Below, piece by piece: positions 1-64,000 of a stretch of DNA of 64,000 bases (the stretch's first letter is position 1; every line of letters begins with the position of its first letter). Source of the DNA: the human T2T-CHM13v2.0 reference genome, Homo sapiens. Location: assembly GCF_009914755.1 (NCBI RefSeq), contig NC_060947.1; one strand, 5' to 3'. The translations under genes were made by a program, and so were the position numbers. The notes beneath the pieces were generated by a model. The model searched no databases. It was not told the DNA's origin and saw only the letters and a list, made by a program, of their open reading frames with translations.

Positions 1-437
<437 letters not shown>

Positions 438-444
438 CGTGGAA

Positions 445-905
445 ACTCTTCACAATTTGGCCTCAACCTAACTGTCTAACATTATATCTTTCAAATTATT
501 ATCACTGTCCTTAGTTTTTACCACATTTTCTGTAACATATATCTACTGTATCTACTCTCCAGCCACAATTTTTTAAGAACACAGCATGTCACTATAGTAG
601 TGCAGGGTCTTTATCTAGTATGATCTCTCCGTTGTATTCCTATATATCTAGTTTTGAAAATGCAGGTAAGACTTCATTGATGAAGCCATCATTCATTTGC
701 TCACTCAGGTTTCTAGCTGTGAACTCCTATGGCAAATTGTATAAAAACTTTTCCAAAATAAAATGTATTGATTGCATTATGATATTTATATGACTCTCTC
801 TTTACCTTCTGCTATTCCAACTTGGAACTCCTAAAGGCAAGTATTATGTCTTATTTCCCTAAATTCGTATTTTTAAAGTTACTTGAATGCATAAATGAAT
901 GCATT
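445..905 (+). mobile_element. L2 LINE 3' relic
   Basis: degenerate GAACTCCTAAAGGCAAG...TATGTCTTATTT motif and terminal TGAATGCATAAATGAATG. Confidence 0.5.
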
Positions 906-2116
906 AATTAATTGTTTGACCAATGGCAGTAAATAATGACAAAGATTCATAAATTAATCTACCATTGTATCTGACAGGTGTTGTTGGACTATTAAGATGT
1001 GCTACAACAATCAGTATGAGTTTATTTTCCTTTTCTTAATTTGGCTGCTATTGTCTCACATTGGATTAAGCAGTCACTTTTAGTAAAAAATGTTTCACTA
1101 TATTGCAGCAGCATAGTAAGAATTTCCTGTATTTGTGTTGAAATGGTATATGTGTGGGGGGCGGTTCTTAAATGATACAGAGTTATTATCGTAAACAGAA
1201 AGATATACTGCTATACTTAAAAATATGTTACTAAAAATATTTTGAAGACATAGATCCACATGATACATTGAGAAATGATAAATGCATGTGGAACACAGTT
1301 AATTCAACTGAGAGCAACTTTAAAATAATTAATCTCTTCACTTATATCTCATGAATCTTCTGAGACACATAGTTTCCAGAAATGCATCTTAAAAATGCCT
1401 TTTTCTTCCTCTCCTATACACTTTTATCACATCTTAGCTACTCCCACACTTATTATCTCTCAACTCCCCCACTCTATGAAATATCCTCTAGCCTTAAGCT
1501 TTAAATACCAGTTATATTTTTCTTTATTCCTGATTCTCAATTTCTAAAGCCTAAAAATCTATTTGGCAAAGCTAGACTTTCCTTTAGGGGTGATAAATGT
1601 AAGAAAAAAAAGAGACTTTTTTTTAATAGTTGGAGGAAAAAAGCTGTGAATAATCAAAAAGTAATTTTTTAACTTTCTGTATTATGAATTTATTGTGTGA
1701 CCTTAAGTAGTCACATAACCTCTCATTTTGTCATGTTCTTACTCAAATTCTACATGTAAATGTAAAATGAAAAAAATCTTGAAAAAATTTAAAGCTTCTG
1801 TACAAATCCAAGTTGGTTTTATTTTATACAGAATGATACAGGTTAAAAAAACAAATATTTTAATAACTTTTTATATAAAATAGTTTCAGTCTTTACTGAA
1901 CAGAAATATTGTCATGGTGAATTTTTCATATAATGTTTGGTTTGGACATTTTCTTCTCCAAAATATTAAAAGTTATCCTTAAAATGTTGATTAATTTATT
2001 ACTTGTGTAGCATTTCATTCTTATTTGACTTTCAAAAATTTAAAAACTTTAAGCAATTTTCTGTGATTAATTTTATAATACTCTTTAAATTCCCTACTAA
2101 GAGTAAGTTTAACAAC

Positions 2117-5100
2117 TTTTTTTTTTTTAGTTTCAACATTTATTTTCATTTTAGGGGTACATGTGCAGGATGTACAGGTTTGTTACATAGGCAAATGTGT
2201 GCCATCGTGGCTTGCTGCATGTAACAACCCATCACCCAGATACTGAGCCCCTCATGCATTATTTGTTTATCCTGATGCTTTCCCTCCCCCTGGCCCCTGC
2301 CTGACAGGCCCCAGTGTGAGTTGTTCTCCTCCCTGTGTCCATGCGTTCTCATTGTTCAGCTCCTAATTACAAGTGAGATCATGCAGTGTTTGGTTTTCTT
2401 TTCCTGTGTTAGTTTGCTGAGAATAATGGCTTCCAGCTCCATCCATGTTTCTGCAAAGGACATGATCTCCTTCCTTTTAATGGCTTCATAGTATTCCATG
2501 GTGTTATGTGTACCACCTTTCCTTTGTCCAGTCTATTACTGATGGGCATTGGGGTTGATTCCATGTCTTTGCTATTGTGAATAATGCTGCAATGAACATA
2601 CAGGTGCATATATTTTTATAATAGAATGATTTATATTCCTTTGGGTAAATACTCAGTAATGGGATTGCTGGGTCAAATGGTAATTCTGCCTCTAGATCTT
2701 TGAGGAATTGCCACACTGTCTTGCACAATGGTTGAACTAATTTATGTCCCTCCAACAGTGTAAAAGCGCTCGTTTTTTATTGCAACATCATCAGCATCTG
2801 TTGTTATTTGACTTTTTAATAATTGCTATTCTGACAGGCATGAGATGTCATCTTATTGTGGTTTTTATGAGCATTTCTCTAATGATCAATGATTTTGAGC
2901 TTTTTCTCATATGTTTCTTGGCTACATGTATTTATTTTTTTTGAGAAGTGTCTGTTAATGTCCTTTGTTTACTTTTTAATGAGGTTGTTCTTGGAAATTT
3001 GTTTAAGTTTTTTGTAGACTCTGTATATCAGACCTTCGTCAGACAGATAGATTACAACAATTTTCTTTCATTCTGTAGGTTGTTTGCTCACACTGATGGT
3101 AGTTCCTTTTTCTGTGTAGAAGCTCTACAAATTAGAGCTTGACAAATTGACAAATTAGATCCCATTTGTCAAGTTTTGCTTTTGTTGAAATTGCTTTTGG
3201 CATTTTCATCATGAAATCTTTGCTTATGCCTATGTCCTATGCCTATGCATGTGTCCTGAAAGGTATTGCCTAGATTTTCTTCTAGGGTTTTTTATAGTTT
3301 AGGTTTGTACATATAAGTCTTTAATCCATTTTGAGGTAATTTTTGTATAAGGTGTAAGGAAGTGGTCCAGTTTCAATTTTCTGCATTGGGCTACTCATTT
3401 CTCCCACCACCATTTTTTAAATAGGGAATCCTTTCCTTTCCCCATTGCTTGTTTTTGTAAGGTTTGTTGAAGATCAGGTGGTTACAGGTGTGTGGTCTTA
3501 TTTCTGATATCTCTATTCTGTTTCATCATTCTATGTGTCTGTTCTTGTACCAGTACTATGCTGTTTTGGTTGCTGTAGCCTTGTAGTATAGTTTGAAGTT
3601 GGATAGCATGATGCCTCCAGCTTTGTTCTTTTTGCTTAGGATTGTCTTGGCTATTCGGGCTCTTTTTTGGTTCCATATGAAATTTAAAAGAGTTTTTTTT
3701 TTCCTAATTCACTGAAGAATGTCAATGGTAGTTTAATGGGAATATCATTGAATCTGTAAATTACTCTAAGCAGTATGGCCATTTTGAAGACATTGATTTT
3801 TCCTATCCATGAGTATGGAATGTTTTTACATTTTTTTGTGTCCTTTCTGATTTCTTTGAGTAGTAGTTTGTAGTTCTCCTTAAAGAGGTCCTTCACTTTC
3901 CTTGTTAGCTGTATTCCTAGGTATTTTATTTTTTTGCAGCAATTTGGAATGGGAGTTAATTCATGATTTGGCTCTCTGCTTGCTCTTGTTATATAAGAAT
4001 GCTAGAAATTTTTGCACATTTATTTTGTATCCTGAAACTTTGATGAAGTTTCTTATTATCAGCTTCAGAAACTTTTGGGCTGAGACAATGGGGTTTTCTA
4101 GATATAGGATCATGTCAACTACAAATAAAGATAATTTGACTTCTTCTCTTCCTATTTTAATATGCTCTATTTCTTCCTCTTGCCTGATTGCCCTGACCAG
4201 CACTTCCAATACTATGCTGAACAGGAGTGGTGAGAGAAGACATCCTTGTCTTGTGCCGGTTCTCAAGTGGAATGCTTGAAGCTTTTGCCTATTCAGTATG
4301 TTATTGGCCATGGATTTGTAATATATGGCTCTTATTATTTTGAAGTATGTTCCTTTAATACATAGTTTATTGAGAGATTTCAACATGAAGCAATGTTGAA
4401 TTTTATTGAAGGCCTTTTCTGTGTTTATTGAGATAATCGTGGTTTTTATCTTTAGTTCTATTTATGTGATGAATCACATTTATAAATTTGTGCAGGTTAA
4501 AACAACCTTGCCTCCTGGGAATAAAGCCAACTTGTTCATGGTGGATAAGGTTTTTGATGTGCTGCTGGATTCAGGTCGCCAGTATTTTCTTGAGGATTTT
4601 TGCATCGATGTTCATCAAGGATACTGGCCTGAAGTTTTTGTTGTTGCTGTTGTATCTCTGCCAAGTTTTGGTATCAGGATGATGCTGGCCTCATAAAATG
4701 AGTTAGGGAGGAGTCCCTCCTTTTCACGTTTTTGGAATAGTTTTAGTAGAAATGGTACCAGCTCTTTTTGTACCTATGGTAAAATTCAGCTGTGAATTTG
4801 TCTGGTCCTGGGCATTTTTTGGTCATAGGATATTTTCTGATCCTAGGATATCTGTTACTGCCTCAATTTCAGAACTCGTTATTGGTCTATTCAGGGATTC
4901 AATTTTGTCTTGATTTAGTCTTAGGAGACTGTATGTGTTCAAGAACTTACATATTTCTTCCAGATTTTCTAGTTTATGTGCATACAGGTGTTTATAGCAT
5001 ACTCTGATTTGTATTTCTGTAGGGTCAGTGGTAATGTCTCCCTTATCATTTCTCATTGTGTTTATTTGATTCTTCTTTCTTTTCCTCTTTATTAGTCTAG

Positions 5101-8100
5101 CTAATAATCAATCTATTTTATTAATTTCTTTCAAAACACATCTCCTGGATTTGTTTATTTTATTGAAGGATTTTTTGTGTCTCGGTTTCCTTCAGTTCTG
5201 CTCTGGTACTGGTTATTTCTTGTCTTTTGCTAGCTTTGAGGTTGGTTCATTCTTGGTTCTCTAGTTCTTTTAGTTGTGCTGTTAGGATGTTAACTTGAGA
5301 TCTTTCTAGCTTTTTGATGTGGGTATTTAGTGCCACATATTTCTATTTCAATTCCATTTTAGCTGCCCCCCAAAAATTCTGAAAACATTATCTCTTGGTT
5401 TTCATTAGTTTCAAAAACACTTATTGATTTCTGCCTTAATTTCATTATTTACCTAGGAGTCATTCAGGAGTAGGTTGTTCAATTTCCATGTAGTTGTGTG
5501 ACTTTGAGTGAATTTCTTAATCTTGAGTTCTAATTTGATTGCGTTGTGGTCTGAGAGACTGTTCTTTTGCACTTGCTTAGGAGTGTTTTTACTTCTAACT
5601 ATTTGATCAATTTTAGAGTAAGTGCCATGTGGCACTGAGATGAATGTATATGCTCTTTTTTGGAGTAGAAAGTACTATAGGTATCTATCACGTTCACTTG
5701 ATCCAGAGCTGAGTTCAGTTCCTAAATATCTTTGTTAATTTTCTGTCTCGATGACCAGTCTAATATTGTCTGTGGGCTGTAAAAGTCTCCCACTATTATT
5801 GTGTGTGAGTCTAGTCTAAGTCTCTTTGTAGTTCTCTAAAAACTTCCTTTATGAATCCAGGTTCTCCTGTATTGGGTGCATATATATTTAAGATAGTTAG
5901 CACTTCTTGTTGAATTGAATCCTTCTTTGTCTTTTTTGATATTTTTTGGTTCAAATCTGTTTTGTTAGAAACTAGAATTGCAACCCCTGTTTTTTTTTCT
6001 ATTTTTCATTTCCTTGGTAAATTTTCCTCCATCCCTTTATTTTGAGCCTATGTGTGCCTTTGCATGTGAGATGGGTCTGTCGAAGACAGCATACAGGTAA
6101 GCCTTGGCTCTTTATCCAGTTTGCCACTGTGTGTCTTTTATATTGGGATATTTTAACTTTACGTTTAAAGTTAGTATTGTTATGTGTGAATTTGGTCCAG
6201 TCATCATGATGCTAGCTGGTTATTTTGCAAACTTTTTTAATGTGGTTGCTTCACAGTGTCACTGATCTGTATACTTCAGTGTTTTTTGTAGTTGCTGGTA
6301 ATGGTTTTTCCTTTCCATATTTAGTACATCCTTCAGGAGCTCTTGCAAGGCAGGCCTGGTGGTGACTAATTCCCTCAGCATTTGCTTGTCTGAAAATGAC
6401 ATTATTTCCCCTTCCCTTTTCAAGTTTAGTTTGGCCAGATATGATATCCCTGGTTAGGAATACTTATCTTTAACAATGTTGAATATTGGCCCCCAATTTC
6501 TTCTGCCTTGTAGAGTTTCTACTGAGAGGTCTGCTGTACATTTGATGGGATTTCCTTTTTAGGTGACCTGGCCTTTCTCTCTGGCTGCCCTTAACATTTT
6601 TCTTTCATTTTGATCTTGTAGAACCTGATGATTATATGTCTTGGAGTTGATCTTCTCAATCTTACTGGGTTCTCTGAATTTCCTGCATTTGAATGTTGGC
6701 TTGTCTTGCTAGATTGGGAAAGTTCTTCTGGATAATATCCTGAAGTATGTTTTCCAACTTGGTTTTATTCTCCCTGACTCTTTTAGGTACCCCAGTAATT
6801 CATAGGTTCAAACTTCTTATATAACCTCATATTTCTCTGAAGTTTTGTTCACTCATTGTTATTCTTTCTTCTCTATTCTTGTCTTCCTGTCTTATTTTCA
6901 GAATCTTCAAACTCTGAGATTCTTTGTTCTGCTTTGTCTATTCTGCTATTAATACTTGTGATTGCATTGTGAAGTTCTCGTGTCTTACAGCTCCATCAGG
7001 TCTGTTATGTTCCTCTTTAAGCTGGCTATTCTAGTTATCAACTTCTGTATTGTTTTATCATGATTCTTAGCTTCTTTGCATTGGGTTACAACATGTTCCT
7101 TTAGCCCAGCAACGTTTGTTATTACCCACCTTCTGAAGCCTACTTCTGTCAATTCAGCCATCTCATCCTCAGCCTAGTTCTGTGCCCTTGCTAGAGAGGT
7201 GTTGCAGACATTTTGAGAAAAAGAGGCACTCTGGCTTTTTGAGTTTTCAGCATTTTTGTGTTGATTTTTTTCTTATCTTTGTGGGTTTATCTACTTTTTA
7301 TATTTGAGGTTGCTGGCCTTTGGAATTTGGGGGGGGGGTCTTTTTTGTTGATGTTGTTGTTGTTTTCTGTTTTTTTGTTTTTTTTTTTTAATAGTCAGGC
7401 CACTGACTGTTAGCATCTTTTGGGCTGCTGTGGTTTGCTAGGTGTCTGCTCTAGACCCTAGTTGCCTCAGTTTTTCTCGTACCTGGAGGTATCACCAGTG
7501 GAGTCTGTGAAAAAGCAAAAACGGCAGCCTACTTCTTCTTCTGGAAGCTCCATCCCAGGGGGGTACTGACCTGTTGTTGGCCCAAATGCTCCTGTAGGAG
7601 GCCTCACCCAGTCAGGAGAAACTGGATCAGGGACACACAGAAGTAGTCTGGCTGCTTTTTGGTAGAGCAGGTTTGCTGCATTGAGGGGTACCCTTTCTTG
7701 TCCAGACTGCCCAGACTCTCCAGAGTCAGCAGGCTGGAACAGCCGAATCAAACGTACTGCAGAGACAGCAGCTGCTCCTCCCCTAGGAGCTTCATCTCAG
7801 GATGAGTCCCTCACAGGAAGCCTTCACCCAGTGTGGAGGAATGGATCAGGGTCCCTCTTAAAAAGCAGTCTGGGCATGATCTGGCAAAGCAAGTGTACTG
7901 TGTTAGGGTGAACCCCCTCATCTGGACCACCTGGACCCTCCAGAGCTGGCAGGCTCTAATGCTGAGTCTACTGAACCACAAACATAGTGGCCTACCCTCC
8001 CCCCAACAAACTCCCTCCCATCTCAGTCAGACTCAGCCTGCTGCTGCTGGCTGGCTTGAATTTATGCCAGTGGGTCCCAACTTGTGAGGTGGGACCCACA

Positions 8101-8615
8101 ACCTGATGCTGCTTGGCTCCCTGGATTCAATCCCCTTCCTGAGAGAATGTATGAATAGATATGCCTCCTCACCTGGGATCCCAGGGCCAGAGTATGTAAA
8201 ACTCCTGGATCTCCATGTGTGCCTGAGTGGCTGCTCTTTTGAGTCTCCACACTACTCTGTGTATCAGACCCAAGGCCCCAGTAGCATGGGCTCATGAGGG
8301 GATCTCTGATCAGCAGGTTGCAAAGATCCATGGGATCTTTGGGAGGAGTGTGGTTTCCTAGACACGGTCACACAATCACTCACTGCCTCCCTTGGCTTTG
8401 GGTGGGGGTTCCATTGGCTCTGTGCCTCTCCCAGGTGGGCTGTCATCTCACCCTGCTTTTCTTCACTCTCCCTGGGTTGAGCTGATTGCCTAGTCAGTCC
8501 CAACGTGATAACCTGGATACTTCAGTTGAAGGTGCTGAATTCACTTGTTGCTCTCATTCCTCTCTGAGTGCTGCAGACCACAGCTGGCTCTAATTGGCCA
8601 TCTTGGCGCCATCCC
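2117..8615 (-). mobile_element. Full-length (~6.5 kb) decayed LINE-1, L1PA10/L1PA11-like
   Basis: poly(T) at 2117, 3'UTR, ORF2 fragments (2504-2755, 3684-3896, 3961-4386 with [13 protein letters not shown] and FVVDMILYL), ORF1, GC-richer 5'UTR ending GGCCATCTTGGCGCCATCCC; many stops/frameshifts. Confidence 0.95.
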
Positions 8616-9362
8616 TGAAACCTTTTTAAAATTTGTCTTTCAGAGAGTCTGTAATGGTCTATAACTCTTTTTCAACTCATTTACATATTTCTGAGACTTG
8701 ATGACATCATAAGATTTAAGCATTTTATAATTCAAGATCCTGAAAATGACTCTCAAAGTATTAGTCACCTGAGAATAGTACACTTCAGAGAATATAAATT
8801 TGATTACACTTGGGATGAACTAAATAAAATTAAAGATAATTTGAGCCTCTGGAAAAAACCCAGAGTAGTGCATATAGCAGAAACTGTAAATCAGCAAAAT
8901 CCTTACCTTTGTCTCTTTAACTCTGCAAGAGTTAGCACCTGCCTCATTAAAACAGCCAACAGAAGAAACCTTTGATAATATGGGATCTCCATTTGCTCAG
9001 AGAACAGAGGAATCTCTGGAATTTTCAAAATAGTGACATATAGATACTGTGTTTCCCATTTTCAGTACAATATTTTTTAAACTGTACTTCTTAATTACTT
9101 AAAGGTGTTTGGTTGAGGATTAACTCTTAAATTGCTTATGAGAAAGATACCGTCTGAAAAGACTTGTGTGGCTGAAAGAAGAGTCATCTAGCTGAATCTT
9201 TTTCTGGTGATTTTTCCCAGAAAACAACATGTAAGGGAGGAGGGAAAGAAGAGAAGAGAAGTGATGAAGCGATACTGCCTAAGGAAGTTGAAGAATCTTG
9301 GGGATTTTATCAAGCCAAAATTAAAAAGAGGGGAAACATGAAACATGACTTGAGATCCCTGA

Positions 9363-9899
<537 letters not shown>

Positions 9900-10329
9900 C
9901 TAATGAATATGTTTTCAAAGTTGTGCATGATATAAGAAGGGTTCATGAAAGGAGTTATTTATAAGCTATTATTAGGGAAAGTGATGGTCCCTCAAATCCA
10001 CCACGAGGCTACCAAAAAGAATCATATCGCACCATTTATTATTTCCTTATGAGGGAGATCAGTGAAATTACAAAGCCATAGACTATTAAGATCAGAGTTT
10101 TCACTTCTTTTCTTAGCAATTATTTTGTGGTAATTGTCAAAATTGATTAATGGAAATATTCTCATTCCATACTTCTACAGATTTTTTCCCCTATATGTGA
10201 CTGCTCTTTGCACCCATTTTGTACAGACTCATTTTCATGTACCTATATACACTATACCCTAAAATGCTGGTATTCTTAAACATTTAATCCTCTAGATGAT
10301 TTTACTATGTTAGTTGCTTAAATTTCTAC

Positions 10330-10528
10330 CAATTAGCTATTTATTCTCAAAGCTATGTCTGAGTCCAAGACCTCTCTACTTAGATTCACACTAAGAGCTC
10401 AAGCTCAACATCTCTAAAATAAACTCAATTCTTTCACTCTACCTTTGCCCTTCTTCTTGGGTTTTCTGTCTCTATGAATTGCATTACCCAGTTTCCAAAG
10501 TTATAAATTGATCATCATCATGAACTAG
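10330..10528 (+). mobile_element. L2 fragment
   Basis: CTCAAGCTCAACATCTCTAAAATAAACTC...CATTACCCAGTT resembles L2 ORF2 3' region. Confidence 0.5.
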
Positions 10529-10529
10529 T

Positions 10530-10840
10530 TGACAGGCTGAATCTAACAAGATAAATTTTTAGCAGGGATAATCATAAAATACTGCTCTAGGTTTCCTAAC
10601 CCCCTAGAGAAAAAAACCCAGCTATATATGTACACGATGCAGTCAGTGTGACTTATCTCCAATACCCAAAAATCACCTTGGTGCATTTAGATTATTTTTA
10701 AATTCAATATGCATCAGTAGTTTGATGTTGCTGAGGAATGAGGGAATACTTCCTTAAGCTGCACCAACAGAGGAAAATCTTAAAGTGAGAGACTGGTAGG
10801 TAAAATCTGTTCTTAATTTTACATTTGAATATTATTGTAG
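10530..10840 (+). mobile_element. L3/CR1 relic
   Basis: AACAAGATAAATTTTTAGCAGGGATAA...TCAATATGCATCAGTAGTTTGATG...GCTGCACCAACAGAGG resemble CR1 RT 3' motifs. Confidence 0.5.
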
Positions 10841-10841
10841 A

Positions 10842-11239
10842 TGCTACATTTTGGAAGTTTGTTCCCTTGAAAGGTCATGTTAACATTTAATTGCCATTGT
10901 AACAGTATTAACATGTGGGAACATTAAGAGGTGATGATTAGGACTCAAGGGCTCTGCCCTCATGAATGGATTAAGGATATTACATCTAGAATAAGTTTGT
11001 TTTCAAGGCAGTAGGTTTGTTATAAAAGGACAAGTTACCCCTTTCTCTGGGCCCACTCCCCATCTTGCTCTCTTTTTGTCCTTCCCCCATGGGGTGATAC
11101 ATCAAGAAGGCCCTGATCAAATGCCAGACCTCAATCTTGGGCTTCACAGCCTCCAAAACTGTAAGTCAGTAAATTTCTGATCAATATAAATTACCCAGTC
11201 CGTGATATTTTGTTACAGCATAACAAAACATACCAAGCA
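10842..11239 (+). mobile_element. MSTC/MSTD-like MaLR solo LTR
   Basis: TGCTA start, TTTAATTGCCATTGTAACAGTATTAA, GGGCTCTGCCCTCATGAATGGATTAA, TAAATTACCCAGTC...TTTTGTTACAGCA near end. Confidence 0.85.
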
Positions 11240-11560
11240 GGGAAGCGAGAATTGCTTTGAGAGAGAGCAACCATGCATACTCTTTCTGCAAGAAATGACT
11301 GAAAAATTTTGCAGGCCATTAAAGACTAAATAACCCTTCAATAGCCCTTTCAAACTTCATTTTCTATTAATGCATTACACTTTAAATTTAAAATAATAAT
11401 TTAATTAATTGAAATTTTAATCAATATATATTTTAGGTTTAAAATGTAATTATTGCATTTTGGTTTTTCCCAAAGATATATTTGTGGGGTCCAAATTGCT
11501 ATTGAAAAGAATTTTTTAGTACATTTGTTTCCTGATTTGGGACCCATGGAAAGACCTCCA

Positions 11561-11728
11561 TATGTACTACTGAAAGAGAGAATATTATATTCATGACTTT
11601 CTCTTCTTAACCCAGCTTGCCTGGGTATGCACTATTGAAAGGGAAAATATTATATTCATGACCTTATGCACTACTGAAAGAGAGAATATTGTATTCATGA
11701 CCTTCTCTTCTTAACCCAGTTTGCCTGG
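11561..11728. repeat. Local triplication: 64-bp unit, 39-bp partial unit, 64-bp unit
   Basis: TATGYACTAYTGAAAGRGARAATATTRTATTCATGAC at 11561, 11626, 11665; copies 1 and 3 continue TTCTCTTCTTAACCCAGYTTGCCTGG. Confidence 0.93.
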
Positions 11729-11854
11729 AGAGGAAGATGGGTTGAAGAAAGTATCTAATCAATATTGACCATTTCCATGTTACGTTACTTCATTTAAAGA
11801 CAGTGCGTACAATTAAGGGTTATTGGGTTGTGAGATGGACCTGATTCACTTGCT

Positions 11855-11970
11855 TTTTACCTCCTCTCTGAGCCTTAGTTTTCTCATCTGCAAGACAAGG
11901 GCTCCAGTGCCTGCCTCAAGGGCCAAGAAGCTTCAATGAGATGGCACAACTGAAAGGGCTTGGCACAAAT
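11855..11970 (+). mobile_element. MIR fragment
   Basis: core CTCTCTGAGCCTTAGTTTTCTCATCTGCAA. Confidence 0.75.
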
Positions 11971-14170
11971 TTGGCATTTCATAAATTCTGTCTTTGCTTA
12001 ACAGCCACAACAACATTTAAGGGGTGAGAGGCAATTTCCTGGTAGCATCAGGAAGCCTGGAACCTGTACTAAGACTGGTCAGGGTTTGTCTTTGTTGCTT
12101 TCCCTCCTTCCATGCTTTTTCTCCTCACCATTTCCCTCCACTCAACCTCTTTTATAAAGACAGCAATTTTTAAAATAGAAATGCATCATATATAGTCTTA
12201 TTATATACACCTATACTATCTCTCCTATAAGCAGGACAACAGTTTGTAAGGGAAAGGCTGATTGTGAAATCATAAAAAATAAGATGAGGAAAGTTATGAT
12301 GGGGTGGGGGTGTGACAGAGCCATAAGAAAAGAAAGCAGAGTAGGGGGGTTGTGGTTTTATTAAATGGATGAGAATAATCTGTTGTAGGTTATTTAGGAA
12401 GGCATACATGTAAAGAAAATGACATTGGGCAGAGTTAAATATAAGAATAGCAAACAAGATTAACTGGGGCAGAGGGAGATGCACTAGACTGAGAGACCCA
12501 GGAGAAGACTGCTAGAATAAAATAGGCAGGGGGCAATAACAGCCCGATTGAAGTGTGCAGCTTGGGAAATAAAGATTGGGGGACAAGGCAAATAGGAGAC
12601 TCTCCCACTGAGGGGCAGATGGAAAGATGAAGTGAATTATTATTTCAGACACTTGCTTCTAACACACCTCACAGACTCTGACATGAATGAGGCAGTCTCC
12701 TGCAGACATTGTCTGGTCTTTTCTGTTTCCTCTTGCTGCCCTGAATTCTTTCAATGTTATCTTTTGTGCCCCACTTGAAGGCTTCCAGGGAAGGCAAAGG
12801 AGGAAGAAGTGACTCCTCCTTCCCCCATTACCGATTTCAATGGGCCACCCCACGTGTCTCCAGTCAGCCTGACCTCGTTATTTCCAGCATACGGAGTGGC
12901 AAATAGACCAATCAGCCAATATAGGTCAAATTGTATTATGTCTGGCCTGGGGGCAAAATCACATTGTCCCTGGAACCCAGGAGCTAAGGTCTGATAAATA
13001 GCTTCTATATTCAGTGTAGACCCATGGGAATGAAAAGGATTTGAAGGGCAGTAAGTCCACAGTGAATTTTGTATTTGAGATGTAGTACATTTTATTTGTT
13101 TTTCATTCCATTTTCATCATAGAATTATTTTTATTTTTATTTCTTTCATTTTGTTGTCATTTTACATAGAGGGGAGATACATATACAGACAGCAAGTGAG
13201 CATGATGACACAGTACATAAATAACATAATTGAGAGCCCATCTATTACAAAGCAGCATCAAAGTTGAATTTTAAAAGTTGGATGAAATGTTTTAACTAGT
13301 ATTTATATTTAAGAATAATTATCTTTCTGTTTCCAAAAAGGATAAACAAGTTATGTTTCACACATAGGCAAATGCTTGATTTTGAGCAGCACTTATCAAA
13401 TAGGCATTATAGCCAGAGTCAGAAGACATTTTTAATGATGAGGTTCATGAATGAAGTTAAACCCTGACAAAGGCAATTCATTGGAGTGGAGCTTCATTTT
13501 TTCTATTTTTGGTATTTTGATTTCATGGGCTCTGTATTTCATGGAGAGAGGACGTGCTGTTTCTTTTCTTCAGGATGCTCCGATGTGGCCATAAAATAGA
13601 GTTCTTAGCTTTTGCAAAACAATAATATCAAATAAGTGTATTTAGGCTTTCAATGGACACCGAGAGGGATGAGGATTTATATGCTAAAAAAAGAATTCAC
13701 AAACTTAATCCTTCACCTCAACATACCAAAAGGGGAAGCAGCCAAAGACCACTGTTAAACACACAACAATATTGTTACATTGTGAAATGCAGGATGATGA
13801 TATGACTAATCTGAGATCAACTCCTTCAGTTCTACCTTTGAAATATTCTTTGTATGTTATTCTTCATTTTAATTCACATTGTTGCTGTGTTAGTGTAGGC
13901 CAAAAATTTTAATTCATTATCCATTTGGATTATTCAGCAAACTGATGATGCAGTGAAGATAGTGTTGGAGAAACAGAATATTGAAGAGGTTTCAAAATTC
14001 AAAAAGTGGGTTTTTTGTAAGGTTATTATTTTAAAAGGTTTTTTAATTACAGAAATTAAAACACAAAAGAAAATGTAAAATTACATAAAATTCCACCATT
14101 TTTTGAAATGCATAAAATAATAAAGTCATTTATATCTCTCCAATACATCCCCTGTGCCAATACATACATG

Positions 14171-14172
<2 letters not shown>

Positions 14173-14203
<31 letters not shown>
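14173..14203. repeat. (CA)n microsatellite
   Basis: ~15 CA units. Confidence 0.98.
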
Positions 14204-14207
<4 letters not shown>

Positions 14208-14744
14208 ATTACACAGAATATTGGCTAGTATATTTAGGCATAATCTTCCATATTGTTTTCTATGTGAGGGTGCCTTCAATGGGTTGTATTTACTGCATTT
14301 ACCCTTCTCCTCCTTTATCCATACTCATCCTAAATGCTTTAATACATGGAGAAACTGAGCCAACAACACACATTTAGGAAGAGATTTATGTTATGGAGGG
14401 ATTGGGGGAAAAGTAAGAGTCTTGAATGAATGCAAACTATGCTCTGAAGAAGGCAAACAATTATTAGCCATTGAACGCTTAGGAAGATAATACCTCTCCC
14501 AATGCTTATGCCCACTTTCTTCAGAATACCAACTGTTGCGGACTGTATAAAAGGGCAACTTGGCCTGCAAATACACAGAACCTTATGTTAAGACAAGATT
14601 ACATTTTTGACTGGCTTAGACACTTTATTAGAAACTTTAACTGGCTCTTATCAGATAATGGGTTAAAGAAGAAAATAACTTATAGCCTCAATATAAGAGG
14701 TGAAAATCAAGGGAATTAGGAGGTGCTTTCCATGGGACAGCTCA

Positions 14745-14970
14745 ACACTGTGGAAAGAGCTGGAATAATACAGACCTGATTTCAAACCCTGCCTCCACAA
14801 ACTAACACTGAACTTTTAGTAATTTTTTTTCTGGGGTTTGGTTTCATACTCTGTAGAATATAGATACCAATATCTACTGAGCAGATTTGTTATGTAAGTG
14901 AGTTAAAGTACAAAAAGAAACCAGTACCTGTCACTTAGTAGGTACTTAGGAATGTATAGCTATTGCTTAT
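14745..14970 (+). mobile_element. MIR
   Basis: GTGGAAAGAGC...CAGACCTGATTTCAAACCCTG...TTTCATACTCTGTAGAAT...CCTGTCACTTAGTAGGTACT. Confidence 0.7.
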
Positions 14971-15169
14971 ATATTGTTTTTATTTGTTACCAATTTATCA
15001 GGTATTATTTCATGTTATTATGTTTTAGGTATTGTTACTTTATGTAAAATCTTTGAATAGGTTGATGGCAATACTTAAGGACTTTTTCTTGAAGTCCTAA
15101 TCTTAGAAAGAATGCCCTTTCTACTATTAGCCACAACGAAGTGACATTTCAAGTCTCCTATGGAATACA

Positions 15170-15287
15170 GTATCAGAGCTGGGAAGACTTTTAAATATTA
15201 TCAGGCCCAACCTGCTTATTTATTGCAAAGATGACAGTGAGGTCAAAAAAGGGAAATTGATCTGTTCAAGGATACAAGTGTTAGATT
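15170..15287 (-). mobile_element. MIR3/MIRc fragment
   Basis: CAGAGCTGGGAAGAC...CCCAACCTGCTTATTT...GTGAGGTCA...TGTTCAAGGATACA. Confidence 0.55.
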
Positions 15288-15289
15288 AA

Positions 15290-16210
15290 CTCCTTTTTGA
15301 GGTACTCCCTTCTCTAGATTTCCATAACATCATGCTCACCTGGTTCTCCTGCTAGCTGCCTCTCAGTTTCCTTTGCTGGTTCATTTTCTTCTGCGTGTCC
15401 TTTAAATGCTGGTGTTTCTCGAGGTTCTGTTCCAGGCTCTTTTCTCTTCTCAGTCTATACAACCTTCTTTGATAATATTTGATATCTTTGATAATCTTCC
15501 CTACATTTCTATCACTCTGCTAATTGCATCCAAATCCCTTCTAAGTTCTCAACTTCATCCTGTTGTCCACATTTCTATTCAGTATCTCTATTTCAGCATC
15601 ACACAGATAACCAAAGATCAACATATCCAATACTCAACTAATCATTTTCCTTTCTGGCCCATTCCCAAGAAGCTGCTAATCTTTCTATATACCTTATTTT
15701 AGTATGTGGCACTATCATTAACTCAACTGACAAAGTCAGAAACACGGCAATCATTCTAGATCCCGTCTCCCTTACAATTTCCCAACCCCTCATTCAATTT
15801 GTTAGTAAGATATGTGTGGACTAGTCCTGGCCGTTAATCATCTCTTGCCTGTACCGCTGTAATTACCTACAAATTTATCTCCTAGCATACACTATTAGAC
15901 CCTCCCCCATACAGCCTCCATACTCTAGCCAGAGAGATGTCTTTAAATATATACAAATAATGTCACTTATCTGCTGAAATCATTCAGTAACACCTGCTTC
16001 TCTTGAGATAAATTCTCACCTCTTCAAATGGCTTACAGATCTCTACACGATCTGCTCCTACTTACCTTTCCAGCTTCTTATCCCTCTCCATTCCACTCCA
16101 CGCATTTTATGCTCTATTCAAACTGTATTACTTGTTATTTCCATAGCACAAGACACAGTATCTAGTGCATATTAGGTGCTCAAAAAGTGCTTGTTGATTA
16201 AATGAATGAA
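15290..16210 (+). mobile_element. L2 LINE 3' portion
   Basis: pyrimidine-rich L2 ORF2 motifs and terminal TAGGTGCTCAAAAAGTGCTTGTTGATTAAATGAATGAA. Confidence 0.8.
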
Positions 16211-16304
16211 CCAGGTACAATATATAGGTATCCTGATAGTTCAAAGCATTTTTGCTATGTTATTCTGCTAGTTATACAGAGAAGACTTAAGATTTTATAT
16301 TTCT

Positions 16305-16602
<298 letters not shown>

Positions 16603-17536
16603 TTATATTTCTTCCCTTCCTGCTCTTTGCCATGATCATGTTGCTGCTTCCTACTTAGCATGCTTCATGCTTCTCTATCTTTGAGTCTTCTGTTCAATGG
16701 TCATTAGTCTGCACTTATCAGCTCTAATTACACAATAGTGAATAGTGAGCCTAGATTCAAGTAATAAAACAAGCTCTTCTCTTTGATCAAATCATATCAT
16801 TCTGCATTACTTTCTATGTCTTGTGATTTAGCATTACTTGAAATTTATACTATGGAGTAGAAATAAGATCACTCTAATATGAGCAAGTCCATGACTCAAA
16901 TTGCCCCAGACCATTTGTGATCCTGGGAGAATTTTGGTGAGAACTGTCTTCAGAACTTGAGATCAGAGATTTCTGTACCTAGTAACAAGCTTCTGTTACA
17001 TTTTCTTTTAAAACTCGTCATTAAGAACTTATCTGAGAATGAATAACTTCTTTCCTTCTCTTGTAGGAGTTTAATGATCTTGCAAATTAATGACTGATTG
17101 AATATTATTAAGCTTTTTAAAGGTTGAAAATGTAAAATGAAAATGACTTTTCAGAGGCATTTCTTTTTTCTTGGCTTCACAGCCCATGACTATGACTAGT
17201 AATCATAAATTAATGTAACAATACAGGCTGCTCACTGGACTGCATTTAGCTCCGCCTCCCTCCCTTCTCCTTTGACTTTCTTCTCCTCCCTCCCTCTAAT
17301 TTTATATAGCACGTTTACCCACTCCAACGCAAACACACAATCATTTCCTGCTGCCTTGCTTTTTCTTCTTGCTGCTGCTTCTCAATACAACGAATGGTGT
17401 GGGTATAGCATTGTGTGTTTGTGTGTTAGCATATGTTTGTGTCTCAGAGGAAGTAGAAAAGCAGTGAGAATAGCAATGCCTTTGATCTAAAGAAATTTGC
17501 AAGCTAAGACAAAGTATGTTTGCTTCCTCATTCTTG

Positions 17537-17558
17537 CACACACACACACACACACACA
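17537..17558. repeat. (CA)n microsatellite
   Basis: ~11 CA units. Confidence 0.95.
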
Positions 17559-17574
17559 ACACAAAATCCAGGAT

Positions 17575-17675
17575 TATCAGAACTGTAAGAAAGCTTAGAG
17601 AACATTTGGATTTTCACGTGGGGCAACTGAGACTCAGAAATATGAAGTGACTTGCATACACTAGAGCTCAAGCCC
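17575..17675 (-). mobile_element. MIR/MIR3 fragment
   Basis: GGGGCAACTGAGACTCAGAAATATGAAGTGACTTGC. Confidence 0.6.
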
Positions 17676-18017
17676 ATCACAGTTTTATGTACAGAAGGCA
17701 TAGCAGATGTGGTAAGTTAATGTGGTGAATATATATTTTTAGTTCAAGGGGTTTTCTGAGAAAGAATGTGAGGTAAGTACACAATTAAAGTGTGTGTATA
17801 TAGTTATGAGAGCTCTATTTCAAAGTTTGTGTTGAGGGAGGGATGTGCAGTAAAATGTTTCCAATGTTTGTGCTTTTGTTAAAATGTCCATAGTTACCTT
17901 ATACTTGCTTTGATACTGTCATCAACTATTTTACATGTGGAAATCATTAATCTTGGAACTTTCCAGAGAGAGTTTCGAGCTTTATAGAATATGCTGCATA
18001 CATCCAAACAATGAAGG

Positions 18018-21000
18018 AATATATATTATATATAATATATATATTATATAGAATATATATATTATATATAATATATATACATTATATATAATATATATTA
18101 TATATTATCTATACATAATATATAATATATATATTATATATTATCTATACATAATATATAATATATATTATATATTATCTATACATAATATATAATATAT
18201 ATTATATATTATCTATACATAATATATAATATATATTATATATTATCTATACATAATATATAATATATATTATATATTATCTATACATAATATATAATAT
18301 ATATTATATATTATCTATACATAATATATAATATATATTATATATTATCTATACATAATATATAATATATATTATATATAATGTATACATAATATATAAT
18401 ATATATTATATATTATCTATACATAATATATAATATATATTATATATTATCTATACATAATATATAATATATATTATATATTATCTATACATAATATATA
18501 ATATATATTATATATTATCTATACATTATATATAATATATATTATATATTATCTATACATTATATATAATATATATATTATATATTACATATAATGTATA
18601 GATAATATATAATATATATAATCTATACATTATATGTAATATATATTATATATATTATCTATACATTATATGTAATATATATTATATATATTATCTATAC
18701 ATTATATGTAATATATAATATATATATTATCTATACATTATATATAATATATATTATATATATATAATATATATTATATGTATTATGTATAATATATATA
18801 ATATATATTATATATATATAATATATATTATATGTATTATGTATAATATATATAATATATATTATATATTATATATACATTATATATATTATATATACAT
18901 TATATATAATATATATGTTATATATACATAATATATATAATATATATAATATATTATGTATAATATATTATATATAATATCTTATATATAATATATTATA
19001 CATAATATATTATTTATAATATCTTATATATAATATATTATATATACATAATATATAATATGTAATATATTACATACATAATATATATAATGTATTATAT
19101 ATACATAATATATTACATATACATAATATATATATTATATATACATAATATATTATACGCATAATATATATAATATATTATACGCATAATATATATAATA
19201 TATTATACACACATAATGTATATAATATATTATACACACATAATGTATATAATATATTATACACACATAATGTATATAATATATTATATACACATAATGT
19301 ATATAATATATTACATACACATAATGTATATAATATATTACATACACATAATATATATAATATATTACATACACATAATATATATAATATATTACATACA
19401 CATAATATATATAATATATTATATACACATAATATATATGATATATACACATAATATATATGATATATACACATAATATAATATATACATAATATATACA
19501 ATACATTATATACATAATATATATAATATATGATATACATAATATATATAATATATTATATACATAATATATATAATATATTATATACCTAATATATACA
19601 ATATATTATGTACCTAATATATACAATATATTATGTACCTAATATATATATTATATACATTATATATATAATATATTATATATATAATATATATAATGTA
19701 TTATGTATACATAATACATTATATATACATAATATATATATTATATATACATAATATATTATATATACATAATGTATATGATATATAACATACATAATAT
19801 ATAATATATATAATATATTATATATACATAATATATACGATATGTATAATATAGTATATATACATAATATATATGATATATATAATATATAGTATATATA
19901 CATAATATATATGATATGTATAATATAGTATATATACATAATACATATGATATGTATCATACAGAGTATACATGCATAATACATATGATATGTATCATAC
20001 CGAGTATAAATGCATAAAACATATGATATGTATCATACCGAGTACACATGCATAATACATATGATATGTATCATACCGAGTACACATGCATAATACATAT
20101 GATATGTGTCATACCGAGTACACATGCATAATACATATGATATGTGTCATACCGAGTACACATGCAGAATACATATGATATGTATCATACCGAGTACACA
20201 TGCACAATACATATGATATGTATCATACCGAGTACACATGCATAATACATATGGTATTTATCATACCGAGTACACATGCATAATACATATGATATGTATC
20301 ATACATATTTTATATACATAATTACATATATACATATATGTACATATATACATAATATATACATTATATACATAATATATATAATATATATAAATTATAT
20401 ATACATAACATATAGTATATATAAAATATAATATATATTATATATACATTATGTATGATATATATAATATATACATTATGTATAATATATATAATATATG
20501 ATATATACATTAGATATATAATATATAATATATGTTATACATACATTATATATAATATATAATATATATTATATATACATTATATATAATATATAATATA
20601 TATTATATATACATTATATATAATATATAATATATATTATATATACATTATATATAATATATAATATGTATTATATATACATTATATATATTATATATAA
20701 TATATTATATATACATTATATATAATATATAATATATATTATATATACATTATATATAATATATAATATATATTATATATATACATTATATATAATATAT
20801 ATTGTATATAATATATATAATATATATACATTATATATAATATATATTGTATATAATATATAATATATATATAATATATATTGTATATAATATATATAAT
20901 ATATATATAATATATATTATATATAATATATATAATATATATATAATATATATAATATATATAATATAATATATATAATATATATACATTATATATGATA

Positions 21001-23932
21001 CATATTATATAATATATATAATAAATATACATTATATATAATACATATTATATAATATATATAATATATATACATTATATATAATATATATTATATAATA
21101 TATATAACATATATACATTATATATAATATATTTTGTATAATATACATAATATATAATATATAATATATTTTCTAATATATATAATATATAATATATTAT
21201 ATAATATATATAATATATAATGTATAATATATATTGTATATAATATATTATATATAATATATATAATATATAATACATAATATATAATATATAATATATA
21301 TAATATATAATATATAATATATAATATATATAATATATAATACATAATATATAATATATATAATATATAACATATATTATGTATACATTATATATAATAT
21401 ATAACATATATGATATATATATCTTATATAATATATATATTATATATACAATATATAAATATAAAATATATATGTTATGTATACATTATATATAATATAT
21501 AATATATATATTATGTATACATTATATATAATATATAATATATACATTATGTATACATTATATATAATATATAATATACATATTATGTATACATTATATA
21601 TAATATATAATATATACATTATATGTATATTATATAAAATATATAATATATACATTATATGTACATTATATATAATATATACATTATATGTACATTATAT
21701 ATAATATATAATATATACATTATATGTACATTATATATAATATATAATATATACATTATATGTACATTATATATAATATATAATATATACAGTATATATA
21801 ATATATATTATTTATACATTATATGTAATATATAATGTATACATTATATGTAATATATAATGTATACATTATATGTAATATATAATGTATACATTATATA
21901 TAATATATATTATTTATACATTATATATAATATATACATATATATAATATATATGTATATATAATATATAATATATAATATGTATTATATATAATGTATG
22001 TATAATATATATTATATATTATATATATTATGTATAATATATATTATATATTATATATATTATGTATAATATATATTATATATTATATATATTATGTATA
22101 ATATATATTATATATTATATATATTATGTATAATATATATTATATATTATATATATTATGTATAATATATATTATATATTATATATATTATGTATACATA
22201 ATTACATATATATGTACATATATACCTAATATATACATTATATACATAATATATATAATACATATATAAGATATATTATATATACATAATATATATTTTC
22301 TATAATATATATTATGTACACATAATATATTATATATATATTATGTACACATAATATATTATATATATATTATGTACACATAATATATTATATATAATAT
22401 ATATTATGTACACATAATATATTATATATAATATATATTATGTGTACATAATATATATAATATATATTATGTGTACATAATATATAATATATAATATATA
22501 TTATGTGTACATAATATATATAATATATATTATGTGTACATAATATATATAATATATATTATGTGTACATAATATATATAATATATATTATGTGTACATA
22601 ATATATATAATATATATTATGTGTACATAATATATATAATATATATTATGTGTACATTATGTACATAATATATATAATATATATTATGTGTACATAATAT
22701 GTATAATATATATTATGTGTACATTATATGTATAATATATATTATGTGTACATTATATATAATATATAATGCGTACATAATATATATAATATCTATTATG
22801 TGTACATAATATATATAATATATATAATATCTATTATGTGTACATAATATATATAATATCTATTATGTGTACATAATATATATAATATCTATTATGTGTA
22901 CATAATATATATAATATGTATTATGTGTACATAATATATATAATATCTATTATGTGTACATAATATATATAATATCTATTATGTGTACATAATATATATA
23001 ATATCTATTATGTGTACATAATATATATAATATCTATTATGTGTACATAATATATATAATATCTATTTTGTGTACATAATATATATAATATCTATTATGT
23101 GTACATAATATATATAACATATATAATATCTATCATGTGTACATAATAGATATTATATATATTATATGTATTATGTGTACATAATAGATATTACATATAT
23201 TATATATATTATGTGTACATAATAGATATTACATATATTATATATTTTATGTGTACATAATAGATATTATCTATATAATATCTATTATGTGTACATAATA
23301 TATATAATATATATAATATTTATTATATATACATAATATGCATAATATATATAATATATATTATACATATAATATATATAATATATATTATATATATAAT
23401 ATATATTATACATATAATATATATAATATATATTATACATATAATATATATAATATATATTATATATATAATATATATTATATGTACAATATTATATGTA
23501 TAATATATATTATACATATAATATATATTATATATATTATACATATAATATATAAGATATATTATACATATAATATATATTATATATATTATATGTATAA
23601 TATATCTTATATATTATATGTATAACATATATAATATATATTATATGTATAATATGTATAATATATATTATATATAAAATATATATAATATATATATTAT
23701 ATACAATATATATTATGTATACATAATATATACATAATATATATTATGTATACATAATATATACATAATATATATTATATATACATTATATATACATAAT
23801 ATATTTAATAATTTATACATAATATATATTATATATACATATTATATACATAATATATATAATTATTATATAATATATAATATGTATATATAAAATATAT
23901 ATATATAAATACATATATAATATATATATATG
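18018..23932. repeat. ~5.9 kb (TA)n-derived compound VNTR with sub-arrays of 34, 27, 38, 34, 36, 32 and 29 bp period
   Basis: periods counted from spacing of rare C/G bases, e.g. C at 18145/18179/18213/18247 (34), G at 19218/19245/19272 (27), CCGAG at 20000-20266 (38), G at 22000-22192 (32), GTGTAC at 22442/22471 (29). Confidence 0.97.
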
Positions 23933-24065
23933 TAGGGTGACCGTACATCCTGTTTTTCCTAAGAGAGTCCTCATTTATGCCTGTTGACTGAGCATCCCAT
24001 CTAGTTAGTGCCCTCTTTCGCTGTCAATAGTGTCACAATTTGGACAAAAAAAATATGATACCCTA
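23933..24065 (-). mobile_element. MER94 (hAT-Blackjack MITE)
   Basis: TIR TAGGGTGACC ... TATGATACCCTA; internal TTTATGCCTGTTG, GTGTCACAATTTGGAC match recalled MER94 reverse complement. Confidence 0.85.
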
Positions 24066-24973
24066 TGTATAAGCCACAATGAGGTGAGAAACAGAATCCT
24101 TAACTTATTTTCAATTCCTATAATATTCCGGAACAGATTGTACCTCTAATTAGTGTGCTGAGTGCTAAGAAATAATTTACTATTAGTTCTCATAATTATA
24201 ATGCATTTTATGCATATGCAGTCCCTTCAGTGGAATATCTCAGAGTGCTTTATGAAGCATCACATTTTTGTAACATTTGTAATATTACTCCAAAATTACC
24301 GATGACATCTTTAGCAGAAAGGTTAAATGATTTGTGTAAGGTCACATGTCAATTTAGATGGTAGCAAATCTGAAAATATCATGGACACTAATTATCTAAC
24401 ATTGTAATAGCCCTTCTCTTGGCAGAGTTATTTATTACAACTCTATGAGCTGGGTAAGTTTTATTTTAGATGGGCTAAAAGACTCACTATATTTTAAAAT
24501 AGAATAAGAGAATTTTAACACGTGTTGGCAAATATATTTTGTGAAAGTAATTGTGGTCTGCAGACTGTGAGATACAGTCTTTTCTGGTAAGGGTTAACAG
24601 TCATTTGAAATCTCTAGTTAACACTATTTTTCCAAGGGCTCCACTAGACAACATGCTCCCTCCTATGCAGCACATAACCTCAGTCCTGCTTTACCTAGAT
24701 AAGCCAGACCATCAAGTGGAAGCAGATTCAATTTATTGTTCTGCATAGATACATTTGTATGAATCCTAGTCCAATCTAATCTCCTGTTATAAAGGGAAAG
24801 GCATACCTCTTCTTGTGTAAAGATATTTACTTCACCATGGGGTCTCATTCTATTCCATCTTTTCAGAATTCTGATCCATAGATTAATCTGTATTTTCTCC
24901 TGTAATGTAAGCTTTCATTTCTTATCAGATCTTTCCACTAGGCTTTACACGTGGTAAATTCTCTTTCATCTTA

Positions 24974-25005
24974 AAATAAAATAAAATAAAATAAAATGAA
25001 ATAAA
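24974..25005. repeat. (TAAAA)n simple repeat
   Basis: direct reading. Confidence 0.9.
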
Positions 25006-25386
25006 CCAAAGAAAAGCAATGCTCTCATAACTTAATATTCTCTGCTACAAACTTAACTGTGTTCTCCCCTGTCTAGACAGCTAATTCATATGCACTGAAT
25101 TTTCTCCATCGTCTACTTTCAATTCATTCCTTTTTACCATCTTCCTGCAGAATTCTGGATTCATCCCTTACCATTTCAGCAGGCCAGGAAAAAATTACAC
25201 TTTTCTTTGATTCAAATCTAAAGAACACTTTTTAGTCCTAATATGAGCACAAAAACCACACCAGTCTTATGTTTATGGTGAGAACTAAATGACATAATAC
25301 AATAAAAGCTCTTAGACCACTAGATGGTAAAGAGTAAACAGCTAGTTATTGTACATAATTTCATCACCACAGCCACCATCATCATC

Positions 25387-27774
25387 ATTTTTTAATTAAA
25401 TTTTAAATTTCTGTGGCCACATAGTAAGTATATATATTTATGAGATACAGGAGATATTTTGATACAGGCATGCAATGTGAAATAATCACATCATGGAAAA
25501 TGGAATACCTATCCCCTCAAGTATTTATCTTTTGTGTGACAAACAATCCAATTATACTCTTTTGATTATTTTTAAATATACAATTAAATTATTATTGGGT
25601 ATAGTCATCCTGCCATCCTATCAAATACTAGGTATTATTCATTCTTACTATCTATATATTTTGTACTAACTAAATATTCCACCTCCCCACTACCTCCCCA
25701 AACTACTCTTCCCAGGCTCTGGTAGCCATCACTGTACTGCATATCTCCAGGAGTTCAATTGTTTCGATTAGATTCCACAAATAAGGGAAAACATGCAATG
25801 TTAATTTTTCAGGACCTAGGTTATTTCACTTAACGTAATGACCTCCAGTTCCAACCATGTTGTTGCAAATGACAGGATCTTATTTTTTATGGCTACATAG
25901 TACTCCACTGTGTAAAAGTAATAGTTTCTTTATCCATTCATTTGGTGGTGGACATTTAGATTGCTTCCAAATATTGGCTATTGTGAACAGTGCTGCAACA
26001 AACATGGGAGTACAGATACCTCTTTAATATTTGGATTTTTTTTATTCTGGGTATATACGAAGCAGTGGGACTGCTGGATCATATGGTAGTTCTGTTTTTA
26101 GTTTTGAGGAGCCTCCAAACTGCTCTCCTGAGTGGTTGTACTAATTTACATTCCCACCAAGTGTACAAGGGTTCCCCTTTCTCCATCTCTTCACCAGTAT
26201 TAGTTATTGCCTGCCTTTTAGATACAAGGCATTTTAGCTGGAGTGAGATGATATCTCACTGTAGGTTTGATTTGCATTTCAGTGATGATTAATGATGTTG
26301 AGCACCTTTTCATATGCCTATTTGCCATTTGTGTGTCTTCTTTTGAGAAATTTCTATTGAAATCTTTTTCCCATTGTTTGATTAGATTATTAGATTTTTT
26401 CCTATAGAATTGTTTGGGCTCTGTACATATTCTGGTTATTATTAATCCTTTGTCAGAGGGGTAGTGTGCAAATAAATTTTTCCCATTCTGTGGTTTGTCT
26501 CTCCACTATGTTGATTCCTTCCATGCTGTGCAGAAGCTTTTTAACTTGATGTGTCCCATTTGTCTATTCTTGCTTTGGTTGCTTGTGCTTGTGGGGAATT
26601 ACTCAATAAATTTTTGTCCAGACCAGTGTCCTAGATATTTTCCCCGATGCTCTCAGGTAGTAGTTTCATAGGGTGAGATCATAGATTAAGTATTTAATCC
26701 ATTTTGATTTGATTTTTGTATATGGTGAAAGATGGGGGTCTAATTTCATTTTTCTGTATGTGGATATGCAGTTTTTCCAGCACCATTTGTTGAAGAAATT
26801 ATCTTTGTCTCAGTGTATTTTCTTGGCACCTTTCTCAAAAATGAGTTTGCTGCACGTGTGTGGATTTGTTTATGGATTGTTTATTCCATTAGTCTATGTG
26901 TCTGCTTTTATGCCAGAACCATCCTTTTTAGTAAAAATAGCTCTTTAGTATAATTTGAAGTCAGGTAATGTAATTCCTCCAGTTTTCTTTTTGCTTAGAA
27001 GAGGTTTGAATATTCTTGATGTTTTGTGGAGAGCGTTGGATATACTTGATCTTTTGTGTTTCCATATACATTTTAGGATTTTTTTCTGTTTCTGTGAATA
27101 ATGTCATTGGTAGGTTGATAGAGATTGCATTTGGGTGTTATCAACATTTAAGCAATATTTATTCTTCTAATCCAAGAAAGTGTACCACCACTCCATTTTT
27201 TAGTATCTTCTTCAGTGTTTTTTAGTTCTCATTATAGACACCTTTTGATTATTTTGTTAATTCTTTGGTATTTAATTTTATTTGTGATTATTTTAAATGG
27301 GATTAGATTTTTGATTTACTTTTCAAATTGTTCGATGTTGGCATCTAGGAATGCTACTGATTTTGTGTTAAATTTTTTATCCTGTAATTTAAAGAATGTA
27401 TCAGTTCTAATTGTTTTTCAGTTGGATATTTTAGATTTTTTTCAAATATAAGATCATATCATCTACAAACAAAAATAATTTGACTACATCCATTCCAATT
27501 CAGATGTGCTTTATTTCTTCTCTTGTCTGTTTGCTCTAGTGAGGGCTTCCAGTACTATGTTGAATAACAGTAGTGAGAGTGGGCATCCTTGTTGCGTTCC
27601 AAATCTTTAAAAAAAAAGACTTTCAGTTTTACCCCATTCAGTGTGATACTAGCTGAAAGTCTGTTGTGTATGGCTTTTATTATGTTATGTTCCTTCTAAC
27701 ACACAATGTTTTGAGGGTTATTGTTATGAAGGGATTTTGAATGTTATGATATGCTACTCCAGCATCAATTGCAA
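25387..27774 (-). mobile_element. 5'-truncated L1MA2-like LINE-1
   Basis: 3' end GATACAGGCATGCAATGTGAAATAATCACATCATGG...ATCCCCTCAAG followed by antisense ORF2. Confidence 0.9.
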
Positions 27775-27784
27775 TACTTATATG

Positions 27785-27852
27785 TTTTTTGGATTCTGGG
27801 AAACATGTGCAGAACATGCAGGTTCGTTACATAGGTATACACATGCCATGGT
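27785..27852 (-). mobile_element. ~70-bp extreme 3' terminus of an L1PA7/8-like element
   Basis: TTCTGGGAAACATGTGCAGAACATGCAGGTTCGTTACATAGGTATACACATGCCATGGT. Confidence 0.8.
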
Positions 27853-29809
27853 AGACATGAAGTTCAATAGGCAATTGTCAGCAGTTGATTCAGTCGAGTC
27901 TTCTTTTCCATGTTTCAATTCTTTTTAAGCTTCCCCCCATCTTCCTGCTTCACTGCTCCTCATGAGAATTAAAACAAAAGCGTAATTAACATCTGTTAAA
28001 CCTTGTATTGAAACATGAGGTCTAAGTATACATGTATATTATAATTATATAAAGAAGAATGAATGTTAGGAAGAGACCTAGGATAATCTTCTTTTTCTCT
28101 TTGTGTTATTAGAGAACAAAAAATAAATATAAGGTACCATATTATTTCTCATATAGGAATACATGTTTTTCCATTGTTTAATTTAAAAAAAAGAAGTAAA
28201 ATTTTGTCAAACAGGCTAAATAAGAAAATTGATTGAAATTCATATTGTTTTACATTATTCACACTCATGTCATCACCTTATATTTATTTGATTTAGAGAG
28301 AATTGTACTATTCTAAGGAATTCAGCATGTTATAAGAGTTAGGCTAATTTCCCTTTGCACACTAGCTTGTTTGGGATTCAGTTGCTTTTAGGTAACCTGA
28401 AATAACTACATGTTCCAAAATGTAATTTACTATAGTATAACATGGTCTAGTATGCAGAGAATTCATCAGGTTTTTTTTTTGTTGTTTTTGTTGTTTTTGT
28501 GAGTTTAGAACCATGAGAATCAACAGACAGACCAGATGTTTTATGGGCTAAAAGGAGATAAGAGGGCAGTGTTGAGTGAGATTATCTAAGTGAGAACACC
28601 CACACTTCCTGGGTGTAATGGTGAGTATGGATGCTTCAGTTTCACATTCTTAAGTCTGGCACTGAAAAAAAAATCCTATTCAAATCTTGTCTCTATAATA
28701 CAGCACAGAGGAGTAATTTTAGTCTGAACTCTGGATGCAATGTAGAAAAGGATAGATATGCTATGGCATTAACTCAAATGAATGGTAGTTTAAGTAGGGC
28801 AAAGGGACATAAAGACTGGAATATATGTATATTCAAATTACCCATCTGCAACATCTTAGGCATTTCTGCATGCTTATTACCCAGGAACATTTTAATGAGG
28901 TGCTCACTCTCAGTGCCTGAGCTAATTTTCTTCTCCTAAAACACTATTTTTGATGTGATTCTAAAATAAAAATAAGAGAGGACTGAATATTTCATAAGTA
29001 TATTTCAGAGGAAAAGCCCTCTCTTTACAAACTATCTCAATGGGCATGTTATTGATAACATGTAAGACTAATGCATGTACCCATAACTTTAATTAAAAAT
29101 AAATAATATAACTGAGATAGAAAAATGCATCCTCAAAATATCAGTTTTTATTGTTGGCTTGTTCATGTGGAAAAAATTATAAAATGCTGGATAGTAAAAG
29201 GTAAACATACAAGTAAAAGTAAACATATAAATCATGTCAATTTTAAAAGTATTTTATATCTGAAAGTATACTTACAAATGTTAAGAGCAGTCAACACTCT
29301 AATCAAACCATTATATATCTGATTAAACATTTTAAATAGAATCAAGAATTAGAAAATCTTGCCCCATAATCCATAATATTGATCTCATCATATGGAGAAA
29401 TATGACTTAAGTAAACTGCAAGCTTGAATTTTTGTAACAACTATCAATTCACACAGTGGAAAAACTGTAAATAATAAATATATTAGAACATCAAAAAATG
29501 AAAGACTTTAGAACATACATATGGTTAATGCATTTGTATGTTAAATTATAATGTACAGACTTTTAAGAATGTTTATGAACATATGGTGAATTATGACAAG
29601 CTTCTTTGAATGAAAGTTATATTTATTACATCTATGATTTTTAAATTTCTAATTACCATAGATAAAAAATATTTTCCCACATGATCTCAGCTATATATAA
29701 AAATGATACAGGCCTCAGTCTTCTCCTTTGTGAAATAAAAAATATTTCCTCAATCTACTTTCATGTTGAAAATTGCATGATTTTTGTCAATGAATAACAA
29801 GGTAAGACA

Positions 29810-29905
29810 GCAAAAGATAAAAAGGCAGACAGAAGACCTAAAAGATAGACAGAAAGCAATTAACAAACTGACAATTGTAACCTCTCACCTATCAATAGTT
29901 ACTTT
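29810..29905 (+). mobile_element. Old L1M (L1MB-like) piece 1: inter-ORF/ORF2 start
   Basis: AACAAACTGACAATTGTAACCTCTCACCTATCAATAGTTACTTTA resembles L1M ORF2 start; continues at ~35907. Confidence 0.65.
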
Positions 29906-31442
29906 ACCATGGTGCCCTGCCCCAGTTGACATGAATACGCTATGCCACACTGCTGTGGCTTGTGGTACACGGGAGTGAACACAAATCCTTCCGCCACTGC
30001 CCTGATGAAATGCTGTGGCTGGCACCCCTGTTCAGAGCCTTGTGGCCAGCAGACTGGGAACACATTGGCCCCTCCAGTGCAGCACATTCCTAACCTTAAG
30101 GGGCCAGGTGACAAAGCTGGGGGCACAATACCAGCCCCCCAGAGTTAGAGCATACAGGCCAGAAGTGGTGAATTGAATCTTTGCCCCCTAAAATCTTCCA
30201 AATATGAAGCCAGTCAACTGAACCCAACTTATACCACAATTAAACCTTCAAGTGCTCCAAAGAAGATAAAAGCATAAATCCTCATCCAAAGAATGGCGGC
30301 TTCAAAGACTAAAGGAACATCAGCCCACACAGATCAGAAAGAACCAGTGAAAAAACTGGCAAAGCAAAAAGCCAGAGTGCCTTCTTACCTTCAAATGACT
30401 GCACTAGATCCTCAGCAATGGTTCCTAACCAAGCTAAAAATGACTGAAATGACAGATATAGAATTCTGAATAGGGATAGAAATGAAGATCATCAAGATTC
30501 AGAAGAGAATTGAAATCCATTCTAGAGAATCTAAGGAATACAAAAAATATAGATGAGCTGAAAGATAAAATAACCATTTTAAGACAGAACCAAACTGATC
30601 TGATAGAGCTGAAAAACTCACTTTAAAAATTTTATAATACAATCTCAAATATGAACAGCAGAATTGAACAAGCTGAGGAAAGAATCTCAAAGCTTGAAGA
30701 CCATTTCTCGAAAATGACTCAGTCCAGCAAAAACAAAGAAAAATATAAAAAGAATGAACAAAGCCTCTAAGAAATATGGAGTTATGTAAAAAGACCAAAT
30801 CTGTGACTTATTGTTATCCTTGAAAGAGAGGGAGAAAAAGCAAGCAACATGGAAAATATATTTAAGGATATCATCCATGAAAATTTCTCCAACCTCCCTA
30901 GAGAGGCCAACATTCAAATTTAGGAAATAAAGAGAAACCATGTGAGATACTATACAGAATTATCATCCCCAAGACACATAGTCATCAGATTCAATAAGGA
31001 CGACATGAAAGAAAAAATGTTAAATGTAGATAGAAGAGAGAAGCAGGTCACCTAAAAAGGGAACCCCATAGGGCTAACAGTGGACCTTAAAGCAGAAACC
31101 ATAGAAACTACAAGACATTTGAGCCCTATATTGAGAATTCTTAAAGAAAATATATTCCAACCAAGAATTTCATATCTAGCCAAACTAAGCTTCACAAGTG
31201 AAGGAGAAATAAGATTTTTTTTCAGACAAGCAAATGCTAAGGGAATTAATTACTACCAGATTTGCCTTACAAGAGACCCTTACCAGAGTATTAAATATAG
31301 AAAGGAAAGATGATCACTGGCCATTAGAAAAACACACATTAAAAACATAGACCACTGACACTTAAAAAGAAACTACACGACCAGCTCTGCATAATAATCA
31401 ACTGACAACATCATGAAATGATCAAGTCTGCATATATGAATA
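29906..31442 (+). mobile_element. L1PA15/16-type (L1P4) partial 5'UTR + ORF1, ending at ORF2 start
   Basis: ORF1 remnant 31080-31313 (ILKENIFQPRISYLAKLSFTSEGEIR); stops at HSMAR1. Confidence 0.85.
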
Positions 31443-32708
31443 TTAGGTTGGTGCAAAAGTAATTGCGCTTTCAGACCATGAATTTTAAATTCTTATAACT
31501 AGCCTTAAACACATCTTTATTAATCAAAGTGGAACCATTACAATCAACACATTTTTGCTAACAAGAAATAAGTGTGTTTATTCCTGTAGCATAAAAATCT
31601 GTTCTTAGGGATTCAATGAACTCTTGGAAAGCATTTTCTGCATCCTGCTGGTTGTGGAAGCATTTTCCTTGCAAAAAGTTGTTGAGGTGCTTGAAGAATT
31701 AGTGGTTGTTCATTGGCAAGGAGTCAGGTGAATATGGCGGATGAGACAAAACTTCGTAGCCCAATTTGTTCAACTTTTGAAGCATCGGTTGGGCAACGTG
31801 CAGTCAGGCATTCTTGGGGAGAAGGATTGGGCCCTTTCTGTTGCCCAATGCCAGCTGCAGGCATTGCAGTTTTTGGTGCATCTCATTAATTTGCTGGCCG
31901 TACTTCTCAGATGTAATGGTTTTGCTGGGATTCAGAAAGCTGTAGTGGATCAGACCAGCAGCAGACCACAGAATATTAACCATGACCTTTTTTTGTGCAA
32001 GTTTGGCTTTGGGAAGTGCTTTGGAGGTTCTTCTAGGTTCGACCACTGAGCCAATCATCACCAGTTGTCATATAAAATCCACTTTTCATCACACATCACA
32101 ATCTAATCAAGAAATGGTTCATTGTTGCATAAGAGAAGATGACACTTCAAAACGACGACTTTTCTGTTTTTGTCAGCTCATGAGGCACTCACTTATCGAG
32201 CTCTTTCACCTTTCCAATTTGCATCAAATGGTGAATAACCATAGAGTGGTAGACGTTGAGTTTTTCGGCAACTTCTCATGTCGTTGTAAGAGGACGAATT
32301 GTTCTCAACTGGTCGTTGTCAACCTCCCACGGCCGGCCACAACACTCCTCATCTTCAAGGCTTTCTTCTCCTTTGCAAAACTTCTTGAGCCACCACTACA
32401 CTGCAGGTTCGTTAGCAGTTCCTGGGCCAAATGTGTTGTTGATGTTGTGAGTTGTCTCCACTGCTTCACGACCCATTTTTAACTCGAATAAGAAAATCAC
32501 TCAGATTTACTTTTTGTCTAACATCATTTCCATAGTCCAAAGTAAACATAAAATAAACAGCAAGTAATAAATATTAGCAAAAAAAAAAAACACAAAGTGA
32601 TAAATGCCCATTAAAATGATATATAACGTAACCACATTTATTTAAGAATATATTCTAATATCAAACAGCAAATTTCAACAATGCAAACTGCAATTACTTT
32701 TGCACTAA
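31443..32708 (-). mobile_element. HSMAR1 Tc1/mariner DNA transposon, near full length
   Basis: TA + TIR TTAGGTTGGTGCAAAAGTAATTGCG at left; right TIR GCAATTACTTTTGCAC with damaged tip; ~1.27 kb. Confidence 0.96.
31520..32533 (-). pseudogene. Hsmar1 transposase pseudogene
   Basis: ATGGAAATGATGTTAGAC start at 32533; ORF 31804-32061 KKVMVNILWSAAGLIHYSFLNP..TITSEKY..NRKGPILL; HDNA motif changed to PKNA; frameshifts/deletions. Confidence 0.93.
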
Positions 32709-32769
32709 GGTCTGTGGGATTTATAATCCAAAAACTGTGGATAAAAAACAATACATATAATAACAACAC

Positions 32770-35735
32770 AGTACTGAAGTATGTTTGTGTGGTGGCTGGT
32801 AACATTCTTTAGTTTTCATGTTTAGCATTCCCTTAAGGATCTCTTATAAGACAACTGTGGCGATAATGAATCATTTGAGCTTTGCTTGCCTTAAAAAAAT
32901 TTATTTCTCTTTTGCTTTTAAGTATAGTTTGGCTGGATATGAAATTATTGGTTGAAATTTATTTCCCTTAAACATGCTGAATATAGGCCCCCAATGTCTT
33001 CTGGCTTTTATTGTTTCCGATGAAAAGTCCATTGTTAGCCTGATGGGGCTCTCTGTAGGTGACCTGCCCCTTCTTTCTAGCTGTTTTTAATATTTGTTCT
33101 TCATGTAGACCTTGAACAGTCTAACTATGTGTCTTGGGGATGGTTTTCTTGTGTAGTATCTCACAGGAATTCTCTGAATTTCTTGAATTTAAATGTCAAC
33201 CTGTCTAGTAGAGTTGAAGAACATTTCCTGGACAATATTCTCATATATTTTGAGAATTTTCCAAGTTGCCTGCTATTTCAGGGACACTAATCAGTCATAG
33301 GTTTGGTCTCCTTACATAATCCCATTGTTCTCATAACTTTTGTTCATTTTTTAATATTCCTTTTTTAAAATTTTGATTTGACTGAGTTGTTTAGGAAAAA
33401 AACTAAACAACTAGTCTTCAAACTCTGAGATTCTGCCCTCAGCTTGGTCTATTCTGCTGTTAATACTTCTGATTGTATTAGGAAATTCTTGTAGTAAGTA
33501 TTTGAGCTCTGTTAGATCAGTTTGATTTTTTTAAATAGATATTTAATCTTTTAGCCTTTGACTCATTTTAGTGGATTTCTTAGATTCCTTGGATTGGGTT
33601 TCAACTTTCTCCTGAATCTCAATGATCTTTGTTTCCATCCAGATTCTGAATTATAAATCTGCTGTTTCTGCCATTTCAGTCTGGTTAAGAACCATTGCTG
33701 GGGAGCTCCTGTAGTCATTTGAAAGAAAAAAAAAATCACTTTGACTTTTAGAGTTGCCTGAGATCTTGCACTCATTCTTTCTCATCTGTATGGGCTGATT
33801 TTTTTTAACTGTAGTGTAACTTGAGTATAGTCAGTTGGCTTTATTTCTGCCTGTTTTGAGAGGGCTGAGGAATTGTTCAGGGTCTTTATTTGTGGCTGAA
33901 TTTTTGCTTTTGGTTTCACAGGGTGTTCTGTTAGCAAAATGTATTTTATGACGTTTGGGCCATGATGCAGTAGATGGCGCTTAAATGTAGTGGCCGGTAA
34001 ATTGGCTCTTACTCAGCTGCTGACTCCTCTGTATTTCCTTGCATTTGCAACCATGTTCCTTCTTAAAGTCCTGAGAGTGTGGGCTCCTCTCTCACTAGAG
34101 TGCTGGCCACAGATTTCAGCTTGGCACTGTTAGGCTGTGCACCACAGCCCTGGGGCTAGGTCAGGCTTTTTGTTCTTTCCCCAGCTTGGAGGCAGCAGGG
34201 GCAAGGACCTTGGCAGTGGCAGTGGCAGAGGGCGGGGGGCCTTTCACTTGTCTCTGGGGGTTCCACCTCAGAGAAACACAGAGTCACTGAAAATTGGAAT
34301 AATCAGCCAAAGGTGTATTAGTTCTGTTGTGAGCCCAAGCTGGGGGCCCTGCCTAGTAAAGAGCAGGGGTTTGAGGGGCTCATAGAAGACAGTCTGATCC
34401 CTTTGCAGGGTGGTTCTAGCATGCTGGAGGTGGAAGTAAAACACTCAGGCCTTTTGTTCCTTCTCTAGCCTGATGGCAGCAAGAGCAGGTACTATTGCAG
34501 TGGCAGTGGTAGAGGGGCTGAGGGTTGTCTCTGAGAATTCCACCCCAGAGAGACATAAAGTTGCTGCCAATGGGAATGTTTAGCCTGGGGTGGGATGGCT
34601 GCATTTAGGCCCACCTAGGGGACCTGCCTCGTGAAGAGCAGCGAATCAAGGGCTCATAGGGAAAGTATTCCAGCCTTCTCTCCATATGAGGGCTGCAGTG
34701 TACTAGAGATGTGAAGAAAGAAATCAAGGTCTTTGTTCATTCCGAGCCTGGGGCAGCAAGGGCAGGTACCACTGCTGAAGCAATGGCAGAGTGCCTGTCA
34801 GTGTTCTCTGGAAATTCCACCCCAGAAAAACACAAAGCCACCACCCACTGAAGTGATGGGGTGGGGGTAGGGTGGCTGTATTGTGGACCCTGGTCAGGAA
34901 GCCCTATCCAGTAGGGAGTAGTAGGGGCAAAGAGGCATGTGGAAAACAGCCCAGCTGCTTTTCCATATGGCAGTTCTGGTGTCCTGGAGGCTTCTAGCTG
35001 TTCTTGGGCTCTACATTCCCTCTTCTCCAGCTGGAGGGCCATGGGGTGGGGGCCATGGTAGTGGCAATCATGGCAGGTCTTTTGGTCACTCCTGGGGTCT
35101 CTGTCCCAGAGAAATGGATAAAGGCAACTGGCTGGAGTGCTCAGGTAGGAGTAGAGTGGCTGTGCTGGGGTCCCAGGCCAGTGGGCTTTGCTTGGCGTGG
35201 TGCAGTGTAGGTGAGGCCTACAGTTTGCTCCTCAGCATCGTGGATGTGGCCCCTATTATTGGGGACACAAGAAAATGTTTCCTTCCTTGTTTGCAGAGTT
35301 ATGGCAGCTGACACCAGTATGCTCAGGAATCCAAGGTTCTTGGGGCTCCATGTGGGCCTGAGTGGTAGCTCTTCCTAGACTTTACACACCTTTCTCTGTC
35401 TGTCTGGAGGCTCTGTGGGAGGTGAGATTAGGGGGGATCTCCTGTGCCCAGGATTGTAAAGGTCCATAGCATTACTGTGGGTCACTGGGGGCTCTTGCTC
35501 ACTTACATCTTCTCTGAAGTGGGGAGCCTCTCTTGGCTCCATGCTACTACTGGGTAGGCAGTTGTCCTGCTTCACTCCTTTCTGCTTTCCTTGGGTCATG
35601 TTGCTTCTTTGATGAATCCCAACATATCCTCTTCGGTGATCCAGTTGAAGAGCTAGTGTTCACTGGCCACTCTATCTCCTCTTCATGAGAGCAGTGCCCA
35701 TTAGCTGCTTCCAGTCAGCCATCTTGGCACCTCCC
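32770..35735 (-). mobile_element. L1PA15/16/L1PB-type 5'UTR + ORF1 (ORF2 and 3' end absent)
   Basis: antisense ORF1, 5' terminus CAGCCATCTTGGCACCTCCC, four diverged ~280-bp 5'UTR repeats (34190-35250). Confidence 0.87.
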
Positions 35736-35737
35736 AA

Positions 35738-35905
35738 TGTAATACGCTTGTTTACACCAACATCACCACAAACACATAAGTAGTGTGCTGTGCCATGATG
35801 TTAGGACAGGTACAATGTCACAAGAAGTTTTCAGCTCCATTATCTCACAGGACTCATATATGAGGTCTACCATTAATTGTACCATTATTATGTGTCCCAT
35901 GGCTC
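35738..35905 (+). mobile_element. Tigger3a-like 3' half
   Basis: TTGTTTACACCAACATCACCACAAACAC...TTTTCAGCTCCATTAT...TTATGTGTCCCATGGCTC followed by TA. Confidence 0.8.
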
Positions 35906-35906
35906 T

Positions 35907-36875
35907 ATAGGCTGCCTACAAGAAAACTCATCCATGTTTAAGAATATACATAGGAAAAAATGAAGGGATAGGAAAGAATATTCTATGTAAATGATAACCA
36001 AAAGAAAGCAGGCATGGCTATACTTATATTAGACAAAATAGTCTCTAAGTCAAAAACTGTCATGAGAGAGAAGGCAGGTCATTGTATAGTAGTAAAAGAG
36101 TAAATTTATTAGGAAGACCTAACAATTACAAATATATACATACACAGTATCAGAGTATATAAATATGCAAAGCAAACAGACAGATCTGAAGGGAGAATAG
36201 AAAGCAATACAATAATAGTAGGAGACTTCAATACTCTACTTTTAATAATGAATACAATATCAAAACAGAAAATCAATAAAAGAACAGCAGACTTGAATAA
36301 CACTGTAAACCAAATGGACCTAATAGACATACATGAAACGTTTTACCCAGCAGCAGCAAAATACACATTCTTCTCAAGCACACAATGAACATTCTCCAGG
36401 GTATACACATGTTAGGTCACCAAACAAGTCTTAACAAACTTAAGATTGAAATCATTCCAAGTATCTTTTCTGACCACAATGGAATGAAACTAGAAATAAA
36501 TAACAGAAGGAAAACTGGAAAATTCCCAAATATCTGGAAATTAAACAGCACACTCTTGAACAACAAATGGGTCAAACAAATCAAAAAAGAAATTAGAAAA
36601 TAAGACAAACAAAAATGAAAACAAATTATACCAAAATCTATGGAATGCATAAAAGCAGTGCTAAGAATGAAGTTTATAATAGTAAATGCCTACATTAAAA
36701 AAGAACAAAGATCTTAAATTAACAACCTAAGTTTATACCTCAATAAACCAGAAAAAGGCCAAATCAACTCCAAAGTTAGCAGAAGGAAGAAAATAATAAA
36801 GATTAGGGCAGGGCAGAAATAAATAAAATAGAGGCTTGAAAAACAAGTGTAAAAAGCAATGAAACCAAGATTTGG
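35907..36875 (+). mobile_element. Old L1MB-like piece 2: ORF2 endonuclease region
   Basis: GCTGCCTACAAGA, GGAGACTTCAATACTC, SIFSDHNGMKLEINN. Confidence 0.88.
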
Positions 36876-36879
36876 TTTG

Positions 36880-39800
36880 TTCTTTATGTTTTTAACTGAC
36901 AAATAAAATTTTGTATCCTTATGGCATATAGCATGAGGTTTTATAAATATATTAATATAGTGAAATAAGTGATACTATTTAACATAAGCATATACTTATG
37001 TTATATATACTTATATTTCTTTGGTGAGAAAATTTACCTACACTCTTAGCAATTTTCAACTATACAATAAATTAGTAACTATGATGTACAGTAGATTTAT
37101 TGAACTTATTCTTCCTAACTGAAATTTTGTGTCCTTTGACCAACATCTCTCCAATCTTCCAACTCCCTAGCTGCTGGAAACCATCATTTTGCTCTCCGTT
37201 TCTGAGTTTAATTTTTTTAGGTTTTACATATCAGTGAGATCATTTGGTATTTTTCTCTCTGTACCTGGTTAATATCACTTAACATAATATCTTGAGGTTC
37301 GTTCACATTGTCACAAATGACAGGATTTTCTCGTTTTGGAAAGCTTAGTCGTAATTCATTGTGTATATATACCACATTTTTTCTTATCCATTCATTTATT
37401 GATGAAGACTTAGGTTTATTCTGTATCTTTGCCTGTGTGAATAATGCTGCAATAAACACGAGAGTGCAAATATCTCTCTGACGCATTGATTTTATATCCT
37501 CTAGATACATATGCCATAGTGGGATTACTAGGTCATACGGTACTTCTATTTTTAAAATTTTTAGAAACCTCCATACTATTTCCATAATGGCTGTACTAAT
37601 TTACATTCTCACCAAAATGTACAAGGATTCCTTTTTTCCACATCCTCCATAACACTTGTTAACATTAATCTTTTTGATAATAGACTTCTAACGTGTGAGA
37701 TAGTTGTCTCGTTGTAGTTTTAATTTCCATTTCCCTAATATTCAGTGATGTTGAGCATTTTTTCATATATTTGTTGGCCATATATTTGTATGCCTTTTGT
37801 TGAGAAACGTCTATTCAGGTTCTTTACCCATTTTTCAATCAGGTTATTTGTTTTCTTGCTATTGAGTTGAGTATATTATATATTTTGGATATTAACTTCT
37901 TATCAGATAAATGGTTTGAAAATGTATTCTTCCATTCTGTAGTCTGTCTCTTCACTCTGTTGATTGCTTCCTTTGCTGTTGAGAAGCTTATTTTTATATT
38001 TGTTTTTTATCTTTTGAGACAGAGTCTCACTCTGTCGCCCAGGCTGGAGTGCAGTGGCGCGATCTTGACTCACTCCAATCTTCGCCTCCCAGGTTCCAGC
38101 AATTCTCCTGCCTCAGCCTTATGATTAGCTTGGATTACAGGCATGCACCATCATGCCTGGCTAATTTTTGTATTATTAATCGAGACGAAGTTTTACCATG
38201 TTGGCTAGGCTGGTCTTGAACTCCTGACCTCAGGTGATTCACCTGTATCGGCCTCCCAAAGTGCTGGGATTACAGGTGTGAGCCACAGCGCCGGGCCAAG
38301 AAGCGTTTTAGTTTAATGTCATTTCATTGTCAAATTTTGCTTTCATTGCTTGTGCTTTTGGGGTAATATCCAAAATGTCCTTACCCAGATAAATGTTATA
38401 GAGTTCCCCCCTATGTTTTCCTCTAGTAGTTTTATAGTTTCAGGTCTATCATTTTAGTTTTTCATCGATTCTTTGTTGATTTTTGTCAATGGTGTGAGAT
38501 AAGTGCCTAATTTTATTCTGCTTATGGATATCCAGTTTTCCCAGCACCAATTTTTGAAGAGCCTGCCCTTTCCCTAATGCGTGTTCTTGGCACCGTTGTT
38601 AAAAATGAATTCCCTGTAGACATATGAATTTGTTTCTGGGTTCTCCATTCTCTTCCATTGGTCTATCTGTCTGTTTTTATGCCAGTACCATGCTGTGTTA
38701 ATTGTAGTAAACTTTGAAATCAAGTAGTGTAATGCCTCTAGCTTTCTTCTTTTTGCTCAAGATTCTTTTTGGCTATTTGGGAGCTTTTGAGGTTCCATAC
38801 AAATTTCAGTAATTTTTTATTTTAAAAAAAATGCCAGTGGAGTTTTCACAGCAGTTGTATTGAATCTGTAGATTTTTTGGGTTGTATGGATATTTTAACA
38901 TTATTATTTATTCCAATTCATGAACATGAGACATTTCTTGTCTTCTTGTTTATTTGTGTCTTCACCTTCTTTCATCAATATTTTATAGTTTTCAGGGTAC
39001 AGATCTTTCATTTCCTCGGTTACATTTATTTCTTAGTATTTTATTATTTGTAGTTATTGTGAAGGGGAATGTTTTCCCAACTTCTTTATTGAATAGTTCA
39101 TTTTTAGTGTATAGAAACACTACAAATTTTGTATACTTATTTTGTATCCTTCAACTTTACTGAATCTTTTATTAGTTCAAATACTTTTTGTTAGAGTCTT
39201 TAGAGTGTTCTGTATATAACATCATGTCATCTGTAAACAAAGAAAAACTTACTTCTTCTTTCTGATTTTGATGCTTTTTATTCTTTTATCTCATTTTATT
39301 GCCCTGGCTAGGACTTCCAGTACCATGTTAAATGTAAGTAGTAAGAGGGAGCATCTTTGCCTTGTATCTGATCCTGGAGTTAACTTTACAACATTACACC
39401 ATTGAATATGATGCTATCTATGGTTTGTCATATATGGCTTTTATACTGTTGAGGTAAATTTCTTTTATAACTGATTTCTTGAGAATATGGCATGAAAGAA
39501 TGCAGAATTTTATTAAATGACTTTTCTGCTTCTATTGAGATGATCTTATGTTTTTCCCCTCATTTTGTTAATGTGATGTATCATATTTATTTATTTGTGT
39601 ATATTGAATCATTCTTGCATCATAGTGATAAATCCCACTTGACCATGGTGAATGATCTTTATAATGTGCTGTTGAATTTGCTTTGCTACTATCTTGTCAA
39701 GAAATTTTGTATCTATATTTATCAGGGATATCTGCCTGTAATACTTTTTTCTTAGATTGCCCTGGTCTGGCTTGTGTATCAGGGTAATGCTGGCCTCATT

Positions 39801-40520
39801 AAATGAGTTTAGGAGTATTCATCTATTTTACATTGAAATAATTTGTGAAGAATTGCTATTAGTTGTTCATTAAATGTTTGTGGAATTCTGCAGTGAAGCC
39901 ATTAGTTGCTGGGCTTTTCTTTGATGGGAGACATTTTGTTACTCAATCAATTTCCTAATTCACTACTGGTCTGTTTAGATTTTGTATTTCTTCATGATTC
40001 AATTTTGGTAGGTTTTATGTCCAGAAATTAATCCATTTATTCTAAGCTATCTGGTTTGTTGGCATACATTTTTTTCAGTGGCCACTTATGATATTTTGTA
40101 TTTCTGTGGTATCAGTTGCAATGTTACCTGTTTTATTTCTGATTTTATTTATTTGAGTCTTGTTTTTGTTTTCTTAGTCTAGCTAAGGGCTTATCAATTT
40201 TGTTTATCTTTTCAAAAACTAACCTAGTTTCTTTGATATTTTCTATTGTTTATTTAGTTTCTAGTTTATTTCTGCTTTGATATTTATTATTTTTCTTTCT
40301 TTTTACTAACTTCAGGCTTCGTGTGATTTTTTTTCTAGTTCTTTTAGGGGCAAGTTTAGATTATTTGAGATCTTTATTCTTTTTGATGTATGTGGTTAGT
40401 GCAATAAACATCTATTTTAGAACTCCTTTTGTGGCTTCTAATAAGTTTTGGTATATTGTATTTCCCTTTGTGTTTTTCATATGTTTAAATTTCTTTTTCA
40501 AATTCTTCTTTGATTAATTA
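36880..40520 (-). mobile_element. L1MA8-like LINE-1 (5'-truncated) nested in the L1MB
   Basis: 3' end TTTAACTGACAAATAAAA...GGTGAGAA...CACTCTTAGCAATTTTCAA, antisense ORF2 (37217-37585). Confidence 0.87.
37988..38297 (-). mobile_element. Alu (AluSx/Sz-like) in L1MA8
   Basis: antisense Alu, TSD AGAAGC on both sides. Confidence 0.96.
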
Positions 40521-40539
40521 TTAATGAGCATTTTCAGGA

Positions 40540-42167
40540 ACAGAGACTGCTATGAACAATTATACATTAACAACTTAAATAACATTGAATAGATTCTTAG
40601 ATGCATGAAAACTATCAAGACTGAATTATGAAGAAATTGAAAAGCTGAACAGATCAATAGTAAGTAAAAGGATTTAATCAGTAATAATATCTCATCAACA
40701 AAAAGCCCTGGACCTGATGGCTTCTACCAAACTAGATATAGAAGTATCTTAACATAATAAAGGCCATACATGACAAGCTCACAGCTAAAATCACACTCTA
40801 TGGTAAAAAGTTGAAAACCTTTCCTCTGAAATCAGAAAAAGACAATGATGTCCACTCTCACCACTTGCATTTAATATTGTATTGGAATAACAAGCCAGGG
40901 CAATTAGTCAAGAAAAAGAAATGAAAGTCATGCTAATCAGAAAGGAAGAAGTTAAATAGTCTCTCTTTGCAGATGACAGAATCTTATGTATAGGAAACCC
41001 TAAAGATTCCATCAACAAAATGATTAGAACTAATACACAAATTCAATATAGTTGCAGGATACAAAATCAACATATAAATATTACTTGTGTTTCTAAACAG
41101 TAACCATCAACTATCTGTAAATAAATCAGGGAAAAAATCCATTTACAATAGCACCAGTAAAAATAAAATACTTAGGGATAAACTTAACTAAGAAGGTAAA
41201 AGACTTGAACACTGAAAACTGAAAAATATTACTGAAAGCATTAACATGCACAAACAAATGAAAAGACATGTCATGTTCATGTATAGGATGAATTAATATT
41301 ATTAAAATGTCCATACTACTCAAAATAATCTACGGATTTAATTCAATCCTTATCAAAATTCCAATGACATTGTTCACAGAAATAGAAAATAAAATTCTGA
41401 AATTCATATGAAATTACAAAAGACTCCTTAATTGCCAAAGTGATCTTAAGAAAGAGGAACAAAGTAAGGGAAATCACACTTCTTGAATGTAAAATATATT
41501 ACATAGTTAGAGTAATTAAAACCGGTGATAATGACATAGAGACAGGCATGTAGATGAATGAAACAGAATAGAGAGCCCAGAAATATATCTGTACATGTAT
41601 TGTCAATTGATCTTTGATAAGGGTGGGAAGAGTACACAATGGGGAAAGTTTAGTCTCTTAAACACATGGTGCTGGGAAAACTGGATATCCACATATAAAA
41701 ATGAATTAAATTGGACTTTTATCATACACTCTACACAAAAATAAACTCAGAATAGATTAAAGAGAAATGTAACACTTGAAACTCTTATGCTCCTAGAAGA
41801 AAACATAGGGAAAAAAGTTTATTGACGTTTGTCCAGGCAATGATTTCATGGATATGACACCAAAGTACAGGCATCAAAGACAAAAATAAAATGGGACTAT
41901 TTAAAACTAAAATCTTTTGCACAGAAAAGGTAACAATCAGTGGACTGTAAAGGCAACATGTAGAATTGCAGAAAAACAATCCCAAACCATATACCAAATG
42001 AGAAATTAATATCAAAATATATAAGAAACTCCTACAACTCAATAGCAAGAATAAATAAATCAATACATAACTCAACTTGAAAGTGGGCAAAGGTCTTGAA
42101 TAGATATTTCTTCCAAGAAAAACAACAAATGGGCAATAGGTATATGTTGATATGCTCTACACCACTA
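40540..42167 (+). mobile_element. Old L1MB-like piece 3: ORF2 RT/C-terminal region
   Basis: TTTGCAGATGACAGAATC (FADD) etc.; ends ...ATGCTCTACACCACTA. Confidence 0.88.
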
Positions 42168-44449
<2,282 letters not shown>

Positions 44450-44810
44450 TCATAAGTTTTAATTACTATGCAACACGCATTTTTTTTTAATTTGGGAAAA
44501 ATAAACTGAAGCTTTCATTTAAATACCAAACCAAAGTGCTATCCTGCCCTTCCTTACCCATGCTCTTGTCATGAACATTAAAATATGTCTTGGACCTTGC
44601 TTCCCAAAGAGTCAATAAACAAAGAGAAAAACCCTTATACCTGTGAGATTTCTTGGGTTTACTTTAGAGTATAGAAGCTTAGTCAGTGCCTGTCTTTTCT
44701 CTTTGTTCTAACTTCCCCAGCTCCCCGCAGTTCTGCCTACTAATTGACCATAACTGCAGGAATATCCCACGTAATTCCTGAGCTAATATTGACATAAGCA
44801 AGTTATATAC

Positions 44811-45433
44811 TTACACTGTTGGTGGGACTGTAAACTAGTTCAACCATTGTGGAAGTCAGTGTGGTGATTCCTCAGGGATCTAGAACTAGAAATACCATTT
44901 GACCCAGCCATCCCATTACTGGGTATATACCCAAAGGATTATAAATCATGCTGCTATAAAGACACATGCACACGTATGTTTATTGTGGCACTATTCACAA
45001 TAGCAAAGACTTGGAATCAACCCAAATGTCCAACAATGATAGACTGGATTAAGAAAATGTGGCACATATACACCATGGAATACTATGCAGCCTTAAAAAA
45101 TGATGAGTTCATGTCCTTTGTAGGGACACGGATGAAGCTGGAAACCATCATTCTCAGCAAACTATAGCAAGGACAAAAAACCAAACACCACATGTTCTCA
45201 CTCATAGGTGGGAATTGAACAATGAGAACACTTGGACACAAGAAGGGGAACATCACACACTGGGGCCTGTTGTGGGGTGGGGGAGGGGGAGAGATAGCAT
45301 TAGGAGATATACCTAATGTAAATGACGAGTTAATGGGTGCAGCACACCAACATGGCACATGTATACATATGTAACTAACCTGCACATTGTGCACATGTAC
45401 CCTAGAACTTAAAGTATAATAATAATAATAAAA
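44811..45433 (+). mobile_element. L1PA4-like 3' end (620 bp) with (AAT)n tail
   Basis: AAGGACAAAAAACCAAAC, GAACACTTGGACAC, CCCTAGAACTTAAAGTATAAT; no clear TSD seen. Confidence 0.9.
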
Positions 45434-45587
45434 GACATGAAGAGCAAAGGTAAAATTTATAGGATGGGACTTGAATATCTATTATTAGTGATAATCTATG
45501 TGTAAGAAATTTGTACATATGATAGACAGGAATAAGCATTACTAGGAGTAAATGGAACTATTGGTTAAGAGTAAATCAACATCTTAG

Positions 45588-45712
45588 TCACTCATTTGTT
45601 ACTGATTCAACAATATTTTTTCAGCACTTACTGTATGTGGGCTGTTCAAGCACTGGGGATTCAACATTACAAGAAACAGGCTAAAAAGTCCCTGGGTAAT
45701 GGAGATTTTAAA
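45588..45712 (-). mobile_element. L2 3' end fragment
   Basis: GATTCAACAATATTTTTTCAGCACTTACTGTATGTGGGC...CACTGGGGAT. Confidence 0.7.
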
Positions 45713-45809
45713 TGAACTTCTTTTCTCTGGAATTTTACTCTGTGATAGAGAATAATAAATGAACTTAATAAAAGGTAAAGTTTTAAGGATAATCATAAAA
45801 GCAAGGTTA

Positions 45810-46014
45810 CAGAGCCAGAAAAACCTGAGCTTGAAATTTGCCTCTATCACATACTACCTGAATAACTATGGGCAGGTTAATTAATTAACCAGTTTCTCTT
45901 AGCATCAACTTCTATATACGATAATCAGAAGTAATGAAAACTACTTTGGAAGATATTTGTGAGCATGTAATGAGACAACATATGTAAGCCTACTAGTACA
46001 AGAACTTGATACAC
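45810..46014 (+). mobile_element. MIR
   Basis: GAGCCAGAAAAACCTGAG...TGGGCAGGTTAATTAA...GTGAGCATGTAATGAGACAACATATGTAA. Confidence 0.7.
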
Positions 46015-46171
46015 ATCTTACCCTTTCCTTATGAGAATAGAAGAGGCATCCATACTTTTGTCCTACTGGCACAAGACACTCTTTTCCATTATCTTTGTCT
46101 ACTCTGGATTGGAAACCTCTTTCTCTTTTATTTGATAAACTCATTATAATATTGTTCTTTTAATACTCCAA

Positions 46172-46430
46172 ATTTAGTTTAGTTTAACTGGTATTTATTA
46201 TTTACTTTGTACCAGAAAAGATGCTAAATTCTGGAAATACAAAAATGAATAACAGAATTCTTCCCTTGTTTTTTCTCACAGCCTAGTGGGAGAAATAGGC
46301 AAAAATAAATAAATTTTATGCAATGTGGTAACTGCTATTACAGATCTAATCCCAGAGTGCTATGAAAGGACATAGGAGGGACATCTAAGCCAGACTGGAG
46401 AGAAGGAGGTTCAGTGATGGCTTCGTGAAG
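46172..46430 (-). mobile_element. L2 3' fragment
   Basis: TATTTATT...GATGCTAAATTCTGGAAATACAAAAATGAATAA...CTCACAGCCTAGTGGGAGA. Confidence 0.72.
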
Positions 46431-46699
46431 CACATTTTATATATAACAACCAATAATTCCCTAAAAATATGGAGATTATGAATCCACAATTCTCTTAATT
46501 TTAAACTGAAGGCTAAGTGTCTGGGACAACACTTCAACATTCCTTTATAAGCATGCCATTTGTGTAGTACATTCTTTAATACACTCCATCAAGTGAAGCT
46601 CTTATTAGATTCATTAAGGAGAATGGACATCTCCATTCATGTAGCTTCAAAGGCAGTGATTTATGTCCAAAATGTTAGAGAGGCAGCATAGTATAGTTT

Positions 46700-46882
46700 G
46701 GTAGCTCTCATTCTTGGTAGATAGCTGAAGCAGGTGAAGAGGGAGTGGCTTAAGAAATACAGATGACTTGACCCCATTATCAATGAATTGAATCAAAATC
46801 CTTGGAGAGGAGGCCCAGACATCTGTATTTTTAAGAGCTCCCCAATCAATTCAGATGCACAGTGAGTGTTAAAAATAAGTAA
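46700..46882. mobile_element. MER5A/B hAT-Charlie element inside a MIR-like relic
   Basis: AAATACAGATG...TGAATCAAAATC...GGCCCAGACATCTGTATTTTTAAGAGCTCCCC...TTCAGATGCACAG. Confidence 0.8.
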
Positions 46883-48164
46883 TATAGTGGTCTAAACAGC
46901 TTATACAGAATAGGTGTTCTCTTCATGGCTCAGTAATAAACTTGTCCTGTTACTTAGCGAGTCATTTCATCTTTCTTGTCCTTAATTTCCTTGTCCACAA
47001 GATGACACGATCTCCAAGGTCTGACATTCTTATACCATGGCTCTGTTTCTTTATTTCTGGACAATATTTCTCCTGCTCATTTACTGCAAAACACACTTTG
47101 ATATTTGGATTTGCATACTATTTACTTTATTCAAGCACATGGTGATTCTCAAACTGATTTATACTGTGGAAGAAAATTAACATTCTCAAGGAAAAGATTT
47201 AGCCAAAGCACATTTTTTGAAGTCTTATGTAATTAAATATAATAACAGTTGAGTACATATTTTCATGTAATGAAATAATCCAGATTGTGATATATTGGAA
47301 GGAGTTACTCTCCAAGGGACAGTACAATGACAGATGGAGAAGAGTTAGAACAGCCAGACTTTCTGACTTTTTAGAACTTAGTCTAAAGAAAATAAATGTT
47401 TCTGGTGTTAAATATACTTCTTGTTTATGTTTCTGGAAAGGTAATCTAATTGATATTGAGAGAACTTGTTGATTTGGATAAATTTAAGGTTTCCTTCTCA
47501 TAAAATATATTTAAAATACAAGAATATATGAAGTATTGCATACAGGTCAATATGTCTACAATTCTGTGAAATAAATTAGAATGATTTAAAAACTAGAACC
47601 TCTGTGGCCAATAAATTGATGCTATGGTTAAGAATATTATTATCTGTGTTACAAGTTTTGAAGTAAAGCAAATCTCCTGAAATGGCCAGATTATTTCTAT
47701 TGCATTCTAAAAGAAAGTATATAGTATATGAGTCTGAATGTTTGTCAATTGCTCCAGCCGGTAAGGTCAATAGGCAATACTGTTCAGAGTACTTTATCTA
47801 GTGATAAAAGGAATGAATTGTTGATAGGGAATAAAGCATGTTTGGAAATAAAGCATAAATGTTTAACCCAATAATATGTGCTAGTTGCCTCATTCAACGT
47901 TATTCAAATTGGAAATAGTAGAATGAATGTTATAATAAAGGAACTGAAGTCCAAGGTAAGTGAAAATGTGGAGTACCTGGCTTCTTGAAGGGAGTTCAGG
48001 TTTTCAGGCCCGGATAAACTGGTTCCAAGCCTGAGAGAATGGCTTATGGACTATGAAAGACAGGTTTAGATACTGGAAGCCTGAGAAATAGAGACTACGT
48101 TTTCTCATTCCTTCTGGCTAATGAAAAAAAAAAATCAAAGCTGTATACACATGGGACAAAGTTG

Positions 48165-48335
48165 TTTAGTGGAATAAGCAAAGACTTTGGAATGACATTA
48201 ATGTGGCTTCAAATCTCAGCTATGTAATTCTAGCCTGGAGGATATCACTTTACATCCTGAGCCTCAGTTTTCTCAATTATTAAATAAAAATAACATGTCA
48301 ATCTGGTACTATTGTTGTAAAGATAGAAGATAATA
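48165..48335 (+). mobile_element. MIR (interrupted by MER47B)
   Basis: GACTTTGGAAT...TTCAAATCTCAGCT...CTGAGCCTCAGTTTTCTCA. Confidence 0.8.
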
Positions 48336-48336
48336 G

Positions 48337-48753
48337 AGATGTTCTTTGACACATGATGTGGTCATGTCCTAATGAACCCTTCATAATATGAAAATGTTGT
48401 CAGTTCAAAATGCATTTACTACACCAATCTTTCAGACCATCATAACCTAGCCTGGTCTACCTTAAAAGTGCTTAAACACTTACATTAGCCTACAGTTGAC
48501 CAAAACCATCTGGCAACATGGCACACTATAGAGTATCAGTTGTTTACTCTTACAAAAGCATGGTGGACTGGGTGCTGTGTCTGGCTGCTGCTACCCATCA
48601 TTGTGAAAGAGAATCATACTGCATATCGGTAGCCTGAGAAAAGATCAAAAATCAAATTTTGAAGTATGGTTTCTATTGAATGTGTATCACTTTCACACCA
48701 TTCTGAAGTCAAATTATCGTCAGTTAAACCGTCATTAAGTCAATGATTTTCTT
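48337..48753 (+). mobile_element. MER47B (Tigger family)
   Basis: AAAATGCATTTACTACACC, ACACTTACATTAGCCTACAGTTG, ATCTGGCAACA, GAAAAGATCAAAAATCAAATTTTGAAGTATGGTTTCTA. Confidence 0.88.
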
Positions 48754-49044
48754 TATATGAAAATGGCCACAAGAAGTTTGTTACACTACAGGAATTCAAC
48801 TAATTATAGACCCTCTATTATTAAAAATAGTTTGTGCCTTAGGCCTGCTTATTTTTATACCCATTCTTGAGTTTCTGGAAGCCCTGAATAACTTTTTGTG
48901 AAGATATATCATAAATAACACTGATACCAATGTTCTTACATCCTCTGCATAAGTTTAATGAACTTCTGAAATTCCATAAAAATGTAGAGTGAAACTAGTT
49001 TCTACCCTACTAGGAAAAGAAGTTTTAAAGGAGATATTTAAAAA

Positions 49045-50712
49045 ATAATTTCAACTTTTGTTTTGGACTAAGGGGAAACATGTGCAAGTTTTTTACATGG
49101 ATATATTGTGTGATGTTGAGGTTTGAGGTATAAATGAGCCTGTCACTATGCAGCAAGGATAGTACCTAATAGAAAGTTTTTCAGCCCTTGCCGCCCTCCC
49201 TTTCTTCCCACTAGTAATCTCCAATATCTATTGCTCCCATTTTTATGTCTATGCATACCCAATGTTTAGCTTCCACTTATAAGTAAGAAAATGCAGTATT
49301 TGGTTTTCTGTTCCTGCATTAATTTGCCCAGGATAATGGCCTCCAGCTGCATCCATGTTGCTACAAGGAATATAATATTATTCTTTTTTATGGCTGCATA
49401 GTATTCCATGGTGTATATGTGCCACATTTTCTTTATCAAGTCCACCACTGATGGGCACCTAGGTTGATTCCATGTCTTTGCTATTGTAAATAGTGCAGTG
49501 ATCAACATATACGTGCATGTGACTTTTTGGTAGAATGATATAATTTCCTTGGCATATATACTCAGTAGTGGGATTGCTGGGTAAGGTGGTAGTTCTGTTT
49601 TAAGTTCTTTGAGAAATCTCCAAACTGCTTTCCACAGTGGCTGAACTAATTTACCCTGTCCACCAACAGTGTACAAGCATTCCTTTTTTTCCACAGCCTC
49701 ACCAGCATCTACTTTTTTTTAACTTTTTAAAAATAACCATTGTGACTGGTGTGAGATGGTATCTCATTGTGGTTTTTATTTGTGTTTCTATGATGATTAG
49801 CGATATTCAGAATTTTTTCAGATTAGTTGCTTATTTGTCTTCTTTTCAGTAGTGTCCGTTCATGTCCTCTGCCCATTTTTTAATAGGGCTATTTCCTTTT
49901 GCTTGTTGAATTGTTCCTACTTATAGATTCTGGATATTAGACCTTTGCTGGATGCATAGTTTGTGAATATTTTCTCCCAGTTCTGTTGGTTGTCTGTTTA
50001 CTCTATTAATAGTTTATTTTGCTGTGCAGAAGCTGTTTAGTTTAATTAGTTCCCTCTTGTCAATTAATCAATTAATTTTTTCATGTGCTGCTGGATTCAG
50101 TTTGCTAGTATCTTGTAGAGTACTTTTGCATCTGTGTTCATCGGAGATATTGGCCCATCATTTTCTTTTTTATTGTATTTTTATCAGGTTTTGGTATTAG
50201 GGTGATGCTGGCTTCATAGAATGAATTAGGAAGAAAAACCTTCTCCTCTATTTTTTTTAAATAGTTTCAGTAGAATTGGTACCAGCTCTTCTCTGTACGT
50301 CTGGTAGAATTTGGCTTTGAATTTATGTAATTCAAGGCTTTTTAGTTGGCAGGCTTACTGCCAATTCAATTTTAGAACTCGATATTAGTCTGTTCAAGGT
50401 TTCAGTTTCTTTCTGATTCAACCTTGGGAAGTTGTGTGTTTCCAGGAATTTATCCATTTTCTCTAGATTTTCTAATTTGTGTCCATAGAGGTGTTCATAA
50501 TAGTCTCTGAGAATCTTTCTTATTTCTGTGGGATTAGTTGTAGTGTTTCCTTTGTCATTTCTGATTGCACTTATTTAGATCCTCTCTTTTTTTTTCTTTG
50601 TTAGTCTTACTAGTGGCCTATCAATCTTCTTTATCCTTTCAAATAAACAATTTCTGGTTTTGTTGATTCTTTATATGGATTTTGGGATCTCAATTTTCTT
50701 TCAATTCTGCTT
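49045..50712 (-). mobile_element. L1PA15/16-like LINE-1 with internal deletion at ~50070
   Basis: 3'UTR (ATATTGTGTGATGTTGAGGTTTG...), ORF2 C-terminus 49266-49694, jump to upstream ORF2 after CAATTAATCAATTAAT. Confidence 0.87.
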
Positions 50713-51093
50713 AAATGAGGTATTTAAAAATCATGCTAAATGATTTAATGTTTTGAATTCTCTCTGCAGGTAAAAAAGTCTTCTAGGGTGGTTTGTTTAA
50801 AAGAAGACAAGAGTTAGTGTTTGTTTTGTTACATATTGTTTTGTTTTCAGGGTGACCTATCATTCTGTTTTCCATCTAATCTTTTTGTGTGTTGGGCAAA
50901 AGTATTACCTCTGTGTATTTACTATCCTATGAGTCAGTTACCAACAGTGATGATATATGTATGTAGTTTGGAAAGTGACTTGATAGAAAATAGAAAATAG
51001 AAAATATAAATGTAAAATATTGCTTGCAATAAGCTTATTTGAAGCTATAAAGCACAGAGATCTTAATGACATTGTACAAGAAGAAGGCACACA

Positions 51094-52710
51094 AAGGCAG
51101 AAATCAAGTTCTTTGAAACCAATGTGAACAAAGAGACAACATACCAGAATCTCTGGGACACAGCTAAAGCGGTGTTAAGAGGGAATTTTATAGCACTAAA
51201 TGCTCACATCAGAAAGCTAGAAAGATCTCAAATCGACACCCTAACATCACAATTGAAAGACCTAGAGAGACAAGAGCAAACTAATCCAAAAGCTAGCAGA
51301 AGACAAGAAGTAACTAAAATTAGAGAAGAATTGAAGGAGATAGAGACATGAAAAACTCTCCAAAAAATTATGAATCTGGGAACTGCTTTTCTGAAAAAAA
51401 AATAGCCAATTTTGAAGAATCAAATAGCCACAATAATAAATGATAAACAGCATATCACCACTAACCCCACAGAAATACAAACTACCATCAGAGAATACTA
51501 TAAACACCTCTATGCAAATAAAATAGAAAATCTAGAAGAAATGGATAAATTCCTGGATGCATACACCCTACCAAGACTAAACCAGGAAGAAATTAAATCT
51601 ATGAAGAAATCAATAACAAGTTCTGAAATTGAGGCATTAATTAATAGACTAAGAATCAAAAAAAAAAAAAAAAAAAACCCAGGACCAGACAGATTCACAG
51701 CCGAATTCTACCAGAAATACAAAGAGGAGCTGAAACCATTCCTTCTGAAACTTGAAACAATTGAAAAGGAGGGTGTCCTCCCTAACTCATTGTATGAAGC
51801 CAGCATCATCAGGATACCAAAACTGGGAGAAGAAACAACAAAACCAGAAAACTTCAGGCCAATATTCCTGATGTGCATTGATGCAAAAATCCTTAATAAA
51901 ATACTGACAAACTGAAACCAGCAGTACATTAAAAAACTTAACCACCATGATCGAGTCAGGTTTATCCCAGGGATGCAAGTCTGGTTCAACATATGCAAAT
52001 CAATAAATGTAATCCATCACATAAACAGAACCAATGACAAAAACCACATGATTATCTCAATAGACGCAGAAAAGGCCCTTGATAAAATTCAGCATACCTT
52101 CATGTTAAGAACTCCTAATAAACTATGTATTGATGGAAGATATTTGAAAATAATAAGAGCTATTTATGACAAACCCACAGAAAATATCATATTGAATGAG
52201 CAAAAGCTGGAAGCATTCCATTTGAAAACCAGCACAAGACAAAGATGCTCTCTCTCACCACTCATATTCAACATAATATTGGAAGTTCTGGCCAGGGCAA
52301 TCAGTGAAGAGAAAGAAATAAAGGGTATTCAAACAGGAAGAGAGGAATTCAAGTTGTCTCTGTTTGCAGGTGACACGATTTTATATTTAGAAAACCCAGT
52401 TATCTCAGCTGCAAAACTTCTTGAACTGATAACCTTCGGCAAAGTCTCAGGATAAAAAATCAATGTGCAGAAATTACAAGCATTCCTTTACACCAACAAT
52501 ATGCAAGCAGAGAGCCAAATAGTGAATGAACTCTCATTCACAATCGCTACAAAGAGAATAAAATACCTCAGAATGCAGCTAACAAGGGATGTGAAGGACC
52601 TCTTAAAGTAGAACTACAAACCGCTGCTCAAGGAATTAAAAGAGGATATAAAACATGGAAAAACATTCCATCCTCATAAATAGGAAGAACCAATATCATG
52701 AAAACAGGCA
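51094..52710 (+). mobile_element. L1PA8-like ORF2 segment
   Basis: ORFs 51124-51351, 51412-51915, 51973-52455; CACATCAGAAAGCTAGAAAGATCTCAAATCGAC; interrupted by LTR5A. Confidence 0.9.
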
Positions 52711-52887
52711 TGTAGGGAAAAGAAAGAGAGATAAGACTGTTACTGTGTCTATGTAGAAAGGGAAGACATAAGAAATTCCATTTTGACCTATACCCTGAAC
52801 AATTGCTTTGCCCTGAGATGCTGTTAATCTGTAACTTTGCCCCAGCCTCTTTGCTTCAACCTCTTTGCCCCAATCTTGAGCTCATAA
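52711..52887 (+). mobile_element. HERV-K (HML-2) LTR5A, first ~175 bp only
   Basis: TGTAGGGAAAAGAAAGAGAGAT...TGTTACTGTGTCTATGTAGAAAGGGAAGACATAAGA...CAATTGCTTTG...TTTGCCCCAGCC...GAGCTCA. Confidence 0.9.
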
Positions 52888-52890
52888 GTT

Positions 52891-53160
52891 CAGGAACAGA
52901 AAACCAAACACCACATGTTCTCACTCATAAGTGAGAGTTGAGCAATGAGAACACATGGACACATGGAGGGAAACATCACACACTGGGGACTGTCTGGGGG
53001 TTGGGGGCTAGGGGAGGGATAGCATTAGGAGAAATACCTAATTTAGGTGATGGGTTGATGGGTGCAGCAAACCACTATGGCATGTGTATACCTATGTAAC
53101 AAGCCTGCATGTTCTTCACACGTATCCCAGAACTCAAAGTATAATAAAAAAAAATTTTAA
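52891..53160 (+). mobile_element. L1PA7-like 3' end with poly(A); continuation of 42168-44449
   Basis: GGGGGCTAGGGGAGGGATAGCATTAGGAGAAATACCTAAT...GGGTGCAGCAAACCAC...TATCCCAGAACT; resumes ~70-75 nt downstream of where the first part stops. Confidence 0.9.
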
Positions 53161-53162
53161 AA

Positions 53163-53900
53163 AGAAATATAAATAAAAACTTTAGCAAGATATCACCTCA
53201 CACCTGTTAGGATAGATATTATCAAAAAATAGATACTATCAAAAAATAACAGGTAACAAGTGTTGGCAAACCCTTGTACACCATTCGTGGAAATGACAAA
53301 TGGTGCAGCATCTATGCAAAAGAATACTGAGGTTTCCCCCAAATTAAAAATAGAACTGCCATATATTCTAAGGATCATATGGCAATTATAAGCTGCTGAT
53401 ATCTGGATCTGGAAGAGGTATATGCACTCCCATGTTCATTGCAGCATTATTTACAATGGCCAAGATAAGGAGACAACCCAAATGCCCATAAATGTATGAA
53501 TGGATAAAGAAAATATGGCACACATACAATGTAATATTATTCAGCCTTATAAAAGAAGGAAATCCTGCCCTTGGCAACAACATGAATAAACTTTGAGAAC
53601 GTTATGCTAAGTTAAATAAGCCAGTTGCATAAAGACAAATACTTTAGGACTCCACTTATATAAGGAATGTAAAATAGGCAGACTCATTGAAGCAGAGGTA
53701 CAGTGGCAGGTGCCATGGGTTGTGGGGAATGGAATGGGAGGTTGCTGTTTAATAGGGATAAAATTTAGGTTATATAAGACAAATACATTCTAGATATCTG
53801 CTGGACAACATTGTGCCTAGAGTTAACAATATTGTATTGTGCACTTAAAAATTTGTTAAGAGGGTAGATCTCATGTTAAAACTTTTTATCACAATAAATA
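53163..53900 (+). mobile_element. Old L1MB-like piece 4: 3' end (L1MB2/3-like)
   Basis: GAAATATAAATAAAAAC...AGATATCACCTCACACCTGTTAGG continues piece 3; terminal GTTAAGAGGGTAGATCTCATGTTAA...ACAATAAAA. Confidence 0.88.
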
Positions 53901-54579
53901 ATATAATTCTTTGACTTGATTTTTTAAAAGACATTCTATAGCAGAGGAATATGTCCAGTATTTTATTAAAATACCATTATTATTGTGATCCCAGTACTGC
54001 TGTGAAAGACCACACTCAATAAAAGGAATATAAAACTATTTTTCAATTTATAATCATATTAATTTAGCAAAGAAAATGCTTTTACAGAAACAGCATCATT
54101 TGTAGCCTCTTTCATCAGATTTTGCATGTTGCTATGGACTAATTTTAAAAAGTGCTCTCTCTCTTGTATTTTATTTGCTAGGAAAACTTGATATTTACTC
54201 GTGGGCTCATCTATGAGAAGAGTACTCACTTGTGTCCTGTCCAAATATATTTAGAGTAGCAGTTTAGAGCCCTAAACTCCCTTAATTCTGGTCTGCCTCC
54301 TCAGGCAGGGGCAAGGGGCAAATGGCAGGATGTAGTTCTGCTTCTTGCTTCCTCGCATTAGAGTTATATGATGGAAGATTTAGTTTGACCTTTTTTGGAG
54401 AGAAGCAGAAAGAGCAGGCTTCCTGGCTTTATTCAGTTTTAGATTCCTGCAGCCAAAGCAACCATATGTCATGAATGTGTGCTAGCTGGGCTCACTAAAG
54501 TTCTTCAGGAAGACAAAATTCATCAGCGATAACACAAACAAACACAACACTTACCTAGTGGTATTATAGAATTATAACA

Positions 54580-54682
54580 TTACATATAGAGAAATATATA
54601 GCTAGATATATATACATCATACACACACATATGTATGTGTGTGTATAGATATATAAATATATATATATATGTATATATATAA
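54580..54682. repeat. TA/CA-rich low-complexity tract
   Basis: direct reading. Confidence 0.8.
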
Positions 54683-54744
54683 TTGTAAAGAGTAACAGAA
54701 GGGAATTTAAGGATTATTGAGTGGAAATCCCTAATTTTATAGAC

Positions 54745-55100
54745 TGTTATGGACTGAATGTTTATGTCTCCCCAAAAATTCATATGAAGAAATTCTACCT
54801 CCCAATGTGATGATATTTGGTGGTGAGGCCTTTGTGAGCTGAGTAGGGCAGAGGTCTCATATATGGGATTAGATTCTATATAAAAGAGACCCTCAGAGAG
54901 CTCTCTCACTCCTTCTGCCTTGTGAGGACAAAACCAGAAGGCAGTCTGCAACCTGGAAGAGGACCCTCAGCAGAACCTGCCCATGCTAACACCCTGAACT
55001 TGCACTTTTGGTCTTCAAAATTGGAAAAAGTAAATTTCTGTTGTTTATAAGCCACCAAGTTTACAGTATTTTTTTATAGCAGCCCAAGTGGATTAAGACA
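54745..55100 (+). mobile_element. MLT1A/MLT1A0 MaLR solo LTR
   Basis: TGTTATGGACTGAATG start, AAATTTCTGTTGTTTATAAGCCACC, TATAGCAGCCC...TAAGACA end. Confidence 0.9.
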
Positions 55101-55651
55101 TAGGGACTCATAGATTTACAGGTATTAAGTGAATTGTTACAAATTGTTACAGTTGTTGGTAAGGCTGCAACTCCAAGATTAGTTTGTCTTTTCCAAGACA
55201 TGAATGCTTGAATTCAAATGTATTCATAGGAATGTACTGAATAGTTTGATTTGCTTATCTCAATTCAGGGGCAACTTATGTACATTGCCAATACCCTTAT
55301 TTCAAGTTATGTTGAGAATTTACAAACTTTGGTCACCAGTGCTTCACATTGAGGCAGTGATGATCTACCTGTTTGCACATAATTTTACACACTGCACATT
55401 TATGCACTGGTTGTGAAATATATTCTTCATTCATTCATTAATTCAAGTACTAAATGCACATTTATTTTGAGCACCTGCTTTGTGCAAATAAAAAAGGTAC
55501 ATACAATACAGAACCAAGAAACTTTCCACCACTGGGTCTTTAAGCTATAGTTTAGAGAGAAAAACAGTATGTTTCCAATCACATTCATTTTTATGCTATG
55601 ATTTTATGATTTTATGCTATGATTTTATGATCATTTTATGATTGTTGTATG

Positions 55652-57661
55652 TGAATCTGATAATTATGTGTCTGGGGTTGATCTTCTCATGGAGTATCTT
55701 AATGGTGTTCTCTGTATTTCCTGAAATTGCATGTTAGCCTGTCTTGGTAGGTTGGGGAAATTATCCTGAATAATATCCTGAAGTGTGCTTTCCAGCTTGT
55801 TTACATTCTCCCTGTTTCCTTCCGGTACTCCAATCAATTGTAGATTCAGTCTTTATATGAAGTCCCATATTTATTGGAGGCTTTGTTCATTCCTTTTCAT
55901 TCTTTTTTTTTTTTCTATTCTTGTCTGTAGGTCTTATTTCAGTAAGGTGGTCTTCAAACTCTGATATCTTTTCTTCTGTTTGGTCGATCTGGCTGCTGAT
56001 ACTTGTGTACGCTTCATGAAGTTCTCATGCTATATTTTTCAGCTCCATCAGGTCATTTCTGTTTCTCTCTAAACTGGTTGTTCTAGTTAGCGATTACTCT
56101 AACCTTTTATCAAAGTTCTTAGCTTCTTTGCATTGGGTTAGAACATGCTCATTTAGCTCATCATAGTTTTTTATTACCCATCTTCTGGAGCCTACTTCTA
56201 CCAATTCATCCATCTCATCCTCCATCCAGTTCTGTGCCCTTGATGGAGAGATGTTGCACTCATTTGGAGGAGAAAAGGCACTCTGGCTTTTTGGGTTTTC
56301 AGCATTTTTTTTTATTGATTCTTTCTCATCTTCATGAGTGTGTCTAGTTTTAGTCTTTGAGGCTGCAGACCCTTGGATGGGGTTTTTGTGGGGGCCTTGT
56401 TGTTGTTGTTGTTGCTGTTAATGCTGTTGCTTTAACTTTCTGTTTGTTTTTCTTTCAATACTCAGGTCCCTCTTCTGGAGGGCTGCTGCAGTTTGCTGGG
56501 GTTTGCTTGAGACCTTATTCATCTGATTTCTTCCCATGCCTGGAGATGTTACTCAAGGGTGCTGGAGAGCAGCAAAGATGGGTGCCTTCTCCTTCTTCTG
56601 GGACCTCTAACCTTGAGGGGCACCAACCTGATGCCAGTAGGATTGCTCCTGTATAGGGTGTCTGACAACCCCTGTTGGGGGGTCTCACTCAGTTGGGTGG
56701 CAGTTGGGGAGCAGGACCCTTTTAAAAAAGCACTTTGTCCCTTGGTGGAGAGGGTGTGCTTTGCTAGTGTGGGAACCCACTCATCTGGGATGCCCGGATT
56801 CCTCAGAACTACCAGGAGGAGAGGGTAAGTCTACTGGTCTGCAGAGACTGTGGCCACCCCTCCACTTAGGGGCTCAGGCCCAGGGAGATCTGACTTCTGT
56901 CCCTGAGCCTCTTGCCAGAGTTATTGGAGACCCTGCAGGGAAGACCTGTCCAATGAGGAAGGATTGGTTGGAGTAAGCCTGAAAGGGCACTCTGGCCACA
57001 GACTGCCACAGCTGGTGTGTTAGGCTGTGGGGACAAGTCTTGCGAACAAGCTATCCAGCCTCCCTGGCTCCAGCAGGGGAAAGGCACAGCCTGGAGCTAT
57101 AGAAATGGGTGTCACCCTTCCCTTGCCCAGGGAGCTTAGTGTGATGCAACTGCTTAGGCAGTTGCAAGTCCCAGTACTGGCTGCTGCCCCTCCCTCAAGG
57201 AGCTCAAAAGAATGAGACAGGGACAGGTGATGGTGGTTGCCCCTTTCCCCAGGAGTTCAGTAGGCTTAAGCAGATTCCTGCTGAGAGACTGTAAGAATCT
57301 GTGCATTCTGGATTTGGGATACTAGGCCTTAGTGGTGTGGGTTGATAAGTGGGAACTTCTGATTCGTGGGTTGCACAGTTCCATGGAAAAAACACAGTTT
57401 CCCTGGCTGGATAGTGTGCTCACTCACCGCCTCCCTTGGCTGGGGGAAGAGAGTTCCCCTTCCCTGTGTGGCTCTCAGGTAGGCCACGGCACCACACTGC
57501 TCTTCCTTCTCTCCATGGATCTAGCCAGCCTTCTAGTCAATTTTGATGAGAGTACCTGGATATCTTGGTTGCTGGTGAAGGATTCACATGCTTATTATGG
57601 TTTTATCCTTGAGAGCCTGGGAACACAACTGCTTCTAGTCAGTCATCTTGGCCCCGCCCCC
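55652..57661 (-). mobile_element. L1PA8-like 5'UTR + N-terminal ORF1 only
   Basis: antisense ORF1 and GC-rich 5'UTR ending GTCATCTTGGCCCCGCCCC; 3' two-thirds missing. Confidence 0.87.
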
Positions 57662-57774
57662 TCAATAATTTTCTTTTAAAAACTTTAGTCTGGATATAAA
57701 AATAAATATTTGGCAAATAATTATTTTTTAATTTTAAAAATAAAGCATAAATTTGATGATTTTTATTATTATTC

Positions 57775-58800
57775 TAAATTAATAATCATAGTGTGATACT
57801 GGCAATAAGAACTGATATATACATCAGTGTAACAAAGTTGAAAATCCAGAACTAAATCCATGTACTTATGACAATTTTCATTTGAAAATTCTTATTTATT
57901 TTTACTTTTTATGGATACATAATAGTTGTACATATTTATGGGTACATGTGATATTTTGATATAAGCATACAATGTGTAGTGGCCAAACCTGGATAACTGG
58001 TATGTATCTTAACTCAAAAACATTGAGGTTTTTGAAAAAAAAGACAGCATTTCAAATCTTCTCTTCTAGCTATATTGAAATATACAATAAATTATTAGGT
58101 ATAGTTGCACTATTGTGCTATTGAACACTAGACCTTATTCCTTCTACCTAACTGTATTTTTGTACCCATAAACCAACTCCTCCTTATAACCCACTCACTA
58201 CTCTTCTCAGCCTCTGGTAACCACCATTCTATTCACTACATCCCTGAGAGCAATTTTTTTAGCTCTCACATATGGGTGAAAACATGCAGTATATGTCTTC
58301 GTGTTCCTGGCTTATTTCATTTAACATAATCTCCTCCAGTTCCCTCCATATTGCCACAGATGAAAAGATTTTATTTAATAGTTGCTGAATAATATTCCAT
58401 TGTGTAATATATGTATTTTCTTTATCCACTTATCTATTGATGGACACTTACGTTGATTCCATATCTTGGCTATTATAATTTTTGATAAGGGAACCAAGAC
58501 CGTTCAATAGGGGAAAAAAACAGTCTCTAACAAATGGTTCTGGATAATTGCATATCCACAAGCAAAATAAATGTAATTAGACTTTTACCACTCAAGACAT
58601 GAAAAGTAACTCAAAATGGATTAAAAACCTTAATGTAAGGACTCAAACTAAAAAATCTGTTTGAAGCAAATATGGATGTAAATCTTCATGAACGTGCATT
58701 AAGCAATGGTTTCTTAAGTATATCACTCAAATAAATGACAACCAAAGAAAAGGTGAATGGAACTTCACAAAAATTAGAAACAATTGTATATTACACCGGG
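57775..58800 (+). mobile_element. Old L1M ORF2 3' region, split by an L1MA insertion
   Basis: ATAGTGTGATACTGGCAATAAG...CCATGTACTTATG; resumes TTTTTGATAAGGGAACCAAGACC. Confidence 0.75.
57890..58477 (-). mobile_element. L1MA4/5-like 3' end
   Basis: ATGGATACATAATAGTTGTACATATTTATGGGTACATGTGATATTTTGATA...TTCAAATCTTCTCTTCTAGCTAT. Confidence 0.85.
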
Positions 58801-58827
58801 ACAATTATACATTATACAATTACACAA

Positions 58828-61800
58828 GGAGAAGGAAGAGCAAGATGGCAGAATAGAAGGCTCCACCCATCATCCACCCAACCCTGCAAGGACACCAATT
58901 TAACAGCTACCTACAAACAAACAAAAAGAAACCCTTCATAATAACAAAAAATCAGATGAGCACTCATATTACCTGGTCTTAACTTTCTATCACTGAAAGA
59001 GGAACTGAAGAGGTAGAGAGAACAGTCTCAAATCACTGGTGCTACACCTTCTCCATCCCATTGCAGTGGTGGTGTGGTGCAGATAACTTTCCTGGGTCTG
59101 GGGGAGGAAGAGAACAATTGTGGGACATTAAACTCAGTGCTGTCCTGTTAAAGCAGAAATAAAAAATGGACCAAACTCAGCTGATGCCCACCCACAGAGG
59201 GAACATTTAAACCAGCCTTCGGCAAAGGAAAATCCCCAATCTCAGCAGTCAAAACTCAATCCCTGCAAGCCTCACCACCACAGGCTAAAGTGCTCGAGGC
59301 CTCTAAGTAAATTCAAAAGGCAGACTAGGCTATAAGAACTGCAATTCTTAGACAAGTTTAGTGCTGAACCAGGCTCAGAGGCAGTGGACTTGGGGGGAGA
59401 GGGTCACGCAACGCACTGAGACACCAGCTGGGGTGGCTAATGCAATGCTGGCATTACCCCTTCCCTAACCCCAGGCTGCACAGCTTGTGGCTACAAAAGA
59501 GACCCCTTTCATTCTTCTGAGGAGAAGAGAGGAAAGAGTGAGAAGGAATTTGCCTTGCATCTTGGATACCAGTTCAGACACAGCAGAACAGGGCACCAGT
59601 TAGATGCATGAGGCCCTCATTCAAGGCCCTAGCTCCCAGAAGATATTTTTAGACACAACTTGGGCCAGAAAAAAACCTGCTGTCTTGAAGGAAAGGACCC
59701 AGTCCTGGCAGCATTCATCACCTAATTGAAGAGGCCTTTGGTCCTTAATAACCAGCAGCAATACCCAGGTATTACATTGAAGGCCTTGGGTGAGCCTCTG
59801 ATACATTCTGGCTTTAGGTGAGACTCAGCACATTACCAACTGCAGTGGATTTAGAAAGAAACCCCTTCAGCTTGAGAAAAGCAGAAAAAGTAAAGGGAAT
59901 TTGTCTTGGACTTTAGGTATCAGCTTGGCTACAGTGGGGTAAAGTGCCAAGTGGGTTCTTGAGGACCTCAAATTCAAGAATTGAATATTGAATGTCACTT
60001 TCTGGACCTGCCTTGGGTCAGAGGGGAGCCCATTGCCCTAAAGGGTGAGTCCCAGGCTATGCAGCATTCATCACAAGCTGATGTAAAAGCCCTTGGGTCT
60101 TAAGGGAACATTTGTGATAGGCTGGTAGTATTCCCCATGGGCCTGTGGGGGTGAAGGCTATAAGATGAAGCTCCTCTGCCTTTGGAAAAGGGAGGAAAGA
60201 GTGAGAAAGACTGTGTCTTGTGGTTTAAGTACCAGCTTAGCCACAGTACAATAGAACACTACATAGATTTCTTACATTTTTGACTCTAGCCTCAGACACC
60301 CAGATGGCAGCTCTGGACATATACATTGTTATATACAATGGCCTAGTTATATACAATAGTTATATACTATTGTATATGGCCCCCAGCCATATACAATAGA
60401 CCCTCAGCAAATATCATACTGAATTTGAAAAACTGAAAGCCTTTCCTTAGAGATCTGGAACACCACAATGATGCCCACTTTCTCCACTGTTATTGAGCAT
60501 AGTACTGAAGTCCTAGCTAGAGTAATAAGACAAGAGATAGAAATAAAAGTTATGCAAATTGCAAAGAAACAAGTCAAATAATCCGTTTGCAGGTGATATA
60601 ATCTTATATTTGGAAAAACCTAAAGAGTCTACAATAAAACTATTAGAACTGTTTTGGTACCAATACCATGCTGTTTTGGTTACTGTAGCCTTGTAGTATA
60701 CTCTGAAGCCAGGTAGCATGATGCCTCCAGCTTTGTTGTTTTTGCTTAGGATTGTCTTGGCTATAGGGGTTCTTTTTTGGTTCCTTGTGAAATTTAAAGT
60801 AGTTTTTTCTAATTCTGTGAAGAAAGTCAATGGTAGCTTGATGAAAATAGCATTGAATCTATAAATTACTTTGGGTAGAATGGCCATTTTCATGATACTG
60901 ATTCTTCCTATCCATGAGCACTAATGTTTTTTCATTTGTTTGTGTCCCCTCTCATTTTCTTGAGCATTCGTTTGTAGTTCTCCTTGAAGAAGTCCTTCAC
61001 GTCCCTTGTAAGTTGTATTTCTAGGTATTTTATACTCTTTGTAACAATGATGAATGGAAGTTAACCCATGATTTGCCTCTCTGCTTGTATGTTGCTGGTG
61101 TATAGGAATGCTTGTGATTTTTGCACATTGATTTGTATCTTGAGACTTTGCTGAAGTTGCTTTTCAGCTTAAGGAGTTTTTGGGCTGAGATGATGTGGTT
61201 TTCTTAACATGCAATTATGTCATCTGCAAGCAGAGACAATTTGACTTCCTCTCTTCTTATCTGAATTCCTTTTGTTTCATTTTCTTTCCTGATTACCCTG
61301 GCCAGAACTTTCAATACTAAGTTGAATAGGAGTGGTGAGAGACAGCCACCACACATCTACAACCATCTGTTCTTTAACAAACCTGACAAAAACAAGCAAT
61401 GGAGAAAGGATTCTCTATTTAATAAATGATGCTGGAAAAACTGGCTAGTCATATGCAGAAAACTGAAACTAGACCCTTTCCTTACAAATTGTACATAAAT
61501 TAATTCAAGATGGGTTGAAGACTAAAATGTAAAACCCAAAACCATAAAAACCGTAGAAGAAAACCTAGGCAATATCAATCAGGACATAGGCATGGGCAAA
61601 TAGTTCATGACTACAATACCAATAGCAATTGCAACAAAAGCCAAAATTGAAAAATAGGATCTAATTAAACTAAAGAGCTTCTGCACAGCAAAAGAAACTA
61701 TCATCAGAGTGAACAGGAAACCTACAGAATGAGAGAAAAATTTTGCAATCTATCCATCTGACAAATGTCTAATATCCAGAATCTGCAAGGAACTTAAACA

Positions 61801-64000
61801 AATTTACAAAAAATAGACCAACCCCATCAAAAAGTGGGCAAAGGATATGAACAGACACTTCTCAAAAGAAGACATTTATGCCGACAACAAACATATGAAA
61901 AAAAGTCATTATCTCTGGTCATTAGAGAAATGCAAATCAAAACCAAAATGAGATACCATCTCATGCCAGTCAGAATGGCGATTATTAAAAAGTCAGGAAA
62001 CAACAGATGCTGGAGAGGCTGTGGAATAATAGGAATGCTTTTACACTGTTGGTGAGAGTGTAAATTAGTTCAACCATTGTGGAAGACAGTGTGGTGATTC
62101 CTCAAGGACCTAGAACCAGAAATACCATTTGAACCAGCAATCCCATTACTGGGTATATACCCAAAGGATTATAAATCATTCTACTATAAGGACACATGCA
62201 CATGTGTGTTTATTGCAGCACTATTTACAATAGCAAATACACGGAACCACCCCAAATGCCCATCAGTGATAGACTGGATAAATAAATGTGGCACAGGTAC
62301 ACCCTGGAATACTATGCAGCCATAACAAAGAATGAGTTTATGTCCTTTGCCGGGGCATGAATGAAGCTGGAAGCCATCATTCTCAGCAAACACACACAGG
62401 AACAGAAAAGCAAACCCAGCATTTTTTCACTCATAAGTGGGAGTTGAAGAATGAGAACACATGAATATGGGGTAGGGGGAACATCACACACCCGGGCCTG
62501 TCGGGGTGGGGGGCAAGGGGAGGGAAAGCATTAGAACAAATACCTACTGCATGTGGGGCTTAAAACCTAGATGGCGTGTTTATAGGTGCAGTAAACTACC
62601 AGGGCAAATGTATACCTATGTAGAAAAGCTCACGTCCTGCACATGTATCCTGGAACTTAAAGTAAAATTAAATAAATACATACATAAATACATAAATAAA
62701 ATTTAAAAGAAAAATGATTGGAACTGATAAATTCAGTAAAGCTGCAGGATACAAAATCAATATACAGAAGTCAGTAGCATTTCCAGATGCCAAAGGAGAA
62801 CAATCTGAAAAACAAATTAAAAAGGTAATTTTATTTGTCATATCCACAAATCAAATTAATCACAGATTGGAGGAATTAGTATTCTTAAAATGCCCATACT
62901 GCCTAAAGCAATCTACAGATTCAATACAATCCCTATCAAAATACCAAGGATATTCTTCACAGAAATAAAAATAATGCTAAAATTTATATGGAACCACAGA
63001 AGACCTAGAATAGTCAAGGCTATCCTGAGGAAAAATAACAAAACTGGAGGAATAACATTACCTGGTTTCAAATTATATTACAGAGCTATATTAAACAAAA
63101 AACTTGGTACTGGCATAAAAACAGAAACATAGACCTATGGAACAGAATAGAGAACCCACAGACAAATCCACATACCTATAGTAAACTCATTTTTTTACAA
63201 AAGTGCCTAGAACATACACTAGGGAAAAGATAGTCTCTTCAATAAATGGTGCTGGGAAAACTGGATATCCATATGCAGAAGAGTGAAGGTAGACCCCTAT
63301 CTCTCACCATATACAAAAATCAAAACAAAGTGAATTGAAAACTTAAATTTAATACCTCAAACTATGAACTAGTGTAAGAAAATTTGGGGGAAAATCTTGA
63401 AGATATTGGTCTGAGCAAAAATTTCTTGAGCAATATACCACAAGCACAGGCAACCAAAGCAAAAATGGACAAATGGATTCACATCAACTTAAAACACTTT
63501 TGCACAGCAAAAGAAACAATCAGCAAAATGAAGAGACAACCTACAAAATGGGAGAAAATATTTGCAAACTACCTATCTGACAAAGGATTAATAACCAGAA
63601 TACATAAGGGGCTCAAACATCTCTATAGGAAAAAAAATCTAATAATGCAATTAAAAATGGGCAATATATTTGAATAGACGTATTTTTTTGTTTGTCTAGT
63701 CCAACAAATGTCAAACAAACACACCTAGAGTGAACTCACATATGGTGAAACACACCTATAGTGAACAACTATTTATTTGCCATTTGTTTTAATAGTAAAA
63801 CAAATGCCAAACAGACATATGAAAAGGTGTTCAACATCATTGATTATCAGAGAAAAGCACATCAAAACTACAATGAGATGTGATCTCACCCTAGTTAAAA
63901 TGGCTTATATCCAAAACATAGGCAATAACAAATAGTGGCAAAGATGTGGAGAAAAATGAAACGCTAGTACACCATTGGTGGGAATGTAAATTAGTACAAG
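58828..64000 (+). mobile_element. L1MA1-3-like LINE-1: 5'UTR (58828-60318), large internal deletion, ORF2 (60385-60651, 62711-64000)
   Basis: GAGCAAGATGGCAGAATAGAAGGCTCCAC 5' start; ORF2 remnants 62890-63132, 63384-63677. Confidence 0.85.
60652..62710 (+). mobile_element. L1PA8-like insertion with 5' inversion (twin priming): inverted 60652-61343, forward 61344-62710
   Basis: antisense ORF2 then sense ORF2/3'UTR (GCATGTGGGGCTTAAAACCTAGATG); TSD AAAACTATTAGAACTG 60636-60651 / AAAATGATTGGAACTG 62711-62726. Confidence 0.92.

What the first reader, a model, noticed from the sequence alone, without database searches (positions are those of the whole stretch)
44447..52890. 8.4-kb block of ancient genomic DNA captured inside a young L1PA7, bounded by an exact 12-bp direct repeat
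Seen: an L1PA7-like element stops at ...TACTATGCAGC (44449) and resumes ~70-75 consensus nt later at CAGGAACAGAAAACC (52891), running to its poly(A). The host L1MB is also contiguous across the whole unit (42167 to ~53163). Both junctions carry AGCTCATAAGTT (44447-44458 and 52879-52890), 8432 bp apart. The block holds unique DNA plus MIR, L2, MER5, MER47B and L1PA15/16 relics. Knowledge: those families stopped moving long before L1PA7 was active, so they cannot have transposed into it. Inference: the block was copied or moved from another locus. The 12-mer is not native L1 sequence at the target (L1 reads AGCCATAAAAA) and there is no poly(A), so it is not an L1 TSD or a 3' transduction. Terminal redundancy fits a circular donor copied slightly more than once, or MMBIR/TMEJ template switching back to the segment start using AGC(T)CATAA microhomology.
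Basis: partly seen in the sequence, partly recalled or inferred. Interest (0 to 1): 0.8.

Follow-up and report, generated by a model that had tools for sequence, protein, structure and literature searches.

The report
Genomic fragment patched into an L1
An 8.4-kb piece of single-copy human X-chromosome DNA was spliced into the middle of an older-primate L1 retrotransposon, most likely as a patch during repair of a chromosome break; it is a neat but not new kind of rearrangement scar and touches no gene.

Summary
An L1PA7-like element (42168-44449 and 52891-53154) is split by 8.4 kb. Exactly 76 nt of L1 are missing. The host old L1 reads straight across the whole unit. AGCTCATAAGTT sits at both junctions and nowhere else in the window.

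The block's right end (52711-52887) is the first ~177 bp of a ~1,030-bp ERV-type LTR, cut off inside the 12-mer. A younger L1 3' end (44813-45430) lies inside the block. The left L1 piece carries its own 577-bp deletion.

The 12-mer is a mosaic. AGCTCA is native LTR sequence. CTCATAAGT is an exact copy of native L1 sequence 33 nt inside the right L1 piece. AGC overlaps the left L1 end. The final T is unexplained.

All four non-L1 stretches of the block that I searched (about 4.1 kb of the 8.4 kb) are single-copy in T2T-CHM13, so it was moved, not duplicated. No donor scar was found in the window, in the 20 kb on either side, or at three other chrX LTR copies.

Best reading: a break in the L1 was repaired by capturing an excised fragment, with junctions built by microhomology-primed, aborted templated synthesis (polymerase-theta/MMBIR-like). 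A circular donor is not excluded. This is a known kind of event; interest is moderate to low. Outgroup genomes are needed to date it and find its origin.

The parts
41700..42167 (+). Host old L1 (L1M-type), left part, ending ...GCTCTACACCACTA
   Evidence: Aligns to independent old L1 copies at 26290-26750 and 37744-38014 and was read against them. All 39 non-self genome hits of 41950-42400 begin at window 42167-42171, which marks the boundary.
42168..44449 (+). Left piece (A) of the L1PA7-like element, reference coordinates 635-2466 and 3044-3523. It has an internal 577-bp deletion at 43972-43978 and ends ...ACTATGCAGC
   Evidence: It is 88-91 % identical to its nearest genome copies.
44447..44458 (+). 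Left copy of AGCTCATAAGTT. AGC is shared with the L1 end; TCATAAGTT is not the native L1 continuation
44459..44474 (+). TTAATTACTATGCAAC, an imperfect echo of the L1 end AATACTATGCAGC (shared word TACTATGCA)
   Evidence: An equal echo occurs at 602 of 21167 window positions (2.8 %), so this is only mildly unusual.
44450..52890 (+). The inserted block, 8,441 bp between the two L1 pieces
   Evidence: Single-copy in the assembly apart from its interspersed repeats.
44813..45430 (+). B: a younger L1 3' end with its own A-rich tail, a separate insertion inside the block
   Evidence: Up to 95 % identical to genome copies; 91 % to the last 279 bp of A.
48330..48765 (.). Old interspersed repeat
   Evidence: 3454 first-look candidates; the 39 scored non-self hits are 71-76 % identical.
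49232..50711 (-). E: old L1 fragment(s), reference coordinates about 3656 to 2846 and about 1483 to 890
   Evidence: About 77 % identical to the reference elements.
51094..52704 (+). C: older L1 fragment, reference coordinates 620-2266, interrupted at its 3' end by the LTR
   Evidence: About 82 % identical to the reference elements.
52711..52887 (+). First ~177 bp of a ~1,030-bp ERV-type LTR, starting TGTAGGG and truncated inside the right 12-mer
   Evidence: 39 non-self hits, 88-97 %, most reaching query position 183; seven full copies align over ~1,015-1,030 bp; only positions 1-177 are found in the window.
52879..52890 (+). Right copy of AGCTCATAAGTT. AGCTCA is native LTR; TAAGTT departs from the LTR, which reads CAAAAA
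52891..53154 (+). Right piece (D) of the L1PA7-like element, reference coordinates 3600-3856 plus a 9-A tail
52924..52932 (+). Native L1 word CTCATAAGT, the likely template for 9 of the 12 junction bases
   Evidence: present at the same place in natural copies L046 and L045; random 12-mers reach a 9-nt match in the flanks 0.7 % of the time.
53155..53700 (+). Host old L1, right part. 53155-53163 (TTTTAAAAA) may be L1 tail or host

Best explanation
After an L1PA7-like element had inserted into an old L1, a double-strand break opened inside it and 76 nt were lost. The break was sealed by capturing an 8.4-kb piece of chromosomal DNA that had been cut out of another place. One of that piece's cuts ran through a recently inserted ERV-type LTR.

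The joins were made by an error-prone, microhomology-primed pathway (polymerase-theta end joining or MMBIR-like). A free 3' end annealed by a few bases to nearby single-stranded L1, copied about 8 nt (TCATAAGT), let go, and was joined. The second junction then acquired the same word by priming through AGCTCA, six bases that the LTR end shares with the first junction. That gives AGCTCATAAGTT at both ends.

Shown here: the nesting, the 76-nt loss, the LTR truncation, the mosaic origin of the 12-mer, and the single-copy state. Inferred: the break, the order of the joins, the enzymes, and the excision at the source.
For: - One L1 split at one point of one host.
- The block contains elements older than the split L1, so it did not transpose in.
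- Four searched stretches of the block have no second copy in the 3.1-Gb assembly.
- No paralog spans the host/L1 junction: 0 of 39 non-self hits.
- The right end of the block is an LTR cut at about position 178 of about 1,030.
- 0 of 29 LTR copies read T after AGCTCA: 21 read CAAAAA, 2 read other variants, and none of the remaining 6 shows CATAA. Local alignments to those copies stop by the A of AGCTCA.
- CTCATAAGT is native L1 sequence 33 nt from the break. A match that long occurs for 0.7 % of random 12-mers.
- No other LTR copy in the genome carries the junction word: 3 non-self hits at 3 mismatches, 0 of them in an LTR.
- In print: polymerase-theta scars are 3-30-bp insertions identical to flanking DNA, made in aborted rounds usually of 10 bp or less, AT-rich, and able to create new microhomology for the next round (PMC7165422, abstract and passages read).
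Against: - No donor site or excision scar was found, so 'cut out elsewhere' is inferred only from the absence of a second copy. A donor copy lost later would look the same.
- The last T of the 12-mer has no template. L1 reads G there.
- The template lies 33 nt from the present end. The cited paper finds microhomology use falling off beyond about 15 nt, although the original break position within the lost 76 nt is unknown.
- The echo of the L1 end at 44461-44474 is only mildly unusual, at 2.8 % of window positions.
- Capture of 8.4 kb is far larger than the 73-414-bp patches reported at experimental breaks (PMC5110952, passages read).
- Only one genome was available, so the timing relative to the L1 insertion is untested.
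Confidence: 0.5

Rival explanations
1. Circular donor. The segment was excised as an extrachromosomal circle whose closure joined LTR ...AGCTCATAA to GTT+TTAATTAC.... The broken L1 end primed on the circle at AGC and copied slightly more than one turn, or a staggered opening was filled in. That left 12 bp of terminal redundancy.
For: - An exact 12-bp direct repeat sits at the two ends of a single-copy insert.
- The LTR stops and unrelated DNA follows exactly at the repeat, as a circle junction would look.
- AGC, and more loosely AGC-CATAA, is shared between the L1 end and the LTR.
- Germline circle re-insertion has been proposed and documented at larger scale, in cattle KIT and in mammalian synteny maps (bioRxiv 10.1101/2022.06.22.497135, abstract and section 5 read).
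Against: - It treats the 9-nt identity with L1 sequence 33 nt away as coincidence, at about 0.7 %.
- It needs a private C>T change in the LTR that 0 of 29 copies show.
- GTT stays unexplained.
- No source locus is available to show circular permutation.
Confidence: 0.2
2. Capture during the L1's own integration. The L1 cDNA, being made at a break or atypical nick in the host L1, jumped off its RNA after about 264 nt. It was joined to a free genomic fragment. Synthesis then resumed on the same RNA 76 nt upstream, primed from the fragment's other end.
For: - The L1 unit has no detectable target-site duplication, and 0-9 nt of host are missing.
- The unit also carries a second internal skip of 577 bp, with about 7 nt of overlap.
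- L1 insertion intermediates are reported to recombine with distal DNA breaks (PMC13526784, abstract only).
- Endonuclease-independent L1 insertions are described in the human genome (PMC1920257, search listing and abstract start only).
Against: - It needs two primings on one RNA with 8.4 kb of DNA between them, a structure I did not see described in the texts read.
- A break in a resident L1 explains the near-contiguity more simply.
- The element has an ordinary A-tail at the host junction.
Confidence: 0.15
3. L1-mediated retro-insertion in trans of a long unspliced transcript, with the 12-mer as a true target-site duplication of an L1 copy that already carried a small repair scar.
For: - A 12-bp direct repeat lies in the usual size range of L1 duplications (recalled).
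- A pre-existing scar GCAGC+TCATAAGT+T+CAGG could have made the word native to the target (inference).
- A run of 9 T lies 22 nt inside the left junction.
Against: - A reverse-transcribed copy leaves its source in place, yet no second copy exists.
- There is no A- or T-tail at either junction.
- The site does not resemble TTTT/A.
- The right repeat continues the LTR for six bases, which would have to be chance or microhomology.
Confidence: 0.04
4. Nothing moved. The two L1 pieces and the two host pieces are unrelated fragments that line up by chance, or the assembly is wrong.
For: Only one assembly was examined. Subfamily names were not tested.
Against: Two independent continuities coincide: L1 to within 76 nt, and host to within 0-10 nt on two references. 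There is also an exact 12-mer at both junctions. The neighbouring L1 pieces are only about 80 % alike, which is too little to mislead an assembler.
Confidence: 0.03

Closest known systems
Polymerase-theta-mediated end joining with locally templated insertions (PMC7165422)
   Same: Flanking sequence is lost (76 nt). The junction filler is short, AT-rich and identical to nearby flanking DNA in direct orientation (9 nt). Newly made sequence appears to be reused as microhomology for the next join.
   Different: Here the two ends are bridged by 8.4 kb of captured DNA rather than joined to each other. The template lies 33 nt from the present end. Enzyme dependence cannot be tested.
Class 2 templated sequence insertions: break patches from distant regions (PMC5110952)
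   Same: Foreign genomic sequence sits at a break. There is no poly(A), and there is microdeletion and microhomology at the junctions.
   Different: Those patches are tens to hundreds of bp, are thought to be RNA-derived, and leave the source intact. This one is 8.4 kb and has no second copy.
Germline transposition through a circular intermediate (cattle KIT; eccDNA synteny proposal, bioRxiv 10.1101/2022.06.22.497135)
   Same: Non-duplicative relocation of a chromosomal segment. Terminal redundancy could mark a circle junction.
   Different: The known cases are hundreds of kb and are recognised by circular permutation against the source. No source is available here, and the redundancy has a simpler local explanation.
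MMBIR / FoSTeS template switching
   Same: Microhomology at the switch points (AGC; AGCTCA). A return to the original template upstream of the departure point would duplicate a short word.
   Different: Replicative switching copies the template and should leave two copies. Only one exists in this assembly.

Membership tests
L1 endonuclease/TPRT insertion (including 3' transduction and class 1 templated insertions) | The flanking direct repeat is a duplication of native target sequence | tested here: not met
   The native L1 at the break reads GCAGC|CATAAAAAAG in L046, with close variants in L045 and L036. The right repeat continues the LTR for 6 bases.
L1 endonuclease/TPRT insertion (including 3' transduction and class 1 templated insertions) | A poly(A) tail at the 3' junction of the inserted sequence | tested here: not met
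   Neither junction has an A- or T-run abutting the repeat.
L1 endonuclease/TPRT insertion (including 3' transduction and class 1 templated insertions) | The source locus is retained, because it is copied through RNA | tested here: not met
   No second copy of four searched stretches.
Polymerase-theta templated-insertion scar | An insertion of 3-30 bp identical to flanking DNA | tested here: met
   CTCATAAGT at both junctions equals 52924-52932. The control gives 0.7 %.
Polymerase-theta templated-insertion scar | Dependence on POLQ | not testable with these tools
Class 2 templated sequence insertion (break patch) | A short patch (reported 73-414 bp experimentally) with the donor retained | tested here: not met
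   The insert is 8,441 bp and no donor copy exists (sizes from PMC5110952).
eccDNA re-insertion | The insert is circularly permuted relative to its source, with the circle junction inside or at the end of the insert | not testable with these tools
   No source locus was found in the window, the 20 kb on either side, or 3 chrX LTR copies. No outgroup genomes are held.
eccDNA re-insertion | Loss of the segment at its source (non-duplicative) | tested here: inconclusive
   The single-copy state is consistent with this, but it is equally expected for a linear excised fragment.
MMBIR / FoSTeS | Copy-number gain of the templated segment | tested here: not met
   Single copy in the assembly.
MMBIR / FoSTeS | Microhomology at the template switches | tested here: met
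   AGC at the left junction and AGCTCA at the right.

The most novel reading that the evidence does not exclude
This is a base-pair-resolved natural example, in the human lineage, of a kilobase-scale chromosomal segment that left its locus as an extrachromosomal circle. It was then re-inserted in the germline by copying just over one turn of the circle into a broken L1. 'Older repeat inside younger repeat' nesting would then be a general, alignment-free way to find such events genome-wide.
Probability: 0.2. Interest if true: 0.6.

Novelty: new member of a known kind. Interest (0 to 1): 0.35.

Why it matters
No gene or annotated element is touched, so the event has no evident function. Its value is as a specimen. 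The nested repeats give a built-in 'before' state, so both junctions of a non-duplicative 8.4-kb relocation can be read to the base. They show how the join was made: loss of 76 nt, reuse of 6-9-nt words, and a cut through a then-recent LTR.

The logic could be automated. An old repeat or unique DNA inside a younger element, with the younger element and its host both continuous across it, could flag repair-mediated insertions across genomes without outgroup alignments. The interruption-analysis papers I found (PMC1914374, PMC2517846; search listing, plus one term search of PMC1914374 that returned nothing) use nesting to order transposon ages. I did not see it used for this purpose, but my look was shallow.

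Tried and rejected
- Donor or paralog search. Four stretches of the block returned only themselves plus interspersed-repeat hits.
- Paralogous 'empty site' of the target: none; 0 of 39 non-self hits cross the host/L1 boundary.
- Rest of the LTR as a donor scar. It is absent from the window and from the 20 kb on each side.
- Genome-wide word search just past the LTR breakpoint. It gave 460 matches, but only 100 are listed. The 3 listed on this chromosome all keep their LTR 5' ends, so the search is not exhaustive.
- The idea that C (51094-52704) and E (49232-50065) are halves of one twin-primed L1. I dropped it once a proper reference showed C ends at 2266 and E begins at 2846. The apparent fit came from the 577-bp deletion in A.
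- The idea that D belongs with C. Rejected: D is 86-91 % and C is 82 % identical to the same references, and reference positions 2267-3599 are missing between them.
- The idea that GTT is native to an LTR variant. Rejected: 3 non-self matches to the 24-nt junction word, none in an LTR.
- The echo of the L1 end after the left 12-mer. My first control was swamped by simple repeats (9.7 %). The stricter control still gives 2.8 %, so I give it little weight.
- Wider flanks and earlier findings were not available.

Full report
**What is there**

The window is T2T-CHM13 chrX:114,948,001-115,012,000. AGCTCATAAGTT occurs exactly twice, at 44447-44458 and 52879-52890, with no further match at one mismatch. 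As a bare word this is weak: shuffles give 0.67 such matches. What matters is where the two copies sit.

A self-comparison of the region and a search of the whole assembly with the left L1 piece gave reference L1 copies on which every L1 fragment could be placed (coordinates of locus L046):

| Piece | Window | Strand | Reference coordinates | Identity to references |
|---|---|---|---|---|
| A (left L1 piece) | 42168-44449 | + | 635-2466 and 3044-3523 | about 88-91 % |
| D (right L1 piece) | 52891-53154 | + | 3600-3856, then a 9-A tail | 86-91 % |
| B | 44813-45430 | + | 3245-3857 | up to 95 % |
| C | 51094-52704 | + | 620-2266 | about 82 % |
| E | 49232-50711 | - | 3656 to 2846, and further | about 77 % |

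A and D are therefore collinear, with exactly 76 nt missing. Three natural copies (L046, L045, L036) read ...ACTATGCAGC|CATAAAAAAG (or a close variant) ... CTAACA|CAGGAACAG... across the gap. A and D score alike against the same elements, and L037, L052, L059 and L063 are among the best hits for both.

The host old L1 is also continuous. Window 42166/7 and 53164 map 9-10 nt apart on two independent old L1 copies elsewhere in the window. Read side by side, those copies run straight through the insertion point. Two independent continuities plus the 12-mer at both junctions make chance or misassembly very unlikely.

1. The last ~177 bp of the block (52711-52887) are the beginning of an LTR about 1,030 bp long. 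A genome search gave 39 non-self hits at 88-97 % identity, most reaching query position 183 of 186. Seven full copies align with each other over 1,015-1,030 bp at 89-93 %, and only their first 177 bp are found in the window. By recall this is an ERV-K-type LTR; I could not test the name. Its copies are about as similar to each other as A is to its nearest relatives. So it is roughly as young as the split L1, and the block is not uniformly ancient.
2. B is a younger L1 3' end with its own tail, a separate insertion inside the block.
3. A has its own 577-bp internal deletion at 43972-43978, with about 7 nt of overlap between the two halves.

**Where the 12-mer comes from**

Native copies of the LTR read ...CCTTGAGCTCACAAAAACATGTG.... 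The window reads ...CTTGAGCTCATAAGTT|CAGGAACAG. So AGCTCA is LTR sequence and the LTR is left after it.

- Of 29 LTR copies, 21 read CAAAAA after the core, 2 read other variants, and none of the 6 my pattern missed shows CATAA. That is 0 of 29 with the window's T.
- Local alignments to those copies end by the A of AGCTCA.
- A 24-nt word across the right junction has three other matches in the genome at 3 mismatches: one in an Alu and two in unrelated unique DNA. None is in an LTR. So TAAGTT is not an LTR variant.
- CTCATAAGT, nine of the twelve bases, is native L1 sequence at 52924-52932, 33 nt inside D. It is present at the same place in natural copies. Random 12-mers with the window's dinucleotide make-up reach a 9-nt match in the 100-nt flanks 0.7 % of the time.
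- At the left junction, AGC is the end of A.

The 12-mer is thus a mosaic: LTR (AGCTCA), L1 interior (CTCATAAGT) and L1 end (AGC), all overlapping, with only the final T unaccounted for. Because both copies share that T, one copy was most likely made from the other.

**Moved, not copied**

Four stretches covering the non-L1 parts of the block (44450-44812, 45435-46100, 46000-48000, 47900-49235) find only themselves in the 3.1-Gb assembly. The exceptions are two weak short hits and an old interspersed repeat at about 48330-48765, which has 3,454 candidates at 71-76 %. A copy made in the last 30 million years or so would be over 90 % identical and could not have been missed. The stretch 50712-51093 was not searched.

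No paralog of the target spans the host/L1 boundary. The rest of the LTR, which should mark the source, is not in the window nor in the 20 kb on either side. A word just past the breakpoint has 460 genome matches, of which only 100 are listed. The three listed on this chromosome keep their 5' ends. The source therefore remains unknown, and that search was not exhaustive.

**Most likely mechanism (inference)**

1. A break opened in the resident L1 and 76 nt were lost.
2. A free 8.4-kb fragment was captured. It had been excised elsewhere, with one cut through the LTR.
3. The junctions were built by microhomology-primed synthesis that started, copied a few bases and aborted.
   - At the left, GCAGC was extended by TCATAAGT, copied from single-stranded L1 on the other side of the break, plus one T, and was then joined to the fragment.
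   - At the right, the fragment's LTR end ...GAGCTCA annealed to the new ...CAGCTCA|TAAGTT, copied TAAGTT, and was joined to D.

This matches the published scar of polymerase-theta end joining: insertions of 3-30 bp identical to flanking DNA, tracts rarely over 10 bp, AT-rich, with earlier rounds creating microhomology for later ones (PMC7165422, abstract and passages).

Weak points:
- The template is 33 nt from the present end, whereas that paper finds use falling off beyond about 15 nt. The original break point within the lost 76 nt is unknown.
- The final T has no template.
- Captured patches described at experimental breaks are 73-414 bp and leave their source intact (PMC5110952, passages).
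- The echo TTAATTACTATGCAAC of A's end just after the left 12-mer looks suggestive, but an equal echo occurs at 2.8 % of window positions. I give it little weight.

**Rivals**

It explains the redundancy and the abrupt LTR/non-LTR switch at the repeat, and germline circle re-insertion is in print (bioRxiv 10.1101/2022.06.22.497135, abstract and section 5). But it leaves the 9-nt identity with neighbouring L1 as coincidence, needs a private C>T change in the LTR, and leaves GTT unexplained.
- Capture during the L1's own integration. This is made a little more plausible by the lack of any target-site duplication around the L1 unit, its second internal skip, and a report that L1 intermediates recombine with distant breaks (PMC13526784, abstract only).
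- Retro-insertion of a long transcript, with the 12-mer as a true duplication. This fails on the missing source copy, the missing tail, and the LTR continuity.
- Replicative template switching (MMBIR/FoSTeS). It fits the microhomologies but predicts two copies.

**Verdict**

The details change in three ways. The fragment was moved rather than copied. It ends in a truncated young LTR. And the '12-bp repeat' is a repair-built mosaic, neither a foreign word nor a target-site duplication.

This is a well-resolved member of a known class: break repair by fragment capture, or insertional transposition, with alternative end-joining junctions. It touches no annotated gene. Comparison with ape and monkey assemblies would date it, locate the source, and decide between a linear and a circular intermediate.

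Noticed in passing
window 43972-43978: The left L1 piece has its own 577-bp internal deletion relative to intact copies, with about 7 nt shared by both alignment halves (a microhomology deletion). It could be part of the same messy event or separate.
   Followed up: partly
window 42160-42170 and 53146-53170: The L1PA7-like unit has no detectable target-site duplication in its host. The host reads ...CACCACTA | unit | TTTTAAAAAGAAATAT..., and 0-9 nt of host are missing, depending on whether TTTTAAAAA is tail or host. That is atypical for an endonuclease-made L1 insertion.
   Followed up: partly
window 44813-45430: A 5'-truncated, clearly younger L1 3' end (up to 95 % identical to genome copies) with an AATAATAATAATAAAAG tail lies inside the block. 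Its own duplication was not resolved, so it cannot be said whether it landed before or after the block moved.
   Followed up: partly
window 60686-62705: Another L1 in the window changes strand in the middle (61342-60686 on the minus strand, 61841-62325 on the plus strand, relative to piece A). This is the pattern of a 5'-inverted (twin-primed) L1.
   Followed up: no
window 48330-48765: An old interspersed repeat of about 430 bp with thousands of genome copies at 71-76 % identity. Family not named.
   Followed up: no
G000:C23 152825254 and 152851997: Two copies of the same LTR family lie 27 kb apart in opposite orientation on the X. Both have intact 5' ends.
   Followed up: no
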